Source: a virus (Duplodnaviria > Heunggongvirae > Uroviricota > Caudoviricetes). From it: a stretch of 28,449 nt of DNA. The notes beneath the pieces are model-generated. The model searched no databases, was not told where the DNA came from, and saw nothing but the letters and a program-made list of their open reading frames with translations. Where the stretch lies: IMG/VR virus record IMGVR_UViG_3300030379_000406. The stretch is one strand, 5' to 3'. A program made the position numbers and the translations under genes. Positions 1 through 28,449 of this stretch are shown here, one piece after another. Numbering within the stretch: the stretch's first letter is position 1; the number at the start of each line of letters is the position of its first letter.

Positions 1-19
1 CTATTTGATAAATATTAAA

Positions 20-1315
20 TTAATTTTTCATTGCTTCGTTATGGGGCATGGTTGGGGCAAACTCGCTTAACTGTGTATTTAACAAAGCTACCTGTGCATT
101 ATTGTTTTCAGACATCCATTTTCCGTATACCTGAAATACCATTTGCGCATCTGCATGGCCCATCTGGTTTGCTATAAATGCCGGGTTAGCACCAGCTGTC
201 AGCGACCAGCAGGCATAAGTATGTCTCGACTGATATGATTTTCGATGGCGGAGTCCGGCACGTTTTATCGCTGCGTCCCACATCTGCCTTATTGAGTCAA
301 CGGTAAAATGGTCACCATAATTTTTTACTCTCGCTGACACTTCAGGTTGAAAAACAAAGGTGCATTTTTGTTTTTCTGTTCTGCCATACTCTCTGAGGTG
401 AACATCAATGATATGCTCTTTGCTCAGTCTCGTTAATGTCATCTGACTCCGGAGAGCGTCGATTGCTGGCTTAATAAGATGAATGACCCGATTGGTTCCC
501 GCCTGTGTTTTTGGTACCGTGAAACGGTCTTTTGCTAAATTTCTCCTGATCATCATTGTTCCATTTTTCAGATCTATGTCCTCCCATCCAAGTGCACACA
601 GCTCACCAGGGCGAACTCCAGTATAAACAGAAACACACCATAAATTTTTTGCTTGCTGATTTCTGCACGCATCGATAAGACGGATAAATTCTTCCCGCGA
701 AAGAGGATCCGGAATGGTTCTTGATTCCTTTAATGGCGAGATCCCCTTAAACGGATTATCTGCCAGGTAACCGTTATCAACACCAAACTGGAACACGGCG
801 TTAAGATTTGTCATGTAATTATTTACAGTTACAGCCGATCTCCCTGGTTGTGTAACAATATAGTTACTTTTGGGGATCTGGTATCCAGTCAGTAACTCTT
901 TACGAACCTCCAGTAATTTTTCTTTATTAATCGATGAGGCAAGATTTTTTTCACCGATTATGCTCAGGATATTTTTGATGACGGCACGGTATGTGTTGAG
1001 TGATGTTTTGGCGACTTCAGTTTCTTTCAGTGCCAGAAATTTTTCAGCCAGTTCTTTTATGGTTAAATCTTGTCGGGCCTCACCAAATTTTTCCAGATTG
1101 CGTGAGGAGGGAAACTGTTTTGCATAGTCGAAAACACCAGTTTTTATTGCGTAACAAACAGAGGAGCGTAGTTCACCTGCAACGCGCCTGTTTTTTGCTG
1201 TGTCAGGAACCCCCAGATTTTCCCTGACTCTTACGTCTTTATAAACAAACCAGATACGTAATTTCCCTCCATGGTTTTCCACGCCTGTCGGATATTTCAT
1301 TTCAACTTCTCTCAT
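20..1315 (-). CDS. int: Phage tyrosine integrase (site-specific recombinase)
   Basis: 431-aa ORF; C-terminal catalytic region shows the tyrosine-recombinase pattern (SRHTYACW...GHADAQMVFQVYGKW) with conserved R/H-x-x-R/Y; sits at the prophage edge immediately downstream of an xis-like gene, as in lambda. Confidence 0.85.
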   Translation of the reverse strand: MREVEMKYPTGVENHGGKLRIWFVYKDVRVRENLGVPDTAKNRRVAGELRSSVCYAIKTGVFDYAKQFPSSRNLEKFGEARQDLTIKELAEKFLALKETEVAKTSLNTYRAVIKNILSIIGEKNLASSINKEKLLEVRKELLTGYQIPKSNYIVTQPGRSAVTVNNYMTNLNAVFQFGVDNGYLADNPFKGISPLKESRTIPDPLSREEFIRLIDACRNQQAKNLWCVSVYTGVRPGELCALGWEDIDLKNGTMMIRRNLAKDRFTVPKTQAGTNRVIHLIKPAIDALRSQMTLTRLSKEHIIDVHLREYGRTEKQKCTFVFQPEVSARVKNYGDHFTVDSIRQMWDAAIKRAGLRHRKSYQSRHTYACWSLTAGANPAFIANQMGHADAQMVFQVYGKWMSENNNAQVALLNTQLSEFAPTMPHNEAMKN

Positions 1316-1334
1316 TAGTTAGTGTGGCTTTTAG

Positions 1335-1586
1335 TCAAGTAAGATGACGTCTTGGTCTCGCTGATGCCTGGCGCTCAATCCAGCGATCAATTTCTTCCAG
1401 GTTGTAAAAGCATGGACTGTTATCCCATGGCATACCGTCATGAGCGACATGCTTATATTCCCTTCCTTCCATAAACGATTTTTCCCGGGCCTTTTTTAAC
1501 GTACCTTTTTTTATTCCTTTCAGCGCAATTAACTGCTCTTCGGATACCCATTTGCCGGGAGAGACAATCATGATTACTTCGCTCAT
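1335..1586 (-). CDS. xis: Excisionase-like small DNA-binding protein
   Basis: 83-aa basic ORF directly upstream of int on the same strand (lambda-like xis-int arrangement); start could be the internal Met (MIVSPGK...). Confidence 0.55.
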   Translation of the reverse strand: MSEVIMIVSPGKWVSEEQLIALKGIKKGTLKKAREKSFMEGREYKHVAHDGMPWDNSPCFYNLEEIDRWIERQASARPRRHLT

Positions 1587-1658
1587 CGATTTCTTTATCT
1601 CTTACATCAGACGAGCGCCGGTTGCAGAATACCAGTCACAACCGGCGACAGTTGAACA

Positions 1659-4130
1659 TTAAGAATCAGCCTGACTCGGGATCAGTTTTTGCCAGATAAC
1701 TGAAACGTATTTTGCCTGGTAACGGGCGTCATCAAGTGCATTATGGCGCTCACCTTCGAATGGAATAGCCGTTCTGGCATCGAAGTCTATGGCTTTCCCC
1801 AGCTCAACGATTGTGCGTACATCGCGATCGTTGTAGTAACGCCACGGGCAGGGGATCCCCTGCCGTTCGTATGAACGGCGCAAAATCGTGTTGTCGAAGT
1901 TGGCTCCATTTCCCCAAACCTGAACAAAAAATTCACCGGAGTTTTCGTCGATAAATTCTCGCAATTGTAACAGTGCATCATCTAACGGGATTTCATCGGT
2001 CATAATGGCAGATTGCGCTTCGCGTGATTGCTTAAGCCACCATTTAATGGTGTCCCGATCAATGACTCCGCCAGCAGTTTCCAGATCGATAGTCTTACTA
2101 AATTCCGGTCCCATATCTCCGGTTTGCGGATCGAAAAATATTGCACCTATTGAGATGATCGGGGCATCAGGATTTTTTCCCATGGTTTCAAGGTCGATCA
2201 TTAGATGGTCACACGTCCTGCTGGTGGATGTGATTTCGTGATGACCGTTCACCTTAATTGGGTGATCTGCCGTCTCGCCAGTTTCATTATCGCTATTGTG
2301 ATGCTGATTGCCGCCAGTGTTCTCCTTGTGTGGATGTTCAGCGCCTTCCATTTCCTCCGGATCATCTTCCTGAACTTCAACCTGATACTCTTCATCGAAT
2401 GTTTCTTGGTATGTTGCGTCGCCCATCACCGCGCCACAATCAGGGCAGTTGCCGCCGCCGGTCTGACCGCAGGCGGTGCAGACTTTTTCCACTTCCTGTT
2501 GCGCTACTGGTTCAGGCTGTTTCGTTTCTGGCTCGTTTTGTAACGCATTTGGACTGTTTTGTTCCGCTTTTTGGTAGTTCCGTTCCGATTCATGCTGGTT
2601 CTGGTTCACAGAATCGCGGGTCTGGAGCCCCTTAACCCATTTCGGATCATTCGGGTCACTAATCCCTTCAACAAATTCACCACGTGATGCAGCAAGCAAC
2701 TTATCGGCGTCAGGCTGGCTGATATTGGCTGCCTGCATAATTTTGTTTACTTCGTCAGCGGTAACTTTTATCGGCTCTGGTTGTTCTGAATCTTCAGCGG
2801 TATCTACATTTTGCGGTAAGCCCGTGTATGTGCCATTTTTTCGGGCAAAATATTCTTCTTTTGTGATTTCAGTGGCGCCAGCAGCCAGTGCCTTATCCAG
2901 ACCAGAGAGTTTGTTTGCGCGACCGTATTTTTCTCCGTCCTTATCTGCGAAGAGGAAATAGAACGGCCCCTCACGCTCTACAGATGGTTCAGCTTCCGGC
3001 GCGGTTTCATTTTTTGGGATATCAGATACCTCAGTTTCCACTGCATCAGTTTGTGTTTCTGATGACTGGAGAACATCAACAGTGCCCAGGTCTGTTTCTT
3101 CATTCTCAAACACGCCCTTTGTCGTCAGGTATTCGCAGATATATTTGTTCAGTGCTACGGGATCTTTGTGAATGTCGATCGGACGCTCACGGACAAGGCC
3201 AAAAATAGTTTGGCGGTCGTAGCGAAGGGCATCAGGCTGTTTGCGCATTGATGCCGAGATACGCTTCCAGTCTTCGCGGTCGTTGTCGATAACTTCTTTT
3301 TTTGCCCAGCGATGGATGCTGCCGTCAATGTTTCCGGCATCCACATCACTAGGCCAGAGAGCGTAGGCCAGTTCGTCATCCAGTGTTTTCCATGTCTGCT
3401 TGTATTCGCGATGAATGGCAGCAATGACCGGGCTGATTTTTCCTGTTGAATTTTCAGTGTACTGTTGATTGGCTCTGGCGCGGGCGAGATCAACAACAGA
3501 CGTGTATTTTCCGGTTTCCTTGCGTTCACCTTCGCGACGTTTTTTCCAGATGCGCATCTCTGCCTGAATTTCGGGCCATTTAGCACCAGGAATACATTTA
3601 TGCTTAACCCACCCAATGGCGTGCAACTTAAGCTCCGGATACATGGCGTTAACTTCTGGCATTTTCATCAACGCTTCAACGATATGTCCGTCGAATGTTG
3701 CCATGTCTTCCTGCAACAATTCCTGTGCGCTAATAACCATATCAACGGTGATGTTTTCACATGTGTCGAACTTAACCATGACAGCGTTCTGTACTTCAGG
3801 GGCCAGCTTGTCAAAAGTGACGTTCATCGGATCGGATTCAGTCTCAACCGGGACAAAAGAAGCAGACTCCTCATCCCAGCGGTTTTCCTGCATATATTCA
3901 GCATCCCATGAATCGAGGGCAGGGCGGGGTATGCCAGGTTTATCCTCGCAGACAATAAATTTATAAGCGCAGTCCTGAGCAGCCGGATAATGTTCCAGGA
4001 ATTGCCAGTGAAATTTTGCTCGAGCACGGCGTTCGTCGCCAGCTTCAATGGCTGTGGCTACAGCCACAGCGCCTTCTTCCCTTGTTGCCAGTTCGTCAGG
4101 AATAGCGGCGCAAATAAAGACTTTACTCAT
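1659..4130 (-). CDS. RecE-like (exodeoxyribonuclease VIII family-like) protein with C-terminal DEDDh 3'-5' exonuclease domain
   Basis: Long ORF (835 aa from first ATG; likely start MSKVFICAA at 4130, preceded by GAGG). C-terminal ~200 aa carry DnaQ/RNase T-type motifs: Exo I MIDLETMG, Exo II GANFDNTIL, Exo III HNALDDARYQAKY. An internal CxxC-N6-CxxC zinc-ribbon (CTACGQTGGGNCPDCG) and acidic linkers are present. The mid-region motif DKLLAASRGEFVEGISDPNDPKWVKG matches my recollection of Rac RecE (unverified). Confidence 0.75.
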   Translation of the reverse strand: MSKVFICAAIPDELATREEGAVAVATAIEAGDERRARAKFHWQFLEHYPAAQDCAYKFIVCEDKPGIPRPALDSWDAEYMQENRWDEESASFVPVETESDPMNVTFDKLAPEVQNAVMVKFDTCENITVDMVISAQELLQEDMATFDGHIVEALMKMPEVNAMYPELKLHAIGWVKHKCIPGAKWPEIQAEMRIWKKRREGERKETGKYTSVVDLARARANQQYTENSTGKISPVIAAIHREYKQTWKTLDDELAYALWPSDVDAGNIDGSIHRWAKKEVIDNDREDWKRISASMRKQPDALRYDRQTIFGLVRERPIDIHKDPVALNKYICEYLTTKGVFENEETDLGTVDVLQSSETQTDAVETEVSDIPKNETAPEAEPSVEREGPFYFLFADKDGEKYGRANKLSGLDKALAAGATEITKEEYFARKNGTYTGLPQNVDTAEDSEQPEPIKVTADEVNKIMQAANISQPDADKLLAASRGEFVEGISDPNDPKWVKGLQTRDSVNQNQHESERNYQKAEQNSPNALQNEPETKQPEPVAQQEVEKVCTACGQTGGGNCPDCGAVMGDATYQETFDEEYQVEVQEDDPEEMEGAEHPHKENTGGNQHHNSDNETGETADHPIKVNGHHEITSTSRTCDHLMIDLETMGKNPDAPIISIGAIFFDPQTGDMGPEFSKTIDLETAGGVIDRDTIKWWLKQSREAQSAIMTDEIPLDDALLQLREFIDENSGEFFVQVWGNGANFDNTILRRSYERQGIPCPWRYYNDRDVRTIVELGKAIDFDARTAIPFEGERHNALDDARYQAKYVSVIWQKLIPSQADS

Positions 4131-4222
4131 TTGTTTTAACCTCATGACAGATTTAAGGATGAACAAATCCCTGCCATTGCTGGCATATAAGAATGAAACC
4201 GGATATTTATTACGGAACTGTT

Positions 4223-4414
4223 TTAAAGACCTGCCGGGATTTCGATATTATCCTGGTGAATAACTTTATCGACCGGGTAACAGTTACCGGGAATTTTCTG
4301 TTCGGTTGCTGCAGTCATACACTCCTGCATTGTCCTGTGAACACTGACTGCAATATCAACTGGCTCTCCGGAAACAAGAAAAACTGTCAGAACAAGCACA
4401 AATGCTGAATTCAT
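4223..4414 (-). CDS. Small predicted secreted/membrane-anchored protein (hypothetical)
   Basis: 63 aa from Met at 4414 (MNSAFVLVLTVFLVSG... hydrophobic N-terminal signal-like segment); AAGGA Shine-Dalgarno upstream; start overlaps the stop of the upstream minus-strand ORF (ATGA). Confidence 0.3.
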   Translation of the reverse strand: MNSAFVLVLTVFLVSGEPVDIAVSVHRTMQECMTAATEQKIPGNCYPVDKVIHQDNIEIPAGL

Positions 4415-4599
4415 TGTGCACATCCTTTTGGCATCAGACGTAAACGAGCCAGCATTGAAACAATGCATATTTTATTTAATAGCTCCCGTTCTTGTTTTCT
4501 CTTGTTAATGGCATCTTCAGTAAATACTGGGTTACTGATAGTGACACCAATTTCAAAACAACCTTCAGACGTATTAACGTTTGGTAATAACGTTTTCAT
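4411..4599 (-). CDS. Hypothetical small protein
   Basis: 62 aa from internal Met (MKTLLPNVNTSEG...), GAGG 8 nt upstream, stop overlaps the start of the next minus-strand ORF. It competes with the plus-strand ORF 4616..4924 for the same promoter space, so both calls are uncertain. Confidence 0.3.
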   Translation of the reverse strand: MKTLLPNVNTSEGCFEIGVTISNPVFTEDAINKRKQERELLNKICIVSMLARLRLMPKGCAQ

Positions 4600-4615
4600 T
4601 ATCGCGTCCTCAACA

Positions 4616-4924
4616 ATGAATTTTGTGATGCAGTGCCTGGTGCCTCCAGGTGACGTTAACCAGTTAACAATTAACGCCGGATACGGGGTATTCCCCTCTG
4701 AACAGGCGCGTAAGGACTGGCAAAACGCCCGCAAAAAACTCTCGAGGGCAAAGGTGAAGAAACCTGCTGTGGTTGATCCGGACCTTATCTGGTCATCACC
4801 TGACGGAGAAATACGTCGCTACGACAGTCGCCTAAACATAATCTGTCGCGAGTGCCGGAAGAGCGAAGTTATGCAGCGCATACTGGCTTTCTATCAGGGT
4901 AATTTTCAGGACGTGGCGCAGTGA
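4616..4924 (+). CDS. Hypothetical protein translationally coupled to the methyltransferase remnant
   Basis: About 102 aa from ATG 4616 (N-terminal part of the 153-aa tracked ORF looks non-coding); stop overlaps the GTG start of the downstream methyltransferase ORF (GTGA). Confidence 0.35.
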   Translation: MNFVMQCLVPPGDVNQLTINAGYGVFPSEQARKDWQNARKKLSRAKVKKPAVVDPDLIWSSPDGEIRRYDSRLNIICRECRKSEVMQRILAFYQGNFQDVAQ

Positions 4925-5367
4925 GTGCACCGGCAACCATTCTTGATATGTGCTGTGGCAGCCGCATGTTCTGGTTCGATAAGTCTGACGAACGGGCGAT
5001 ATTCAGCGATATCAGAAAAGAAGGATACACATTACGCAATGGGAGACGCTTGATTATCAGCCCTGACATTATCGCAGATTTTCGTGCATTATCATTTGCA
5101 GACGCATCTTTTTCGATGGTTGTATTAGACCCTCCGCATCTTGAGAGTGTTGGTGATAACGCCTGGATGGGAAAGAAATATGGACGGCTGAATAAAGATG
5201 CCTGGCGTGATGATTCGCGACAGAGATTTAAAGAAGCCTTTCGGGTGTTGAGGCCGCACGGCGTTCTGATTTTTTAATGGAATGAAACGCAAATACCGGT
5301 AAGCCAGATTCTGGCACTGACAGACAGAAAACCTGTTATCTGTCAACGAACAGGGAAAAAACGATAA
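4921..5367 (+). pseudogene. Phage-type DNA methyltransferase, disrupted (premature TAA at 5275-5277, then frameshift)
   Basis: N-terminal SAM-binding-like motif ILDMCCGSRMF and catalytic-like motif VLDPPH followed by RVLRPHGVLIF; reading frame stays open in-frame past the TAA (WNETQIPVSQILALTDRKPVICQRTGKKR) before a second stop, and further remnant in another frame to about 5410. Confidence 0.55.
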
Positions 5368-5510
5368 AACCCACTGGATTATTTTTATGAAAGAGGCATC
5401 CAGTGAGTAGATTCGTAAGGCTACAGATACGTATATCTGAATAATTAAATTCAGTTCTGTAAATAAAATTTAATCCTTAACCGGATGGATTTCTGCACCC
5501 TCAGAACATC

Positions 5511-5542
5511 AGGAGGCCGCCCGAAAGGGCGGTAGTGAAATG
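5511..5542 (+). promoter_or_regulatory. Translation initiation region: AGGAGG Shine-Dalgarno, 16-nt GC hairpin with GAAA loop, then ATG
   Basis: AGGAGG at 5511-5516; perfect 6-bp stem CCGCCC/GGGCGG with GAAA tetraloop at 5517-5532; ATG at 5540. SD-to-ATG spacing (~23 nt) is only workable if the hairpin folds. Confidence 0.4.
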
Positions 5543-5722
5543 CGAAAGTTCAAAATTATTATTGAAACGGGAATAGCTGGTGGAGATTTTGAGGATGTAT
5601 TCGAAGTGGACGATGACGCAACACCTGAGGAAATTCATGACGGAGCATAAGAAATTTTCTTTAACTACTGCAATTACTCATACCACGAAATAAAAGACGA
5701 TGAGGAAGAACAAAGTGGCTGA
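5540..5722 (+). pseudogene. Small ORF with single in-frame TAA (36 codons + TAA + 23 codons)
   Basis: MRKFKIIIETGIAGGDFEDVFEVDDDATPEEIHDGA-stop-EIFFNYCNYSYHEIKDDEEEQSG; frame stays open across the ochre codon at 5648-5650. Confidence 0.3.
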
Positions 5723-5891
5723 TTTTTGTTCAGCTAAATATAACATCAGTTTTGAAGAGCGGGATGAACTATTAATGGACTATGGTGAGTTACGCGGTGG
5801 AAGTGCTGCTGATGTCGAATCCTAGCGTGATGACTATGAAGCGGGAAAAACTCCGGTCGAAGCATATTGTGATGAGTGGGGCGATGAATGA
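5700..5891 (+). pseudogene. Small ORF with single in-frame TAG (41 codons + TAG + 21 codons)
   Basis: MRKNKVADFCSAKYNISFEERDELLMDYGELRGGSAADVES-stop-RDDYEAGKTPVEAYCDEWGDE; amber codon at 5823-5825; terminal TGA overlaps the ATG of the next ORF (ATGA). Confidence 0.3.
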
Positions 5892-6175
5892 GCGAGATTA
5901 ATTATCAGGAAGGGCATGAAACGGCGGGGCAAGCAAAACCAGTGGCATGGCGATATCGCTACGTGAAAAAAGGCGTTACGGACTTTCAGGGGAAGTAGTG
6001 GTCTGGTGACTGGAAATATGTACCGAAAAAAGAGGATTGTAACGACAGGCCGAACTATCAAATTCAGGCCTTATTCACTGCCTCACCAGTCCCAGTTACA
6101 TCAGAAGAACTGGTTAAAGCTGTGCACTTTTATGAACAACTAAAACGCGAAAATCCACCAACATCCGGCAACTAG
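5888..6175 (+). pseudogene. Small ORF with single in-frame TAG (36 codons + TAG + 58 codons)
   Basis: MSEINYQEGHETAGQAKPVAWRYRYVKKGVTDFQGK-stop-WSGDWKYVPKKEDCNDRPNYQIQALFTASPVPVTSEELVKAVHFYEQLKRENPPTSGN; amber codon at 5996-5998. Confidence 0.3.
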
Positions 6176-6429
6176 ATTAATGGATTAACTATGTCGGTTA
6201 AACGACCAGCCAACTGAAAAAGCGGAAACCTGATTACAGGTTGCCAGATAAGGCAATGAGCTACCTGGCGCGGAACGGACTGATAAGTATGGGGAATGTT
6301 TTACGATGAACCTTTAGACTAAAGAGTTTGTAACGCTATGTAAGTGATTTTTTCTGGTTTAGATATTTATATGTCCGGCCAAATTGAGGTGTGTTTAAAT
6401 GTAATTGCACATTGATTGTAGGAGGAATA

Positions 6430-6609
6430 ATGAAAAACGCATTGCAGTTTTTGTTTGTTGCGTTCTGGTTGTTCGCATCATGTATGCCCATCATCTTCAC
6501 AGCAAGGTATATGGAAAAAGTTGATGTTTTGATATTAATATTTGGATATATAAATGCCCTTTTTTTAGGGGTGTTCATGGCGGTCATGTGCATTGAATAC
6601 TGGCGGTAA
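6430..6609 (+). CDS. Small hydrophobic (two-TM-like) membrane protein, hypothetical
   Basis: 59 aa (MKNALQFLFVAFWLFASCMPIIF...); strong SD GGAGGA 5 nt upstream of ATG 6430. Confidence 0.45.
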   Translation: MKNALQFLFVAFWLFASCMPIIFTARYMEKVDVLILIFGYINALFLGVFMAVMCIEYWR

Positions 6610-6879
6610 ATACAGCGAACTCCATTGGTTTAGTTGGATATTTACTGTGCTGGACAAAAACGGTTTGCGGGGAAATCTTAGTTAAGTAGAATGACTGCGG
6701 GTGCTTGAGGCTATCTGCCTCGGGCATGGACACCAACGGCAGATAGAGAAAAGCCCCAGTTAACATTACGCGTCCTGCAAGACGCTTAACATTAATCTGA
6801 GGCCAATTTCATGCTAGACACATGTAGGTTAGCCTCTTACGTGCCGAAAGGCACGGAGAAGCAGGCTATTGTTAACACC

Positions 6880-8490
6880 AAGCTGTAATGTCCCCTTTGA
6901 ACCATTCTAAAATGTCCCCAGACAATTCTCTGGGGGATTTTTCATGATCAAAGAGACTGTTACGATGAGTCATAAGGAACTCCACCGACTTCAGATTATT
7001 CAGGAACAAGCTGCGGCACGCATTGGCATTTCTATTCGGCAGGTTAAACGTCTGGTGCAACGGTATAGAAATGAAGGGCCTTCTGGTCTGGTTTCCCACC
7101 GACGTGGAAAGCGTCCTAATAATTCCTTTTCTACTGAATTCAGAGCAACAGTAATTTCACTCCTCAAAGGCCGTTACGCTGATTTTGGACCTACGTTTGC
7201 GTGCGAAAAATTGCGCGAGATACACGGTTTATCTTTATCCGTTGAAACTCTCAGAAAGTGGATGATAGAAGAGGGGTTATGGCGTGAACGCCGTCGTAAA
7301 ATTGCCCGTATATATCAACGCCGCATGCGACGACCATCTTACGGTGAACTGATCCAGATTGATGGCTCACCTCATGACTGGTTTGAAAATCGAGGCCCCA
7401 GATGTACACTGATCGTTTTCATTGATGATGCCACCAGTGCGTTGATGGCGTTGCGTTTTGTGCCTGCTGAAACAACCCGGGCTTACATGGAAACCCTCCG
7501 GGGTTACCTTAATGATCATGGCGTACCGCTCGCTCTCTACTCTGATAGACACAGTATATTCAGGGTAAATAACCCAGAGCGGGAAGGTGAGCTGACCCAG
7601 TTCACTCGTGCGATAAAGACACTGGGCATCGAGCCAATCCATGCCAACAGCCCGCAGGCAAAAGGGCGGGTAGAGCGCGCCAATCAGACACTACAGGACA
7701 GGCTGGTCAAAGAAATGCGGCTTCAGAATATCAGTGATATTGAAACAGCAAATGCATGGTTGCCGACCTTTATTGAAGCCTATAACAACCGGTTCGCTAC
7801 GTCGCCTCGTACTACTGATAATGCTCATCTTGATGTGCACCATTCTGAAGAGGAACTGGGTTATATCTTCAGCCTACAGGCGAAGCGCGTTCTGTCTAAA
7901 AATCTCACTTTCCAGTACAAAAGCAGTGCGTTTCAGGTACGCAGTGAGGGCCGGGGATATCGACTTAGGCATTCGGTTGTTACTGTATGCGAGAACTTTG
8001 ACGGTGAAATTAACGTTCTGTATGACGGGAAAGCGCTGGGCTGGGAAAAGTATGTTGATGGCCCGGAGCCTATACCACTGGATGATGAAAAGAGTGTCCA
8101 TGAACGAGTGGATAATGCCCGTATTGATTTACGCTCAAAATACTATGTTAAACCTAAAGCTGACCATCCCTGGCTTACGCGCCGAACGCAAAGTCATCAG
8201 CAAGTTAAGCCCCCGAAGTTACCTAAAAAGAAGCCTGATCCCGATAAAAAAGATTGAAACCAAGATCGATTCGGTTGAGTGCATATCCATTCATAGGGTA
8301 GATTCTTAAGTCGCGTTTCTGGTGTTCATTTTCGGGTGGTTTGTTACTTGTTTTACCGGGGATATGCCAGAAACGCGCTGAGTCAGTCTGGGCGGTGCGC
8401 GTAATGAGGCGTTATGGTAAATAGCCTATGCTAATGTCCGCTAAGAGCAAGAAGCGGAAGTTGGCAGTTTTGTGGACTGTCCCCACAAAA
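6880..8490 (+). mobile_element. Putative insertion-sequence-like element around the rve transposase (boundaries approximate, terminal inverted repeats not identified)
   Basis: Single transposase ORF; short direct repeats TAATGTCC and TGTCCCCA occur on both flanks (6885-6920 and 8433-8486), but I could not define clean terminal inverted repeats. Confidence 0.3.
6944..8257 (+). CDS. DDE-type transposase/integrase with N-terminal HTH and rve (retroviral-integrase-like) catalytic core; IS481/ISNCY-like
   Basis: 437 aa; HTH-like N-terminus (IGISIRQVKRLVQRY); catalytic-core signatures IDGSPHDW, IFIDDATSA, YSDRHSIF, ANSPQAKGRVERANQTLQDRL (D-D-E with the G-x-x-E-R motif); basic Lys/Pro-rich C-terminal tail. 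Confidence 0.7.
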   Translation: MIKETVTMSHKELHRLQIIQEQAAARIGISIRQVKRLVQRYRNEGPSGLVSHRRGKRPNNSFSTEFRATVISLLKGRYADFGPTFACEKLREIHGLSLSVETLRKWMIEEGLWRERRRKIARIYQRRMRRPSYGELIQIDGSPHDWFENRGPRCTLIVFIDDATSALMALRFVPAETTRAYMETLRGYLNDHGVPLALYSDRHSIFRVNNPEREGELTQFTRAIKTLGIEPIHANSPQAKGRVERANQTLQDRLVKEMRLQNISDIETANAWLPTFIEAYNNRFATSPRTTDNAHLDVHHSEEELGYIFSLQAKRVLSKNLTFQYKSSAFQVRSEGRGYRLRHSVVTVCENFDGEINVLYDGKALGWEKYVDGPEPIPLDDEKSVHERVDNARIDLRSKYYVKPKADHPWLTRRTQSHQQVKPPKLPKKKPDPDKKD

Positions 8491-8693
8491 GTGACTACAG
8501 AAATAGTTGCAATTCATAATTGATCATGGGTTGTCAGTTAAACTCGTGGCGATTTAAATAGACTAATTGGGAGTGCGTCCATTACTTATATCTTGTAATG
8601 TTAACTATCAGAAATGATACAAAGATAATATGTCTTTAAAGAAAAGGCTGATGGCGAAAAGTGGCCCGATGAGGGCCACAATACGGCTGTCAC

Positions 8694-9026
8694 TTAGACG
8701 TAAATATCAATGGTGCCAGCGGTATTTGTATCGTCTTTTTTCTCTTCTTTTTTATCAGGCTGAACTGTCGCGTCTTCATTCTTTTTCTCTGCCTGCTGCC
8801 TTAACAACTGCTCCAGTTGAGCCCAGAGGCTTTCAATTTGCTTCTGTACCAATGCAGCCATTTCTTTTTTCTGCTGTGTCGTCATCCCCTCTTCCGATGA
8901 GATTTTCCCAAGCTTTTCAGTCAGCACCTGAATTTGTCTTGTGATTTTGGCTATTTCTGATGTTCCTTCCGGGGCGGAGTTGTTTGAAATAACGGTTGAG
9001 GTATTTCCCTGAATTGTGACAGACAT
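8694..9026 (-). CDS. flxA: FlxA (FliA-regulated protein of Qin prophage)
   Basis: 110-aa ORF (MSVTIQGNTSTVISNNSAPEG...KKDDTNTAGTIDIYV) recognised from memory as E. coli FlxA; consensus sigma-28 promoter immediately upstream. Confidence 0.85.
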   Translation of the reverse strand: MSVTIQGNTSTVISNNSAPEGTSEIAKITRQIQVLTEKLGKISSEEGMTTQQKKEMAALVQKQIESLWAQLEQLLRQQAEKKNEDATVQPDKKEEKKDDTNTAGTIDIYV

Positions 9027-9049
9027 AGATTTCTCCTTTTAAAAAAGCA

Positions 9050-9076
9050 CTATCGGCATGCACAAAAAAATCTTTA
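9050..9076 (-). promoter_or_regulatory. Sigma-28 (FliA) promoter for flxA
   Basis: On the minus strand: TAAAGATT - 11 nt - GCCGATAG (consensus TAAAGTTT-N11-GCCGATAA), about 25 nt upstream of the flxA ATG. Confidence 0.7.
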
Positions 9077-9228
9077 ATCGTATTTCTTGTGTCATTAATT
9101 GTTTGATGTTCAGATTGTTTTCCTCGCGGGCTGGCGCGCCTCAGAAAGTAAAGCTTGTTGACAGGGGTAAACGTTCGGCAATAATTTTCTGCCGCATGCG
9201 GGTGTTGCATAAAACGTGTTACGTTCCT

Positions 9229-9534
9229 TTATCGACAGGTCAGGTCACCGCTCACCCGCCGACGAGAAAGCAATACTGACATGCTAAAGCAAAAAATAGA
9301 TGAATAAGTTGAGTTGTGCATATGTAGCCTGACCGTCACAAAGTATATGGTGTCTGTACCAGTAAGATGATGGCCGGACTCTTTAAAAACGAGCTGACCT
9401 GCACAATACAGGATGGACTTAGCAATGGCTGCTCCTGGCACAAAGCGGACAGTGATCACCGTTCTTACGACTACTTTCTGACTTCCTTCGTGACTTGCCC
9501 TAAGCATGTTGTAGTGCGATACTTGTAATGACAT
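9229..9534 (-). CDS. ydfV: Hypothetical protein at the ydfV position
   Basis: 101-aa ORF between flxA and relB, divergent from relB; symbol assigned by length and synteny with K-12 Qin, not by sequence recall; coding status uncertain. Confidence 0.35.
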   Translation of the reverse strand: MSLQVSHYNMLRASHEGSQKVVVRTVITVRFVPGAAIAKSILYCAGQLVFKESGHHLTGTDTIYFVTVRLHMHNSTYSSIFCFSMSVLLSRRRVSGDLTCR

Positions 9535-9547
9535 TTGTAATTACAAG
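9495..9547 (+). promoter_or_regulatory. relBE promoter/operator (palindromic RelB-binding repeats)
   Basis: TTGCCC - 17 nt - GATACT followed by the palindrome CTTGTAATGACATTTGTAATTACAAG (9522-9547) just upstream of the relB SD. Confidence 0.65.
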
Positions 9548-9558
9548 AGGTGTAAGAC

Positions 9559-9798
9559 ATGGGTAGCATTAACCTGCGTATTGACGATGAACTTAAAGCG
9601 CGTTCTTACGCCGCGCTTGAAAAAATGGGTGTAACTCCTTCTGAAGCGCTTCGTCTCATGCTCGAGTATATCGCTGACAATGAACGCTTGCCGTTCAAAC
9701 AGACACTCCTGAGTGATGAAGATGCTGAACTTGTGGAGATAGTGAAAGAACGGCTTCGTAATCCTAAGCCAGTACGTGTGACGCTGGATGAACTCTGA
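9559..9798 (+). CDS. relB: RelB antitoxin
   Basis: 79 aa (MGSINLRIDDELKARSYAALEKMGVTPSEALRLMLEYIADNERLPF...), recognised as E. coli RelB; stop overlaps the relE start. Confidence 0.95.
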   Translation: MGSINLRIDDELKARSYAALEKMGVTPSEALRLMLEYIADNERLPFKQTLLSDEDAELVEIVKERLRNPKPVRVTLDEL

Positions 9799-10085
9799 TG
9801 GCGTATTTTCTGGATTTTGACGAGCGGGCACTAAAGGAATGGCGAAAGCTGGGCTCGACGGTACGTGAACAGTTGAAAAAGAAGCTGGTTGAAGTACTTG
9901 AGTCACCCCGGATTGAAGCAAACAAGCTCCGTGGTATGCCTGATTGTTACAAGATTAAGCTCCGGTCTTCAGGCTATCGCCTTGTATACCAGGTTATAGA
10001 CGAGAAAGTTGTCGTTTTCGTGATTTCTGTTGGGAAAAGAGAACGCTCGGAAGTATATAGCGAGGCGGTCAAACGCATTCTCTGA
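9798..10085 (+). CDS. relE: RelE mRNA interferase toxin
   Basis: 95 aa (MAYFLDFDERALKEWRKLGSTVREQLKKKLVEVLESPRIEANKLRGMPDCYKIKLRSSGYRLVYQV...), recognised as E. coli RelE. Confidence 0.95.
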   Translation: MAYFLDFDERALKEWRKLGSTVREQLKKKLVEVLESPRIEANKLRGMPDCYKIKLRSSGYRLVYQVIDEKVVVFVISVGKRERSEVYSEAVKRIL

Positions 10086-10156
10086 ACCAAAGCATGACAT
10101 CTCTGTTTCGCACCGAAGGTGACACTTCTGCTTTGCGTTGACAGGAGAAGCAGGCT

Positions 10157-10312
10157 ATGAAGCAGCAAAAGGCGATGTTAATCGCCCTGATCGTCATCTG
10201 TTTAACCGTCATAGTGACGGCACTGGTAACGAGGAAAGACCTCTGCGAGGTACGAATCCGAACCGGCCAGACGGAGGTCGCTGTCTTCACAGCTTACGAA
10301 CCTGAGGAGTAA
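10157..10312 (+). CDS. hokD: HokD/RelF Hok-family membrane toxin
   Basis: 51-aa ORF (MKQQKAMLIALIVICLTVIVTALVTRKDLCEVRIRTGQTEVAVFTAYEPEE), below the ORF-track length cutoff; found by manual translation. Confidence 0.9.
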   Translation: MKQQKAMLIALIVICLTVIVTALVTRKDLCEVRIRTGQTEVAVFTAYEPEE

Positions 10313-10380
10313 GAGACCCGGCGGGGGAGAAATCCCTCGCCACCTCTGATGTGGCAGGCATCCTCAACGCACCCGCACTT

Positions 10381-10407
10381 AACCCGCTTCGGCGGGTTTT
10401 TGTTTTT
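10381..10407 (+). terminator. Rho-independent terminator after hokD
   Basis: Hairpin ACCCGC-TTCG-GCGGGT followed by TTTTTGTTTTT. Confidence 0.7.
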
Positions 10408-10528
10408 ATTTTCAACGCGTTTGAAGTTCTGGACGGTGCCGGAATAGAATCAAAAATACTTAAGTAGCGCGCAGGGATAAGAGGGATGGTCCCTTAAAGG
10501 GGAGAGCTAATTATCCGGAAGGATTCTG

Positions 10529-10780
10529 ATGATGAACATCGAAGAACTGCGTAAAATTTTTTGTGAAGATGGCCTCTATGCGGTGTGCGTTGAAAATGGA
10601 AATCTTGTTAGTCATTACCGCATTATGTGTTTGCGAAAGAATGGGGCTGCGTTAATTAATTTTGTGGATGCTCGGGTCACGGACGGATTTATCTTGCGCG
10701 AAGGTGAGTTTGTCACTTCATTACAGGCATTGAAAGAGATCGGAATAAAAGCTGGCTTTTCTGCTTTTTCAGGAGAATAA
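10529..10780 (+). CDS. Hypothetical protein (83 aa)
   Basis: Clean ORF with GGAAGGA SD upstream of ATG; no recognisable motif. Confidence 0.45.
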   Translation: MMNIEELRKIFCEDGLYAVCVENGNLVSHYRIMCLRKNGAALINFVDARVTDGFILREGEFVTSLQALKEIGIKAGFSAFSGE

Positions 10781-10846
10781 ACTCATCTACAATCTTGCGC
10801 GGGGCTGAACTCCCGCTGAGTAACACCGTGCCACCGGAGAAAACCG

Positions 10847-11125
10847 ATGGCACGCAACGCAAAATATTACAATTCTGATAATTCGCCCGTTCTTGCCTGC
10901 ACGCACGGGCGGTATTCTCACGCATTCAAGTCTGAATGGTTCCAGCACCCTCCATGCACTGCAGAACAGGCCGAATGGCTGATTCATTCTTACCGCAGGC
11001 GCGGGTTCGAGGTTAAGAAAGCTCTCAGTCTCGACTATCGGCACTGGATAATCTCTGTCAGGCTGCCTTATTCCGAACGCCCACCACGTGCGTCCCGCAC
11101 TTTCCAGCAACGGATCTGGAGGTAA
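10847..11125 (+). CDS. rem: Rem-like prophage protein
   Basis: 92-aa ORF between hokD and the DUF968 gene, matching the rem position in Qin; symbol by synteny and partial recall. Confidence 0.5.
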   Translation: MARNAKYYNSDNSPVLACTHGRYSHAFKSEWFQHPPCTAEQAEWLIHSYRRRGFEVKKALSLDYRHWIISVRLPYSERPPRASRTFQQRIWR

Positions 11126-11126
11126 C

Positions 11127-12176
11127 GTGCGGGTATTACTTAGACCTGTTCTGGTGCCTGAGCTTGGGCTGGTGGTCCTTAAGCCGGGCCGTGAATCCAT
11201 ACAGATATTTCATAATCCTCGAGTGCTGGTGGAACCGGAACCAAAAAGCATGCGTAATCTGCCATCCGGAGTCGTTCCTGCCGTTCGCCAGCCGCTGGCG
11301 GAAGACAAAACATTGCTGCCGTTTTTTAGTAACGAACGGGTGATTCGTGCTGCTGGCGGCGTTGGCGCATTGTCCGACTGGCTATTACGTCATGTTACAT
11401 CCTGCCAGTGGCCTAATGGCGATTACCATCACACTGAAACAGTCATTCACCGTTATGGTACCGGCGCAATGGTGTTGTGCTGGCACTGCGACAACCAACT
11501 GCGTGACCAGACATCGGAATCACTGGAGCTGCTTGCTCAACAAAATCTGACAGCATGGGTGATTGACGTCATCCGTCACGCAATAAGCGGTACGCAGGAG
11601 CGGGAATTATCTTTGGCTGAATTATCCTGGTGGGCGGTCTGCAATCAGGTGGTGGATGCACTACCTGAGGCTGTATCGCGTCGTTCGCTGGGATTACCAG
11701 CGGAAAAAATCTGCTCGGTGTACCGCGAAAGCGACATCGTACCGGGAGAGCAGACCGCCACCAGCATATTGAAACAACGCACAAAAAATCTTGCACCGTT
11801 GCCTTACGCCCACCAGCAACAAAAATCACCACAGGAAAAGACGGTGGTAAGCATCACCGTTGATCCAGAGTCTCCGGAATCTTTCATGAAGCTGCCTAAA
11901 CGTCGCCGCTGGGTTAAGGAGAAATACACACGTTGGGTTAAGACACAGCCGTGTGCTTGCTGCGGTATGCCAGCCGACGATCCGCATCATCTGATTGGTC
12001 ACGGGCAGGGCGGAATGGGAACAAAAGCACATGATCTCTTTGTGTTGCCTTTGTGCAGAAAGCATCACAACGAGCTGCATACGGATACAGTGGCATTTGA
12101 AGATAAGTATGGCTCCCAACTGGAGCTGATATTTCGTTTTATCGATCGCGCGCTGGCAATTGGCGTACTGGCGTAA
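11127..12176 (+). CDS. ydfU: YdfU-like DUF968 protein with C-terminal Cys/His (HNH-like) cluster
   Basis: 349 aa from GTG 11127 (GGAGG 7 nt upstream); C-terminus QPCACCGMPADDPHHLIGHG...LPLCRKHHNELH resembles an HNH/zinc-finger nuclease motif; nin-region position upstream of Q. Confidence 0.7.
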   Translation: MRVLLRPVLVPELGLVVLKPGRESIQIFHNPRVLVEPEPKSMRNLPSGVVPAVRQPLAEDKTLLPFFSNERVIRAAGGVGALSDWLLRHVTSCQWPNGDYHHTETVIHRYGTGAMVLCWHCDNQLRDQTSESLELLAQQNLTAWVIDVIRHAISGTQERELSLAELSWWAVCNQVVDALPEAVSRRSLGLPAEKICSVYRESDIVPGEQTATSILKQRTKNLAPLPYAHQQQKSPQEKTVVSITVDPESPESFMKLPKRRRWVKEKYTRWVKTQPCACCGMPADDPHHLIGHGQGGMGTKAHDLFVLPLCRKHHNELHTDTVAFEDKYGSQLELIFRFIDRALAIGVLA

Positions 12177-12189
12177 GTGGAGAACGAGC

Positions 12190-12942
12190 ATGAACCTTGA
12201 AGCCTTACCAAAATATTACTCCCCAAAATCTCCAAAATTGAGCGATGACGCTCCAGCGACAGGCACCGGTTGTTTAACAATTACGGATGTAATGGCAGCG
12301 CAGGGGATGGTGCAGTCGAAAGCACCACTTGGGTTGGCCTTATTTCTGGCAAAAGTTGGTGTTCAGGACCCTCAGTTTGCGATTGAAGGCCTGCTAAATT
12401 ACGCGATGGCACTGGATAACCCGACATTGAACAAATTGAGTGAAGAAATCCGGTTACAGATTATTCCTTACCTCGTGAGTTTTGCCTTTGCTGATTACTC
12501 CAGGTCTGCGGCAAGTAAGGCTCGCTGTGAGCATTGTTCAGGTACGGGATTTTATAATGTATTGCGCGAAGTGGTGAAACACTACAGACGCGGGGAATCT
12601 GTAATCAAGGAAGAATGGGTGAAGGAACTATGTCAGCATTGCCATGGTAAGGGCGAAGCCAGCACAGCGTGCAGAGGGTGTAAGGGTAAAGGGATTGTTC
12701 TGGATGAAAAAAGAACCCGGTTTCATGGCGTACCGGTATATAAGATTTGTGGGCGTTGTAATGGAAACCGGTTTAGTCGTTTACCGACCACGCTGGCACG
12801 ACGTCATGTCCAGAAGCTGGTACCAGACCTGACCGATTATCAGTGGTATAAGGGGTATGCGGACGTCATTGGTAAACTGGTAACAAAGTGCTGGCAGGAA
12901 GAAGCATACGCGGAAGCGCAATTGAGGAAGGTGACGAGATAA
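12190..12942 (+). CDS. quuQ: Late-gene antiterminator Q
   Basis: 250 aa from MNLEALPKYY; four CxxC pairs (CEHCSGTG, CQHCHGKG, CRGCKGKG, CGRCNG); immediately followed by a promoter and short-transcript terminator, as in lambdoid Q-pR'-tR' units. Confidence 0.8.
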   Translation: MNLEALPKYYSPKSPKLSDDAPATGTGCLTITDVMAAQGMVQSKAPLGLALFLAKVGVQDPQFAIEGLLNYAMALDNPTLNKLSEEIRLQIIPYLVSFAFADYSRSAASKARCEHCSGTGFYNVLREVVKHYRRGESVIKEEWVKELCQHCHGKGEASTACRGCKGKGIVLDEKRTRFHGVPVYKICGRCNGNRFSRLPTTLARRHVQKLVPDLTDYQWYKGYADVIGKLVTKCWQEEAYAEAQLRKVTR

Positions 12943-12973
12943 ATGATTTTTGCTGAAGATGGCGACATGATGT

Positions 12974-13002
12974 TTGCATTTTTCAAAAAATATGGATAAA
13001 AT
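12974..13002 (+). promoter_or_regulatory. Candidate late promoter pR'
   Basis: TTGCAT - 17 nt - TAAAAT just downstream of Q. Confidence 0.5.
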
Positions 13003-13047
13003 TTTTTCAACGATGGGCTTTGTATACCCGACGTTAAGAAAAAGTAG

Positions 13048-13079
13048 AAAACCCGCTGATGAGCGGGTTTTGTGCTTTA
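13048..13079 (+). terminator. tR'-like rho-independent terminator
   Basis: AAACCCGC-TGATGA-GCGGGTTT followed by a T-rich run, about 45 nt downstream of the candidate pR' -10. Confidence 0.7.
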
Positions 13080-13363
13080 AATGGGGCAATGGTAATGTTG
13101 AATCTCATCCCGGGACTCATGTCTGTTAACTTATTATTTAGCTGGTGACTTGGTTATTTGCCTGATGTTTAAAATGTTTTCTTCCAGTACAATGTCCCTA
13201 AACACAATGAGTCTGCTTATTATATTATTAGCAGAGCTATTACGGCCAAAGTACAGCATAAGCTTTTAAAGCCAATCAACCAGTCATCAAGACAGACGGG
13301 GTTATTCATAAAAACTCTCCATGTGTGATCCGATGGGGCCTGAAATTAAAGCTTTAATATAGC

Positions 13364-13576
13364 TCATGAAAGGTAAACATTGGCAGCTGAAGGGCCACGC
13401 AGACCATTTATCCGGCAAAATTCCACGCGTAATCCGGTGGTAATTTCTTCTGCATCGCGGAGATTGAGCGCTGAAACATGAAGCTGGACATCGATACGAC
13501 CATCGGATGGGGTGATAAGACCCTTGCCGCTTTTGCCGTCAAAGGTTTTGACAATTCCTGTCATTTTACGGGACAA
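13364..13576 (-). CDS. cspF: Cold-shock protein family member (CspF/CspH subfamily)
   Basis: 70 aa ([27 protein letters not shown]...[16 protein letters not shown]); symbol by synteny (adjacent to cspB); I cannot distinguish CspF from CspH by recall. Confidence 0.8.
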
Positions 13577-13876
13577 AAAAATTCCTTAATACTGATAACT
13601 TGGCGCACTATACACACGTTCCTGAAGAAAGCTATAGTTTTTTGATGGGGTTGAAGATGGCTGGATGTCTAAAATAAACATTGCTTCATATGTTCAACTA
13701 TGCGTTAATGATTGCGTCGGTTTGAAGAACAGACGATATACGAAGTAGTTTACTAAAGCAGTTCTCATTTCAGGTGTTATTCACTTATTCCTTCTTTGAG
13801 TCTCTCCAATTAAGTACGAAGTCGTTTCTGTTATGCAAACCATTTATGCCGAAAGGCTCAAGTTAAGGAATGTAGA

Positions 13877-14092
13877 ATGTCAAATAAAATGACTGGTTTA
13901 GTAAAATGGTTTAACGCTGATAAAGGTTTCGGCTTTATTTCTCCTGTTGATGGTAGTAAAGATGTGTTTGTGCATTTTTCTGCGATTCAGAATGATAATT
14001 ATCGAACCTTATTTGAAGGTCAAAAGGTTACCTTCTCTATAGAGAGTGGTGCTAAAGGTCCTGCAGCAGCAAATGTCATCATTACTGATTAA
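13877..14092 (+). CDS. cspB: Cold-shock protein CspB
   Basis: 71 aa ([71 protein letters not shown]); long 5' UTR typical of csp genes. Confidence 0.95.
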
Positions 14093-14374
14093 AATTCATC
14101 GCTCGTCTGTATACGATAACGAAGAAGGCTGATGCCTGAGTAGAGATACGGACAGAGTAGTGAATATTGGATCTCTTTAATAAAAAGTAAGGAGGTCCAA
14201 TACATGAAACAATGGCTAGCATATTTGGCAAAATCTTAATCAGGAAAAGTATGCTAACCATTGTGGTGAAGTGCAGGTTTGCTGCATGAATAGTTTTACA
14301 GCAGAAGCTAACTGCTGGCATGGCAAAACAAAGTGCGTAAGTGGATGACTCCCACAAAAAGCACCACAATCTCA

Positions 14375-14397
14375 AACCCGCTCAGGCGGGTTTTTTA
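14375..14397. terminator. Rho-independent terminator after cspB (possibly bidirectional)
   Basis: Hairpin CCCGC-TCAG-GCGGG flanked by an A-run upstream and a T-run downstream. Confidence 0.65.
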
Positions 14398-14455
14398 TTA
14401 TCTGCTTTAAATATATTATTAAAATATAAAAAATACTTGTTACTAATAAAATCAA

Positions 14456-14626
14456 TCAGGCTACAGCTTTAAGATTTGTCTGGAATACTTTGTTGCAATG
14501 AGGGCAGATCAAAAGGGCACCTTTTTGTACTCTTGAAAAACTGTGTTCTGACTCTTGGGTGCAGTTTGGGCAGGAACATTTAACGAGATAATTACGGCGT
14601 GATTTTGAGTTTTTACGTTCTGACAT
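14456..14626 (-). CDS. Small zinc-ribbon protein (hypothetical)
   Basis: About 56 aa from the internal Met (MSERKNSKSRRNYLVKCSCPNCTQESEHSFSRVQKGALLICPHCNKVF); two CxxC pairs. Confidence 0.3.
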   Translation of the reverse strand: MSERKNSKSRRNYLVKCSCPNCTQESEHSFSRVQKGALLICPHCNKVFQTNLKAVA

Positions 14627-14845
14627 AGGCTTTTCCTGTATAAATGGCCGTATACAGTACACTAAATATGAAAACATTTCTCGTATTATTATTTTATATA
14701 TGACTTTCTTTCAAAATAATTACCCACATTTTTAATGTGTATGTTTTTTTAGCGCCGTTGAGAACAACTTGTGCTGTCAAAACTACCCCGTAGACTCCGA
14801 TCTTTTCAAACATATTGCACCATCCGTGTACATCGGGGTGAGGAT

Positions 14846-15061
14846 ATGAAATCAATGGATAAGTTAACAACAGGTGTTGCCTATGGCACATCGGCGGGTA
14901 ATGCTGGTTTCTGGGCATTGCAGTTACTCGATAAAGTAACTCCGTCACAGTGGGCTGCAATCGGTGTGCTGGGTAGCCTGGTTTTTGGCCTGCTGACGTA
15001 TCTGACAAATCTTTATTTCAAGATTAAAGAAGACAGGCGTAAGGCTGCGAGAGGAGAGTAA
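14846..15061 (+). CDS. essQ: Holin, phage-21 S-type pinholin with dual start
   Basis: 71 aa, [29 protein letters not shown]...; Met1-Lys-Ser-Met4 dual-start motif; two TM segments. Confidence 0.85.
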
Positions 15062-15065
15062 TCCA

Positions 15066-15373
15066 ATGACTCAAGACTATGAACTGGTTGTGAAAGGAGT
15101 CCGTAATTTTGAGAATAAAGTTACGGTAACTGTAGCCTTACAGGACAAAGAACGCTTTGACGGTGAAATTTTTGACCTGGATGTCGCCATGGACCGTGTT
15201 GAAGGAGCTGCGCTGGAGTTTTATGAGGCAGCAGCCAGAAGGAGCGTCCGGCAAGTCTTCCTGGAAGTAGCAGAAAAATTGTCAGAAAAAGTTGAGTCTT
15301 ATCTGCAGCATCAGTACTCCTTTAAGATTGAAAATCCTGCCAATAAGCACGAGCGTCCTCATCATAAATATCT

Positions 15374-15377
<4 letters not shown>
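15066..15377 (+). CDS. ydfR: YdfR-like protein inside the lysis cassette
   Basis: 103-aa ORF between holin and endolysin; AGGAGAG SD; stop overlaps the endolysin start. Confidence 0.7.
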
Positions 15378-16401
<1,024 letters not shown>

Positions 16402-16762
16402 GGTAATATTAAATCGGAACATTTACATCGCGGAATGTAAAATTTAAATAAAAAGGACTCTTCCATGAGCCAAAATTCCTGAAATCTTAAGGGTAAGATA
16501 AAAGGTCTTAATCAGAATGACACGCTTTATTAATAAATAAAGCTATTCTTTCATTGCTGTGTTTTTCTTTACAAAAGTAATCCTTGCTATGGGTGGTTAA
16601 TCATGCGTTAATGGTGTTCTGGTTTGTTACAAATTTATCTGAAGCAGTCATTGTTATAATTTTATTATTTGTACCTCTTGAGATTTCCTTGTTGGTTTTT
16701 CTCTCTGATATTTTTTTCGGACCATTCTGCCCAAGGGCTAATTTCTTCAAAAGGTAATAATT

Positions 16763-16975
16763 ATGTCTAACAAAATGACTGGTTTAGTGAAATGGTTTAA
16801 CCCTGAAAAAGGTTTTGGTTTCATCACGCCGAAAGATGGCAGCAAAGATGTGTTTGTCCATTTCTCAGCAATTCAGAGCAACGATTTCAAAACATTAACT
16901 GAGAATCAGGAAGTTGAATTTGGTATTGAGAACGGACCTAAAGGTCCTGCCGCTGTTCATGTAGTGGCGCTTTGA
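16763..16975 (+). CDS. cspI: Cold-shock protein CspI
   Basis: 70 aa ([70 protein letters not shown]). Confidence 0.95.
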
Positions 16976-17645
16976 GGTAGACAATATTACAAACCATATT
17001 CACTTTAGATGCCCGTGTTGTCATGGTTCCCAGTATAGAACATCATCTTTTGATGTTTCTGACATGAATCCTTTCGGGGCAAAATGTATCTTTTGTAAAT
17101 CAATGATGATTACATTTGATAATATTTCACAATACTTAAATGCCAGCCGTCTGTCGTTGGATTTAAAAAAGTGAAAATGAAGGCTCCTTCGGGAGCTTTT
17201 TTGCTTGGTGTCTATTCGATGGATACTCACATACTACGGTAACATCATGAAAAAAATCATAGTTTTTTTTAACTCTGAACCAGCAGTGGTAGTGCCAGCG
17301 ATGACTGGAGTTAACACCATCATGCGTGAATATCCAAATGGCGAAAAAACACACCTTACTGTAATGGCCGCAGGGTTTCCATCTCTGACCGGAGATCATA
17401 AAGTCATTTATGTAGCCGCGGATCGACATGTTACTTCAGAAGAAATTCTGGAAGCAGCAATAAGGCTCTTGAGTTGATTTGATGCTATTGCATTGATAAT
17501 TCAGGAAAATTCTCTTTGTCTGTTTGTGTAAAATTTAGACTATCGTATGTTGATTATTGCGATGTTTCATCTTATCTTTTACACGTTTGCACCATATAAT
17601 CGACTTACTGTGTAACTGGAAAGTCATAACAGACTAAAAGAGGAA

Positions 17646-17822
17646 ATGATGAATATTGAAAACTTAAAAACAAAAGCAGAAGCAGATATTTCTGAATATA
17701 TAACAAAAAAAATTATTGAACTTAAGAAAAAGACCGGGAAAGAAGTTACCAGTATTCAGTTTACCGCACGGGAAAAAATGACGGGTCTTGAAAGCTATGA
17801 TGTCAAGATTAATTTAATCTGA
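17646..17822 (+). CDS. gnsB: GnsA/GnsB-family small protein
   Basis: 58-aa ORF (MMNIENLKTKAEADISEYITKKIIELKKKTGKEVTSIQFTAREKMTGLESYDVKINLI), below the ORF-track cutoff; found manually. Confidence 0.75.
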   Translation: MMNIENLKTKAEADISEYITKKIIELKKKTGKEVTSIQFTAREKMTGLESYDVKINLI

Positions 17823-17973
17823 TGTATTCAATAATAAAATTTATCCATAAACCTCGTTTTTACGGGGTTTTGTTATATTTGAATGGTTCCGAATATCTAA
17901 ATCACAATTGTTGATGGTTTTTATTAAACCAATGCAGTCCGGCTCAGGAGTGAGAGAAGCCGGACGTTATGGT

Positions 17974-18384
17974 TTAGCGTGGTAAGATCTGTGTAGTTTT
18001 CTGGATGCTTTCAGTAAATAGTAATGAATTATCAAAGGTATAGTAATATCTTTTTTGTTCGTGGATATTTGTAACCCACCGAAAAACTCCTGCTTTAGCA
18101 AGGTTTCTTCTGTATTCCTGAAATGTGATCTCTCTGGATTTCAGCTTATTAGAGGTCTTTTCTATAAGATGCCTATCCTTTGAAAATTTGACAGACACAA
18201 TGTTTTTTAGGCCCTTTAATAACACTGTATTATCATTTTTTAATACAATATGAACATTCTCTGTGGCTAAATAGTAAATGTAATGTGAGACATTGTGACG
18301 TTTTAGCTCAGAATAAAACCATTGATAGTTTAAATCGTTTCGAACTTTATCAAATATTTGTTTAAAAATGACTACCTGATCCAT
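17974..18384 (-). CDS. ydfO: YdfO-like (DUF1398) protein
   Basis: 136 aa from [24 protein letters not shown]... Confidence 0.8.
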
Positions 18385-18441
18385 AGATAAACCTTCCATG
18401 TGATATGAGGGGGCGTAGTCTGCACGATTATCTAAATTGCT

Positions 18442-18675
18442 TCAATCTGGTCTGACCTGTTTTCTGAGCAATTCAGTAATGTCACTCTTTTCTTTGTTTG
18501 CTTCAGAAGAAACTCTTTTTTCTGAGCACAGTCTCCGGCGGCAGGCTTCAATGACCCAGGCTGAGAAATTCCCGGACCCTTTTTGCTCAAGAGCGATGTT
18601 AATTTGTTCAATCATTTGGTTAGGAAAGCGGATGTTGCGGGTTGTTGTTCTGCGGGTTCTGTTCTTCGTTGACAT
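18442..18675 (-). CDS. ynfO: YnfO-like small protein, possible ribbon-helix-helix fold
   Basis: 77-aa basic ORF; RHH-like segment RFPNQMIEQINIALEQKGSGNFSAWVIEACRRRL. Confidence 0.6.
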   Translation of the reverse strand: MSTKNRTRRTTTRNIRFPNQMIEQINIALEQKGSGNFSAWVIEACRRRLCSEKRVSSEANKEKSDITELLRKQVRPD

Positions 18676-18874
18676 GAGGTTGTCCCGTATTCAGTGTCGC
18701 TGATTTGTATTGTCTGAAGTTGTTTTTACGTTAAGTTGATGCAGATCAATTAATACGATACCTGCGTCATAATTGATTATTTGACGTGGTTTGATGGCGT
18801 AGATGCACGTTGTGACATGTAGATGATAATTATTATCATTTTGCGGGTCCTTTCCGGCGATCCGACAGGTTACG

Positions 18875-18886
18875 GGGCGGCGACCT
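18875..18886 (+). other. Lambda-type cos site: cosN 12-nt cohesive end (GGGCGGCGACCT), with cosQ/cosB-like flanks spanning about 18780-19060
   Basis: Near-identity, by recall, to the lambda genome ends (...CCGACAGGTTACG | GGGCGGCGACCTCGCGGGTTTTCGCTATTTATGAAAATTTTCCGG...). Confidence 0.85.
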
Positions 18887-19063
18887 CGCGGGTTTTCGCT
18901 ATTTATGAAAATTTTCCGGTTTAAGGTGTTTCCGTTCTTCTTCGTCGTAACTTAATGTTTTTATTTAAAATACCCCCTGAAAAGAAAGGAAACGACAGGT
19001 GCTGAAAGCGAGCTTTTTGGCCTCTGTCGTTTCCTTTCTCTGTTTTTGTCCGTGGAATGAGCA

Positions 19064-19198
19064 ATGGAAGTCAACAAAAAGCAGCTGGCTGACATTTTCG
19101 GTGCGAGTATCCGTACCATTCAGAACTGGCAGGAACAGGGAATGCCCGTTCTGCGAGGCGGTGGCAAGGGTAATGAGGTGCTTTATGACTCTGCGTGA
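19064..19198 (+). pseudogene. nohQ: Terminase small subunit Nu1, N-terminal 44 codons only
   Basis: [44 protein letters not shown] then TGA at the deletion junction; matches the lambda Nu1 N-terminus by recall. Confidence 0.85.
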
Positions 19199-20871
19199 GT
19201 ATCCGTGAGAACGACGACGGCACGTATGCCATCACTGCCGTGCAGCATGTACCGGAGAAAGAGGCCATCGTGGATAACGGGGCGCACTTTGACGGCGACC
19301 AGAGCGGCACGGTGAATGGTGTCACGCCGCCAGCGGTGCAGCACCTGACTGCCGAAGTCACCGCAGACAGCGGGGAGTATCAGGTGCTGGCACGCTGGGA
19401 TACGCCGAAGGTGGTGAAGGGCGTGAGCTTTATGCTTCGCCTGACCGTGGTAGCGGATGACGGCAGTGAGCGGCTGGTCAGCACGGCCCGGACGACGGAA
19501 ACCACATACCGCTTCACGCAACTGGCGCTGGGGCGTTACATGCTGACGGTCCGGGCGGTAAATGCGTGGGGGCTGCAGGGCGATCCGGCATCGGTATCGT
19601 TCCGGATTGCCGCACCGGCAGCGCCGTCTCGGATTGAGCTGACACCGGGCTATTTTCAGATAACCGCCACGCCACATCTTGCGGTTTATGACCCGACGGT
19701 ACAGTTTGAGTTCTGGTTCTCGGAAAAACGGATTGCGGATATCAGGCAGGTTGAAACCACAGCCCGCTATCTTGGCACGGCGCTGTACTGGATAGCTGCC
19801 AGTATCAATATCAGGCCGGGCCATGATTATTATTTTTACGTTCGCAGTGTGAACACCGTTGGCAAATCGGCATTCGTGGAGGCTGTTGGTCGGGCGAGCG
19901 ATGATGCGGAAGGTTACCTGGATTTTTTCAAAGGCCAGATAACCGAATCCCATCTTGGCAAGGAGCTGCTGGAAAAAGTCGAGCTGACGGAGGATAACGC
20001 CAGCAAACTGGAGGAGTTTTCGAAAGAGTGGAAGGACGCCAGTGATAAGTGGAATGCCATGTGGGGCGTCAAAATTGAGCAGACCAAAGACGGCAAACAT
20101 TATGTCGCGGGTATTGGCCTCAGCATGGAGGACACGGAGGAAGGCAAACTGAGCCAGTTCCTGGTTGCCGCTAACCGTATCGCGTTTATTGATCCGTCTA
20201 ATGGCAACACAAGACCAATGTTTGTTGGTCAGGGCGATCAGATATTCATGAACGACGTGTTCCTGAAACGCCTGACGGCTCCGACCATTACCAGCGGCGG
20301 TAATCCTCCGGCATTTTCCCTGACACCGGATGGGCGGCTGACGGCGAAAAATGCCGATATCAGCGGTAACGTGAATGCGAACTCCGGGACGCTCAACAAC
20401 GTCACGATTAACGAGAACTGTCGGGTTCTGGGAAAACTGTCCGCGAACCAGATTGAAGGCGATCTCGTTAAAACAGTGGGCAAAGCTTTCCCCCGGGACT
20501 CCCGTGCACCGGAACGGTGGCCATCAGGGACCATTACCGTCAGGGTTTATGACGATCAGCCGTTTGACCGGCAGATTGTTATTCCTGCGGTGGCATTCAG
20601 CGGCGCTAAACATGAGAGAGAGCATACTGATATTTACTCCTCATGCCGTCTGATAGTGCGGAAAAACGGTGCTGAAATTTATAACCGTACCGCGCTGGAT
20701 AATACGCTGATTTACAGTGGCGTTATTGATATGCCTGCCGGTCACGGTCACATGACGCTGGAGTTTTCGGTGTCAGCATGGCTGGTAAATGACTGGTATC
20801 CCACAGCAAGTATCAGCGATTTGCTGGTTGTGGTGATGAAGAAAGCCACCGCAGGCATCAGTATCAGCTGA
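19195..20871 (+). pseudogene. J: Tail tip protein J, C-terminal ~558 aa fragment
   Basis: Translation ([33 protein letters not shown]...) is co-linear with the C-terminal half of lambda J as I recall it; the N-terminal half is absent; GTG at 19195 is the first possible start and lies in a different frame from nu1'. Confidence 0.85.
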
Positions 20872-20890
20872 ATTTTATAACCCATATACG

Positions 20891-20916
20891 GGCGCCAGAA
20901 ATGGCGCCTTTTTTAT
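20891..20916 (+). terminator. Rho-independent terminator after J'
   Basis: GGCGCC-AGAAAT-GGCGCC hairpin followed by TTTTTT. Confidence 0.6.
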
Positions 20917-20938
20917 TGCAGAAAAGCGAGAGGTAATT

Positions 20939-21538
20939 ATGCGTAAAGTTTGTGCAGCCATTTTGTCCGCAGCCATTTGTCTGGCCGTATCCGGTGCGCC
21001 TGCATGGGCGTCTGAACATCAGTCCACGCTGAGCGCGGGGTATCTTCATGCCTCGACGAACGTCCCCGGCAGTGATGATCTGAACGGGATTAACGTGAAA
21101 TACCGTTATGAGTTTACGGACACACTGGGGCTGGTGACGTCATTCAGCTATGCAGGAGACAAGAATCGCCAGCTGACCCGTTACAGCGATACCCGCTGGC
21201 ATGAAGATTCCGTTCGTAACCGCTGGTTCAGCGTAATGGCGGGGCCGTCTGTGCGCGTGAATGAATGGTTCAGCGCGTATGCGATGGCGGGTGTAGCTTA
21301 CAGCCGTGTGTCGACTTTCTCCGGGGATTATCTTCGCGTAACTGACAACAAGGGGAAAAAGCACGATGTGCTGACCGGAAGTGATGACGGTCGCCACAGC
21401 AACACGTCTCTGGCGTGGGGGGCTGGCGTGCAGTTTAACCCGACCGAATCCGTGGCCATTGATATTGCTTATGAAGGCTCCGGCAGTGGTGACTGGCGCA
21501 CTGACGGTTTCATCGTGGGTGTCGGTTATAAATTCTGA
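20939..21538 (+). CDS. lom: Lom outer-membrane protein (Ail/Lom family)
   Basis: 199 aa with signal peptide (MRKVCAAILSAAICLAVSGAPAWA) and beta-barrel-like alternating pattern ending in a C-terminal aromatic (GVGYKF). Confidence 0.9.
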   Translation: MRKVCAAILSAAICLAVSGAPAWASEHQSTLSAGYLHASTNVPGSDDLNGINVKYRYEFTDTLGLVTSFSYAGDKNRQLTRYSDTRWHEDSVRNRWFSVMAGPSVRVNEWFSAYAMAGVAYSRVSTFSGDYLRVTDNKGKKHDVLTGSDDGRHSNTSLAWGAGVQFNPTESVAIDIAYEGSGSGDWRTDGFIVGVGYKF

Positions 21539-21564
21539 TTAGCCAGGTAACACAGTGTTATGAC

Positions 21565-21592
21565 AGCCCGCCGGTTCAGGCGGGCTTTTTTG
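21565..21592 (+). terminator. Rho-independent terminator after lom
   Basis: AGCCCGCC-GGTTCA-GGCGGGCT followed by TTTTTTG. Confidence 0.65.
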
Positions 21593-21596
21593 TGGG

Positions 21597-24500
21597 GTGA
21601 ATATGGCAGTAAAGATTTCAGGTGTACTGAAAGACGGCACAGGAAAACCGGTACAGAACTGCACAATCCAGCTGAAAGCAAAACGTAACAGCACCACGGT
21701 GGTGGTGAACACGCTGGCCTCAGAAAATCCGGATGAAGCCGGGCGTTACAGCATGGACGTTGAGTACGGGCAGTACAGCGTTATTCTGTTGGTGGAGGGA
21801 TTCCCGCCGTCACATGCCGGGACCATCACCGTGTATGAAGATTCCCGACCCGGTACGCTGAATGATTTTCTCGGTGCCATGACGGAGGATGATGCCCGTC
21901 CTGAGGCACTGCGCCGTTTTGAACTGATGGTGGAAGAGGTGGCGCGTAACGCGTCCGCGGTGGCACAGAACACGGCAGCCGCGAAGAAGTCAGCCAGCGA
22001 TGCCAGCACATCAGCCCGTGAGGCGGCAACCCATGCGACTGATGCTGCAGGCTCAGCACGCGCAGCCAGCACGTCAGCCGGACAGGCCGCGTCGTCGGCT
22101 CAGTCAGCATCTTCCAGCGCAGGAACGGCATCAACAAAGGCCAGTGAAGCATCGAAAAGTGCTGCTGCTGCAGAGTCCTCAAAAAGCGCGGCAGCTACCA
22201 GTGCCGCTGCGGCGAAAACGTCAGAAACGAATGCGGCAGCGTCACAACAATCAGCAGCCACTTCTGCATCCGCCGCGACCACGAAGGCGTCAGAAGCAGC
22301 CACCTCAGCCCGGGATGCGGCGGCCTCAAAAGAGGCAGCGAAATCATCAGAAACGAACGCATCATCAAGCGCCAGTAGTGCCGCTTCCTCGGCAACGGCG
22401 GCAGGCAATTCCGCGAAGGCGGCAAAGACGTCTGAGACAAACGCCAGGTCTTCTGAAACGGCAGCGGGACAGAGCGCCTCGGCTGCGGCAGGCTCAAAAA
22501 CAGCGGCTGCGTCGTCTGCCAGTGCCGCGTCAACAAGTGCCGGGCAGGCCTCAGCCAGTGCCACCGCCGCCGGAAAATCGGCAGAAAGTGCCGCATCGTC
22601 TGCTTCAACAGCCACAACGAAGGCTGGCGAAGCCACTGAACAGGCCAGCGCAGCAGCGAGGTCTGCTTCCGCAGCGAAGACATCCGAGACGAACGCGAAA
22701 GCGTCGGAAACCAGCGCAGAATCCTCAAAAACGGCTGCCGCATCGTCAGCCAGTTCGGCGGCGTCATCGGCATCATCTGCGTCTGCTTCAAAAGATGAGG
22801 CGACCAGACAAGCGTCAGCAGCGAAGGGCAGCGCCACGACGGCATCCACGAAGGCGACAGAGGCTGCTGGCAGTGCGACGGCGGCAGCACAGAGCAAAAG
22901 TACGGCAGAATCCGCGGCAACGCGCGCCGAGACAGCGGCAAAACGGGCAGAGGATATTGCATCCGCCGTGGCGCTTGAGGATGCAAGTACGACGAAAAAG
23001 GGGATAGTACAGCTCAGCAGTGCGACCAACAGTACGTCTGAAACGCTGGCGGCAACGCCAAAGGCAGTAAAATCAGCCTATGACAATGCAGAGAAACGTC
23101 TGCAGAAAGACCAGAACGGCGCTGATATACCCGATAAGGGACGCTTCCTGAACAACATTAACGCGGTCAGTAAAACAGACTTTGCTGATAAGCGTGGTAT
23201 GCGTTATGTGCGGGTTAACGCTCCTGCAGGTGCAACATCTGGAAAATATTACCCTGTTGTTGTTATGCGTTCTGCTGGCTCAGTAAGCGAACTGGCATCA
23301 AGGGTCATTATCACCACGGCAACGCGAACCGCAGGCGATCCGATGAATAACTGCGAGTTTAACGGATTTGTTATGCCTGGTGGCTGGACTGACAGGGGGC
23401 GTTATGCTTATGGAATGTTCTGGCAATATCAAAACAATGAACGAGCCATCCACTCAATAATGATGAGTAATAAGGGCGATGATTTGCGCTCTGTGTTCTA
23501 TGTTGATGGCGCTGCTTTCCCTGTTTTTGCGTTTATCGAAGATGGCCTGTCAATATCCGCACCTGGTGCTGATCTCGTTGTTAATGATACGACCTATAAG
23601 TTTGGGGCAACAAATCCGGCGACTGAATGTATCGCGGCGGACGTTATCCTTGATTTTAAGAGTGGGCGTGGTTTTTATGAGTCTCATTCGTTAATCGTTA
23701 ACGATAACTTGTCGTGCAAAAAACTTTTTGCCACAGACGAAATTGTAGCGCGTGGTGGTAATCAGATTCGAATGATAGGTGGGGAGTATGGGGCATTATG
23801 GCGTAATGATGGCGCTAAAACTTACCTGCTGCTTACCAATCAAGGTGATGTTTATGGTGGCTGGAATACATTAAGACCGTTTGCTATTGATAACGCAACC
23901 GGCGAACTGGTTATTGGAACCAAACTGTCCGCAAGTCTGAACGGTAATGCATTAACAGCAACAAAGCTGCAAACGCCAAGACTGGTTTCTGGTGTTGAGT
24001 TTGATGGTTCCAAAGATATTACTTTAACCGCCGCGCATGTGGCTGCTTTTGCCAGAAGGGCAACGGATACATATGCCGATGCGGATGGTGGCGTTCCCTG
24101 GAATGCCGAATCAGGCGCTTACAATGTCACCCGCTCTGGCGACAGCTATATTCTGGTTAACTTCTATACCGGAGTCGGAAGTTGCCGGACCCTGCAGATG
24201 AAGGCGCATTACAGAAATGGTGGTCTGTTCTACCGTTCTTCAAGAGATGGCTATGGTTTTGAGGAAGACTGGGCAGAAGTTTATACCTCGAAAAATCTTC
24301 CACCAGAAAGCTACCCAGTCGGCGCACCAATCCCGTGGCCATCAGATACCGTTCCGTCTGGTTATGCCCTGATGCAGGGGCAGACTTTTGACAAATCTGC
24401 CTACCCGAAACTTGCTGCCGCTTATCCGTCAGGCGTGATCCCTGATTTGCGTGGCTGGACGATTAAGGGCAAGCCCGCCAGTGGTCGTGCCGTATTGTCT

Positions 24501-25001
24501 CAGGAACAGGATGGCATTAAATCGCATACCCACAGCGCCAGCGCATCCAGTACGGATTTGGGGACGAAAACCACATCGTCGTTTGATTACGGCACTAAAT
24601 CCACGAATAACACTGGTGCGCATACCCATAGTTTAAGTGGCAGCACGAATGCAGCTGGTAATCACAGCCATAGAGATGGCCGTCGATTTAACCCCAGTGT
24701 TCTTAAAGATACTTATCAATATGGTTATACAAGCTCAGGTCAAAATACCTGGGGTGTACAAGGCTCAGTAGGTATGTCTACGGGGTGGTTAGCGAATACC
24801 AGTACAGATGGTAATCATAGCCATTCACTGTCCGGCACAGCAGCATCTGCAGGTGCACACGCGCATACTGTCGGTATTGGTGCTCATACGCACTCCGTTG
24901 CGATTGGTTCACATGGACACACCATCACCGTTAACGCTGCTGGTAACGCGGAAAACACCGTCAAAAACATCGCATTTAACTATATTGTGAGGCTTGCATA
25001 A
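21597..25001 (+). CDS. stf: Side tail fiber protein Stf
   Basis: 1134 aa; N-terminus [26 protein letters not shown] (lambda Stf-like; true start may be the Met at 21603); long Ala/Ser/Thr-rich repeat tract; C-terminal region with repeated HxH motifs ([45 protein letters not shown]). Confidence 0.9.
21950..22960 (+). repeat. Low-complexity GC-rich coding repeat (Ala/Ser/Thr-rich units) inside stf
   Basis: Reiterated SASAA/TSETNA-type peptide units; the same tract produces three long spurious ORFs in other frames and on the minus strand. Confidence 0.6.
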
Positions 25002-25576
25002 TGGCATTCAGAATGAGTGAACAACCACGGACCATAAAAATTTATAATCTGCTGGCCGGAACTAATGAATTTATTGGTGAAGGTGACGCATATATTCCGC
25101 CTCATACAGGTCTGCCAGCAAACAGTACCGATATTGCACCACCAGATATTCCTGCTGGCTTTGTGGCTGTTTTCAACAGTGATAAGGCATCGTGGCATCT
25201 CGATGAAGACCATCGGGGTAAAACGGTTTATGACGTAGCGTCAGGGGACGCGTTATTTATTTCTGAACTCGGTCCGTTACCGGAAAATGTTACCTGGTTA
25301 TCGCCGGAAGGGGAGTTTCAGAAGTGGAACGGCACAGCCTGGGTGAAAGATGCAGAAGCAGAAAAACTGTTCCGGATCCGAGAGGCGGAAGAAACAAAAA
25401 ACAGCCTGATGCAGGTAGCCAGTGAGCATATTGCGCCACTTCAGGATGCTGTAGATCTGGAAATCGCAACGGAGGAAGAAACCTCATTGCTGGAAGCCTG
25501 GAAAAAGTATCGGGTGTTGCTGAACCGTGTTGATACGTCAACTGCACAGGATATTGAATGGCCAGCACTGCCGTAG
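25001..25576 (+). CDS. tfa: Tail fiber assembly protein Tfa
   Basis: 191 aa ([51 protein letters not shown]...); start overlaps the stf stop (TAATG). Confidence 0.9.
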
Positions 25577-25673
25577 GGTAAAACATATAAATTCTATAAT
25601 TAGATGTATCTTTCCATTTACGGCAAGGAAGGGGGCTTGGAAGACGTAAAGCATCTCACACCGAGATTATTTT

Positions 25674-26264
25674 TTATATGTCAGGTGTCTGAAGTTTTGC
25701 TTTGGCTCTTAAAATGGTTTGCCGCGAGGTTTTGAATTCCCGGGCAATGGCACTTATACTTACACCTGACTTAATTCGTTCGAATACCACCTGTTTCTGT
25801 TCTTCATTTAACACAGGTGGTCGACCAAAACGTTTCCCTGCGCCGCGGGCTCTTACTATCCCGGAATGAGTGCGTTCAAGTAAAAGGTCTCGTTCAAATT
25901 CAGCGACTGCTGAAATTACGTGCATCATCATTTTTCCTGTTGGACTGGTCAGGTCAATGCCCCCCAATGCTAAGCAATGCACTCTGATACCTGTTTCGGT
26001 CAGTTGTTCCACTGTTTTCCTGATATCCATTGCATTACAACCAAGGCGATCCAGTTTTGTCACAATCAATTGATCACCACATTTCAGGCGAGCAAGCAAC
26101 CGGTTAAAACCAGGACGCTCACTGGTTGCTGCTGAGCCGCTAATGTGTTCTTCGATTATTTGCTGAGGTTTGATTTTAAAACCTGCACTTTCGATTTCCC
26201 GGCGTTGATTTTCGGTGGTCTGATCCAGCGTTGATATCCGACAGTAAGCAAAAATTCGAGACAT
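25674..26264 (-). CDS. pin: Pin/Gin/Hin-family serine DNA invertase
   Basis: 196 aa; N-terminal catalytic region [15 protein letters not shown] (active-site Ser in the RxST context) and C-terminal HTH ([20 protein letters not shown]). Confidence 0.9.
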
Positions 26265-26580
26265 AGTGAGACTCTATACGAAATTGGTGTTCATATCATA
26301 ATGCATCTCAGAAAATAATTTTGATTATTTTTGTGCATATTTGTATGTACACGTTCGAAAATAAACGAATGCGTATGCAACCCCGTAACTTTGGTGAGAC
26401 CCAAAATCGATTTTGTGAAAAATGGCTTTAACTCGGTTTGTTTTTCGAGTTCCGGGCGGACTCAAGGAAGAAGAATAGTGTTGCGTGTTATTTTAACCAG
26501 ATTTCAAGTTGTTTGGTCGTGGAAAAGTGGAGCAAAATGTTGTTAAAGTGGAAAAATGATAAAAAAGTAAGTTTATTATA

Positions 26581-26814
26581 TTACATTTTACCATTTAAAT
26601 TTTGGTTGTCTTTAAGAACTGATATCGCTGTTTGTAATAATTCTTTGTTATCCAGCCATGATTTTTTCTTTATGTTTCCTTCAATGTAATCAAGCAATGT
26701 TCTGGTATTGATAGGTCTTCCCTGTTTTGCTACTTCCACTACAGCATCCCCTAGGATAATTCTTACTTCAGGAAGCTGCGCAGGGAACCACTTTAGGGTG
26801 TCTTTTGATTTCAT
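26581..26814 (-). CDS. ydfK: YdfK/YnaE-family cold-shock-induced prophage protein
   Basis: 77 aa from MKSKDTLKWFPAQLPEVRIILGDAVVEVAKQGRPINTRTLLDYIEGN...; symbol chosen because the adjacent host gene is ydfJ-like (Qin) rather than ttcA (Rac). Confidence 0.75.
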   Translation of the reverse strand: MKSKDTLKWFPAQLPEVRIILGDAVVEVAKQGRPINTRTLLDYIEGNIKKKSWLDNKELLQTAISVLKDNQNLNGKM

Positions 26815-27597
26815 GAAGATATTCCTTAAAATATTATTGATTTTCATTGCGATATTGTATGTCTGATTCAGGATATGTTGACTTATACATCGGTTTTGTC
26901 TGGGTTATTGGATATGCCAATCCCTAATTTTATTAGGGCATGACTAAAAATGCTGAATATGATAAGGAGAGAAGTGATTATCAGTATGCTGTTCATATAG
27001 CCTCGAATTAGTAATGTGTTATATATGATATAGTTGACAATTTTATCTTGGGTGTTCTTAAAGTTCGTAGATAAACATTGTCGTTTCAGGTATACAGGAA
27101 TGCTAACAGGTGGCGGCAAAAATCAGGCGGTTTATGGCGCAATCTGAAGTGGCAACTGCAAACTATCTTATGCAGAGACTCTACACGGATTGGGTTTAAA
27201 AGTATACATAGATAACAGTTTTTATCTGAAGAAGAAAAATATCAAGGTGATATAGCCTATATGCCTTTGATGTGGAGGAATGAATGTGATGGGAGTGATG
27301 TATCTGAATAGTTGAAAAACCGCAGACACACCTTATGCAAGAACGTGCTGCGGTTGGCTGGTAAATTTTTCGATAGTGCGAGTATTGAATGATTTCCAGC
27401 CGTTATTGATTTTACGCGTAAATCCATGAAAAAACTACTTATCTGTTGGGGAGTTTTTTGGGGCATATATGGGACAGAAATAGGCGCCAGATAGACACTG
27501 AGATCGAACTTAGGATGCTTTTAAAAAAATGCAACTATCTGAAAAAACCTAGAAAACGCCAAGGAAACCACAGGATGGGAAAAAACACCTGTGAATT

Positions 27598-28449
27598 ATG
27601 GATTTCCAGTTATATTCGCTCGGCGCAGCGTTAGTGTTTCATGAAATATTTTTTCCTGAATCATCAACGGCAATGGCGTTAATTCTGGCAATGGGAACCT
27701 ACGGTGCAGGTTATGTGGCGCGTATTGTCGGAGCATTTATTTTCGGCAAAATGGGCGACAGAATAGGGCGTAAAAAAGTGCTCTTTATTACCATCACCAT
27801 GATGGGGATCTGTACCACCTTAATTGGTGTGTTACCGACCTATGCACAGATTGGTGTTTTTGCCCCCATCTTGCTGGTGACGCTGCGTATTATTCAGGGG
27901 TTGGGTGCAGGTGCGGAAATTTCCGGTGCCGGTACGATGCTGGCGGAATATGCACCAAAAGGTAAGCGCGGAATTATCTCCTCATTTGTAGCTATGGGAA
28001 CTAACTGCGGAACCTTGAGCGCAACGGCAATCTGGGCCTTTATGTTCTTCATTCTCAGTAAAGAGGAACTGCTGGCGTGGGGATGGCGTATACCGTTCCT
28101 GGCGAGCGTTGTCGTGATGGTCTTTGCTATCTGGTTACGTATGAATCTGAAAGAAAGCCCGGTCTTTGAGAAGGTTAATGACAGCAACCAACCCACAGCA
28201 AAACCTGCACCTGCTGGTAGCATGTTCCAGAGCAAATCCTTCTGGCTGGCAACAGGGCTGCGTTTTGGTCAGGCGGGTAACTCCGGGTTAATTCAGACTT
28301 TCCTTGCAGGCTATTTAGTGCAGACGTTATTGTTTAACAAAGCAATTCCAACAGATGCATTGATGATTAGTTCGATTCTCGGCTTTATGACCATTCCGTT
28401 CCTTGGTTGGTTATCCGATAAAATTGGTCGCCGGATCCCGTATATTATT
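27598..28449 (+). pseudogene. ydfJ: MFS transporter (ydfJ-like), N-terminally truncated by the prophage insertion; runs off the window end
   Basis: Open frame to the window end with MFS signatures (GKMGDRIGRKKV between TM2 and TM3; multiple TM segments); in-frame stop two codons upstream of the first Met, with the conserved N-terminal segment missing. Confidence 0.75.

What the first reader, a model, noticed from the sequence alone, without database searches (positions are those of the whole stretch)
5540..6175. Three tandem small ORFs, each interrupted by exactly one in-frame nonsense codon and no frameshift
ORF1 (5540-5722) has an internal TAA at 5648, ORF2 (5700-5891) an internal TAG at 5823, ORF3 (5888-6175) an internal TAG at 5996. 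In each case the frame stays open on both sides, and ORF2/ORF3 are coupled by an ATGA overlap. Random decay would be expected to leave frameshifts as well. This is either recent pseudogenisation, selection in a suppressor background, or regulated read-through.
Basis: seen in the sequence. Interest (0 to 1): 0.55.

Follow-up and report, generated by a model that had tools for sequence, protein, structure and literature searches.

The report
Decayed small genes in Qin prophage

Summary
Aligned with intact homologues from other E. coli prophages and phages, each is a single-base change of a sense codon: AAA>TAA, TGG>TAG, CAG>TAG. The window is a Qin-type cryptic lambdoid prophage. RefSeq already marks ORF1 (DUF7167) and ORF3 as pseudogenes in identical copies.

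The "no frameshift" argument fails once the true gene limits are used:
- ORF3 originally ran to 6309. It also has a 90-nt deletion, a second CAG>TAG (the supposed natural stop at 6173) and a 4-nt frameshift deletion.
- ORF2 really starts at 5715, where ATG has become GTG.
- The methyltransferase gene just upstream has its own AAA>TAA plus a +1 frameshift.

Changes specific to this allele in ORF1 and ORF2 fit neutral evolution (13 non-synonymous, 2 nonsense, 6 synonymous), whereas intact alleles show pN/pS of 0.12. About 500 of 5,426 complete E. coli genomes carry this allele, and none has any of the stops reverted. Sub-lineages add further frameshifts and an IS66 insertion. The window has no tRNA gene.

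Verdict: ordinary, already annotated prophage gene decay. Interest is low.

The parts
4921..5395 (+). Class I SAM-dependent methyltransferase pseudogene, the neighbour upstream. AAA>TAA nonsense at 5275-5277; +1 G in the run 5353-5355 (frameshift); ancestral stop codon position 5393-5395 now reads GAG.
   Evidence: Alignment with the intact 157-aa genes of strains GB089 and RM8352. PGAP calls it 'frameshifted; internal stop' in H15, 400660, KMi029 and CFSAN064036.
5516..5533 (+). GC-rich 7-bp hairpin with a GAAA loop, just upstream of the ORF1 start codon. It lies within a stretch that is invariant in all aligned homologues. Role unknown.
   Evidence: Fold -16.9 kcal/mol, z = -2.8; invariant columns in alignments A1/A2 and the 11-sequence alignment.
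5540..5722 (+). ORF1: DUF7167-family pseudogene (60 codons). Nonsense TAA at 5648-5650, derived from AAA (Lys37).
   Evidence: Pfam PF23768, 50 bits against a cut-off of 24.4, and phrog_1997 E = 2e-28. PGAP 'DUF7167 family protein; internal stop' in identical copies. AAA in all 8 sequences outside the Qin allele.
5715..5891 (+). ORF2: pseudogene of a 58-aa phage protein of unknown function. Start codon ATG>GTG at 5715-5717. Nonsense TAG at 5823-5825, derived from TGG (Trp37). Nine lineage-specific non-synonymous changes (the ATG>GTG start included), one of them the loss of conserved Trp16.
   Evidence: Intact 58-aa CDS annotated at the same place in MLI023K2, R8, DG351-2, 43905, EC20-72C-1 and phages 640R1 and 689R5. 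phrog_519 E = 2e-11. Substitution list.
5888..6309 (+). ORF3: pseudogene of a 171-aa phage protein of unknown function. TAG 5996-5998 (from CAG); 90-nt deletion at 6160/6161 next to AATCCAC repeats; TAG 6173-6175 (from CAG); 4-nt deletion after 6206 (frameshift); ancestral stop TGA at 6307-6309.
   Evidence: Pairwise alignment with DG351-2; multiple alignments; PGAP 'frameshifted; internal stop' over exactly 5888-6309; phrog_660 E = 9e-29.

Best explanation
The region is a run of four adjacent dead genes in the early (replication-to-antiterminator, 'nin-like') region of a Qin-type cryptic lambdoid prophage of E. coli. The genes are a methyltransferase, a DUF7167 gene, a 58-aa gene and a 171-aa gene. 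They are small accessory genes, kept under purifying selection in other prophages and phages. In the resident, defective Qin lineage they are no longer needed and have decayed by ordinary spontaneous mutation.

The lesions are five nonsense substitutions (three of them G:C>A:T transitions), one weakened start codon, two frameshift indels and one 90-nt deletion.

The reading frames look open on both sides of each stop only because the decay is shallow and the sequence is still 88-93% identical to working alleles. No read-through or suppression is involved. The products, if any, are truncated peptides.

Shown: the ancestry of each stop, the extra lesions, the neutral-like substitution pattern, and fixation across genomes. 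Inferred: that loss was neutral rather than selected, and that the truncated peptides do nothing.
For: 1. Context. The block and its surroundings are identical or nearly identical to Qin regions annotated with exonuclease, ydfD, dicB, relBE, hokD, flxA, ydfU and the Q antiterminator.

2. Ancestry of the stops. Each stop aligns to a sense codon in intact homologues: AAA, TGG and CAG/ATG.

3. The intact alleles are real genes. Pooled pN/pS is 0.12 (ORF1), 0.12 (ORF2) and 0.27 (ORF3). PGAP annotates them, and Pfam and PHROG profiles match them.

4. Relaxed selection. Changes specific to the Qin allele in ORF1+ORF2 are 6 synonymous, 13 non-synonymous and 2 nonsense. That fits neutrality (P = 0.20). 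It is very unlikely under the purifying regime of the intact alleles (P = 2e-4).

5. Further lesions. ORF3 has a 90-nt deletion, a second TAG and a 4-nt frameshift. The methyltransferase has a TAA plus a +1 frameshift. The ORF2 start is ATG>GTG.

6. Continued decay inside the stop-bearing clade. Two shared 1-nt deletions occur in ORF3 of CFSAN064036 and 400660. An IS66 element sits inside ORF2 in strain 6409. SNP density in the 'coding' parts equals that of the spacer.

7. Decay elsewhere in the prophage. An ISNCY element lies just downstream, and the window has lost 3.6 kb of the immunity and replication region, including the early promoter region.

8. Independent knock-outs of the same genes in other prophages: EC20-72C-1 (ORF1 Tyr46>TAA and ORF3 AAA>TAA), phage 606R7 (ORF2 TGG>TAG), and A-run frameshifts in R8, 640R1 and EC20-72C-1.

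9. Nonsense count and lack of indels in ORF1/2 are within chance.
Against: - Nonsense lesions outnumber frameshifts 5 to 2 in the four-gene block, which is somewhat nonsense-rich. The numbers are small and no formal test is significant.
- The same Trp codon of ORF2 became TAG independently in phage 606R7. That could hint at selection for that truncation.
- The allele is almost invariant (mostly 100% identical) in about 500 genomes from many hosts. Selection after the stops arose therefore cannot be measured directly.
- No expression data were available.
Confidence: 0.9

Rival explanations
1. Adaptive inactivation (domestication). The intact early genes are harmful to the host when the prophage is derepressed, so loss-of-function alleles, here nonsense mutations, were favoured and swept. 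The genes are dead either way, but by selection rather than drift.
For: - The same genes are knocked out repeatedly and independently in other prophages, including the identical TGG>TAG in ORF2 of phage 606R7.
- The stop-bearing allele is found, nearly invariant, in about 9% of complete E. coli genomes.
- Four adjacent genes are all hit.
Against: - Intact alleles sit in roughly 1,450 other E. coli genomes with no sign of harm.
- The number of stops is what neutral substitution predicts.
- A TGG codon has only two nonsense paths, both of the commonest mutation type, so recurrence at one codon is not very improbable.
- The frequency of the allele is explained by Qin itself being widespread.
- No toxicity data exist.
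Confidence: 0.07
2. Regulated or leaky stop-codon read-through. The stops lower but do not abolish synthesis of full-length proteins that are still under selection, as proposed for many bacterial in-frame stops by Belinky et al. 2021 (PMC7918605).
For: - In-frame stops that persist in bacterial genes, with an excess in phage and transposon genes, are reported in PMC7918605.
- ORF1 and ORF2 have no indel, and the stops are fixed in about 500 genomes.
Against: - The substitution pattern on the stop-bearing lineage is neutral-like, not purifying.
- Conserved Trp16 of ORF2 is lost and its start codon weakened.
- ORF3 cannot give a full-length product even with read-through, because of the second TAG, the 4-nt frameshift and the 90-nt deletion.
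- One stop is TAA, which from general knowledge is the least leaky stop in E. coli.
- Sub-lineages tolerate further frameshifts and an IS insertion.
- No Rfam element overlaps the block.
Confidence: 0.02
3. Suppressor background. The element was propagated in a host carrying nonsense-suppressor tRNAs, so amber and ochre alleles were phenotypically silent, as with laboratory phage amber mutants.
For: Two of the three stops are amber. TAG 5996 and TAG 6173 derive from CAG, so a glutamine-inserting amber suppressor would restore the wild-type residue.
Against: - The window contains no tRNA gene.
- The identical allele occurs in about 500 genomes of natural isolates from humans, pigs, cattle, poultry, dogs, water and food.
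- One stop is ochre, which amber suppressors do not read.
- Frameshifts in ORF3 and the methyltransferase cannot be suppressed this way.
- The rest of the host genome could not be examined.
Confidence: 0.01
4. Sequencing or assembly artefact.
For: None specific.
Against: The same bases are found in hundreds of independent complete assemblies and in a phage record, at 100% identity.
Confidence: 0

Closest known systems
Pseudogenes of the Qin cryptic prophage as annotated by NCBI PGAP in RefSeq E. coli genomes (e.g. ECOLC_RS26670 and ECOLC_RS26235 in ATCC 8739)
   Same: Identical sequence. ORF1 is annotated 'DUF7167 family protein; internal stop' and 5888-6309 'hypothetical protein; frameshifted; internal stop'.
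   Different: - PGAP does not annotate the ORF2 pseudogene.
- In many genomes PGAP accepts the truncated 118-aa methyltransferase as a valid CDS.
- This window's copy additionally lacks 3.6 kb of the dicF-dicA-dicC-replication region.
Intact DUF7167 / 58-aa / 119-171-aa gene trio of lambdoid prophages and phages (e.g. E. coli DG351-2, strain 43905, phage vB_EcoS-689R5)
   Same: Same order, same overlapping start/stop junctions, and 88-93% nucleotide identity.
   Different: Those copies have sense codons at all positions that are stops here and show purifying selection (pN/pS 0.12-0.27). Their function is unknown.
Persistent in-frame stop codons with proposed read-through in bacterial genes (Belinky et al. 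2021, PMC7918605)
   Same: In-frame TAA/TAG in otherwise open frames, shared by many genomes, in the phage/mobilome class that the paper finds over-represented.
   Different: The paper's criterion of continued purifying selection is not met here. The lineage-specific changes are neutral-like and further disabling lesions are present.
Amber/ochre conditional-lethal mutants of laboratory phages
   Same: Point nonsense mutations in phage genes.
   Different: These occur in natural isolates, in non-essential accessory genes of a defective prophage, together with frameshifts, and with no suppressor tRNA in the element.

Membership tests
Nonsense-disrupted pseudogene of a protein-coding gene | Significant homology to a family of intact protein-coding genes across the stop | tested here: met
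   ORF1: Pfam DUF7167, 50 bits (cut-off 24.4), match spans residues 2-53 across the stop. ORF1/2/3: PHROG 1997, 519 and 660, E = 2e-28, 2e-11 and 9e-29. Intact CDSs annotated in relatives.
Nonsense-disrupted pseudogene of a protein-coding gene | The stop aligns to a sense codon in intact homologues and differs from it by a single base | tested here: met
   AAA>TAA, TGG>TAG, CAG>TAG (twice).
Nonsense-disrupted pseudogene of a protein-coding gene | Relaxed selection and/or further disabling lesions on the stop-bearing lineage | tested here: met
   - 13 non-synonymous + 2 nonsense against 6 synonymous changes.
- ATG>GTG start.
- 90-nt and 4-nt deletions in ORF3.
- Extra frameshifts and an IS66 insertion in sub-lineages.
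Programmed stop-codon read-through / recoding | The stop codon is conserved among homologues while the downstream frame stays under purifying selection | tested here: not met
   The stops are confined to one allele, and homologues carry sense codons. The lineage-specific pattern is neutral-like.
Programmed stop-codon read-through / recoding | A recoding signal (SECIS with TGA, a stimulatory structure, or a leaky context) | tested here: inconclusive
   None of the stops is TGA, so selenocysteine is excluded. No Rfam family matches the block at gathering score. No dedicated search for a stimulatory structure downstream of each stop was made.
Suppressor-dependent nonsense alleles | A suppressor tRNA is present in the element or host | tested here: inconclusive
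   The window has no tRNA gene. The host chromosome outside the window could not be examined.
Qin-type cryptic lambdoid prophage of E. coli | Characteristic gene content and near-identity to annotated Qin regions | tested here: met
   The 901-nt block is 100% identical, and the flanking region collinear, with records annotated exonuclease, ydfD, dicB, relB/relE, hokD, flxA, ydfV, ydfW, rem, ydfU and ydfT. Apart from one 3,578-bp deletion, single mismatches and one 1-nt indel, window 1-18319 maps on phage record PhiR42_1.
Qin-type cryptic lambdoid prophage of E. coli | Defectiveness (inability to form phage) | not testable with these tools
   Inferred from the IS insertion, the pseudogenes and the loss of the immunity/replication region in this copy. 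No induction data.

The most novel reading that the evidence does not exclude
The nonsense alleles are not neutral debris but were selected. The intact DUF7167 / 58-aa / 171-aa early genes would then be harmful to the host, or the 36-residue N-terminal peptides would keep a useful activity. That would explain why the same genes, and in ORF2 the very same Trp codon, are knocked out independently in several prophage lineages, and why the triple-stop allele sits nearly unchanged in about 9% of E. coli genomes.
Probability: 0.08. Interest if true: 0.3.

Novelty: already known. Interest (0 to 1): 0.08.

Why it matters
It matters little beyond annotation. The case shows that a 'clean' set of in-frame stops without frameshifts can result from judging genes by their present open frames rather than their ancestral limits. 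It adds three small corrections to RefSeq-style annotation of Qin:
- ORF2 is an unannotated pseudogene.
- The apparent end of ORF3 is itself a nonsense mutation.
- The 118-aa methyltransferase CDS is a truncation.

The intact gene trio is widespread in lambdoid phages, is under purifying selection and has no known function. That is a more interesting target than the dead copies.

Tried and rejected
- Suppressor tRNA in the element: none found.
- Known RNA elements over the block: none. The only Rfam hits are sok (6699-6870), two cspA leaders and IS009, all elsewhere.
- Function of the intact proteins: Pfam gives only DUF7167 for ORF1. There are no Pfam or NCBIfam hits for ORF2 and ORF3, and no meaningful PDB sequence hit. 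PHROG families are all 'unknown function'.
- Search for an evolutionary intermediate, meaning the Qin-background allele with one or more stops reverted: the best match in 5,426 genomes is the window allele itself at 99.3% (3 mismatches), so none exists in that collection.
- Measuring selection after the stops arose: not feasible, because the stop-bearing clade is almost invariant.
- Pooled window-versus-intact pN/pS (0.17-0.23): uninformative, because it is dominated by old allelic differences. The polarised lineage-specific counts were used instead.
- A -1 slippery-site reading of the A-run at 5965-5970 was considered. It was rejected because the zero frame is GTG AAA AAA GGC, not X XXY YYZ, and relatives with A7 or A8 simply have broken frames.
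- A literature check for the E. coli indel:substitution ratio did not return the primary paper. The value of about 1:10 is from memory of Lee et al. 2012 PNAS, and a range of 0.05-0.2 was used.
- The origin of phage record PhiR42_1 (induced virion or predicted prophage) could not be established from the paper library.

Full report
**Observation**

Direct reading confirms the three in-frame stops: TAA at 5648-5650, TAG at 5823-5825 and TAG at 5996-5998. It also confirms the open frames on either side and the ATGA overlap at 5888-5891. Two details are wrong.

- ORF2 does not start at the ATG at 5700. In every intact homologue the gene starts at the position of window 5715, eight bases before the end of ORF1. 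The codon there is ATG in the relatives and GTG in the window. The ATG at 5700 exists only because of an A>T change at 5701 that is private to this allele.
- ORF3 does not end naturally at 6175 (see 'The frameshifts are there' below).

**Context**

The 901 bases around the finding are 100% identical to a chromosomal region in hundreds of E. coli genomes. In ATCC 8739 and other strains that region is flanked by exonuclease, ydfD, dicB, dicA, dicC, a ydaT-like gene, an O-like gene and DUF977. After the block come an ISNCY transposase fragment, ydfW, flxA, ydfV, relB/relE, hokD, rem, ydfU and the Q antiterminator. This is the Qin cryptic lambdoid prophage.

NCBI's pipeline already marks 5540-5722 as 'DUF7167 family protein; internal stop' in those records. 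It marks 5888-6309 as 'hypothetical protein; frameshifted; internal stop'. ORF2 is left unannotated. A GenBank phage record from ECOR13 (PhiR42_1) carries the same sequence.

Window 1-18319 maps on that record apart from single mismatches and a 1-nt indel, with one large exception. It lacks 3,578 bp that hold dicF, ydfABC, dicA, dicC, the ydaT-like and O-like genes and the 5' half of DUF977. The junction is at 4685-4688. This copy has therefore also lost the early promoter and immunity region that would normally drive the block.

**What the three ORFs are**

The conceptual read-through products match phage protein families across the stop.

| ORF | Match |
|---|---|
| ORF1 | Pfam DUF7167, 50 bits against a cut-off of 24.4; phrog_1997, E = 2e-28 |
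| ORF2 | phrog_519, E = 2e-11 |
| ORF3 | phrog_660, E = 9e-29 |

Intact, annotated versions of all three, in the same order and with the same overlapping junctions, occur in other E. coli prophages. Examples are MLI023K2, R8, DG351-2 and 43905, and the phage records vB_EcoS-640R1 and -689R5. Identity is 88-93%. Among intact copies pooled pN/pS is 0.12, 0.12 and 0.27, so these are real genes under purifying selection. Their function is unknown: no further Pfam, NCBIfam or PDB sequence match was found.

**Ancestry of the stops**

In the alignments each stop corresponds to a sense codon one base away.

| Window stop | Ancestral codon | Where the stop is found |
|---|---|---|
| TAA 5648 | AAA (Lys37) | Qin allele only (window, H15, 400660) |
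| TAG 5823 | TGG (Trp37) | Qin allele; also arose independently in phage 606R7 |
| TAG 5996 | CAG (43905, 689R5) or ATG (DG351-2) | Also in MLI023K2, R8, EC20-72C-1 and phage 640R1, so it is older |

**The frameshifts are there**

Against the intact 171-aa gene of DG351-2, the ORF3 pseudogene runs from 5888 to the shared TGA at 6307-6309. Besides TAG 5996 it carries three more lesions:

- a 90-nt deletion at 6160/6161, next to short AATCCAC repeats;
- a 4-nt deletion after 6206 that shifts the frame.

The gene immediately upstream, a class I SAM-dependent methyltransferase of 157 aa when intact, has an AAA>TAA at 5275-5277. It also has a +1 G in the run 5353-5355.

The four-gene block 4921-6309 thus holds five nonsense codons, one weakened start codon, two frameshift indels and one large deletion. 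The premise that random decay would also have left frameshifts is met.

**Is the pattern beyond chance?**

Changes were polarised against eight sequences outside the Qin allele. The window lineage has about 20 private substitutions in ORF1+ORF2: 6 synonymous, 13 non-synonymous (including ATG>GTG and the loss of conserved Trp16) and 2 nonsense (with the shared TAG added).

- A synonymous share of 6/21 fits neutrality (expected about 0.19; P = 0.20).
- It is very unlikely under the selection seen in intact alleles (P = 2e-4).
- Random single-base changes in these genes create a stop 5-6% of the time, so P(at least 2 stops in 20 changes) = 0.30.
- With an indel:substitution ratio of 0.05-0.1, P(no indel in ORF1+ORF2) is 0.37-0.14. 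The E. coli value of about 0.1 is recalled from Lee et al. 2012 and was not retrieved here.

Nothing needs a special explanation.

**Population picture**

About 505 records carry the allele at 99% identity or more, about 1,450 carry alleles at 80-95%, and only 13 lie between. A query with all three stops reverted finds nothing better than the window allele itself (99.3%, i.e. three mismatches). No intermediate or revertant exists among 5,426 complete genomes.

Inside the stop-bearing clade decay continues:

- CFSAN064036 (poultry, Denmark) and 400660 (human, Kenya) share two 1-nt deletions in ORF3.
- Strain 6409 has an IS66-family element inside ORF2.
- SNP density in the former coding parts equals that in the spacer.

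Other prophages show independent knock-outs of the same genes. EC20-72C-1 has ORF1 TAC>TAA and ORF3 AAA>TAA. R8, 640R1 and EC20-72C-1 have A7 or A8 frameshifts in the A6 run at 5965-5970. Phage 606R7 has the same TGG>TAG in ORF2 on a different sequence background.

**Rival readings**

*Read-through with retained function.* This has a basis in the literature (PMC7918605). Its own criterion, purifying selection on the stop-bearing sequences, is not met here. ORF3 could not yield a full product in any case.

*Suppressor background.* The window has no tRNA gene, and one stop is ochre. The frameshifts could not be suppressed this way. The allele also occurs in natural isolates from many hosts.

*Artefact.* Excluded by identity across independent assemblies.

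*Selected loss.* This remains open at low probability. The genes may have been lost by selection rather than drift, and the recurrence of TAG at ORF2 Trp37 is the only hint. A TGG codon has only two nonsense paths, both of the commonest mutation type, so the hint is weak.

**Verdict**

These are ordinary pseudogenes of a defective prophage, largely already flagged in RefSeq. Its first-listed interpretation is right, but the feature that made it look unusual disappears once the ancestral gene limits are used.

Noticed in passing
window 4685-4688: Compared with phage record PhiR42_1 and the ATCC 8739 Qin, this copy lacks 3,578 bp. The missing stretch holds dicF, ydfA/B/C, dicA, dicC, the ydaT-like and O-like genes and the 5' half of DUF977. 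dicB (4411-4599, minus strand) is kept but has lost its operon promoter and its repressor.
   Followed up: partly
window 4921-5395: The methyltransferase gene is a pseudogene (AAA>TAA at 5275, +1 G at 5353-5355). In many RefSeq genomes the truncated 118-aa ORF is nevertheless annotated as a normal 'class I SAM-dependent methyltransferase' CDS, WP_001310834.1.
   Followed up: yes
window 5516-5533: A stable GC-rich hairpin with a GAAA tetraloop lies 6 nt upstream of the ORF1 start codon. It is invariant in all 11 aligned homologues although the sequence further upstream is mosaic. Fold energy is -16.9 kcal/mol, z = -2.8, and no T-run follows. Role unknown.
   Followed up: partly
window 6430-6609 (+): An unannotated 59-codon ORF with a strong AGGAGG Shine-Dalgarno sequence encodes a very hydrophobic peptide (MKNALQFLFVAFWLF...). 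The surrounding stretch is about 99% conserved in MLI023K2. Phage records annotate an ORF on the opposite strand there instead. No PHROG match for either.
   Followed up: partly
window 6699-6870 and about 6868-6880: An Rfam sok antitoxin RNA match (104 bits) marks a hok/sok locus. Homology to relatives ends exactly where the hok start codon should be, and the ISNCY (IS1202/ISEsa1-like) element follows. The IS seems to have replaced the toxin gene and left the antisense RNA region. A second hokD, annotated as intact in identical Qin copies, lies after relBE.
   Followed up: partly
L010 (phage vB_EcoM-606R7) about 2804-2806; L008 (EC20-72C-1) 2602-2739: Independent nonsense mutations hit the same genes in other lineages. 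606R7 has TGG>TAG at the same ORF2 Trp37 codon on a different background. EC20-72C-1 has ORF1 TAC>TAA (Tyr46) and ORF3 AAA>TAA.
   Followed up: partly
window 5965-5970 (A6 run); L004, L012, L008: The A6 run in ORF3 is A8 in R8 and phage 640R1, and A7 in EC20-72C-1. It is a homopolymer hotspot for frameshifts. Phage 640R1's annotated 85-aa 'ORF3' is the out-of-frame product.
   Followed up: yes
L018 (strain 6409) 84-2420: An IS66-family element (ISEc22) is inserted inside the ORF2 pseudogene at about window 5747 in some Qin copies.
   Followed up: yes
window 5400-6300 across genomes: The allele is 100% identical in strains that, from memory, belong to different phylogroups (ATCC 8739 A; W B1; 042 D; IAI39 and CE10 F). 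Almost nothing lies between 99% and 93% identity. This suggests recent spread or recombination of this Qin segment rather than long vertical descent.
   Followed up: no
window 13716-14108, 16618-17002, 25344-25542: Rfam hits outside the finding: two cspA-type thermoregulator leaders (the cold-shock genes of Qin) and an IS009 RNA family match inside the tail-fibre assembly gene region.
   Followed up: no

What the first reader, a model, noticed from the sequence alone, without database searches (positions are those of the whole stretch)
5511..5542. Shine-Dalgarno, GC hairpin, then ATG: a structured translation start
AGGAGG (5511-5516) is separated from the ATG (5540) by about 23 nt, too far for direct initiation, but a perfect 6-bp GC stem with GAAA tetraloop (5517-5532) would bring them to normal spacing when folded. 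This resembles hairpin-bridged initiation regions described for some T4 genes.
Basis: partly seen in the sequence, partly recalled or inferred. Interest (0 to 1): 0.45.

Follow-up and report, generated by a model that had tools for sequence, protein, structure and literature searches.

The report
Hairpin-bridged ribosome-binding site, prophage module
A strong ribosome-binding sequence is separated from its start codon by a very stable RNA hairpin that, when folded, restores normal spacing; the same short cassette precedes at least six different small genes in E. coli prophages and occurs in 43% of complete E. coli genomes, although the gene behind this particular copy is dead.

Summary
AGGAGG (5511-5516) is followed by CCGCCC-GAAA-GGGCGG (5517-5532), then UAGUGAA, then ATG (5540). 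The hairpin is predicted at -15.5 kcal/mol and forms with probability about 1 in context.

It is not a private feature of one gene. It is the 3' end of a conserved, unannotated intergenic module of about 100 nt (window 5437-5539) in Rac/Qin-like lambdoid prophages. The module occurs in 2355 of 5426 complete E. coli genomes, with up to 5 copies per genome. It is joined to at least six downstream gene families, each starting 6-9 nt (once 11 nt) after the hairpin.

- **Stem conservation:** the stem is kept through U.G wobble changes and one G-C to A-U compensatory change, while the loop varies (GAAA, GGCA, GUCA, GGAA).
- **Natural control:** a Klebsiella homologue of the downstream gene has an ordinary GGAGG-7 nt-ATG with no hairpin.

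The best reading is a split, hairpin-bridged ribosome-binding site of the T4 gene 38/25 type. It is a new, non-homologous and portable example.

- **Caveats:** there is no experiment, and the covariation statistics are not significant because diversity is low.
- **Local copy:** the DUF7167 gene here is a pseudogene (internal TAA at 5648-5650) in a decaying Qin-like prophage.

The parts
5437..5471 (+). AT-rich 5' part of the conserved intergenic module. It begins at CTGAATAA, which supplies the stop codon of several different upstream genes in relatives. It contains an imperfect inverted repeat, ATTAAATTC 5444-5452 with AAATTTAAT 5466-5474; the second arm runs 3 nt into the next part.
   Evidence: BLAST homology breakpoints fall at window 5437 (query position 158). 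The alignment of upstream flanks shows at least 5 different upstream genes converging on this point. It is the most variable part of the module, with diversity 0.22.
5472..5483 (+). Conserved block AATCCTTAACCG. In other prophages this block plus the following GGAGG is the ordinary RBS (GGAGG, 7 nt, ATG) of a 70-aa gene.
   Evidence: Diversity is 0.042 over 92 unique haplotypes. The use of the left half-module as an RBS is seen in L316, L063 and L046.
5484..5502 (+). Upstream stem-loop HP1. The arms are 5484-5488 and 5498-5502, which is GGAGG(G)/CCCUC in the consensus, with a 9-nt loop. In this window T5486 replaces G and gives a U.C mismatch.
   Evidence: 98.5% of cells are paired in 53 unique modules, with only G.U changes, but the 5' arm was part of the search anchor. 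In the divergent copies L319 and L320 the stem is intact while 3 of 9 loop bases differ.
5503..5510 (+). Single-stranded linker AGAACAUC.
   Evidence: It varies among copies (AGAACATC, AAATCATC, AAAACATC, AGAACAGC) without any change of length.
5511..5516 (+). Shine-Dalgarno sequence AGGAGG.
   Evidence: GGAG is invariant in 53 unique modules. Diversity is 0.045. It gives the best anti-SD duplex in the region, -10.3 kcal/mol.
5517..5532 (+). Bridging hairpin HP2: CCGCCC, GAAA, GGGCGG, with G5516.U5533 as a seventh pair.
   Evidence: Energy is -15.5 kcal/mol and pair probability is about 1 in context. Variants are tabulated.
5533..5539 (+). A-rich spacer UAGUGAA, 7 nt, between the hairpin and the start codon.
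   Evidence: It contains no GGAG-type SD. Spacers in other gene families are 6-9 nt.
5540..5722 (+). DUF7167 family gene, start codon 5540-5542. It is a pseudogene here, with an internal TAA at 5648-5650. The reading frame otherwise continues to TGA at 5720-5722.
   Evidence: Pfam PF23768 matches from residue 2. Translation shows one internal stop. PGAP labels the identical sequence of strain 52F4 'DUF7167 family protein, internal stop'. An intact 60-aa homologue is in L002.

Best explanation
The element is a split (non-contiguous) translation initiation region on the + strand mRNA. The 30S subunit pairs with AGGAGG. The 16-nt GC hairpin immediately 3' of it stays folded and protrudes from the ribosome. 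The start codon then sits an effective 6-9 nt from the SD instead of 22-25 nt.

The SD-hairpin unit is the 3' end of a conserved intergenic module of about 100 nt in E. coli/Shigella lambdoid prophages. Through recombination within the module, it supplies the translation start for whichever accessory gene lies downstream.

In this window the module is intact apart from one mismatch in the upstream stem. It now precedes a dead DUF7167 gene in a decaying Qin-like prophage.

Shown: the sequence, the predicted stability, conservation, portability and constant post-hairpin spacing. Inferred: that ribosomes use the upstream SD with the hairpin folded. This rests on analogy with T4 genes 38 and 25.
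For: 1. Hairpin stability: -15.5 kcal/mol and probability about 1 in all eight contexts folded.

2. SD strength: the AGGAGG duplex with the anti-SD is -10.3 kcal/mol. The only alternative at canonical distance is the hairpin's own 3' arm at -7.1, which would need about +15 kcal/mol of unfolding.

3. Portability: six downstream families with unrelated N-termini all start close behind the hairpin. DUF7167 starts 7 nt after it, DUF4014 6 nt, MTELT/MAELT 8-9 nt, MQDIK/MQEIK 9 nt, MLTLK 8 nt and MGITK 11 nt. The annotated starts are confirmed by Pfam models that align from residue 1 or 2.

4. Stem variation: C-to-U changes giving U.G occur at four 5'-arm positions, in 20 of 53 unique-haplotype cells. 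G-C to A-U is seen together with both intermediates. The variant AGGAGA turns the closing G.U pair into A-U.

5. Loop variation: GAAA, GGCA, GUCA, GGAA, UAAA and AAAA all occur.

6. Divergent copies: L320's coding third positions are only 51% identical to L002. All 9 unpaired differences in the module fall outside the 24 stem nucleotides, which has a hypergeometric probability of about 0.014 by my calculation. The other two differences form a compensatory pair.

7. Constraint: SD diversity is 0.045 and 3'-arm diversity 0.061, against 0.149 at codon position 3.

8. Separability: the SD-hairpin unit also occurs without the upstream module, directly after a 70-aa gene, again before DUF7167 or DUF4014.

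9. Natural control: the Klebsiella DUF7167 homologue has GGAGG-CTGAGTG-ATG with no hairpin.

10. Precedent: the mechanism is experimentally established for T4 genes 38 and 25 (PMC3014915; PMC7297116).
Against: There are no expression data.

The shuffle controls for covariation are not significant, because the copies are 96% identical on average.

About 10% of the roughly 230 fetched copies have weakened stems, weaker than -7 kcal/mol. These counts are not independent. The A.C mismatch variant is common. Isolated phages vB_EcoS-666R9, -673R7 and -613R10 carry a G.G mismatch.

The 5' arm evolves at about the synonymous rate.

The MGITK family has its own GGAG after the hairpin yet keeps the module. 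One copy (L347) has its first long ORF about 23 nt after the hairpin. The module may therefore be kept for reasons beyond SD bridging.

The predicted accessibility of the SD is only moderate in several contexts.

The local gene is a pseudogene, so this copy is probably not under selection now.
Confidence: 0.55

Rival explanations
1. Sequestered proximal RBS with a standby site. The real SD is the G-rich 3' arm (GGGCGG) at canonical distance from the ATG. The hairpin represses it. The upstream AGGAGG only holds a 30S subunit on standby until the stem breathes. The hairpin is then an attenuator or conditional switch, not an enhancer.
For: AGGGCGGU gives a predicted anti-SD duplex of -7.1 kcal/mol, starting 13-16 nt before the A of AUG in every family. 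The 3' arm is more conserved than the 5' arm, 0.061 against 0.143.
Against: Opening a -15.5 kcal/mol stem to use a weaker SD is energetically very unfavourable compared with using the free AGGAGG next to it. The compensatory GGGCGG to GGGUGG change alters the putative SD in order to restore pairing. The arm asymmetry is explained by U.G tolerance. GGAG of the upstream SD is invariant, which a mere standby site would not require.
Confidence: 0.12
2. Intercistronic mRNA-stability or processing element. The GC hairpin acts as a barrier to 3'-5' exonucleases or as a processing boundary that insulates neighbouring cistrons, in the manner of REP sequences. Its position between SD and ATG is incidental.
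For: The hairpin is kept whatever gene follows, including a gene with its own SD (MGITK). Stable GC hairpins without a U tract are typical of such barriers (my own knowledge).
Against: This does not explain why an invariant strong SD abuts the stem. It does not explain why five of six families lack a proximal canonical SD. It does not explain why start codons fall 6-9 nt after the stem at independent recombination joints. It is not exclusive of the main explanation.
Confidence: 0.12
3. Neutral 'linker' or relic. The module is conserved only because it spreads by homologous recombination among prophages and is young. The hairpin has no present function.
For: The module lies exactly at mosaic joints on both sides. 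It is confined to Escherichia and Shigella. Covariation shuffles are not significant. Many copies lie in cryptic prophages with pseudogenes, as this one does.
Against: The module is about twice as conserved as synonymous sites of the adjacent gene. In copies whose coding third positions are only 51-69% identical, both stems are intact and changes fall in loops, linker and spacer. The module is present in inducible or isolated phages such as mEp460, Stx2a phages and vB_EcoS-640R1.
Confidence: 0.13
4. Operator for a trans-acting factor. The hairpin, perhaps with the two GGA-containing elements 27 nt apart, binds a phage or host protein, for example a translational repressor or CsrA, and so controls a set of accessory genes together.
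For: The same element precedes many different genes and occurs up to 5 times per genome, as a regulon operator would. Two GGA motifs lie at 5484-5489 and 5512-5516.
Against: The loop sequence is not conserved (GAAA, GGCA, GUCA, GGAA), which argues against sequence-specific loop recognition. There is no boxA-like sequence and no Rfam family. No candidate protein has been identified.
Confidence: 0.08

Closest known systems
Split (non-contiguous) ribosome-binding sites of bacteriophage T4 genes 38 and 25 (Gold 1988; Nivinskas et al. 1999; Malys and Nivinskas 2009, as summarised in PMC3014915 and PMC7297116)
   Same: The SD lies 22-27 nt from the AUG and the intervening sequence forms a stable hairpin that reduces the effective spacing to 5-11 nt. 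Here the spacing goes from 23 to 7 nt. In both cases the hairpin is conserved among close relatives only.
   Different: No sequence relationship to the T4 sites was tested or is expected. The host elements here are temperate lambdoid prophages, not T-even phages. The element is not tied to one gene: it is a portable cassette found before at least six gene families and in multiple copies per genome. A second conserved stem lies upstream. There is no experimental proof here.
Non-inhibitory structured translation initiation regions of E. coli thrS, rpmE and fis (cited in PMC7297116)
   Same: A stable stem-loop inside the ribosome-binding region is tolerated and arranges the initiation elements.
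   Different: In those cases the SD is at normal distance from the AUG, and the hairpin separates an upstream AU-rich enhancer from the SD. Here the hairpin lies between the SD and the AUG.
Ribosome standby sites next to structured RBSs (de Smit and van Duin model; my own knowledge)
   Same: A single-stranded ribosome-binding stretch lies next to a stable hairpin close to the start codon.
   Different: In the standby model the hairpin contains the SD or AUG and must open. Here the strong SD and the AUG both lie outside the stem.
Lambda-type nut boxB hairpins (my own knowledge: 5-bp stem, GNRA-like pentaloop, boxA upstream)
   Same: A short GC stem with a G...A loop in an early operon of a lambdoid phage.
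   Different: This is a tetraloop, not a pentaloop, and the loop sequence varies. There is no boxA. The element lies directly between an SD and an ATG rather than promoter-proximal. It occurs several times per prophage.
Conserved 'linker' or boundary sequences at mosaic joints of lambdoid phages (Susskind and Botstein modular theory; Juhala et al. 2000; my own knowledge)
   Same: A short conserved intergenic segment is flanked on both sides by alternative, unrelated genes in different phages.
   Different: Here the conserved segment has a definable RNA anatomy (SD, two stems) with signs of purifying selection, which suggests a function beyond providing homology.

Membership tests
Split / hairpin-bridged RBS (T4 gene 38/25 type; a functional class, not a homology family) | A strong SD too far (more than about 15 nt) upstream of the authentic start codon, with no canonical SD at normal distance | tested here: met
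   AGGAGG ends 23 nt before ATG 5540. The start is authenticated by Pfam alignment from residue 2. The spacer UAGUGAA has no GGAG. The only SD-like stretch at canonical distance is the stem's 3' arm, at -7.1 against -10.3 kcal/mol.
Split / hairpin-bridged RBS (T4 gene 38/25 type; a functional class, not a homology family) | The intervening sequence folds into a stable hairpin that brings the effective spacing to about 5-11 nt | tested here: met
   The energy is -15.5 kcal/mol and pair probability is 0.87-1.00 in context. The effective spacing is 7 nt here and 6-9 (once 11) nt in other gene families.
Split / hairpin-bridged RBS (T4 gene 38/25 type; a functional class, not a homology family) | The structure is conserved among relatives, with pair-preserving variation | tested here: inconclusive
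   95.4% of cells are paired. There is one compensatory G-C to A-U change, there are many U.G changes, and the loops vary. Both stems are intact in divergent copies. However, the shuffle controls are not significant and about 10% of copies have weakened stems.
Split / hairpin-bridged RBS (T4 gene 38/25 type; a functional class, not a homology family) | Stem-destabilising mutations lower translation and compensatory mutations restore it | not testable with these tools
   This needs reporter fusions, toeprinting or structure probing.
Intrinsic (Rho-independent) terminator | A GC-rich hairpin followed by a U tract | tested here: not met
   The terminator scan finds nothing at 5511-5545 on either strand. 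The tail is UAGUGAAAUG on the + strand and CCUCCUGAUG on the - strand.
Lambdoid nut site (boxA + boxB) | A boxB pentaloop hairpin with a conserved loop, preceded by boxA (CGCUCUUA-like) | tested here: not met
   The loop is a tetraloop and varies (GAAA, GGCA, GUCA, GGAA). No boxA-like sequence is seen in 5490-5516 (the boxA consensus is from my own knowledge).
Any Rfam 15 family | A covariance-model match at or near the gathering score | tested here: not met
   There is no hit at gathering threshold in 5400-5600. At E-values up to 10 there are only chance-level hits: SscA at 16.6 bits against a threshold of 60, and mir-125.
Pfam DUF7167 (PF23768), the downstream ORF | A match above the gathering score over the full model | tested here: met
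   The intact homologue scores 49.6 bits over model positions 1-60. The window ORF scores 29.9 bits but covers only model positions 1-34 because of the internal stop. It is a member, but a pseudogene.

The most novel reading that the evidence does not exclude
The module is a dedicated, portable 'expression adaptor' for accessory-gene cassettes of E. coli lambdoid prophages. Its conserved sequence provides the homology for swapping cassettes. Its SD-hairpin unit guarantees a ready-made, context-insulated translation start for whatever gene lands downstream. Its repeated copies may place several accessory genes under one post-transcriptional control. This would be a functional analogue of integron attC/RBS logic, built on a split RBS.
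Probability: 0.25. Interest if true: 0.65.

Novelty: new member of a known kind. Interest (0 to 1): 0.45.

Why it matters
Hairpin-bridged ribosome-binding sites are known from very few natural cases, essentially T4 genes 38 and 25. This would be a new, unrelated example.

It is common: 43% of complete E. coli genomes carry it, including Stx2a-converting phages, and it is unannotated. It has been joined naturally to several different genes. That offers a ready-made natural mutant series for testing how ribosomes accommodate structure between the SD and the AUG.

There are practical consequences as well.
- Gene callers mis-start these genes. N-terminally extended DUF7167 proteins that read through the hairpin are in the databases.
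- RBS-strength predictors that penalise long SD-AUG spacing would score these genes as untranslated.
- The element marks mosaic joints, so it bears on how accessory genes are shuffled among lambdoid prophages.

Tried and rejected
- **Terminator or promoter at the hairpin:** none found.

- **Known RNA family:** none at gathering or permissive thresholds.

- **Leader as coding sequence:** some database proteins of 84-93 aa read through the hairpin. I rejected this. The in-frame extension is closed by TAA in the common upstream class. Spacer lengths differ modulo 3 between gene families. P0003 arises from an ATG-to-AGG mutant.

- **A small ORF ending at the UAG/UAA right after the hairpin:** no canonical start codon, and the frame is closed in the window copy (read).

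- **A general habit of these prophages:** a scan of all loci fetched up to that point (about 316) for SD, hairpin and ATG found essentially only this module.

- **More distant copies:** a genome-wide scan over one genome per species found real copies only in E. coli and Shigella flexneri. The metagenome scan added few new variants. The divergent-anchor scan of viral contigs found nothing.

- **K-12:** neither Rac nor Qin of MG1655 carries the element, so the rich K-12 data sets cannot help.

- **Formal covariation test:** not significant.

- **Longer-range structures:** RNAalifold proposed an outer UCCU/AGGA helix that would sequester the SD. Its columns were part of my search anchor, so it remains untested. 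The alternative stem UUCUG/CAGAA from the single-sequence fold is broken in the common CAAAAC and CAAATC variants, so I rejected it.

- **Covariance model:** R1 was built but superseded by an nhmmer search of all loci.

- **Literature:** full-text searches for the sequence and for DUF7167 found nothing.

- **In-silico HP1 knock-outs:** these lower predicted SD accessibility from 0.53 to 0.20-0.24. This is weak evidence, and it is specific to the L002 background.

Full report
**Observation**

Folded alone, 5511-5545 forms a 7-bp stem, because G5516.U5533 adds a pair. The loop is GAAA and the energy is -15.5 kcal/mol, with z = -3.26 and 0 of 200 shuffles as stable. The hairpin is also in the MFE and centroid structures of a 91-nt context. 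In a 170-nt context its pair probabilities are 0.87-1.00.

The 22-mer is unique in the window. A relaxed form of the architecture occurs 0.075 times per shuffled window. One window on its own is therefore only mildly improbable, and the weight of the evidence comes from comparison with other sequences.

**Genomic context**

The window is a Qin/Rac-like cryptic lambdoid prophage of E. coli. A 100% identical stretch in strain 52F4 lies between dicA/dicC/ydfABC and ydfW/flxA. Rfam finds sok, two cspA-type leaders and IS009 elsewhere in the window.

The ORF starting at 5540 belongs to Pfam DUF7167. The model aligns from residue 2, so the ATG is the authentic start. The ORF is a pseudogene here, with a TAA at 5648-5650 and the frame otherwise open to 5722. 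PGAP labels the identical sequence 'internal stop'. Intact 60-aa versions are common in other prophages.

**What the element is**

BLAST breakpoints showed that homology often covers only window 5437-5540, or starts only at about 5509. I collected copies in four ways:
- by the downstream protein;
- by an SD...spacer pattern;
- by an upstream anchor that leaves the hairpin unconstrained;
- by an nhmmer profile.

Together these show a conserved intergenic module of about 100 nt. Its order is:
1. the stop codon of the upstream gene within CTGAATAA;
2. an AT-rich stretch of about 35 nt;
3. AATCCTTAACC;
4. stem HP1, GGAGGG-N9-CCCUC;
5. the linker AGAACAUC;
6. AGGAGG;
7. the hairpin HP2;
8. UA.

At least five different genes end at its left edge.

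Six families with unrelated N-terminal sequences begin at its right edge:

| Downstream family | Spacer after hairpin | Note |
|---|---|---|
| DUF7167 | 7 nt | |
| DUF4014 | 6 nt | |
| MTELT/MAELT proteins | 8-9 nt | |
| MQDIK/MQEIK proteins | 9 nt | C-terminal part related to MTELT proteins |
| 43-aa MLTLK ORF | 8 nt | |
| MGITK helix-turn-helix-like protein | 11 nt | carries its own GGAG |

The 62-nt core occurs in 2355 of 5426 complete E. coli genomes. There are 2992 places, up to 5 per genome, and none is annotated. It is also in 19 phage records, including Stx2a-converting phages, mEp460 and Rac. Among one genome per species, real copies were found only in E. coli and Shigella flexneri. 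K-12 Rac and Qin lack it.

**Separability of the SD-hairpin unit**

In strain 2013C-4225 and phage ArgO145, the left half of the module (AATCCTGAACTGGAGG, 7 nt, ATG) is the ordinary RBS of a 70-aa gene. The right half (TAA-TGTC-AGGAGG-hairpin-TAGTTAA-ATG) follows that gene directly and precedes DUF7167. In other loci the same right half precedes DUF4014. A full module lies 1.1 kb further on in the same prophage, before DUF4014. The SD-hairpin unit therefore travels with gene starts, independently of HP1.

**Evidence for selection on the RNA structure**

Among 53 unique modules, GGAG of the SD is invariant and 95.4% of hairpin cells are paired. The changes seen are:
- C-to-U changes giving U.G at four 5'-arm positions, in 20 cells;
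- one G-C to A-U compensatory pair, found in 10 fetched copies including L002, with both intermediates (A.C and G.U) present;
- AGGAGG to AGGAGA, which turns the closing G.U pair into A-U.

These U.G changes preserve pairing only in + strand RNA. The loop is free to vary: GAAA, GGCA, GUCA, GGAA, UAAA and AAAA all occur.

I compared diversity over 92 unique DUF7167-linked haplotypes, a sample chosen on coding sequence and therefore unbiased for the leader:

| Region | Diversity |
|---|---|
| Codon position 3 | 0.149 |
| SD | 0.045 |
| HP1 | 0.05-0.08 |
| HP2 3' arm | 0.061 |
| HP2 loop | 0.111 |
| HP2 5' arm | 0.143 |

In the most divergent copies, L319 and L320, coding third positions are only 69% and 51% identical to L002. 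Both stems are nevertheless intact. For L320, all nine unpaired differences fall outside the 24 stem nucleotides, with probability about 0.014 by my hypergeometric calculation. The other two differences are the two sides of one pair.

Against this, the shuffle controls of the pair counts are not significant. About 10% of fetched copies have weakened stems. Three isolated phages carry a G.G mismatch.

**Mechanism**

The anti-SD duplex with AGGAGG is -10.3 kcal/mol. The only SD-like stretch at canonical linear distance is the hairpin's own 3' arm at -7.1 kcal/mol, and using it would require melting a -15.5 kcal/mol stem. With the hairpin folded, AGGAGG lies 6-9 nt from the AUG in five of the six families.

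A Klebsiella phage homologue of DUF7167 has GGAGG-CTGAGTG-ATG, which is the same layout minus the hairpin.

This is the arrangement shown experimentally for T4 gene 38 (22 to 5 nt) and gene 25 (27 to 11 nt). In those genes, destabilising the stem lowers initiation (PMC3014915; PMC7297116).

I therefore take a split, hairpin-bridged RBS as the most likely function, at about 0.55. HP1 may keep the anti-SD-like CCCUC, and the orphan SD-like GGAGGG, out of the way of the true SD. In-silico knock-outs lower predicted SD accessibility from 0.53 to 0.20-0.24. That is weak evidence.

**Rival explanations**

- **Sequestered proximal SD with AGGAGG as a standby site, 0.12.** It is energetically unfavourable. 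It is contradicted by the compensatory change that alters GGGCGG.
- **Intercistronic stability or processing hairpin, 0.12.** It does not explain the abutting invariant SD or the constant post-hairpin spacing. It is not exclusive of the main explanation.
- **Neutral recombination linker or relic, 0.13.** It is disfavoured by conservation above synonymous sites and by the pattern of change in divergent copies.
- **Operator for a trans-acting factor, 0.08.** The variable loop argues against it.

A terminator, a promoter, a nut site, any Rfam family and a coding leader were tested and not supported.

**Novelty**

No paper in the searchable library contains the sequence or mentions DUF7167. The mechanism itself is known, so this is a new member of a known kind. 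It has two unusual properties: portability across gene families, and very high prevalence as an unannotated element.

In this window the copy is probably a relic. The downstream gene is dead, HP1 carries a mismatch at T5486, and the neighbouring ORFs also have premature stops.

Noticed in passing
window 4921-5891: Three consecutive + strand ORFs each carry a premature in-frame stop relative to intact homologues. The SAM-dependent methyltransferase has TAA at 5275-5277, whereas a 157-aa homologue in L443 is intact. DUF7167 has TAA at 5648-5650. The next small ORF has TAG at 5823-5825. This fits a decaying cryptic prophage. 34 fetched loci share the same DUF7167 pseudogene allele.
   Followed up: partly
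L316 1230-1290 and 1496-1534; L063, L046: The left half of the module (AATCCT[T/G]AAC[C/T]GGAGG, 7 nt, ATG) is the ordinary RBS of a 70-aa gene with no Pfam hit. The SD-hairpin right half follows that gene's stop codon by 4 nt. The full module looks like the two halves joined without the gene. Which form is ancestral is unknown.
   Followed up: partly
L316 1503-1531 and 2566-2604: Two SD-hairpin copies lie in direct orientation 1.1 kb apart in one prophage, and up to 5 copies occur per genome. Such repeats could drive deletion or duplication of the accessory genes between them.
   Followed up: no
proteins P0003, P0004, P0010: Database proteins of 84-93 aa are DUF7167 with N-terminal extensions translated through the leader and hairpin (for example ...SLTGGISAPSEHQEAARKGGSE-MRKFK). 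These are probably gene-caller artefacts caused by the lack of an SD at normal distance. P0003 comes from an ATG-to-AGG mutant.
   Followed up: partly
window 5534-5536; other copies, 2 nt after the hairpin: An out-of-frame GUG (UAGUGAAAUG) or AUG (UAAUGAAAAAUG) sits 1 nt after the hairpin in most copies. It opens mini-ORFs of 4-8 codons that overlap the real start. Its significance is unknown.
   Followed up: no
window 5444-5452 / 5466-5474: There is an AT-rich inverted repeat (ATTAAATTC ... AAATTTAAT, perfect in L002) at the 5' end of the module, just after the upstream stop codon. A second upstream class has the palindrome GATTTAAATC instead.
   Followed up: no
phage record PP818812.1 (hits H54, H102): 'Actinobacillus phage vB_Apl-pPE4' carries a 100% identical 62-nt module and is 92% identical to the E. 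coli prophage sequence over 464 nt. The host assignment looks doubtful, or the phage is an E. coli prophage contaminant.
   Followed up: no
window 6699-6870, 13716-14108, 16618-17002, 25344-25542, 6944-8257: Rfam hits to sok antitoxin RNA (hokD locus), two cspA-type thermoregulator leaders and IS009 RNA. There is also a 437-aa transposase ORF; an ISNCY family transposase is annotated at the corresponding position in the closely matching record (L001), inserted between the small-ORF cluster and the rest of the prophage.
   Followed up: no
L347 (- strand copy at about 5058) and L210, L259, L312: In a few module copies the hairpin is not followed by a nearby ORF start. In L347 the ATG is about 23 nt downstream. 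In L210, L259 and L312 unrelated sequence follows directly after GGGCGG. These are probably rearranged or insertion-disrupted copies.
   Followed up: no

What the first reader, a model, noticed from the sequence alone, without database searches (positions are those of the whole stretch)
6690..8490. rve-domain transposase with structured flanks and no clear inverted repeats
The 437-aa DDE protein looks like an IS481/ISNCY-type transposase, but I could not identify terminal inverted repeats or target duplications. Instead, the upstream 250 bp is GC-rich with several hairpins (GGCTATCTGCC...GGCAGATAG at 6710-6747; GTGCC-GAAA-GGCAC at 6841-6854), and downstream there is an 11-bp perfect inverted repeat CGCGTTTCTGG...CCAGAAACGCG (8311-8378). 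The short motifs TAATGTCC and TGTCCCCA recur as direct repeats on both flanks. This could be a domesticated element or carry a structured RNA.
Basis: seen in the sequence. Interest (0 to 1): 0.5.

Follow-up and report, generated by a model that had tools for sequence, protein, structure and literature searches.

The report
hok-targeting transposon carrying relBE
The transposase that seemed to lack terminal repeats is the left arm of a 3.3-kb IS1202-family transposon that carries the relBE toxin-antitoxin genes and sits exactly at the start of the prophage hokD toxin gene, a site this transposon lineage has hit repeatedly in other hok genes.

Summary
The ORF, the hairpins and the 11-bp inverted repeat are all present at the stated coordinates. 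The missing terminal repeats follow from the region chosen: the right end lies 1.7 kb beyond it.

The element spans 6870-10143. It has 5'-TGT...ACA-3' ends, inverted repeats matching at 19 of 26 positions, and a perfect 15-bp target duplication, GGAGAAGCAGGCTAT, at 6855-6869 and 10144-10158. It encodes an IS1202-family transposase (an ISEsa1 relative), a conserved structured 3' block, flxA, ydfV and relBE.

The upstream hairpins are not part of the element. They belong to the 5' leader of a hok/sok locus (Rfam sok, 104 bits). The insertion cut this leader off from its toxin gene hokD at 10157. Related prophages keep the uninterrupted leader-hokD site.

The same two ends bracket 3.3-12.8 kb of varying cargo in enterobacterial plasmids. 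In most distinct contexts the element sits about 15 nt after the last hok leader hairpin, each time with its own duplication.

The window copy lacks 9 conserved residues in the transposase N-terminus. E. coli K-12 keeps only the right part.

I found no paper describing hok targeting or these ends for ISEsa1, which the literature lists as having no duplication and no target.

The parts
6699..6869 (+).
   Evidence: Rfam RF01794 'sok' matches 6699-6870 at 104.1 bits (gathering score 59) over the full model 1-157, ending at the Shine-Dalgarno and start codon. Fold z = -4.7. In related prophages the same leader, 92-98% identical, runs straight into hokD.
6855..6869 (.). Left copy of the 15-bp target-site duplication GGAGAAGCAGGCTAT (hok Shine-Dalgarno through 'AT' of the start codon).
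   Evidence: Identical 15-mer at 10144-10158. The empty sites L084 and L085 carry one copy only.
6870..6925 (+). Left inverted repeat (IRL). It begins 5'-TGT and carries two subterminal repeats, TAATGTCCCC (6886-6895) and AAATGTCCCC (6910-6919).
   Evidence: Homology among all copies starts exactly here, whatever lies to the left. IRL matches the reverse complement of IRR at 19 of 26 positions. The same two-repeat layout is seen at both ends of the 1449-bp Hahella relative.
6915..6936 (+). Hairpin TCCCCAG...CTGGGGG directly upstream of the transposase ATG. Inferred to occlude the ribosome-binding site in read-through transcripts.
   Evidence: Listed among terminator-like sites. The function is inferred and not tested.
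6944..8257 (+). tnpA, an IS1202-family (ISfinder ISNCY) DDE transposase of 437 aa. Catalytic residues D140, D201 and E244 are present, with DD161-162 and Q251. It has a 27-bp in-frame deletion between 6999 and 7000 that removes 9 residues (QESINRHIT).
   Evidence: NCBIfam NF033594 456 bits. Pfam HTH and rve_3 matches. Alignment with 9 full-length relatives. Deletion seen against E. coli H1, pMY504-1 and plasmid copies. RefSeq labels relatives 'IS1202-like element ISEsa1 family transposase'.
8258..8462 (+). Conserved non-coding 3' block of the left module. It holds the long hairpin 8312-8377, an invariant TTATGGTAAAT motif, and the palindrome-like AATGTCCGCT...AGCGGAAGTT at 8433-8462 (AGCGGACATT in other copies).
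   Evidence: Present in all 12 enterobacterial variants aligned, 70-100% identical, with the stem kept. Fold z = -4.0. No Rfam match even at E<=10. Cargo begins right after it in every variant.
8463..9431 (.). Variable cargo of this variant: flxA (8694-9026, minus strand) and most of ydfV (9229-9534, minus strand; its first ~34 codons lie in the right module).
   Evidence: ORFs, names from RefSeq. Other variants carry DUF2158 and hypothetical genes, a cytochrome b and CDF transporter plus ISEsa2, or ncrABCY plus chrBA at this position. Module boundaries.
9432..10085 (+). Conserved right module: relB upstream region, relB (9559-9798) and relE (9798-10085).
   Evidence: 90-99% identical in every variant that has the right end. 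Sequence is 99.9% identical to K-12 over 8073-11000. RefSeq gives the same protein accessions as K-12 for relB and relE.
10086..10143 (+). Right inverted repeat (IRR), ending ...GGTGACACTTCTGCTTTGCGTTGACA-3'.
   Evidence: The same end abuts differing duplicated target sequences in L076, L086, L087, L089, L090, L170, L172 and L252.
10144..10158 (.). Right copy of the 15-bp target-site duplication. It supplies the Shine-Dalgarno and 'AT' of the hokD start codon.
10157..10312 (+). hokD (relF) coding sequence, the toxin gene that belonged to the leader at 6699-6869. It now lies 71 nt downstream of relE.
   Evidence: ORF, annotation. It is contiguous with the leader in L084 and L085.

Best explanation
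The finding is the left arm of an IS1202-family cut-and-paste transposon. It fits the ISTde1-type subgroup with 15-17-bp duplications and is an ISEsa1 relative. The element spans 6870-10143.

Structure, left to right:
- IRL, starting 5'-TGT, with two subterminal repeats.
- tnpA.
- A conserved structured 3' block.
- Variable cargo, here flxA and ydfV.
- relBE.
- IRR, ending ACA-3'.

What happened. The element inserted into the translation-initiation region of the hokD gene of a Qin-type lambdoid prophage and duplicated 15 bp (GGAGAAGCAGGCTAT). That split the hok/sok locus. The hokD coding sequence, with a regenerated ribosome-binding site, ended up 71 nt behind relE.

Target choice. The lineage is site-selective. 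In independent events the left end joins 15-16 nt downstream of the last hairpin of a hok leader (...GCC-loop-GGCAA|GGAG...), nearly always in the same orientation. The determinant lies upstream of the cut.

Shown here: homology, both ends, the duplication, the empty site, independent insertions with their own duplications, and variable cargo.

Inferred:
- How the transposase recognises the hok leader DNA.
- That hok then comes under relBE transcription without Sok control.
- That the window copy is crippled. It lacks 9 conserved N-terminal residues, is single-copy, and sits at a fixed position.
For: 1. Family. NCBIfam ISNCY_2 scores 456 bits. The DDE triad, the extra DD and Q at E+7 are present. 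These are the signatures given by Siguier et al., bioRxiv 10.1101/2022.12.17.520857.

2. Ends and duplication. The left junction reads ...GGCAC GGAGAAGCAGGCTAT|TGTTAACACC and the right junction reads ...GCGTTGACA|GGAGAAGCAGGCTAT G. The inverted repeats match at 19 of 26 positions.

3. Empty site. E. coli MN06021 (L084) and Ecol_545 (L085) have the same gene order: DUF977 ... leader-hokD-rem-DUF968-Q. Their leader is fused directly to hokD and carries one copy of the 15-mer.

4. The same ends occur elsewhere, each with its own duplication:
- Salmonella IncI plasmid L086, TGGAGGGGCTATGAT, a pndA-like hok.
- Enterobacter IncF plasmid L087, GGAGAAGAAGGCCAT.
- Citrobacter plasmid L089, 16 bp, different cargo.
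- Enterobacter plasmid L090, 12,843 bp, carrying ncrABCY and chrBA.
- pMY504-1 (L252), 6,093 bp, carrying ISEsa2 and a CDF transporter.
- L170 and L172.
- One non-hok site, L076.

5. Scan for the right end. An exact-match scan for the right end found 160 public contigs, 76 viral and 84 metagenomic. Pooled with the loci fetched earlier they give 39 distinct right flanks:
- About 17 are a Shine-Dalgarno, an ATG and a Hok ORF, covering at least 9 different Hok proteins.
- Four are tandem IRR-duplication-IRL junctions.
- Four are variants of a GGAGnTGTATGGGTCC flank, where an IS481-family element sits after the hok Shine-Dalgarno.
- About 12 are other sequences.

6. Diverged hok leaders abut an identical IRL at the same distance from the hairpin. 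At least 7 different leaders are seen, each ending in the hairpin and GGAG or GGAT at the same distance; those scanned score 80-104 bits on the Rfam sok model.

7. In L170 the duplicated 16-mer is GGAGA plus the end of another IS. Sequence downstream of the cut is therefore not required.

8. Relatives outside the enterobacteria are ordinary insertion sequences. The Hahella relative is 1449 bp, has TGT...ACA ends and 15-17-bp duplications in 10 copies.

9. K-12 keeps 8073 onward, including IRR and the right duplication, and has lost the leader, IRL and the 5' part of tnpA. Its gene ydfW is the transposase C-terminus.
Against: - No transposition assay exists, and the window copy may be inactive.
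- Many ISEsa1-type copies in my sample showed no right end within the 2.5 kb of flank available. The architecture was confirmed only where I could extend the sequence.
- About a third of distinct right flanks are not hok. Their duplications could not be checked, so selectivity is strong but not absolute.
- One copy (L019) sits at the same site in the opposite orientation.
- Recurrent hok junctions could partly reflect recombination between copies. L167 and L248 are such recombinants.
- I could not consult ISfinder, TnCentral or Ramisetty & Santhosh 2016. Prior description cannot be excluded.
Confidence: 0.88

Rival explanations
1. Short-IS reading. The mobile unit is only the ~1.6-kb ISEsa1 as catalogued (1609 bp, inverted repeats 15/22, no target duplication). 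On this reading flxA, ydfV and relBE are unrelated prophage neighbours.
For: Harmer & Hall 2023 (PMC10132070) list ISEsa1 as 1609 bp with no duplication. Many plasmid matches stop at window position 8462. The 90%-identity variant matches over 1610 bp.
Against: - There is no duplication and no sequence resembling IRL in inverted orientation near 8450-8480 in any of 28 enterobacterial copies.
- The catalogued length coincides with the junction of an inserted IS110-family ISEsa2.
- In pMY504-1 that same 90% variant continues to relBE and IRR with a 15-bp duplication.
- The whole 3.3-kb unit is 99.4-99.8% identical in plasmids that have different flanks and different duplications.
- I could not reproduce a 15/22 repeat. 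An ungapped comparison of IRL with the end at 8452 gives 6 of 22 (read by eye).
Confidence: 0.05
2. Two-event origin. An autonomous short IS inserted at the hok site. The relBE-IRR arm is the remnant of a second tandem copy, or of a separately integrated relBE cassette. The present unit is then a fused composite, not an element that captured cargo internally.
For: - Tandem IRR-duplication-IRL junctions exist in L088, L020, L234 and L242.
- The left module ends in AATGTCCGCT...AGCGGACATT, which contains the subterminal repeat in both orientations and could be a vestigial inner right end.
- An AGCGGACA motif also opens the right module.
- Ramisetty & Santhosh 2016, as cited in PMC6379469, treat relBE as an independently transferred cassette integrated into hokD.
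Against: - No IRL or duplication remnant lies between the modules.
- Every variant with a right end has the same relBE-IRR module.
- The duplication brackets the whole unit in 8 distinct contexts.
- This rival concerns history only. It does not change what the unit is now or how it moves.
Confidence: 0.2
3. Domesticated transposase or a cis-acting structured RNA belonging to the element. On this reading the gene is retained for a host function and the hairpins are its regulatory RNA.
For: The copy is single and fixed in about 790 E. coli genomes. Both flanks are significantly structured. The 3' block is conserved and has no known RNA family.
Against: - Intact ends and a duplication show a transposon insertion.
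- The upstream structure is a hok leader that also exists without the element.
- The gene is decaying: a 27-bp deletion here and a 1.2-kb deletion in K-12.
- RefSeq calls it a pseudogene in many genomes.
Confidence: 0.04
4. Selection instead of targeting. The element inserts more or less at random, and copies inside hok loci are simply the ones that survive, because losing a toxin gene is harmless or beneficial.
For: About 12 of 39 distinct right flanks are not hok. More distant variants (78-81% protein identity; L017, L018, L022, L036, L038) sit in non-hok DNA.
Against: Selection would tolerate insertion anywhere in a ~400-bp hok locus. Instead the junction falls at the same nucleotide, plus or minus one, relative to the leader hairpin in every distinct hok context seen (about 17 right flanks and at least 7 leaders), and almost always in one orientation. 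It also falls there in L170, where hok was already disrupted by another IS.
Confidence: 0.08

Closest known systems
ISEsa1 (ISfinder, IS1202 group of ISNCY; originally from Cronobacter/Enterobacter sakazakii)
   Same: The transposase arm is the same lineage. RefSeq names near-identical copies 'IS1202-like element ISEsa1 family transposase'. The window arm is about 90% identical in DNA to the 1610-bp variant that matches the catalogued length.
   Different: ISEsa1 is catalogued as 1609 bp with no target duplication and no known target (PMC10132070). Here the unit is 3.3-12.8 kb, has a defined IRR next to relE, makes a 15-16-bp duplication and shows a strong preference for hok leaders. The window copy also lacks 27 bp in tnpA.
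ISTde1 subgroup of the IS1202 family (Siguier et al. 2022 preprint)
   Same: TGT termini, 15-17-bp direct repeats, an N-terminal HTH plus DDE with an internal DD and Q at E+7, and occasional passenger genes. Relatives in Hahella, Chromatiales, Elusimicrobia and Acidobacteria fit this description.
   Different: That subgroup was reported to show no site targeting and to occur in only one plasmid. This lineage is mostly plasmid- or prophage-borne, targets hok leaders and always carries relBE at its right end. I did not place it in their phylogeny.
ISAjo2/ISAba32 subgroup of the IS1202 family (dif/pdif-targeting)
   Same: Same family. Insertion is oriented, at a fixed short distance to one side of a recognised site, with repeated and tandem hits on one site.
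   Different: Those elements make 5-6-bp duplications 5 bp from a XerC arm. Here the duplication is 15-16 bp and starts right after a hok leader hairpin. I did not look for a Xer site.
Tn7 (TnsB transposase; attTn7 downstream of glmS)
   Same: The transposase is TnsB-like according to Harmer & Hall. Also shared: TGT...ACA ends, several transposase-binding repeats per end, cargo-carrying, and insertion beside a recognised sequence instead of within it.
   Different: There is a single transposase gene, with no TnsA, TnsC, TnsD or TnsE. The duplication is much longer. The target here is a mobile-element toxin locus, not a conserved housekeeping gene.
relBEF operon and hokD (relF) of E. coli K-12 Qin prophage
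   Same: Same DNA, 99.9% identical from 8073 onward. relBE and hokD are co-transcribed (Gotfredsen & Gerdes 1998, as cited in PMC5120126). relBE was already proposed to have integrated into hokD from plasmids (PMC6379469).
   Different: K-12 has lost the leader, IRL and most of tnpA, so the vehicle could not be seen there. The window keeps the complete transposon and the detached leader, which identifies both the vehicle and the exact insertion site.

Membership tests
IS1202 family (ISNCY/IS1202 group) | Transposase homologous to family members, with an N-terminal HTH and a DDE RNase-H-like core | tested here: met
   NCBIfam NF033594 456 bits against a cut-off of 250. Pfam HTH_32/29/28 and rve_3. 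Alignment with 9 full-length relatives.
IS1202 family (ISNCY/IS1202 group) | Two extra conserved D between the first and second catalytic D, and Q seven residues after the catalytic E (Siguier et al.) | tested here: met
   D140, DD161-162, D201, E244 and Q251. Criterion taken.
IS1202 family (ISNCY/IS1202 group) | 5'-TGT ... ACA-3' termini with imperfect terminal inverted repeats and a second internal binding repeat at each end | tested here: met
   IRL is TGTTAACACC...; the reverse complement of IRR is TGTCAACGCA...; 19 of 26 positions match. Subterminal ATGTCCCC / GTGTCACC / ATGTCATG repeats are present.
ISTde1 subgroup of the IS1202 family | 15-17-bp target-site duplication | tested here: met
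   15 bp in the window and 15-16 bp in seven other contexts. 15-17 bp in the Hahella relative.
ISTde1 subgroup of the IS1202 family | Subgroup-specific 5-10-aa indel between the second D and E, and placement in the subgroup's clade | not tested
ISEsa1 (as an ISfinder isoform) | High identity to the ISfinder reference over its full length, including both ends | not testable with these tools
The indirect evidence is the RefSeq label and ~90% DNA identity to a 1610-bp variant. At that identity the window arm may count as a separate IS.
ISAjo2/ISAba32 subgroup | 5-6-bp duplication, inserted 5 bp from the XerC arm of a dif-like site | tested here: not met
   The duplication is 15 bp and the flank is a hok leader. 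Presence of a Xer site was not searched for.
[quoted passage not shown] | Leader RNA with the family's sequence and structure | tested here: met
   RF01794 104.1 bits (gathering score 59), full model.
[quoted passage not shown] | Leader contiguous with a hok ORF | tested here: not met
   The two are separated by the 3,274-bp insertion, with hokD at 10157. They are contiguous in L084 and L085. The window locus is therefore a disrupted member.
[quoted passage not shown] | Functional Sok antisense promoter and RNA, and a mok frame | not tested
   The 6600-10200 consensus scan lists no minus-strand promoter; no targeted search made.
relBE type II toxin-antitoxin (cargo) | Identity to the characterised K-12 RelB and RelE | tested here: met
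   DNA is 99.9% identical to K-12 over 8073-11000. RefSeq gives the same accessions, WP_000534858.1 and WP_000323025.1, in an identical E. coli locus and in K-12.

The most novel reading that the evidence does not exclude
A lineage of single-gene, TnsB-like IS1202-family transposons recognises the DNA encoding the last stem-loop of hok mRNA leaders and inserts at a fixed distance from it. The insertion uncouples the Hok toxin gene from its Sok antisense control and places it behind the transposon's own relBE module. One addiction system is in effect replaced by another, while the element ferries cargo such as nickel and chromate resistance genes between plasmids and prophages. The classic relBEF operon of E. 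coli K-12 would be a decayed product of such an event. The ISfinder 'TSD-less, target-less' ISEsa1 group would be an artefact of truncated delimitation.
Probability: 0.55. Interest if true: 0.8.

Novelty: new variant of a known kind. Interest (0 to 1): 0.65.

Why it matters
- It settles an open point in two recent IS1202-family surveys. Harmer & Hall left ISEsa1 and ISCARN112 in a group with no duplication and found no target; this work covers ISEsa1 only, which has normal ends and a 15-16-bp duplication once the right end is found. Siguier et al. found no targeting outside the dif-targeting subgroup; this lineage has a specific target.
- It adds a second kind of target to the family. The first was dif/pdif. 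This one is the leader of a type I toxin-antitoxin locus, a target that is itself carried by plasmids and prophages.
- It identifies the vehicle and the exact insertion site behind a textbook oddity. K-12 hokD (relF) lacks all hok regulatory elements and is co-transcribed with relBE.
- It shows that relBE, nickel and chromate resistance genes and other cargo travel on this element between IncF, IncI and other large enterobacterial plasmids and lambdoid prophages.
- It has a practical consequence for annotation. The intact ORF is split in RefSeq into a 'pseudogene' plus ydfW, and the transposon is not recognised as a unit.

Tried and rejected
1. The perfect 12-bp inverted repeat AGTTAACATTAC at 6758 and 8595 (pair I16) as IS ends. 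Rejected: 6758 lies in a loop of the hok leader, and no other copy shares these limits.

2. Boundaries 6799-8462 suggested by the plasmid BLAST. The left limit is an artefact. BLAST ran on into the partly homologous hok leaders. High identity starts at 6870.

3. A right end near 8448-8480. I compared the right flanks of 17 copies and ran local alignments of reverse-complemented IRL against 1.1 kb downstream of tnpA. I also searched for inverted subterminal repeats. Nothing was found in any enterobacterial copy, whereas all non-enterobacterial relatives gave clear inverted repeats.

4. The idea that the 3' block (8300-8462) is a degenerate second hok leader. A few shared words (GGTGGTTTGTT, ATAGCCT) suggested it, but the Rfam sok model finds nothing there even at E<=10. 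Dropped.

5. Enrichment of the short motif. Not significant in the window.

6. A structured-RNA identity for the 3' block. The consensus fold keeps the long stem, but most pairs are invariant and only 4 of 38 show double changes, split between two clades. Inconclusive. A DNA-level role remains possible, such as a transposase site, an outward promoter at TTATGGTAAAT, or a cargo junction.

7. Literature searches for ISEsa1, IS1202 with hok, hokD with relBE and transposon, and hok with target site duplication. None linked this IS to hok.

8. Ramisetty & Santhosh 2016 could not be retrieved.
Full report
**Observation**

The 437-aa ORF lies at 6944-8257. The two upstream hairpins lie at 6709-6746 and 6841-6854. 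The perfect 11-bp inverted repeat lies at 8312-8322 and 8367-8377.

Both flanks are more structured than shuffled sequence. Region 6699-6870 gives z = -4.7. Region 8300-8465 gives z = -4.0.

Inside 6690-8490 there is no pair of terminal inverted repeats and no target duplication. The longest candidate was a 12-bp repeat at 6758 and 8595. It turned out to be chance.

**What the protein is**

NCBIfam places the protein in 'ISNCY family transposase' (NF033594, 456 bits). The IS481 model scores only 126 bits, below its cut-off. Pfam sees N-terminal HTH domains and a weak rve_3 match.

RefSeq labels near-identical genes 'IS1202-like element ISEsa1 family transposase'.

An alignment with relatives from Hahella, Chromatiales, Rhabdochlamydiaceae, Castellaniella, Acidobacteria and Uhrbacteria shows the catalytic D140, D201 and E244. 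It also shows the DD161-162 pair and Q251. Siguier et al. give these as family signatures.

The window allele lacks 9 residues (QESINRHIT) that every relative has just before the first HTH. The cause is a 27-bp in-frame deletion between 6999 and 7000.

**What the upstream hairpins are**

Rfam's sok family (RF01794) matches 6699-6870 on the + strand at 104 bits, against a gathering score of 59. The match covers the whole model.

The model runs in the sense of the hok mRNA and ends at its Shine-Dalgarno and AUG. This stretch is therefore a hok mRNA 5' leader.

The second hairpin, GTGCC-GAAA-GGCAC, lies in the leader's last stem-loop region, next to the Shine-Dalgarno.

The leader stops abruptly. 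Where the start codon should be, the sequence reads ...GGAGAAGCAGGCTAT|TGTTAACACC.

**Finding the left end**

A plasmid BLAST first suggested element limits of 6799-8462. That left limit is an artefact. Copies in other replicons are also preceded by hok leaders, and BLAST ran on into them.

Direct inspection shows that high identity begins at TGTTAACACC (6870), whatever lies to the left. At least seven clearly different hok leaders abut the same IRL. Those covered by the Rfam scans score 80-104 bits on the sok model. In each, the last 15-16 nt before the junction begin with GGAG or GGAT, directly after the hairpin ...GGCAA.

**Finding the right end**

A 62%-identical relative present in at least 10 copies in Hahella sp. 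SMD15-11 served as a template. It is 1449 bp long, has 5'-TGT...ACA-3' ends, two ATGTCCCC-type repeats at each end, and 15-17-bp duplications.

All non-enterobacterial relatives examined, except the Massilia copy L054, show such repeats. No enterobacterial copy has an inverted copy of the repeats within about 1 kb of the transposase stop codon. This explains why Harmer & Hall list ISEsa1 as 1609 bp with no duplication and no target (PMC10132070).

**The empty site**

The empty-site comparison settled the question. The window's leader, 92-98% identical, is widespread in E. coli prophages, where it is followed directly by hokD.

In E. coli MN06021 (L084) and Ecol_545 (L085) the gene order is DUF977 ... 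leader-hokD-rem-DUF968-antiterminator. The window has the same order around its leader and around its hokD at 10157.

In L084 the sequence reads ...GGCAAGGAGAAGCAGGCTATGAAGCAG....

In the window the sequence just upstream of hokD reads ...GGTGACACTTCTGCTTTGCGTTGACA|GGAGAAGCAGGCTAT G AAGCAG.

GGAGAAGCAGGCTAT therefore occurs once in the empty site and twice in the window, at 6855-6869 and 10144-10158. The inserted DNA ends in ...TTGACA-3'. The reverse complement of that end matches IRL at 19 of 26 positions and carries two subterminal repeats.

The element is 6870-10143, 3,274 bp. It contains:
- tnpA.
- A conserved non-coding block, 8258-8462.
- flxA and ydfV.
- relB and relE.

**Does the whole unit move?**

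It does. The complete 3.3-kb unit is 99.4-99.8% identical in Enterobacter, Salmonella, E. coli and Citrobacter plasmids. Each copy is flanked by its own duplication inside a different hok locus:

| Locus | Replicon | Length | Duplication |
|---|---|---|---|
| L086 | Salmonella IncI plasmid | 3,301 bp | TGGAGGGGCTATGAT, before a pndA-like hok |
| L087 | Enterobacter IncF plasmid | 3,301 bp | GGAGAAGAAGGCCAT |
| L089 | Citrobacter IncFIB plasmid, different cargo | 4,155 bp | 16 bp |
| L090 | Enterobacter IncFII/IncR plasmid, carries ncrABCY and chrBA | 12,843 bp | GGAGAAGAAGGCCAT |
| L252 | pMY504-1; the 90% 'canonical ISEsa1' arm plus ISEsa2, a cytochrome b and a CDF transporter | 6,093 bp | GGAGAAGAAGGCCAT |

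Metagenome and viral contigs add further examples:
- L172, in another leader.
- L170, with the 16-mer GGAGATGTATGGGTCC.

One non-hok site with an imperfect 15-mer was also found, L076.

Two modules are constant across variants:
- The left module is 6870 to about 8462.
- The right module is about 9432 to 10143 and holds the relB upstream region, relBE and IRR.

Everything between them varies.

**Target selectivity**

An exact-match scan for the right end found 160 public contigs, 76 viral and 84 metagenomic. Pooled with the loci fetched earlier they give 39 distinct right flanks:
- About 17 are a Shine-Dalgarno, an ATG and a Hok ORF. They cover at least nine different Hok proteins, of HokD, R1/F-type and PndA-type.
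- Four are tandem IRR-duplication-IRL junctions.
- Four are variants of GGAGnTGTATGGGTCC. This is a hok Shine-Dalgarno followed by the end of an IS481-family element.
- About 12 are other sequences.

In L170 the duplicated 16-mer spans GGAGA plus that foreign IS end, and the left flank is a normal hok leader. The recognised determinant therefore lies upstream of the cut, in the hairpin region, and not in the start codon or the hok ORF.

In L012 the ATG sits inside the duplication, yet the junction still falls 15 nt after GGCAA.

One copy, L019, sits at the same site in the opposite orientation.

Selection alone would not place independent insertions at one nucleotide within a ~400-bp locus. 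I conclude that the lineage is site-selective, as the dif-targeting ISAjo2/ISAba32 subgroup of the same family is. The recognition mechanism is inferred, not shown.

**Consequences of the insertion (partly inferred)**

The hok leader is left without a toxin gene. That leader holds the Sok target and the mok start. The transposase gene lies 74 nt downstream of it, preceded by a hairpin at 6915-6936 that could mask its ribosome-binding site in read-through transcripts (inference).

The hokD ORF keeps a Shine-Dalgarno and a start codon, because the duplication regenerates them. It now lies 71 nt behind relE.

In K-12, relB, relE and hokD (relF) are co-transcribed (Gotfredsen & Gerdes 1998, as cited in PMC5120126).

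K-12 itself retains window positions 8073 onward at 99.9% identity, including IRR and the right duplication. It has lost the leader, IRL and 1.1 kb of tnpA. Its gene ydfW is the last 49 codons of the transposase.

This accounts for the known absence of hok regulatory elements at hokD. It also identifies the vehicle behind the earlier suggestion that relBE integrated into hokD from plasmids (PMC6379469).

**Status of the window copy**

The ends are identical to those of the plasmid copies and the DDE residues are intact. The transposase lacks 9 conserved N-terminal residues.

The element is single-copy and at one fixed position in the E. coli genomes that have it. There are 1,166 such genomes, with a median of one place per genome. 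In other strains it is in various stages of decay.

It is most likely a fossil, or at best a copy that could be mobilised by a transposase supplied from elsewhere.

**The downstream hairpin**

The stretch 8312-8377 belongs to a 3' block that is conserved at 70-100% in all enterobacterial variants. This holds even where cargo separates the block from tnpA.

The stem is preserved but mostly invariant, and only 4 of 38 predicted pairs show double changes. No Rfam family matches.

The block ends in AATGTCCGCT...AGCGGACATT, mutated to AGCGGAAGTT in the window. This contains the subterminal repeat in both orientations, and cargo begins right after it. Its role is open. It may be a vestigial inner end, a transposase site, an outward promoter or a cargo junction.

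**Comparison with what is known, and novelty**

The element meets every tested criterion of the IS1202 family. Its duplication length fits the ISTde1 subgroup.

It differs from published descriptions in four ways:
- ISEsa1 is listed with no duplication and no target.
- The ISTde1 subgroup was reported not to target specific sites and to be almost absent from plasmids.
- No paper in the searchable library links IS1202 or ISEsa1 to hok.
- No family paper I read mentions a toxin-antitoxin passenger; the Siguier preprint never uses the word 'toxin'.

I rate it a new variant of a known kind. I could not consult ISfinder, TnCentral or the 2016 Ramisetty & Santhosh paper.

Noticed in passing
L217:6503-8300; also L168, L170, L236 (right flanks of the transposon): A different element with a TGT end, annotated 'IS481 family transposase' in Klebsiella plasmids, sits directly after the hok Shine-Dalgarno (GGAGn|TGTATGGGTCCACC...). 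The hok translation-initiation region may therefore be a hotspot for more than one family of TGT-ended DDE elements.
   Followed up: partly
L002:4540, and L006, L007, L009-L012 near 4036 (equivalent to window 8452): An IS110-family ISEsa2 is inserted at the same position...GCTAAGAGCGAGA|TATAGTCATTCG, inside the conserved 3' block. It is seen in copies from E. coli, Enterobacter, Pseudocitrobacter, Huaxiibacter, Superficieibacter and Kluyvera. This is either a site-specific IS110 target or one composite structure that has spread. It probably explains the 1609-bp ISfinder length of ISEsa1.
   Followed up: partly
L089:2967-3109 and 4221-4289; L019:3864-4006 and 5118-5172: In two variants the 3' block is split. 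About 29 bp (equivalent to window 8394-8422) is present on both sides of a ~1.1-kb insert, as if another element with a long duplication had entered there.
   Followed up: no
window 6965-7987 and 8108-8257 (RefSeq features mapped from the identical locus L001): RefSeq annotates the uninterrupted 437-aa ORF as a truncated 'ISNCY family transposase' pseudogene plus a separate gene ydfW, which is the transposase C-terminus. This looks like an annotation artefact carried over from K-12. ydfV (9229-9534, minus strand) spans the junction between cargo and right module, so it may be a chimeric ORF.
   Followed up: partly
L088:2187-2253; L020:2385-2440; L234; L242: Tandem junctions occur: IRR, then 10-15 nt of hok-type duplication, then IRL. 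These indicate repeated insertion into the regenerated target. L167 and L248 have mismatched left and right flanks, which indicates recombination between copies at different hok loci.
   Followed up: partly
L024:2293-2366, L043:2246-2333, L016:2337-2450: In distant relatives the left end lies within about 100 nt of a tRNA gene (Hahella, Castellaniella). In a Kluyvera copy it overlaps a weak match to the isrO sRNA family. It is unclear whether this is more than coincidence.
   Followed up: no
window 25344-25542; 13716-14108; 16618-17002: Other Rfam matches in the window are IS009 (227 bits) and two cspA-type thermoregulator leaders (159 and 114 bits). The two leaders lie in the part of the prophage where RefSeq places cspB and cspF in an identical locus.
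   Followed up: no
window 6430-6609 (+): A small ORF of 60 aa from the ATG at 6430 (72 aa from a GTG at 6391) encodes a hydrophobic protein and lies directly upstream of the hok leader. It has no RefSeq annotation in the identical locus L001.
   Followed up: no

What the first reader, a model, noticed from the sequence alone, without database searches (positions are those of the whole stretch)
18860..19210. Deletion joining cos/Nu1 (44 codons) directly to the C-terminal half of J
Sequence up to 19194 is lambda-like cos plus the Nu1 N-terminus; from 19195 it is the C-terminal half of tail tip protein J. The rest of nu1, A, all head and tail genes and the N-terminal half of J (about 17 kb in lambda) are missing. 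Nu1 ends at a TGA at the junction and the J remnant is in a different frame with only a GTG start and a distant SD. The prophage cannot produce virions, yet keeps an intact cos site and an intact lom-stf-tfa module downstream.
Basis: partly seen in the sequence, partly recalled or inferred. Interest (0 to 1): 0.55.

Follow-up and report, generated by a model that had tools for sequence, protein, structure and literature searches.

The report
Deletion scar in Qin cryptic prophage
A 16.9 kb deletion removed all head genes and most tail genes from a lambda-like prophage of E. coli, leaving the DNA-packaging site joined directly to the back half of the tail-tip gene; this is an ordinary step in prophage decay.

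Summary
The window is a whole Qin-type lambdoid prophage of E. coli at the ydfJ site, about 27.5 kb.

- **Left of the junction:** sequence up to 19194 is lambda cos (cosQ, cosN, R3/R2/R1) plus nu1 codons 1-44.
- **Right of the junction:** from 19195 it is J codon 574 to the stop codon, followed by complete lom, stf and tfa.
- **The join:** it lies in a 4-nt microhomology (CTGC, 19191-19194) with no inserted bases. It removes 16,903 bp in lambda coordinates (321-17223).
- **Undeleted relatives:** full-length prophages at the same chromosomal site match each flank at 99.4-99.75%. This is therefore a lineage-specific deletion.
- **Distribution:** the exact junction occurs in 5 of 5,426 complete E. 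coli genomes. At least ten other Nu1-to-J, L or stf junction classes exist in Qin and DLP12, including K-12 and BL21.
- **Mechanism:** short-homology illegitimate recombination during prophage erosion.
- **Consequences:** the element cannot build virions. A second cos would be needed for packaging by a helper, and I judge it too short for a lambda head. I found no evidence that the J remnant is expressed or under selection.

It is a new structural allele of a known cryptic prophage, and of low interest.

The parts
18845..18851 (+). cosQ heptamer GGGTCCT, 23 bp upstream of the cohesive-end sequence
   Evidence: Exact motif located. It sits at the same position as the identical heptamer at lambda 48473-48479. 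The definition of cosQ is from my own knowledge of lambda.
18875..18886 (+). cosN 12-nt cohesive-end sequence GGGCGGCGACCT (corresponds to lambda bases 1-12)
   Evidence: Identical to lambda 1-12.
18928..19042 (+). cosB with the three Nu1-binding R elements: R3 18928-18944, R2 18979-18998 (inverted), R1 19024-19042
   Evidence: All three R-element cores are identical to lambda 54-70, 105-124 and 151-169. R2 and R1 appear as inverted repeat I2. The four substitutions and one 1-bp deletion relative to lambda all lie outside these cores.
19064..19198 (+). Nu1' remnant: terminase small subunit codons 1-44 plus a TGA stop created by the junction
   Evidence: Pfam Phage_Nu1, profile positions 1-44 of 164, E=4e-24. 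Translation. Annotated as 'terminase small subunit, incomplete' in the sibling genome.
19191..19194 (.). Deletion junction: 4-nt microhomology CTGC shared by nu1 (lambda 317-320) and J (lambda 17220-17223)
   Evidence: Three-way alignments with lambda and with a full-length prophage at the same site. No inserted bases. The chance of 4 nt or more of microhomology at a random join is about 0.016.
19195..20871 (+). J' remnant: tail-tip protein J residues 574 to the end (558 aa), comprising two Ig-like domains, the tail-tip fibre domain and the C-terminal receptor-binding domain. The N-terminal half of J is lost.
   Evidence: Pfam Ig_J 37-141, Ig_J_second 143-245, Phage_Tail_Tip 272-399, Ig_GpJ_C 428-558. 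It differs at 7 nt (5 synonymous and 2 non-synonymous codon changes) from the full-length J of strain MSB1_9D. Annotated as a pseudogene missing its N-terminus.
20939..21538 (+). lom, complete (199 aa)
   Evidence: Pfam Ail_Lom 1-199 of 199. DNA identical to lom of the full-length MSB1_9D prophage, and the same protein accession appears.
21597..25001 (+). stf side tail fibre gene, complete (1134 aa)
   Evidence: Pfam phage_tail_N, Gp34_trimer and Collar. Colinear with the stf genes of the deposited phage genomes 2H10, PhiR34_1 and Kati.
25001..25576 (+). tfaQ tail fibre assembly gene, complete (191 aa)
   Evidence: Pfam Caudo_TAP. Same protein accession as in the MSB1_9D prophage.

Best explanation
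This is a deletion scar in a Qin-type lambdoid prophage integrated at ydfJ.

**How it formed.** A parent prophage carried the usual lambda order cos-nu1-A-...-J-lom-stf-tfa. It lost 16.9 kb by RecA-independent, short-homology (illegitimate) recombination between a CTGC in nu1 codons 43-44 and a CTGC just before J codon 574. Whether this was replication slippage or microhomology-mediated end joining cannot be told from the sequence. The join is shown. That it was a single step is inferred.

**What it did.** The element lost the large terminase subunit, all head genes, all tail shaft and tip-assembly genes, and the N-terminal half of J. It therefore cannot make particles. cos survives only because the left breakpoint fell 320 bp to its right. 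J'-lom-stf-tfa survives because the right breakpoint fell inside J.

**What the remnants are.** The 44-aa Nu1 fragment and the J' open frame are by-products of the join, not designed products.

**What remains plausible as activity (inferred).**
1. Homologous exchange with infecting lambdoid phages through the cos-nu1' arm and the J'-lom-stf-tfa arm, as shown experimentally for K-12 DLP12, Qin and Rac.
2. Expression of lom as an independent gene.
For: - **Junction.** Base-exact junction with 4-nt microhomology and no filler.
- **Identity of the element.** The window is the Qin prophage by site and gene content.
- **Undeleted relatives at the same site.** In N18-04097 the left flank is 99.75% identical over 9.8 kb and continues into nohA, A, portal and so on through J. 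In MSB1_9D the right flank is 99.4% identical over 7.1 kb and is preceded by a full J.
- **Rarity.** The exact junction occurs in only 5 of 5,426 complete genomes.
- **Recurrence of the process.** At least ten other junction classes exist in Qin and DLP12, with 2-12 nt overlaps. Several carry further internal deletions, and one retains a stranded 174-bp piece of gene L.
- **A second example in the same window.** A 3.6-kb deletion with short imperfect homology lies at 4673-4684.
- **Little divergence since the event.** J' differs from a full-length J at only 7 of 1,677 nt.
- **Literature.** Qin size varies from 11 to 97 kb among 189 strains (PMC6379469). Lambda recombines with the DLP12 cos-nu1 region and with Qin and Rac stf-tfa (PMC3945230).
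Against: - No single genome in the collection carries both flanks in undeleted form. The closest full-length relatives are mosaic: one has a different J C-terminus and the other a different head module. So a join between two different molecules, or more than one step, cannot be excluded.
- Breakpoints in related prophages are clustered rather than evenly spread. This could point to a hotspot or to selection, although the way the loci were found biases toward nearby junctions.
- The open frames of J', lom, stf and tfa are all intact. That is what selection would also produce, although so little divergence has accumulated that intactness carries no weight.
Confidence: 0.9

Rival explanations
1. 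Domesticated module. The deletion was retained because it yields a useful product set: a soluble J fragment (Ig-like domains, fibre and receptor-binding domain) translated by termination-reinitiation at the overlapping Nu1' stop and J' start (GTGA), acting together with Lom, Stf and Tfa as receptor blockers or adhesins.
For: - The Nu1' stop TGA overlaps the J' GTG.
- J' begins 36 residues before the first complete Ig-like domain and retains every distal domain.
- All four downstream frames are intact.
- A tail-fibre chimera from another E. coli cryptic prophage blocks phage T2 adsorption (PMC12529663).
- Six right-hand breakpoints in related prophages fall within about 110 bp just upstream of the same domain boundary.
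Against: - The overlap is an accident of the native J sequence (C GTG AGT).
- The GTG has no usable Shine-Dalgarno; GAGG lies 16 nt upstream.
- No promoter-like site lies between cos and J' apart from one upstream of cos, and counts do not exceed the shuffled expectation.
- J' differs from a full-length J at only 7 nt, so intactness does not indicate selection.
- Sister variants truncate or delete J' in many different ways.
- The junction is confined to five genomes.
- The breakpoint clustering is partly an ascertainment effect of how the search joins matching pieces.
Confidence: 0.06
2. Helper-dependent mobile element. cos is kept so that a co-resident or infecting lambdoid phage can package the element, or the adjacent chromosome, in the manner of a cosmid or a cos-type satellite.
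For: - cos is 99.7% identical over 395 nt to the cos of two deposited phage genomes (PhiR29_1, PhiR29_2), and all its sub-sites are unchanged.
- Integrase and excisionase frames are intact.
- DLP12 cos-nu1 is functional when recombined into lambda (PMC3945230).
Against: - The element is about 27.5 kb in the window and about 31 kb in the sibling genome. From my own knowledge, this is far below the roughly 38-51 kb that lambda heads accept, and a dimer is too long.
- cos-type terminases need a second cos to finish, and uncut DNA blocks tail joining (PMC6687093).
- In the window the immunity and adjacent early region is itself deleted, and several early genes are pseudogenes.
- The gene content is that of a decayed lambdoid phage with its own Q and lysis genes. 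It lacks the compact layout I would expect of a satellite; that expectation is from my own knowledge and no satellite comparison was run.
- cos retention needs no selection, since the deletion simply stopped 320 bp short of it.
Confidence: 0.04
3. Same scar, different history. The present junction is the last of several nested deletions that consumed an older Nu1-J junction, or it arose by illegitimate joining of two different lambdoid genomes (resident prophage and incoming phage) rather than by one intramolecular deletion.
For: - The two best full-length relatives each match only one flank, and each is mosaic.
- Related prophages show multi-step histories, with stranded islands of L or J between deletions.
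- Identical nu1 endpoints pair with different J endpoints, in both Qin and DLP12.
Against: - Both flanks are exactly colinear with the lambda gene order and orientation.
- No remnant of an older junction or any filler is present.
- A single event is the most economical reading.
Confidence: 0.2
4. Assembly or sequencing artefact: a collapsed or mis-joined contig.
For: None beyond the abruptness of the junction.
Against: The identical junction occurs in five independently assembled complete genomes from human faeces, slaughterhouse, pork and sewage isolates. NCBI's annotation of those genomes calls the same two adjacent truncated genes.
Confidence: 0.01

Closest known systems
Qin (Kim) cryptic prophage of E. 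coli K-12 MG1655, nohA-stfQ region
   Same: Same chromosomal site (ydfJ) and the same flanking genes: ydfO, ynfO, cos, nohA/nu1, tfaQ, pinQ, ydfK. In both, cos and nu1 are joined to tail-fibre genes by loss of the morphogenesis block.
   Different: K-12 keeps nu1 to about lambda 719 (189-aa NohA) and joins it to the distal part of stf, so J and lom are gone. The window keeps only 44 nu1 codons but retains J', lom and a full stf. Neither junction can derive from the other. The window also keeps intact int and xis, whereas K-12 intQ is a pseudogene.
DLP12 cryptic prophage variants (BL21(DE3), F1005/AH21, PCP07083, ECCWS199)
   Same: A lambda-type cos-nu1 is joined to a J remnant, with short overlaps at the join. 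The J endpoints at 17174, 17192 and 17206 lie close to the window's 17224.
   Different: Different prophage and different integration site. The nu1 endpoints differ (293 or about 699-707). Some carry extra internal deletions, and PCP07083 has an in-frame Nu1-J fusion.
Full-length lambdoid prophages at ydfJ (strains N18-04097, MSB1_9D) and deposited phage genomes PhiR29_1, 2H10, PhiR34_1, Kati
   Same: The flanks are 99.4-99.75% identical to the resident prophages. Identity to the deposited phage genomes is 99.0-99.7% for cos-nu1' and 96-97.5% for J'-tfa. Gene order is identical on both sides of the gap.
   Different: They carry the roughly 17 kb nu1-to-J block that the window lacks.
cos-type phage satellites (PICIs) and cosmids
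   Same: All carry a cos site without the genes needed to build a capsid.
   Different: From my own knowledge, satellites are compact and carry their own regulation, replication and helper-exploitation genes, and cosmids are sized to fit a head. No comparison with a satellite was run here. This element is a 27-31 kb decayed lambdoid prophage that I judge too short for a lambda head.

Membership tests
Qin cryptic lambdoid prophage of E. coli | Integrated between rspB and a 5'-truncated ydfJ | tested here: met
   In the sibling genome the integrase lies next to rspB and the right end abuts ydfJ'. The window starts at int (20-1315) and ends in ydfJ'. K-12 has the same layout.
Qin cryptic lambdoid prophage of E. 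coli | Characteristic gene set: dicB, relBE, hokD, ydfU, ydfT (Q), cspB/F/I, essQ-rrrQ-rzpQ, ydfO, ynfO, tfaQ, pinQ, ydfK | tested here: met
   All are annotated in the sibling genome over the stretch colinear with the window. The dicA, dicC, ydfABC and DicF segment is missing from the window.
Lambda-type cos site | 12-nt cohesive-end sequence GGGCGGCGACCT within cosN | tested here: met
   Exact match at 18875-18886.
Lambda-type cos site | cosQ upstream, and cosB with R3, R2 and R1 downstream, ahead of nu1 | tested here: met
   Exact matches to the lambda elements at 18845-18851, 18928-18944, 18979-18998 and 19024-19042.
Lambda-type cos site | Cleaved and used for packaging by a lambda-type terminase | not testable with these tools
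   Only indirect support: 99.7% identity over 395 nt to two deposited phage genomes, and DLP12 cos-nu1 works in lambda (PMC3945230).
Short-homology (illegitimate) deletion | Both flanks colinear and co-oriented with one contiguous parent, a few bases of identity at the join, and no inserted DNA or mobile element at the junction | tested here: met
   4-nt CTGC overlap and no filler, against lambda and against a full-length prophage at the same site. No insertion sequence is annotated at the junction.
cos-type phage satellite (PICI-like) | Compact island with its own replication and helper-interference module and no phage lysis or late-regulation genes; packaged size compatible with helper capsids. 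This definition is from my own knowledge. | tested here: not met
   The element is 27-31 kb and carries lambdoid Q, holin, lysozyme and Rz genes plus many accessory genes of non-phage type (relBE, hokD, the csp genes). Full-length phage relatives sit at the same site. No comparison with a known satellite was run.
Domesticated tail-derived particle (tailocin) | Retained set of tail tube, tape measure and tip or baseplate genes able to assemble a particle | tested here: not met
   Only J' (distal half), stf and tfa remain. Genes Z through I and the N-terminal half of J are deleted.

The most novel reading that the evidence does not exclude
The junction is not inert. Two readings remain open. In the first, the overlapping Nu1' stop and J' start (GTGA) couples translation, so that late or read-through transcription yields a free receptor-binding J fragment, or a 44-aa Nu1 helix-turn-helix peptide that binds cosB. 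Either product could interfere with infecting lambdoid phages, through receptor masking or as a packaging decoy. In the second, the clustering of independent breakpoints just upstream of J's first Ig-like domain in Qin and DLP12 reflects repeated selection for such a fragment.
Probability: 0.04. Interest if true: 0.45.

Novelty: new member of a known kind. Interest (0 to 1): 0.14.

Why it matters
On its own it matters little. It documents one more structural allele of the Qin cryptic prophage and a clean example of microhomology-mediated loss of the virion-gene block.

Its modest value is comparative:
- Undeleted relatives sit at the same locus, and about ten differently broken relatives are known, so Qin and DLP12 offer a natural series for studying how prophages erode.
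- That series could show whether deletion endpoints are random.
- It could also show how much intact receptor-binding and tail-fibre sequence cryptic prophages keep available for recombination with infecting lambdoid phages.

Tried and rejected
1. **Assembly artefact.** Rejected: five independent complete genomes share the junction.
2. **IS-mediated deletion.** Rejected: no insertion sequence or filler lies at the join.
3. **Deletion through the 17-nt imperfect repeat** (14 of 17 identical, with an exact 10-mer GAGTATCCGT) shared by nu1 nt 35-51 and J at the break. Rejected: both copies are still present, 92 nt apart, so the repeat was not the crossover point.
4. **Satellite or cosmid-like element.** Rejected on size and gene content, and on the need for a second cos (PMC6687093).
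5. **Promoter or terminator signals explaining J' expression.** Nothing exceeded the shuffled expectation.
6. **A real breakpoint hotspot.** Could not be tested fairly. The similarity search only joins pieces lying close together, so the sample is biased toward junctions near this one. Left as unexplained.
7. **My own mapping error.** I first assumed the window was colinear with NZ_CP080070 throughout and mis-mapped window positions below 4673. An unexpected int/xis ORF pair exposed this, and BLAST corrected it. Coordinates around the finding were unaffected.
8. **Tool handling.** I also believed most fetched loci were missing from the script machine. They were grouped several per file.
9. **DicF search.** Rfam at two thresholds, a pattern search and an alignment all found nothing. 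This is explained by the 3.6-kb deletion at 4673-4684.
Full report
**What the window is.** The 28,449-bp window is an entire lambdoid prophage of Escherichia coli lying between rspB and a truncated ydfJ. This is the site and gene set of the Qin cryptic prophage.
- It opens with an intact integrase (20-1315, minus strand) and excisionase (1335-1586).
- It continues through the exonuclease gene, ydfD, dicB, relBE, hokD, ydfU, the Q-type antiterminator ydfT, cspF/B, essD-ydfR-rrrQ-rzpQ, cspI, gnsB, ydfO and ynfO.
- It then runs through cos, the feature under study, lom, stf, tfaQ, pinQ and ydfK, and ends in ydfJ'. This map comes from the annotation of the near-identical genome NZ_CP080070, BLAST colinearity and the K-12 reference.

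**Observation check.**
- Window 18875-19194 aligns with lambda 1-320, with four substitutions and one 1-bp deletion.
- Window 19191 onward aligns with lambda J from 17220.
- The two homologies overlap in CTGC (19191-19194), and there are no extra bases.
- Against 50,697 phage records, no record covers the junction. Matches stop at query 795 (Nu1 side) or start at 792 (J side).
- Nu1' is exactly the first 44 native residues, then TGA at 19196-19198.
- The J remnant begins at GTG 19195, which is J Val574 in the native frame, and runs 558 aa to the native stop.
- The frames differ. The J frame is closed two codons upstream by a stop at 19186-19188, and the nearest GAGG lies 16 nt before the GTG.
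- The loss is lambda 321-17223, or 16,903 bp.

**Anatomy of what is left.**
- cos is complete at sequence level: cosQ GGGTCCT (18845-18851), the 12-nt cohesive-end sequence (18875-18886), and R3, R2 and R1 (18928-18944, 18979-18998, 19024-19042). All are identical to lambda.
- The 395 nt from 18800 to 19194 are 99.7% identical to the deposited phage genomes PhiR29_1 and PhiR29_2. They differ at one base in 320 from a full-length prophage at the same site.
- Nu1' covers Pfam Phage_Nu1 positions 1-44 of 164.
- J' contains Ig_J, Ig_J_second, Phage_Tail_Tip and the C-terminal receptor-binding domain, so the N-terminal half of J is what was lost.
- Lom is complete (199 of 199 profile positions). 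Stf (1134 aa) and Tfa (191 aa) are full length.
- The J'-to-tfa block is colinear with the deposited phage genomes 2H10, PhiR34_1 and Kati.

**Parent forms and mechanism.** Undeleted relatives exist at the same chromosomal locus.
- In strain N18-04097 the left flank is 99.75% identical over 9.8 kb. It continues into a complete nohA, large terminase, portal, protease, decoration and capsid genes, all tail genes and a full J. Aligned to it, the junction is again ...GACTCTGC|CGCC... joined to ...CCGCTGC|GTGAGT..., a loss of 16,904 bp.
- In strain MSB1_9D the right flank is 99.4% identical over 7.1 kb and is preceded by a full-length J. Its Lom, TfaQ and PinQ proteins carry the same accessions.
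- J' differs from the MSB1_9D J at 7 of 1,677 nt: 5 synonymous and 2 non-synonymous codon changes.

Three features together are the signature of RecA-independent short-homology deletion: a 4-nt overlap, which has a chance expectation of about 0.016 for 4 nt or more; no filler; and colinear, co-oriented flanks. Whether the cause was slippage or end joining cannot be told from sequence. Neither full-length relative matches both flanks, because each is mosaic elsewhere. A single intramolecular step is therefore the economical inference, not a demonstrated fact.

**Distribution and context.** The exact junction is present in 5 of 5,426 complete E. coli genomes. The same region is broken differently in many others. 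Coordinates below are lambda coordinates.

| Prophage | Strain or class | Junction |
|---|---|---|
| Qin | B-1109 | nu1 293 to J 17118 |
| Qin | PK6 class | nu1 427 to J 16347 |
| Qin | LZHX12 | nu1 347 to a stranded 174-bp piece of L, then to J 17536 |
| Qin | LR-58-1 class | nu1 700 to J 17225 |
| Qin | K-12 | nu1 719 to stf |
| DLP12 | BL21 | nu1 699 to J 16135-16307, then to J 17174 |
| DLP12 | F1005/AH21 | nu1 699 to J 16486 |
| DLP12 | PCP07083 | nu1 about 700-707 to J 17192, an in-frame fusion |
| DLP12 | ECCWS199 | nu1 293 to J 17206 |

- Overlaps at these joins are 2-12 nt.
- Several of these variants have further J-to-stf or J-to-lom deletions.
- The window itself carries a second short-homology deletion of 3,567 bp at 4673-4684. 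It removes ydfC, ydfB, ydfA, dicA, dicC and neighbouring genes relative to its sibling genome.
- Published work already reports Qin sizes from 11 to 97 kb among 189 strains (PMC6379469).

The finding is thus one step in a well-known erosion process.

**Consequences.**
- *Shown:* the large terminase gene, all head genes, tail genes Z through I and the N-terminal half of J are absent, and no replacements lie nearby.
- *Inferred:* the element cannot form particles on its own.
- *Packaging by a helper is unlikely.* cos-type terminases need a second cos to finish, and uncut DNA blocks tail attachment (PMC6687093). The element is about 27.5 kb here and about 31 kb in the sibling genome. By my own knowledge of lambda packaging limits, roughly 38-51 kb, a monomer is too short and a dimer too long.
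- *The most plausible residual role is as a recombination substrate.* Lambda exchanges DNA with the K-12 DLP12 cos-nu1 region at high frequency, stimulated by cos cutting, and with Qin and Rac stf-tfa (PMC3945230). Here both a cos-nu1' arm and a 6.4-kb J'-lom-stf-tfa arm are available.
- *The J' frame is probably silent.* It has no usable Shine-Dalgarno, no promoter signal above background, and NCBI annotates it as a pseudogene. The stop/start overlap GTGA could in principle allow reinitiation after Nu1', but it arises from the native J sequence and is most simply a coincidence.

**Rivals.**
- *Domesticated J fragment.* This is not excluded but has no positive support. Sequence divergence is too low for intactness to mean anything, sister variants destroy J' in various ways, and the allele is rare.
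- *Satellite-like element.* This fails on size and gene content, and on the need for a second cos.
- *Artefact.* This is excluded by five independent assemblies.

**An unresolved oddity.** Endpoints in the related prophages are clustered.
- Four classes end in nu1 at about 699-707 with four different partners.
- Two classes in two different prophages end at nu1 293.
- Six right ends lie in J 17118-17225, just before the first Ig-like domain.

Part of this is ascertainment, because the search joins only nearby pieces. Part may reflect serial erosion of older junctions or gene conversion between co-resident prophages. I could not test this properly.

**Verdict.** This is a new structural allele of a known cryptic prophage, formed by an ordinary microhomology deletion. 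Interest is low.

Noticed in passing
window 4673-4684: A second deletion scar. The window lacks 3,567 bp that the sibling genome NZ_CP080070 has between dicB and the DUF977 gene. The missing stretch holds ydfC, ydfB, ydfA, dicA, dicC, a ydaT-like gene and a hypothetical gene. The join lies in an imperfect 8-nt homology (CCGGATAC versus CCGGCTAC). No DicF sRNA was found in the window. The same junction occurs in strains MB19 and 20AR0354, which do not carry the Nu1-J junction, so no complete genome in the collection has both.
   Followed up: partly
loci L006-L011, L013-L015 (junctions next to nu1): Breakpoints of the morphogenesis-gene deletions in Qin and DLP12 variants are clustered. The nu1 end falls at about 699-707 in four classes, each with a different right end. 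It falls at nu1 293 in one Qin and one DLP12 variant. Six right ends lie within J 17118-17225. This may be partly ascertainment and is otherwise unexplained.
   Followed up: partly
L009 5950-8247 (strain PCP07083, DLP12): Here the Nu1-J deletion is in frame and is annotated as a single intact 765-aa protein. It fuses about 170 Nu1 residues to the distal part of J.
   Followed up: no
window 19098-19114 and 19190-19206: nu1 nt 35-51 and the J sequence at the break share a 17-nt imperfect direct repeat: 14 of 17 identical, with an exact 10-mer GAGTATCCGT. Both copies persist, so the repeat was not the crossover site.
   Followed up: yes
L016/L017 (N18-04097) and L018 (MSB1_9D): Full-length prophages occupy the Qin site in some strains. 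One has a lambda-type head and terminase module. The other has a DUF1441 small-terminase-position gene and a ClpP-like protease/major capsid fusion module, yet the same J C-terminus, lom, stf, tfaQ and pinQ end as the window. This is clear module mosaicism at one locus.
   Followed up: partly
window 6699-6870 (+): Rfam sok antitoxin RNA hit (104 bits), in a stretch where the sibling genome has no annotated hok gene. It lies upstream of a partial ISNCY transposase and is separate from hokD further along.
   Followed up: no
window 25344-25542 (+): Full-length match to Rfam family IS009 (227 bits), lying inside the tfaQ coding sequence.
   Followed up: no
window 21950-23050: The central part of stf encodes an Ala/Ser/Thr-rich repeat region with 21- to 252-nt periodic repeats. 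It stays open in several other frames, giving spurious ORFs of 263-335 aa.
   Followed up: no
window 20-1586 (-): The integrase (431-aa ORF) and excisionase (83 aa) frames are intact, unlike the intQ pseudogene of K-12 Qin. This copy may still be able to excise.
   Followed up: no

What the first reader, a model, noticed from the sequence alone, without database searches (positions are those of the whole stretch)
21597..25001. Side tail fiber with long Ala/Ser repeat tract and clustered HxH motifs at the C-terminus
The 1134-aa Stf has about 330 aa of low-complexity Ala/Ser/Thr repeats encoded by reiterated GC-rich DNA, a likely substrate for slipped recombination and length variation. The C-terminal 150 aa carry at least six HxH motifs in a Gly/Ser-rich context, comparable to the metal-coordinating HxH repeats reported in T4-type fibre tips. 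Fibre and Tfa are intact although the phage is defective.
Basis: partly seen in the sequence, partly recalled or inferred. Interest (0 to 1): 0.45.

Follow-up and report, generated by a model that had tools for sequence, protein, structure and literature searches.

The report
Ordinary lambda-type prophage side tail fibre
This is a well-known kind of phage side tail fibre (lambda Stf / E. coli StfR type) sitting in a decayed Qin-type prophage; its Ala/Ser tract is a fixed-length coiled-coil shaft rather than a slippery repeat, and its HxH motifs are the known metal-binding sites of the phage T4 fibre tip.

Summary
The ORF is real. It most likely starts at ATG 21603, giving 1132 aa. It is the side tail fibre gene of a Qin-type cryptic prophage of E. 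coli. It is at least 98% identical to K-12 StfR outside one 48-aa tip cassette, and 1126/1132 identical to the fibre of the complete phage Kati.

The Ala/Ser/Thr tract (aa about 114-466) is a strict heptad array, S-A-x-x-A-x-x, of about 49 heptads with no register break. It corresponds to the proximal trimeric coiled coil described for Ur-lambda Stf.

At DNA level the tract is not reiterated. The longest exact repeat is 12 nt, which is what codon shuffles give, and Tandem Repeats Finder finds nothing in the tract.

Its length is the same in nearly all relatives sampled at 90-100% nucleotide identity, and dN/dS is about 0.1. Lambda differs by exactly 15 heptads. The slippage and length-variation idea is therefore not supported.

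All seven HxH motifs align one-to-one with the iron-binding histidines of the T4 gp37 tip (PDB 2XGF, E 1e-84). The variable element is the tip loop between HxH 3 and HxH 4.

Verdict: already known, low interest.

The parts
21603..25001 (+). stf: side tail fibre gene. 1132 aa from ATG 21603; the mechanical ORF starts at GTG 21597 and gives 1134 aa. Residue numbers in this report use the 1134-aa numbering.
   Evidence: ORF. RefSeq start and product name. SD-like GGGGTGA before ATG 21603. Pfam phage_tail_N, Gp34_trimer and Collar. 99.5% identical to the fibre of the complete phage Kati.
21603..21884 (+). N-terminal collar/attachment domain (aa 3-96), which docks the fibre on the tail.
   Evidence: PF08400, E 1.6e-71. 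Matches PDB 9E7M chain Ta, the 94-aa Ur-lambda Stf N-domain, at E 2e-51. The role of 9E7M/9MGH is described in PMC12617516.
21927..22994 (+). Ala/Ser/Thr tract (aa 111-466): about 49 uninterrupted heptads S-A-x-x-A-x-x, read as the proximal trimeric coiled-coil shaft.
   Evidence: Lag-7 residue autocorrelation 0.405 against 0.213 +/- 0.019 in shuffles (z = 10); Ala occupies 36 and 47 of 53 rows at the two core positions. AlphaFold2 single chain is helical over aa 100-387 and 398-507. Lambda's equivalent region is described as a coiled coil. dN/dS about 0.10-0.12.
22923..23165 (+). Segment related to phage Mu tail fibre S (aa 443-523; '[26 protein letters not shown]' motif) at the end of the shaft.
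   Evidence: PDB 5YVQ/8JU3 match.
23589..23888 (+). T4 gp34-type trimerisation domain (aa 665-764).
   Evidence: PF21446, E 3.4e-27. PDB 4UXE/5NXF matches at aa 708-779.
24039..24323 (+). Second Mu S-like domain (aa 815-909).
   Evidence: PDB 8JU3 domain 3, E 2e-20.
24306..24998 (+). T4 gp37-type receptor-binding tip (aa 904-1134): collar, HxH needle and tip loop.
   Evidence: PDB 2XGF, E 1.3e-84. 71% identity overall and 81% outside the tip loop. Pfam Collar PF07484 at aa 909-956.
24525..24533 (+). HxH motif 1 (H977-T-H979), aligned with T4 gp37 H883/H885.
24621..24629 (+). HxH motif 2 (H1009/H1011), aligned with T4 gp37 H915/H917.
24663..24671 (+). HxH motif 3 (H1023/H1025), aligned with T4 gp37 H929/H931. 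Those two T4 residues are iron ligands and are essential in T4.
   Evidence: PMC6957217.
24672..24815 (+). Hypervariable receptor-contact tip cassette (aa 1026-1073, 48 aa) between HxH 3 and HxH 4.
   Evidence: It is the only region that differs from K-12 StfR, which has 36 aa there. Ten unrelated tip families of 32-53 aa occur among 55 related fibres. T4 residues 932-959, which contact the receptor, lie in the equivalent loop.
24816..24824 (+). HxH motif 4 (H1074/H1076), aligned with T4 gp37 H966/H968.
24858..24866 (+). HxH motif 5 (H1088/H1090), aligned with T4 gp37 H980/H982.
24885..24893 (+). HxH motif 6 (H1097/H1099), aligned with T4 gp37 H989/H991.
24912..24920 (+). HxH motif 7 (H1106/H1108), aligned with T4 gp37 H998/H1000.
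25001..25576 (+). tfa: tail fibre assembly chaperone, 191 aa. Its start overlaps the stf stop.
   Evidence: PF02413, E 3e-44. Its C-terminus matches Mu Tfa U, PDB 5YVQ_B. It stays at least 87% identical in most relatives whichever tip cassette the fibre carries.
21565..21586 (+). Terminator-like hairpin between lom and stf.
   Evidence: This is a consensus match only.
20939..21538 (+). lom (Ail/Lom outer-membrane protein): context gene, in the lambda order J-lom-stf-tfa.
   Evidence: PF06316, E 1e-122.
19195..20871 (+). C-terminal fragment of the central tail fibre J (context). It marks the deletion that made the prophage defective.
   Evidence: Pfam Ig_J, Phage_Tail_Tip and Ig_GpJ_C. RefSeq annotates it as 'incomplete, missing N-terminus', directly after a terminase fragment.
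25674..26264 (-). pinQ serine invertase (context). No local crossover sites were found.
   Evidence: PF00239 and HTH_7. No Gin/Hin/Pin-type site in the window.

Best explanation
The gene encodes a lambda Stf / StfR-type side tail fibre, retained intact with its chaperone Tfa in a Qin-type defective prophage of E. coli.

Inferred mechanism, by homology to Ur-lambda Stf and T4 gp37:
- Three chains form one fibre.
- The N-terminal domain (aa 3-96) joins the collar on the tail.
- The Ala/Ser/Thr tract is a continuous parallel coiled coil with Ala at both core positions (about 49-51 heptads). At 0.148 nm per residue it would be roughly 50-58 nm long, about 15 nm longer than lambda's. It acts as a rigid spacer of fixed length.
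- Mosaic Mu-S-like and T4-gp34-like modules follow.
- The last 231 aa form a gp37-type needle in which each of seven HxH motifs, from three chains, gives six His ligands to one metal ion (Fe2+ in T4), stapling the intertwined trimer together.
- The 48-aa loop between HxH 3 and HxH 4 forms the receptor-contacting tip and is the exchangeable specificity cassette.
- Tfa folds the conserved needle.

Shown here: the homologies, the heptad register, the absence of DNA repeats, the length invariance, purifying selection, and the cassette pattern. Inferred: trimer state, metal content, receptor.
For: Identity and context:
- Gene order is J'-lom-stf-tfa-pinQ within dicA...relBE...cspB/F/I...rrrQ, i.e. 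Qin.
- 1231 of 5426 complete E. coli genomes hold at least 80% of the gene.
- It is at least 98% identical to K-12 StfR except in the tip.
- It is 1126/1132 identical to the fibre of the complete phage Kati, which has a full J-lom-stf-tfa-invertase module.

N-domain: PF08400 and PDB 9E7M.

Shaft:
- Strict heptad register with z = 10.
- Spacings of the DNA repeats are almost all multiples of 21 nt.
- AlphaFold2 predicts helix.
- The Ur-lambda paper assigns residues 102-393 to a proximal coiled coil.
- Lambda differs by one clean 105-aa gap, which is 15 heptads.
- The rare indels seen in relatives are +4 and -3 aa, the stutter-type discontinuities that coiled coils tolerate (the tolerance itself is established coiled-coil knowledge, not tested here).
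- dN/dS is 0.10-0.12.

Needle:
- 2XGF at E 1e-84 with all 14 His aligned.
- Seven iron atoms lie along the T4 needle, and H929/H931 are essential there (PMC6957217; PMC11705849).

Cassette:
- Ten tip families sit on a conserved 7-HxH scaffold, combined with fibres of 942-1176 aa and a conserved Tfa.
Against: - The AlphaFold2 run was a single chain without an alignment (mean pLDDT 70.7, pTM 0.25) and folds back on itself, so it supports helicity only.
- An all-Ala core is unusual for a trimeric coiled coil.
- Metal identity is not known for this protein.
- In this prophage the fibre cannot be mounted on a virion of its own, so the function described is that of the gene's lineage, not necessarily a current function in this cell.
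Confidence: 0.93

Rival explanations
1. One reading: the Ala/Ser tract is a contingency-type repeat whose reiterated DNA undergoes slipped-strand or unequal recombination, producing frequent fibre-length variants.
For: - The protein is highly repetitive and the DNA is GC-rich.
- Lambda carries a version 15 heptads shorter.
- Rare +4 and -3 aa variants exist, as does a variant that switches to another heptad tract at about aa 283.
- So rearrangements inside the tract do happen on evolutionary time scales.
Against: - No tandem DNA repeats.
- The longest exact repeat is 12 nt, equal to the codon-shuffle expectation. It is well below the 20-30 bp generally needed for efficient RecA recombination in E. 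coli (established knowledge, not tested here).
- Tract length is identical in 115 of 119 homologues, in nearly all of 80 viral loci, in K-12 StfR, and in 46 of the 48 end-to-end matches of the evenly spaced E. coli sample, despite up to 10% nucleotide divergence.
- dN/dS is about 0.1.
Confidence: 0.03
2. The intact stf-tfa pair is kept in the defective prophage because it is useful now. One version: it is a donor cassette that superinfecting lambdoid phages pick up by recombination. Another: it is a host-expressed protein that masks receptors, as claimed for the e14 chimera StfE2.
For: - Lambda recombines with the Rac and Qin stf-tfa regions at about 2e-6 per phage (PMC3945230).
- PinQ-driven StfE2 production is reported to block T2 adsorption (PMC12529663).
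- The ORF is intact, and the tract is under purifying selection among relatives.
Against: - The purifying selection was measured across loci that include complete prophages, so it need not reflect selection in the defective context.
- About a fifth of the sampled relatives lack the normal C-terminus and may be truncated.
- No Pin crossover site is present in this window.
- Expression was not examined, and no promoter-like consensus match lies directly upstream of stf.
- Acting as a donor is a by-product and needs no selection in the host.
Confidence: 0.04

Closest known systems
E. coli K-12 StfR (Rac prophage, b1372, 1120 aa) and the StfQ/StfR family annotated by RefSeq as 'prophage tail fiber N-terminal domain-containing protein'
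   Same: - Same gene order: lom-stf-tfa-pin.
- At least 98% amino-acid identity in every 50-aa block except aa about 1001-1100.
- Same 361-aa tract length.
- Same seven HxH motifs.
   Different: - The tip cassette between HxH 3 and HxH 4 is 48 aa here and 36 aa in K-12, and the two are unrelated in sequence.
- The gene sits in a Qin-type rather than a Rac prophage.
- lom is intact here; in K-12 Rac it is interrupted by IS5.
Ur-lambda side tail fibre Stf (774 aa; PDB 9E7M/9MGH; PMC12617516)
   Same: - N-terminal collar domain about 95% identical.
- Same coiled-coil shaft sequence family and register.
- Same hinge motif ([25 protein letters not shown]).
- gp37-like HxH tip and a Tfa chaperone.
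   Different: - The shaft here is exactly 15 heptads (105 aa) longer.
- The distal part carries extra Mu-S-like and gp34-like modules.
Phage T4 long tail fibre distal half-fibre gp37, receptor-binding tip (PDB 2XGF)
   Same: - aa 904-1134 align end to end: collar domain, all seven HxH pairs and the C-terminal [11 protein letters not shown].
- 81% identity outside the tip loop.
- Both need a dedicated chaperone (gp38 for T4, Tfa here).
   Different: - The tip loop is 48 aa here and 32 aa in T4, and is not alignable.
- The rest of the protein is unrelated to gp37.
- The host element is a temperate siphovirus-type prophage, not a T-even myovirus.
Invertible tail-fibre cassettes (Mu G, P1 C, e14 P segments)
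   Same: - A Pin-family serine invertase lies next to stf-tfa.
- Parts of the fibre resemble Mu S, and Tfa resembles Mu U.
   Different: - No inverted crossover sites.
- No second, oppositely oriented fibre-end/tfa pair: only 97 nt lie between the tfa and pin stop codons.

Membership tests
Lambda Stf / StfR-type side tail fibre | N-terminal tail-attachment (collar) domain, PF08400 | tested here: met
   PF08400 at 239 bits, E 1.6e-71, aa 3-136. Matches the Ur-lambda Stf N-domain chain of 9E7M at E 2e-51.
Lambda Stf / StfR-type side tail fibre | Position in the late operon: after J and lom, and followed by an overlapping tfa | tested here: met
   J fragment, lom, stf and tfa in that order, with the tfa ATG overlapping the stf stop.
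Lambda Stf / StfR-type side tail fibre | Long proximal alpha-helical coiled-coil shaft | tested here: met
   About 49 heptads in unbroken register. Helical in AlphaFold2. Collinear with lambda's coiled-coil region. The trimeric state itself was not testable.
Lambda Stf / StfR-type side tail fibre | Assembles as trimers, four per virion, and speeds adsorption | not testable with these tools
   Needs virions. This prophage lacks head and tail genes.
T4 gp37-type receptor-binding tip | Sequence homology over the collar, needle and C-terminus of 2XGF | tested here: met
   E 1.3e-84; query aa 904-1134 against chain positions 27-242; 71% identity.
T4 gp37-type receptor-binding tip | Seven HxH pairs at the positions of the iron ligands | tested here: met
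   All 14 His align with T4 H883/885, 915/917, 929/931, 966/968, 980/982, 989/991 and 998/1000. Seven Fe atoms are reported in T4.
T4 gp37-type receptor-binding tip | Bound metal (Fe2+) and an intertwined homotrimer | not testable with these tools
   Only monomer prediction is available. Needs ICP-MS or X-ray fluorescence and SEC-MALS on purified protein.
T4 gp37-type receptor-binding tip | Dedicated folding chaperone encoded immediately downstream | tested here: met
   Tfa, PF02413 at E 3e-44. Conserved across tip variants.
Slipped-strand / contingency repeat locus | Tandem or long, highly identical direct DNA repeats | tested here: not met
   Tandem Repeats Finder gives one 19-nt hit only. 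Direct repeats are 60-85% identical. The longest exact repeat is 12 nt against 13.0 +/- 1.8 in synonymous-codon shuffles.
Slipped-strand / contingency repeat locus | Repeat-number polymorphism among close relatives | tested here: not met
   Tract length of 361 aa in 115 of 119 homologues and in nearly all viral loci. In the evenly spaced E. coli sample, 46 of the 48 end-to-end matches span exactly as many bases as the query.
Invertible tail-fibre segment (Mu G / P1 C / e14 P) | Pair of inverted crossover sites flanking the fibre C-terminus plus tfa | tested here: not met
   No match to the Gin/Hin core, the extended consensus, or the e14 Pin repeat TTGGTTTGGGAGAAGG at up to 3 mismatches. Only weak inverted repeats, 76-88% complementary.
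Invertible tail-fibre segment (Mu G / P1 C / e14 P) | Alternative fibre end and tfa in the opposite orientation | tested here: not met
   97 nt between the tfa stop (25576) and the pin stop (25674), with no ORFs in between.

The most novel reading that the evidence does not exclude
The shaft length may be quantised and actively held. An all-alanine-core coiled coil of exactly one length (361 aa anchor to anchor) persists across about 10% nucleotide divergence. The other length class seen among fibres of this tract type, lambda's, differs by exactly 15 heptads. This could mean the shaft works as a molecular ruler matched to tail-tip geometry, with only certain lengths functional. A related possibility is that intact stf-tfa in decayed Qin/Rac prophages is maintained as a specificity-cassette reservoir, or as a receptor-masking defence.
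Probability: 0.12. Interest if true: 0.35.

Novelty: already known. Interest (0 to 1): 0.1.

Why it matters
It matters little beyond correct annotation.

The useful outcome is a corrected reading. The 'low-complexity' Ala/Ser tract of StfR-type fibres is a constrained, fixed-length heptad coiled coil and not a hypervariable repeat. Host-range variation in these fibres lies in a 32-53-aa cassette framed by conserved HxH metal sites. That is relevant to people engineering lambda-type fibres, since it shows where to cut and what length to keep. The architecture, the T4 homology and the metal sites are all already published.

Tried and rejected
- Slippage substrate. Tested with Tandem Repeats Finder, the repeat finder, an exact-repeat search and a synonymous-codon shuffle control. 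Rejected.
- Length polymorphism. Tested in four samples: 120 protein homologues, 80 IMG/VR loci, one-genome-per-species contigs, and an evenly spaced sample of 4338 E. coli records. Rejected, apart from the discrete lambda class and rare +4/-3 variants. The first two samples are biased towards close relatives. The BLAST low-complexity filter hid the tract in the phage tblastn search, so lengths there had to be read from coordinates.
- Invertible-cassette idea, prompted by the neighbouring pinQ. Three site searches and an inverted-repeat scan found nothing. Rejected.
- Co-variation of Tfa with the tip cassette. Not seen: Tfa stays at least 87% identical in most cases.
- The alternative-frame and antisense ORFs of 263-335 aa across the tract were considered and dismissed as by-products of GC-rich Ala/Ser codons.
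- The Bartual 2010 paper on the gp37 tip (PMC2996694) is not held. The seven-iron statement is taken from PMC6957217 and PMC11705849 instead.
- One literature search failed on its term format.
- A trimer prediction of the tip was not possible with the tools. A monomer prediction of the tip was judged uninformative and was not run.
Full report
**Observation.**
The window holds one uninterrupted ORF at 21597-25001 on the + strand, 1134 aa if read from the GTG. RefSeq annotation of a 99.9%-identical genome starts the gene 6 nt later. The solved lambda Stf N-domain also begins MAVKISG, and ATG 21603 is preceded by GGGGTGA. The real product is therefore most likely 1132 aa. Residue numbers below use the 1134-aa numbering.

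The Ala/Ser/Thr-rich tract is real. Thirty-residue windows with at least 60% A+S+T run from aa 114 to 466. Over aa 111-480 the composition is 36.5% Ala, 23.8% Ser and 11.6% Thr.

Seven HxH motifs lie at aa 977, 1009, 1023, 1074, 1088, 1097 and 1106. They account for all 14 histidines of the last 234 residues. None of 20,000 residue shuffles reached seven; the mean was 0.77 and the maximum 5.

**Context.**
The nearest complete genome shows the window is a Qin-type cryptic prophage: dicA/dicC, relBE, hokD, cspB/F/I, essD-rrrQ-rzpQ and ydfO. These are followed by a small-terminase fragment fused directly to a C-terminal J fragment, then lom, stf, tfaQ, pinQ and ydfK.

Pfam confirms J C-terminal domains, Ail/Lom, Caudo_TAP for Tfa, and a resolvase-type invertase. 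All head and tail-shaft genes are missing.

**What the tract is.**
Written in rows of seven, aa 118-460 form about 49 consecutive heptads, S-A-x-x-A-x-x, without a single register shift. Ser occupies position 1 in 38 of 53 rows. Ala occupies position 2 in 36 of 53 rows and position 5 in 47 of 53 rows.

Residue identity at lag 7 is 0.405 against 0.213 +/- 0.019 in shuffles, z = 10. The short DNA repeats that can be found are almost all spaced by multiples of 21 nt.

Two small residues spaced 3 and 4 apart are the a and d positions of a coiled coil. A single-chain AlphaFold2 model is helical over aa 100-387 and 398-507. Its mean pLDDT is 70.7 and pTM 0.25, and the chain folds back on itself, as a lone strand of a coiled coil would. 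It supports helicity only.

The cryo-EM/cryo-ET study of Ur-lambda describes Stf as follows: an N-terminal collar domain (1-91), a linker, a proximal coiled coil (102-393), a hinge, and a distal part with a T4 gp37-like receptor-binding domain (PMC12617516).

The N-domain here matches that structure's chain 9E7M_Ta at E 2e-51. The tract aligns collinearly with lambda's coiled coil. The tract is therefore the known proximal shaft.

**Is it a slippage substrate?**
No.
- Tandem Repeats Finder reports only a 19-nt, 2-copy hit.
- Direct-repeat families are 15-37 nt long and 60-85% identical.
- The longest exact direct repeat in the 1068-nt tract is 12 nt. The same protein with its synonymous codons reshuffled gives 13.0 +/- 1.8 nt.

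The repetition lies in the protein, while the DNA is diversified at wobble positions.

**Is its length variable?**
It is almost invariant. The distance from the RRFELM anchor to the KKGIVQL anchor was measured in several samples.
- It is 361 aa in 115 of 119 close protein homologues.
- It is 361 aa in nearly all of 80 viral-contig loci, although their fibres range from 944 to 1178 aa overall. The length variation lies downstream of the tract.
- It is 361 aa in K-12 StfR.
- In an evenly spaced sample of 4338 E. coli records that match the tract DNA, 48 of the 60 listed rows match it end to end, at 89.7-99.9% identity. In 46 of those 48 the match spans exactly as many bases as the query; one is 3 nt shorter and one 1 nt longer.

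The exceptions are informative.
- Lambda has one clean 105-aa gap, exactly 15 heptads.
- Two loci carry +4 and -3 aa, the stutter-type discontinuities that coiled coils tolerate (the tolerance is established knowledge, not tested here).
- Some alleles switch at about aa 283 to a different heptad tract with a different distal end.
- Phage 434 and Stx-phage fibres share the N-domain but carry a shorter acidic heptad region followed by collagen-like repeats.

Pairwise dN/dS in the tract is 0.10-0.12. The tract is a constrained structural element.

**What the HxH cluster is.**
Residues 904-1134 match the crystallised receptor-binding tip of T4 gp37 (PDB 2XGF) at E 1.3e-84. Identity is 71% overall and 81% outside the tip loop. 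All 14 histidines align with T4 H883/885, 915/917, 929/931, 966/968, 980/982, 989/991 and 998/1000.

In T4, seven iron atoms lie along the needle, each held by histidines from the three chains, and H929 and H931 are essential (PMC6957217; PMC11705849). The motifs here are therefore the homologous metal sites of a known trimeric fold. Metal content and trimer state of this particular protein are inferred, not shown.

**Where the variation actually is.**
Against K-12 StfR the protein is at least 98% identical in every 50-aa block except aa about 1001-1100. There, a 48-aa loop between HxH 3 and HxH 4 replaces an unrelated 36-aa loop. This accounts for the whole 12-aa length difference.

Among 55 related fibres, all of those ending in the canonical C-terminus have seven HxH motifs. 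They carry ten unrelated loop families of 32-53 aa, combined freely with fibres of 942-1176 aa. Tfa stays at least 87% identical in most cases.

In T4 the equivalent loop (residues about 932-959) contacts LPS and OmpC. The loop is therefore the exchangeable specificity cassette on a conserved metal-stapled scaffold.

The rest of the fibre is a mosaic.
- Mu S-like segments at aa 443-523 and 815-909.
- A T4 gp34-type trimerisation domain at aa 665-764.

**Is it functional?**
- The gp37-type tip occurs in 636 phage records.
- The complete 46-kb phage Kati carries a full J-lom-stf-tfa-invertase module. Its fibre is 1126/1132 identical to this one.
- Lambda is known to recombine with the stf-tfa regions of Rac and Qin at about 2e-6 (PMC3945230).

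**Neighbouring invertase.**
pinQ lies 97 nt beyond tfa. No Gin/Hin/Pin-type crossover site occurs anywhere in the window, and there is no alternative fibre end. The fibre here is therefore not an invertible cassette. A recent paper reports that PinQ acts in trans on the e14 P segment (PMC12529663).

**Verdict.**
The sequence features are real and non-random. They belong to a thoroughly described protein family, lambda Stf / StfR with a T4 gp37-type tip. The one mechanistic idea that would have been new, a slippery length-variable repeat, is contradicted by the data. Novelty: already known. Interest: low.

Noticed in passing
window 25344-25542 (+): A full-length Rfam IS009 match (RF02111, 226.7 bits; gathering score 117) lies entirely inside the tfa coding sequence. 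It may be a real sRNA overlapping tfa, or the family may have been built on tfaQ/tfaR sequence.
   Followed up: no
window 13716-14108 and 16618-17002 (+); 6699-6870 (+): Two cspA-type thermoregulator leaders, upstream of cspB and cspI, and a Sok antitoxin RNA beside hokD. All are typical Qin cargo.
   Followed up: no
window about 19064-19195: A small-terminase fragment abuts a C-terminal J fragment directly, with a GC step from 0.43 to 0.58. A single deletion appears to have removed all head and tail-shaft genes while sparing J'-lom-stf-tfa.
   Followed up: partly
window 25674-26264 (-): The pinQ invertase is intact, but no Gin/Hin/Pin crossover site exists anywhere in the 28 kb, so it has no local substrate. 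The literature reports that it inverts the e14 P segment in trans and thereby blocks T2 adsorption.
   Followed up: partly
L085-L101 (genome-contig hits): Stf N-domain hits in assemblies of Pseudomonas, Shewanella, Desulfosporosinus, Oceanobacillus, Bradyrhizobium and others. Several are contigs of about 48.4 kb at roughly 1x coverage, and they carry the frameshifted lambda PaPa orf401 form. They look like lambda control-DNA contamination of those assemblies.
   Followed up: partly
window 22000-23007 (+), 22100-23029 (-), 22195-22986 (-): Long alternative-frame and antisense ORFs (263-335 aa) lie across the tract. Their Arg/Pro/Gln-rich or Ala/Asp-rich translations mark them as by-products of the GC-rich Ala/Ser codons, not genes.
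   Followed up: partly
L120 and L119 (phage 434 and an Stx2c phage): Fibres with the same N-terminal collar domain carry a shorter acidic heptad region followed by a long collagen-like G-X-Y tract. One attachment domain therefore serves very different shafts.
   Followed up: no
window 20939-21538 (+): lom is intact here (199 aa). The Rac copy in K-12 is split by IS5.
   Followed up: no

What the first reader, a model, noticed from the sequence alone, without database searches (positions are those of the whole stretch)
25577..26264. Intact Pin invertase with no recognisable invertible segment
Pin looks full-length and catalytically competent, but only one stf-tfa set is present and tfa is followed immediately by pin. 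I could not find a pair of inverted 26-bp gix/hix-type crossover sites (core AAACC-NN-GGTTT) in the tfa-pin spacer or within stf. The TTTCCATTTACGGCAAGGAAGG sequence at about 25616-25640 is only weakly palindromic. Pin may act in trans on another prophage or be an orphan.
Basis: partly seen in the sequence, partly recalled or inferred. Interest (0 to 1): 0.45.

Follow-up and report, generated by a model that had tools for sequence, protein, structure and literature searches.

The report
Orphan resolvase from a decayed transposon
The "Pin invertase" beside the tail-fibre genes of this cryptic Qin prophage is the leftover resolvase gene of a decayed Tn3-family transposon, so there was probably never an invertible segment next to it.

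Summary
The window is the Qin cryptic lambdoid prophage of a non-K-12 E. coli. The gene at 25674-26264 (-) is pinQ, 98-99% identical to K-12 PinQ and PinR.

The observation mostly holds. The ORF is intact (196 aa), there is one stf and one tfa, and a 97-bp spacer separates tfa from pin. A weight-matrix scan found no gix/hix/cix/pix-type site anywhere in the 28.4 kb.

The premise does not hold. PinQ is only 37-39% identical to true Din invertases, which are 75-82% identical to one another. It is 77-84% identical to the TnpR resolvases of a 3,815-bp Tn3-family transposon.

DNA homology to that transposon runs from about 80 bp upstream of pin, through decayed res subsites III and II and half of site I, to a remnant of the terminal inverted repeat (25631-25678) that overlaps the pin stop codon. 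No tnpA remains.

The prophage lineage also has Cys76 where transposon relatives keep the catalytic Arg (Tn3 R71). Purifying selection is relaxed: dN/dS is 0.39, against 0.02-0.065 between transposon copies.

So this is a recombinase with no target in cis. A 2025 paper reports that K-12 PinQ inverts the e14 P segment in trans, but direct catalysis has not been shown.

The parts
21597..25001 (+). stf, the side tail-fibre gene (1134 aa). It is the only copy and contains no crossover site.
   Evidence: phage_tail_N, Gp34_trimer, Collar. One search shows a single copy. One search found no Din site.
25001..25576 (+). tfaQ, the tail-fibre assembly gene (191 aa) and the only copy. Homology to phage lambda tfa ends about 10 bp before its stop codon.
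   Evidence: Caudo_TAP, E 3e-44.. In one search, lambda-type phages align only to query positions 364-367, which is window ~25563-25566.
25577..25630 (.). Phage-side spacer between tfa and the transposon end. It is shared only with pin-bearing lambdoid phages.
   Evidence: It is conserved in the divergent prophage lineage L012 (90.7%). No terminator was predicted.
25631..25678 (-). Remnant of the Tn3-family terminal inverted repeat (IRR). The sequence is GGGGGCTTGGAAGACGTAAAGCATCTCACACCGAGATTATTTTTTATA. It overlaps the pin stop codon and has about 3 bp deleted near the tip.
   Evidence: The transposon IRs are L006 2822-2874 and 6586-6638, 96% complementary. By blastn, Tn 3097-3808 matches window 26344-25635, and IRL 8-51 matches 25635-25678.
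25674..26264 (-). pinQ, a tnpR-derived small serine recombinase of 196 aa, with Resolvase and HTH_7 domains.
   Evidence: It is 83% identical to the TnpR of the E. coli plasmid transposon and 37-39% to Din invertases.
26037..26039 (-). Codon 76, TGT = Cys. Transposon relatives have CGT = Arg at this position, which is equivalent to Tn3/gamma-delta R71.
   Evidence: (112 of 120 homologues have Arg and 5 clusters, all prophage-type, have Cys). The effect of R71 mutations is described in PMC2794168.
26265..26344 (-). Decayed res remnant plus promoter. The site III remnant is at 26275-26293, the -10 TATGAT (TATAAT in the transposons) at 26295-26300, and the site II remnant at 26306-26337.
   Evidence: Alignments. 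The blastn homology limit is 26344. Pair scores are 7.4 and 6.4 bits, against 27-31 bits for real transposon sites.
26352..26361 (-). Right half-site of res site I, the crossover site (TTTTCGAACG in the pin sense). The left half is not homologous, so the crossover site is incomplete.
   Evidence: pair score 5.9 bits, against 27.5-30.7 bits for real site I.
26581..26847 (-). ydfK (a cold-shock protein paralogue of ynaE), the next gene upstream of pin. It is not part of the transposon remnant.
   Evidence: Annotation of near-identical genomes.

Best explanation
pinQ is not a Din-type (Gin/Cin/Hin/PinE) invertase. It is the tnpR resolvase gene of a fossil Tn3-family transposon.

The transposon was a roughly 3.8-kb, Tn5403-like minimal element organised as IRL-tnpA<-res->tnpR-IRR. 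It once inserted just downstream of tfa in an ancestral lambdoid phage.

What survives, in order, is:
- the right terminal IR, now degenerate;
- tnpR;
- its promoter;
- res subsites III and II, both decayed;
- the right half of crossover site I.

tnpA, IRL and the left half of site I are gone. A resolvase never needs an adjacent invertible segment, so the absence of one is expected (shown).

In cis the gene has no usable substrate: no Din sites and no intact res (shown).

The protein kept Ser11 and most active-site residues. The prophage lineage, however, fixed R76C at one of the six residues most critical for Tn3 resolvase catalysis, and it evolves under relaxed but non-zero purifying selection (shown). 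I therefore infer that it is catalytically weakened but retained for some DNA-binding or trans function. That function could be autoregulation at the res remnant, or the reported stimulation of e14 P-segment inversion.
For: 1. Protein identity. PinQ is 77-84% identical to the TnpR group and 37-39% to PinE, Gin and Cin, which are 75-82% identical to each other.

2. Context of relatives. Every Arg-type relative examined, from E. coli plasmids, Hafnia and Shewanella, lies about 160 bp from a divergently transcribed 994-aa transposase. That transposase carries the Pfam DDE_Tnp_Tn3 and DUF4158 domains in all of them. The E. coli plasmid copy scores 1193 bits against NCBIfam transpos_Tn3.

3. The element is a real transposon. 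It is 3,815 bp long with roughly 50-bp terminal IRs that are 96% complementary. Perfect 5-bp target duplications flank 3 of 6 copies, and one Shewanella genome holds three copies.

4. DNA homology with the window. It is 82.3% over 712 bp. It starts about 80 bp upstream of the pin ATG and ends 8 bp from the IR tip. It then stops where independent transposon copies also diverge from each other.

5. The res region. Subsites conserved across three transposon variants (half-site TGTCCGAAA) align with degenerate counterparts upstream of pin, in the same order and with the same lengths of 19, 32 and 26 bp.

6. A second prophage lineage. L012 (P0009-type, 84% protein identity) has the same tfa-97 bp-pin layout, the same junctions and the same Cys76, so the capture was a single old event.

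7. Selection. dN/dS is 0.39 within the prophage lineage and 0.02-0.065 between transposon copies. PinQ deviates at 13 of 132 positions that are at least 97% conserved in 106 Arg-type proteins, whose own mean is 0.8 deviations.

8. Catalysis. R71A and R71K abolish recombination by Tn3 resolvase and cut the cleavage rate about 1000-fold (PMC2794168).
Against: - Kirigo et al. 2025 report that over-produced K-12 PinQ raises e14 P-segment inversion from about 30% to 88%. That argues for real recombinase activity despite Cys76.
- The ORF is intact in about half of complete E. coli genomes and in plaque-forming lambdoid phages, and dN/dS is below 1. It is therefore not a plain pseudogene.
- No full-length transposon at this phage position and no empty site were found, so the insertion event is inferred rather than observed.
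- Identification of the transposon as Tn5403-like rests on size, gene content and an annotation habit, not on an alignment to the Tn5403 reference.
- The res subsite boundaries are my inference from three aligned variants. They are not footprints.
Confidence: 0.8

Rival explanations
1. PinQ is a functional DNA invertase whose real substrate lies elsewhere in the genome. It would act in trans on Din-type sites, such as pixL/pixR of the e14 P segment, and would be kept by the prophage or host as an anti-phage switch. This is compatible with the transposon origin, and it rivals only the 'catalytically weakened' part of my explanation.
For: - PMC12529663: PinQ over-production gives 88% inverted P segment against 26-30% in controls. 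The effect is lost when stfP, stfE or e14 is deleted, and a pinQ deletion lowers inversion.
- The prophage lineage shares derived changes at positions where activating mutations of resolvases lie. E61K aligns with Tn3 E56K, and residues 109, 113 and 115 align with gamma-delta 103, 107 and 109.
- dN/dS is below 1.
Against: - There is no in-vitro or catalytic-mutant evidence in that paper.
- PinE was present in all of the positive experiments, and the pinE deletion strain is locked. That result is ambiguous, because from my own knowledge the Fis enhancer of Din systems lies inside the 5' end of the invertase gene, so the deletion may have removed it.
- Cys76 replaces a residue whose mutation abolishes Tn3 resolvase recombination.
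- The PinQ recognition helix (RQTILR) is that of the transposon TnpRs. With the res half-site matrix, pix half-sites score at most 2.9 bits, against 11-17 bits for real half-sites.
- The K-12-type P segment plus pinE occurs at >=80% coverage in 170 of 5426 genomes, while the pinQ module occurs in 2751.
- A genome 99.95% identical to the window over 23.8 kb has no e14 at icd.
Confidence: 0.3
2. A degenerate Din-type tail-fibre switch. The ancestor would have had a P1-like layout, cin-cixL-[S'U' / U Sv]-cixR-Sc, and then lost one S'U' cassette and both crossover sites, leaving the invertase convergent with tfa.
For: - In P1-like phage D6 the 3' end of cin abuts cixL, so a recombinase whose 3' end faces the segment is a known layout.
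- Deleting S'U' from that layout would give the gene order seen here.
Against: - PinQ is only 38% identical to Cin.
- The DNA after the stop codon is homologous to a Tn3-family terminal IR, not to cix. The best Din score there is -16 bits.
- The upstream DNA is homologous to res.
- No Din half-site in stf scores above chance.
Confidence: 0.03
3. A non-catalytic DNA-binding relic. PinQ would survive only as an autorepressor, or as a regulator that binds the res II/III remnant or similar TGTCCGAAA-like sites, or else as a neutral passenger hitch-hiking with the widely inherited Qin and Rac prophages.
For: - Cys76.
- Relaxed constraint.
- The promoter and the site III/II remnants are retained and are 97.5% conserved between two prophage lineages, while the CDS is 89.7% conserved.
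- TnpR proteins are known autorepressors at res. This is my own knowledge of Tn3 and gamma-delta.
- The module is at least 99% identical in 2573 E. coli records, which fits recent vertical spread.
Against: - The site remnants score like background with the res matrix.
- Published phenotypes of the pinQ deletion and of over-expression imply some cellular effect.
- The whole ORF remains intact, although DNA binding would need only the C-terminal domain.
Confidence: 0.3

Closest known systems
TnpR resolvases of Tn3-family transposons, specifically a 3,815-bp minimal tnpA-res-tnpR element that is probably Tn5403-like; the mechanistic paradigm is Tn3/gamma-delta resolvase
   Same: - 77-84% protein identity.
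- DNA homology covers the coding region, the promoter and res side, and the terminal IR.
- Same length (196 aa), same Resolvase + HTH_7 architecture and same recognition helix.
- The half-site TGTCCGAAA is of the gamma-delta/Tn3 TGTCYNNTA type.
   Different: - No tnpA and no second IR.
- Crossover site I is half missing, and sites II and III are decayed.
- Catalytic Arg is replaced by Cys76, and there are 13 deviations at family-conserved positions.
- It sits in a lambdoid prophage next to tail-fibre genes rather than on a mobile transposon.
K-12 PinQ (Qin) and PinR (Rac), as described by Kirigo et al., NAR 2025 (PMC12529663)
   Same: - It is the same gene in the same Qin position: stf-tfa-pinQ-ydfK-ynfT-ydfJ.
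- 98% identical to PinQ and 99% to PinR.
- That paper also notes that the recombinase does not invert the DNA next to it.
   Different: - This copy has H115 where the K-12 alleles have Q.
- The Qin prophage here keeps a full-length stf, lom and a J fragment that K-12 Qin lacks.
- The paper treats PinQ as an invertase named for its 38% identity to PinE. It does not mention the transposon ancestry or Cys76.
Din-family DNA invertase switches: Gin/G segment of Mu and D108, Cin/C segment of P1 and D6, Pin/P segment of e14, and Hin
   Same: - It is a small serine recombinase of similar size next to phage tail-fibre and tail-fibre-assembly genes.
- By phmmer, Gin is the best solved-structure match (109 bits, against 82 bits for gamma-delta resolvase).
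   Different: - Only 37-39% identity.
- No 26-bp crossover sites.
- No alternative stf/tfa cassette.
- A different recognition helix.
- The flanks are transposon-derived.
Trans-acting invertases such as Fin of Fels-2 acting on hix, and PinE acting on the Mu G segment (cited in PMC12529663)
   Same: A recombinase encoded in one prophage is reported to act on sites in another element.
   Different: Those enzymes are true Din-family members acting on cognate-type sites. PinQ belongs to a different clade.

Membership tests
Din-family DNA invertase switch (Gin/Cin/Hin/PinE) | The recombinase belongs to the tight Din clade, whose members are about 75-82% identical to one another. | tested here: not met
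   37-39% identity to PinE, Gin(D108) and Cin(D6). The best phage hits outside its own clade are at most 39%.
Din-family DNA invertase switch (Gin/Cin/Hin/PinE) | Two inverted 26-bp crossover sites, each made of 12-bp half-sites around a 2-bp core. | tested here: not met
   The best full-site score in the window is 4.3 bits. True sites score 23-30 bits with their own family left out, and the shuffled maximum is 6.9 +/- 3.1.
Din-family DNA invertase switch (Gin/Cin/Hin/PinE) | Alternative tail-fibre C-termini and assembly genes in inverted orientation inside the segment. | tested here: not met
   tblastn finds one tfa and one stf C-terminus only.
Din-family DNA invertase switch (Gin/Cin/Hin/PinE) | A Fis-dependent recombinational enhancer in cis, usually inside the 5' end of the invertase gene. 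| not tested
   No reliable sequence model for Fis enhancer sites was available, and the question is moot given the other failures.
Tn3-family transposon resolution module (tnpR + res) | The recombinase is orthologous to tnpR genes that sit beside a Tn3-family DDE transposase. | tested here: met
   77-84% identity to proteins that lie about 160 bp from a divergent 994-aa transposase with DDE_Tnp_Tn3 and DUF4158 domains, in E. coli plasmids, Hafnia and Shewanella. The E. coli plasmid transposase scores 1193 bits against NCBIfam transpos_Tn3.
Tn3-family transposon resolution module (tnpR + res) | A Tn3-type terminal inverted repeat (GGGG tip) at the end of the element. | tested here: met
   One degenerate IR is present at 25631-25678. 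It is collinear with the tnpR homology and ends where independent transposon copies diverge from each other. The second IR is absent.
Tn3-family transposon resolution module (tnpR + res) | An intact res site with three dimer-binding subsites, including crossover site I, upstream of tnpR. | tested here: not met
   Only remnants survive. Site III scores 7.4 bits, site II 6.4 bits and site I 5.9 bits (right half only), against 27-31 bits for real sites. The shuffled maximum is 14.1 +/- 2.7.
Tn3-family transposon resolution module (tnpR + res) | A tnpA transposase gene and 5-bp target-site duplications, meaning a complete mobile element. | tested here: not met
   tblastn of the 994-aa TnpA against the window finds nothing (best E 2.9). 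Target duplications are seen only at intact copies elsewhere.
Catalytically competent small serine recombinase | Conservation of the six residues most critical in Tn3 resolvase: Y6, R8, S10, D36, R68 and R71. | tested here: not met
   Y7, R9, S11 and R73 are present. The D36 position is Glu, as in the whole TnpR family. The R71 position is Cys76, whereas 112 of 120 homologues have Arg. Mutant effects are in PMC2794168. Enzyme activity itself cannot be tested with these tools.

The most novel reading that the evidence does not exclude
The PinQ/PinR lineage may be an exapted Tn3-family resolvase rather than a dying one.

After capture by a lambdoid phage it lost its res accessory sites. On the lineage stem it acquired changes at positions where activating, accessory-site-independent mutations of resolvases and invertases map:
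- E61K aligns with Tn3 E56K.
- A109T/P and T113M align with gamma-delta 103 and 107. H115, specific to this window's allele, sits at the position of gamma-delta 109 and Hin H107.
- R76C came with these changes and may temper the activity.

Such a deregulated, low-activity enzyme could promote inversion at foreign simple crossover sites such as pix of e14. That would make it a resolvase turned trans-acting phase-variation or anti-phage factor, carried by half of all E. coli.
Probability: 0.2. Interest if true: 0.6.

Novelty: already known. Interest (0 to 1): 0.3.

Why it matters
pinQ and pinR are annotated as "DNA invertases" in thousands of E. coli genomes, and the name propagates further: annotation pipelines label transposon tnpR genes "pinR". 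A recent paper builds an anti-phage mechanism on PinQ being an invertase.

Three results change what should be expected of the protein:
- the gene is a resolvase left behind by a Tn3-family transposon;
- its own res site is truncated;
- a key catalytic arginine has been replaced.

These results explain the missing invertible segment without invoking loss of a switch. They also point to the controls that the trans-inversion claim still needs: a catalytic mutant, a C76R revertant, and an enhancer-preserving pinE mutant. For the genome scan itself the finding is ordinary. It is a known gene in a known cryptic prophage.

Tried and rejected
- **Generic inverted repeats around stf-tfa-pin.** I found 191 pairs, the longest 28 nt at 71-79% complementarity, and none at meaningful positions. 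I rejected these as chance.
- **Din-site matrix scan of the whole window.** Nothing scored above background. The best half-sites (11912, and 24255 inside stf) are at the level expected by chance.
- **res-type half-site and pair scan (one search timed out).** There is no intact site. The best single half-site (25993, inside pin) is at chance level.
- **Remnants of tnpA in the window.** None were found.
- **An "empty site" joining the tfa spacer directly to the DNA upstream of the res remnant.** It was found in 0 of 5426 E. coli genomes, so the insertion cannot be shown by comparison.
- **The P1-like "deleted cassette" scenario.** I considered it because the 3' end of cin abuts cixL in phage D6. 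I rejected it on sequence grounds.
- **Assigning the window to a host genome to look for a trans target.** The closest genome I checked is 99.945% identical over 23.8 kb but differs upstream, so the true host is unknown. That relative lacks e14 at icd.
- **Naming the transposon.** RefSeq and PLSDB call it only "Tn3 family transposase". The Tn5403 assignment is a lead from the literature and has not been verified by alignment.
- **Detecting inversion of stf-tfa directly across E. coli genomes.** I rely on the absence of sites and on the negative BLAST survey reported in PMC12529663.

Full report
**What the window is**

Megablast places the region in the Qin cryptic lambdoid prophage of E. coli. 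The gene order is J fragment, lom, stf, tfaQ, pinQ, ydfK, ynfT, and then ydfJ, which the prophage truncates. A 3.2-kb stretch around pin is 100% identical to several non-K-12 isolates. One of these, NZ_CP080070, matches 23.8 kb of the window at 99.945%. The ORF at 25674-26264 (-) differs from K-12 PinR by one residue and from K-12 PinQ by three.

**Checking the observation**

- The ORF is complete at 196 aa and carries the Resolvase and HTH_7 domains.
- It converges on tfa (25001-25576), with a 97-bp spacer between the two genes.
- tblastn with the window's own Tfa and Stf C-terminus, and with the e14 and D108 assembly proteins, finds a single tfa and a single stf C-terminus.
- I extracted the real crossover sites from e14 (pixL/R, L001), D108 (gixL/R, L020) and the P1-like phage D6 (cixL/R, L021). 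I added hixL/R from memory and built a 12-bp half-site matrix.
- With the tested family left out, the matrix recovers each pair of true sites at 23-30 bits. The best full site anywhere in the window scores 4.3 bits, below the mean maximum of shuffled sequence (6.9 +/- 3.1). Nothing in the tfa-pin spacer exceeds -16 bits.
- The sequence TTTCCATTTACGGCAAGGAAGG sits at 25611-25632. It is only a weak hairpin, and no terminator is predicted.

**Where the premise fails**

The protein is not a Din invertase. PinE, Gin(D108) and Cin(D6) are 75-82% identical to each other, while PinQ is 37-39% identical to each of them.

A search of the large protein collection returned thousands of relatives. Those at 77-86% identity come from plasmids and from many Enterobacterales and Shewanella.

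Look-ups of three such proteins gave the same context each time. The gene is divergently transcribed, about 160 bp away, from a 994-aa transposase with DDE_Tnp_Tn3 and DUF4158 domains. The E. coli plasmid copy of that transposase scores 1193 bits against NCBIfam transpos_Tn3.

The element has the following properties:
- It is 3,815 bp long.
- Its terminal inverted repeats are about 50 bp long, 96% complementary, and have GGGG tips.
- Perfect 5-bp target duplications flank 3 of 6 copies.
- Three copies occur in one Shewanella baltica genome.
- 186 plasmid records in PLSDB cover at least 80% of the element.

It is a minimal Tn3-family replicative transposon, organised as tnpA-res-tnpR. It is probably a relative of Tn5403, which is described as carrying only transposition genes. 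In Klebsiella plasmids the gene next to the Tn5403 transposase is annotated "pinR". I did not verify this naming by alignment.

**The flanks of pin are transposon DNA too**

blastn of the transposon against the window gives one collinear match: Tn 3097-3808 equals window 26344-25635, at 82.3% over 712 bp. The left IR matches the same place.

Downstream of the pin stop codon, the window reads GGGGGCTTGGAAGACGTAAAGCATCTCACACCGAGATTAT. The transposon IR reads GGGGTCCGCTTGGAAAACGGAAAATATCCCACGCTAAGACTAT. The similarity stops exactly where two independent transposon copies, L006 and L009, diverge from each other.

Upstream, three transposon variants share conserved dimer sites built from the half-site TGTCCGAAA, which is the gamma-delta/Tn3 type:
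- a 26-bp site nearest tnpA, which is site I, the crossover site;
- a 32-bp site II;
- a TATAAT -10 box;
- a 19-bp site III next to tnpR.

The window keeps recognisable but mutated counterparts in the same order:
- site III at 26275-26293;
- TATGAT at 26295-26300;
- site II at 26306-26337;
- only the right half of site I at 26352-26361.

Their pair scores are 7.4, 6.4 and 5.9 bits, against 27-31 bits for the real sites. The left half of site I, tnpA and the other IR are absent. Plasmid locus L009 also lacks tnpA. Its homology to the transposon ends at the centre of site I, where a different left half-site begins. This shows that exchanges at this point do occur in this family.

**One old capture**

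- A second prophage lineage (P0009-type, locus L012; 84% protein identity) has the same tfa-97 bp-pin layout, the same IR and res junctions, and the same Cys76.
- Lambda itself shares tfa only up to about 10 bp before the stop codon.
- The spacer plus pin module is present in plaque-forming lambdoid phages, including Turner, 2H10, mEp460_ev081 and several PhiR isolates.
- No empty site was found in 5426 complete E. coli genomes.
- The 750-bp module occurs at >=80% coverage in 2751 of those genomes and is almost always at least 99% identical.

**State of the protein**

PinQ retains Y7, R9, S11, D72 and R73. The arginine of the LDRLGR motif, equivalent to Tn3/gamma-delta R71, is Cys76, from a single CGT to TGT change. 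Of 120 homologues, 112 have Arg. The five clusters with Cys are all PinQ/PinR-like (98-99% identical) or the P0009 prophage type. In Tn3 resolvase, R71A and R71K abolish recombination and lower the single-strand cleavage rate about 1000-fold. R71 is one of the six most critical residues (PMC2794168).

dN/dS values:

| Comparison | dN/dS |
|---|---|
| Between transposon copies | 0.02-0.065 |
| PinQ vs the E. coli transposon tnpR | 0.14 |
| Between the two prophage lineages | 0.39 |

At 132 positions that are at least 97% conserved in 106 Arg-type proteins, PinQ deviates 13 times and the P0009 type 17 times. The family mean is 0.8 and the maximum 5. Constraint is therefore clearly relaxed but not gone.

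**How it most likely works**

- Shown: the gene is a tnpR relic with one IR and a truncated res. It has no cis substrate of either the Din or the res kind.
- Inferred: it cannot carry out its ancestral cointegrate-resolution reaction here, because the crossover site is incomplete. Its intrinsic catalysis is probably weakened by R76C.
- Open: what keeps the ORF intact.

The only experimental lead is Kirigo et al. 2025. They report that K-12 PinQ, which they treat as equivalent to the 99%-identical PinR, raises inversion of the 1797-bp e14 P segment when over-produced. They remark that it does not invert the DNA beside it, and they found no inversions in Qin or Rac by BLAST.

Several points leave direct catalysis unproven:
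- The paper reports no catalytic mutant and no in-vitro reaction, and it does not mention the resolvase ancestry or Cys76.
- PinE was present in all of the positive experiments.
- The pinE deletion is locked, but that deletion probably also removes the cis enhancer, so the result is uninformative.
- The PinQ recognition helix is that of the transposon TnpRs, and pix half-sites score poorly with the res matrix.
- K-12-type P segments are far rarer than pinQ: 170 genomes against 2751.
- The near-identical genome I checked has no e14 at icd.

**A speculative twist**

The substitutions shared by both prophage lineages include E61K. It aligns with E56 of Tn3/gamma-delta resolvase, and E56K is one of the six activating mutations of "NM resolvase". 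Changes at residues 109 and 113 fall at the start of helix E, where other activating mutations map. This window's allele also has H115 at the position of Hin H107. A deregulated, low-activity resolvase acting on foreign simple sites is conceivable. I give this about 20%.

**Comparison with known systems and verdict**

It works, or once worked, like a Tn3-family resolvase. By descent it belongs to that family's tnpR clade, but it fails the tests for a complete resolution module and for full catalytic conservation. It fails every tested defining feature of a Din invertase switch.

The gene and its lack of an adjacent invertible segment are already known (K-12 pinQ/pinR; PMC12529663). In the literature I could search, I did not find the transposon-fossil reading or the R-to-C change described. 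They are a reinterpretation of a known gene, not a new kind of system. Interest is low to moderate.

Noticed in passing
window 26082-26084, 25938-25940, 25926-25928, 25920-25922 (codons 61, 109, 113, 115 of pin): E61K, A109T and T113M are derived changes shared by both prophage lineages, at positions conserved in 106 transposon TnpRs. E61K aligns with the Tn3 activating mutation E56K. Residues 109, 113 and 115 align with gamma-delta 103, 107 and 109. H115 is specific to this allele (K-12 has Q) and sits at the position of Hin H107.
   Followed up: partly
L012 1-1652 vs window 24780-26430: Between the two prophage lineages the pin CDS is the most diverged segment (89.7% nt identity). The non-coding DNA upstream of it is 97.5% identical and tfa is 94-95%. 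This could reflect relaxed constraint or recombination within the CDS, and I did not resolve which.
   Followed up: partly
L009 ~5880-6000 (plasmid, ENA ERZ28602285): This tnpR homologue has no tnpA and lies next to a PemK/MazE toxin-antitoxin pair. Its homology to the transposon ends at the centre of res site I, where a different left half-site begins. It looks like a hybrid res made by resolvase-mediated exchange.
   Followed up: partly
window 25344-25542 (+): Rfam family IS009 (RF02111) matches at 226.7 bits over its full length, inside the 3' half of the tfaQ coding sequence.
   Followed up: no
window 13716-14108, 16618-17002 (+) and 6699-6870 (+): There are two cspA-type thermoregulator leaders, upstream of the cspB and cspI paralogues of Qin, and a sok antitoxin RNA of the hokD locus. 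All exceed the Rfam gathering scores.
   Followed up: no
window ~19195-20871 and upstream: In near-identical genomes, a C-terminal fragment of the J tail-tip gene is fused directly after a terminase small-subunit fragment. Almost the whole morphogenesis region has therefore been deleted, yet lom and a full-length 1134-aa stf survive. K-12 Qin keeps only a 320-aa stfQ.
   Followed up: partly
window 22000-23000 (inside stf): There is a long Ala/Ser/Thr-rich, low-complexity repeat region in Stf (motifs such as SETNA and AAKTSE). It produces long spurious ORFs in other frames on both strands.
   Followed up: no
window 26581-26847 (-): The ydfK ORF is 88 aa from the first ATG in this window. In near-identical genomes it is annotated as 234 bp (77 aa), so the start codon is uncertain.
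   Followed up: no
NZ_CP080070.1 2739430-2741106 (L023 27431-29107): In a genome 99.945% identical to 23.8 kb of the window, icd lies directly next to iraM. The e14 prophage, and with it the reported trans target of PinQ, is therefore absent from its usual site.
   Followed up: yes
literature / annotation (PMC13253593): Annotation pipelines label the tnpR of Tn5403-type transposons in Klebsiella plasmids as 'pinR (DNA invertase from lambdoid prophage Rac)'. The naming error therefore runs in both directions.
   Followed up: partly
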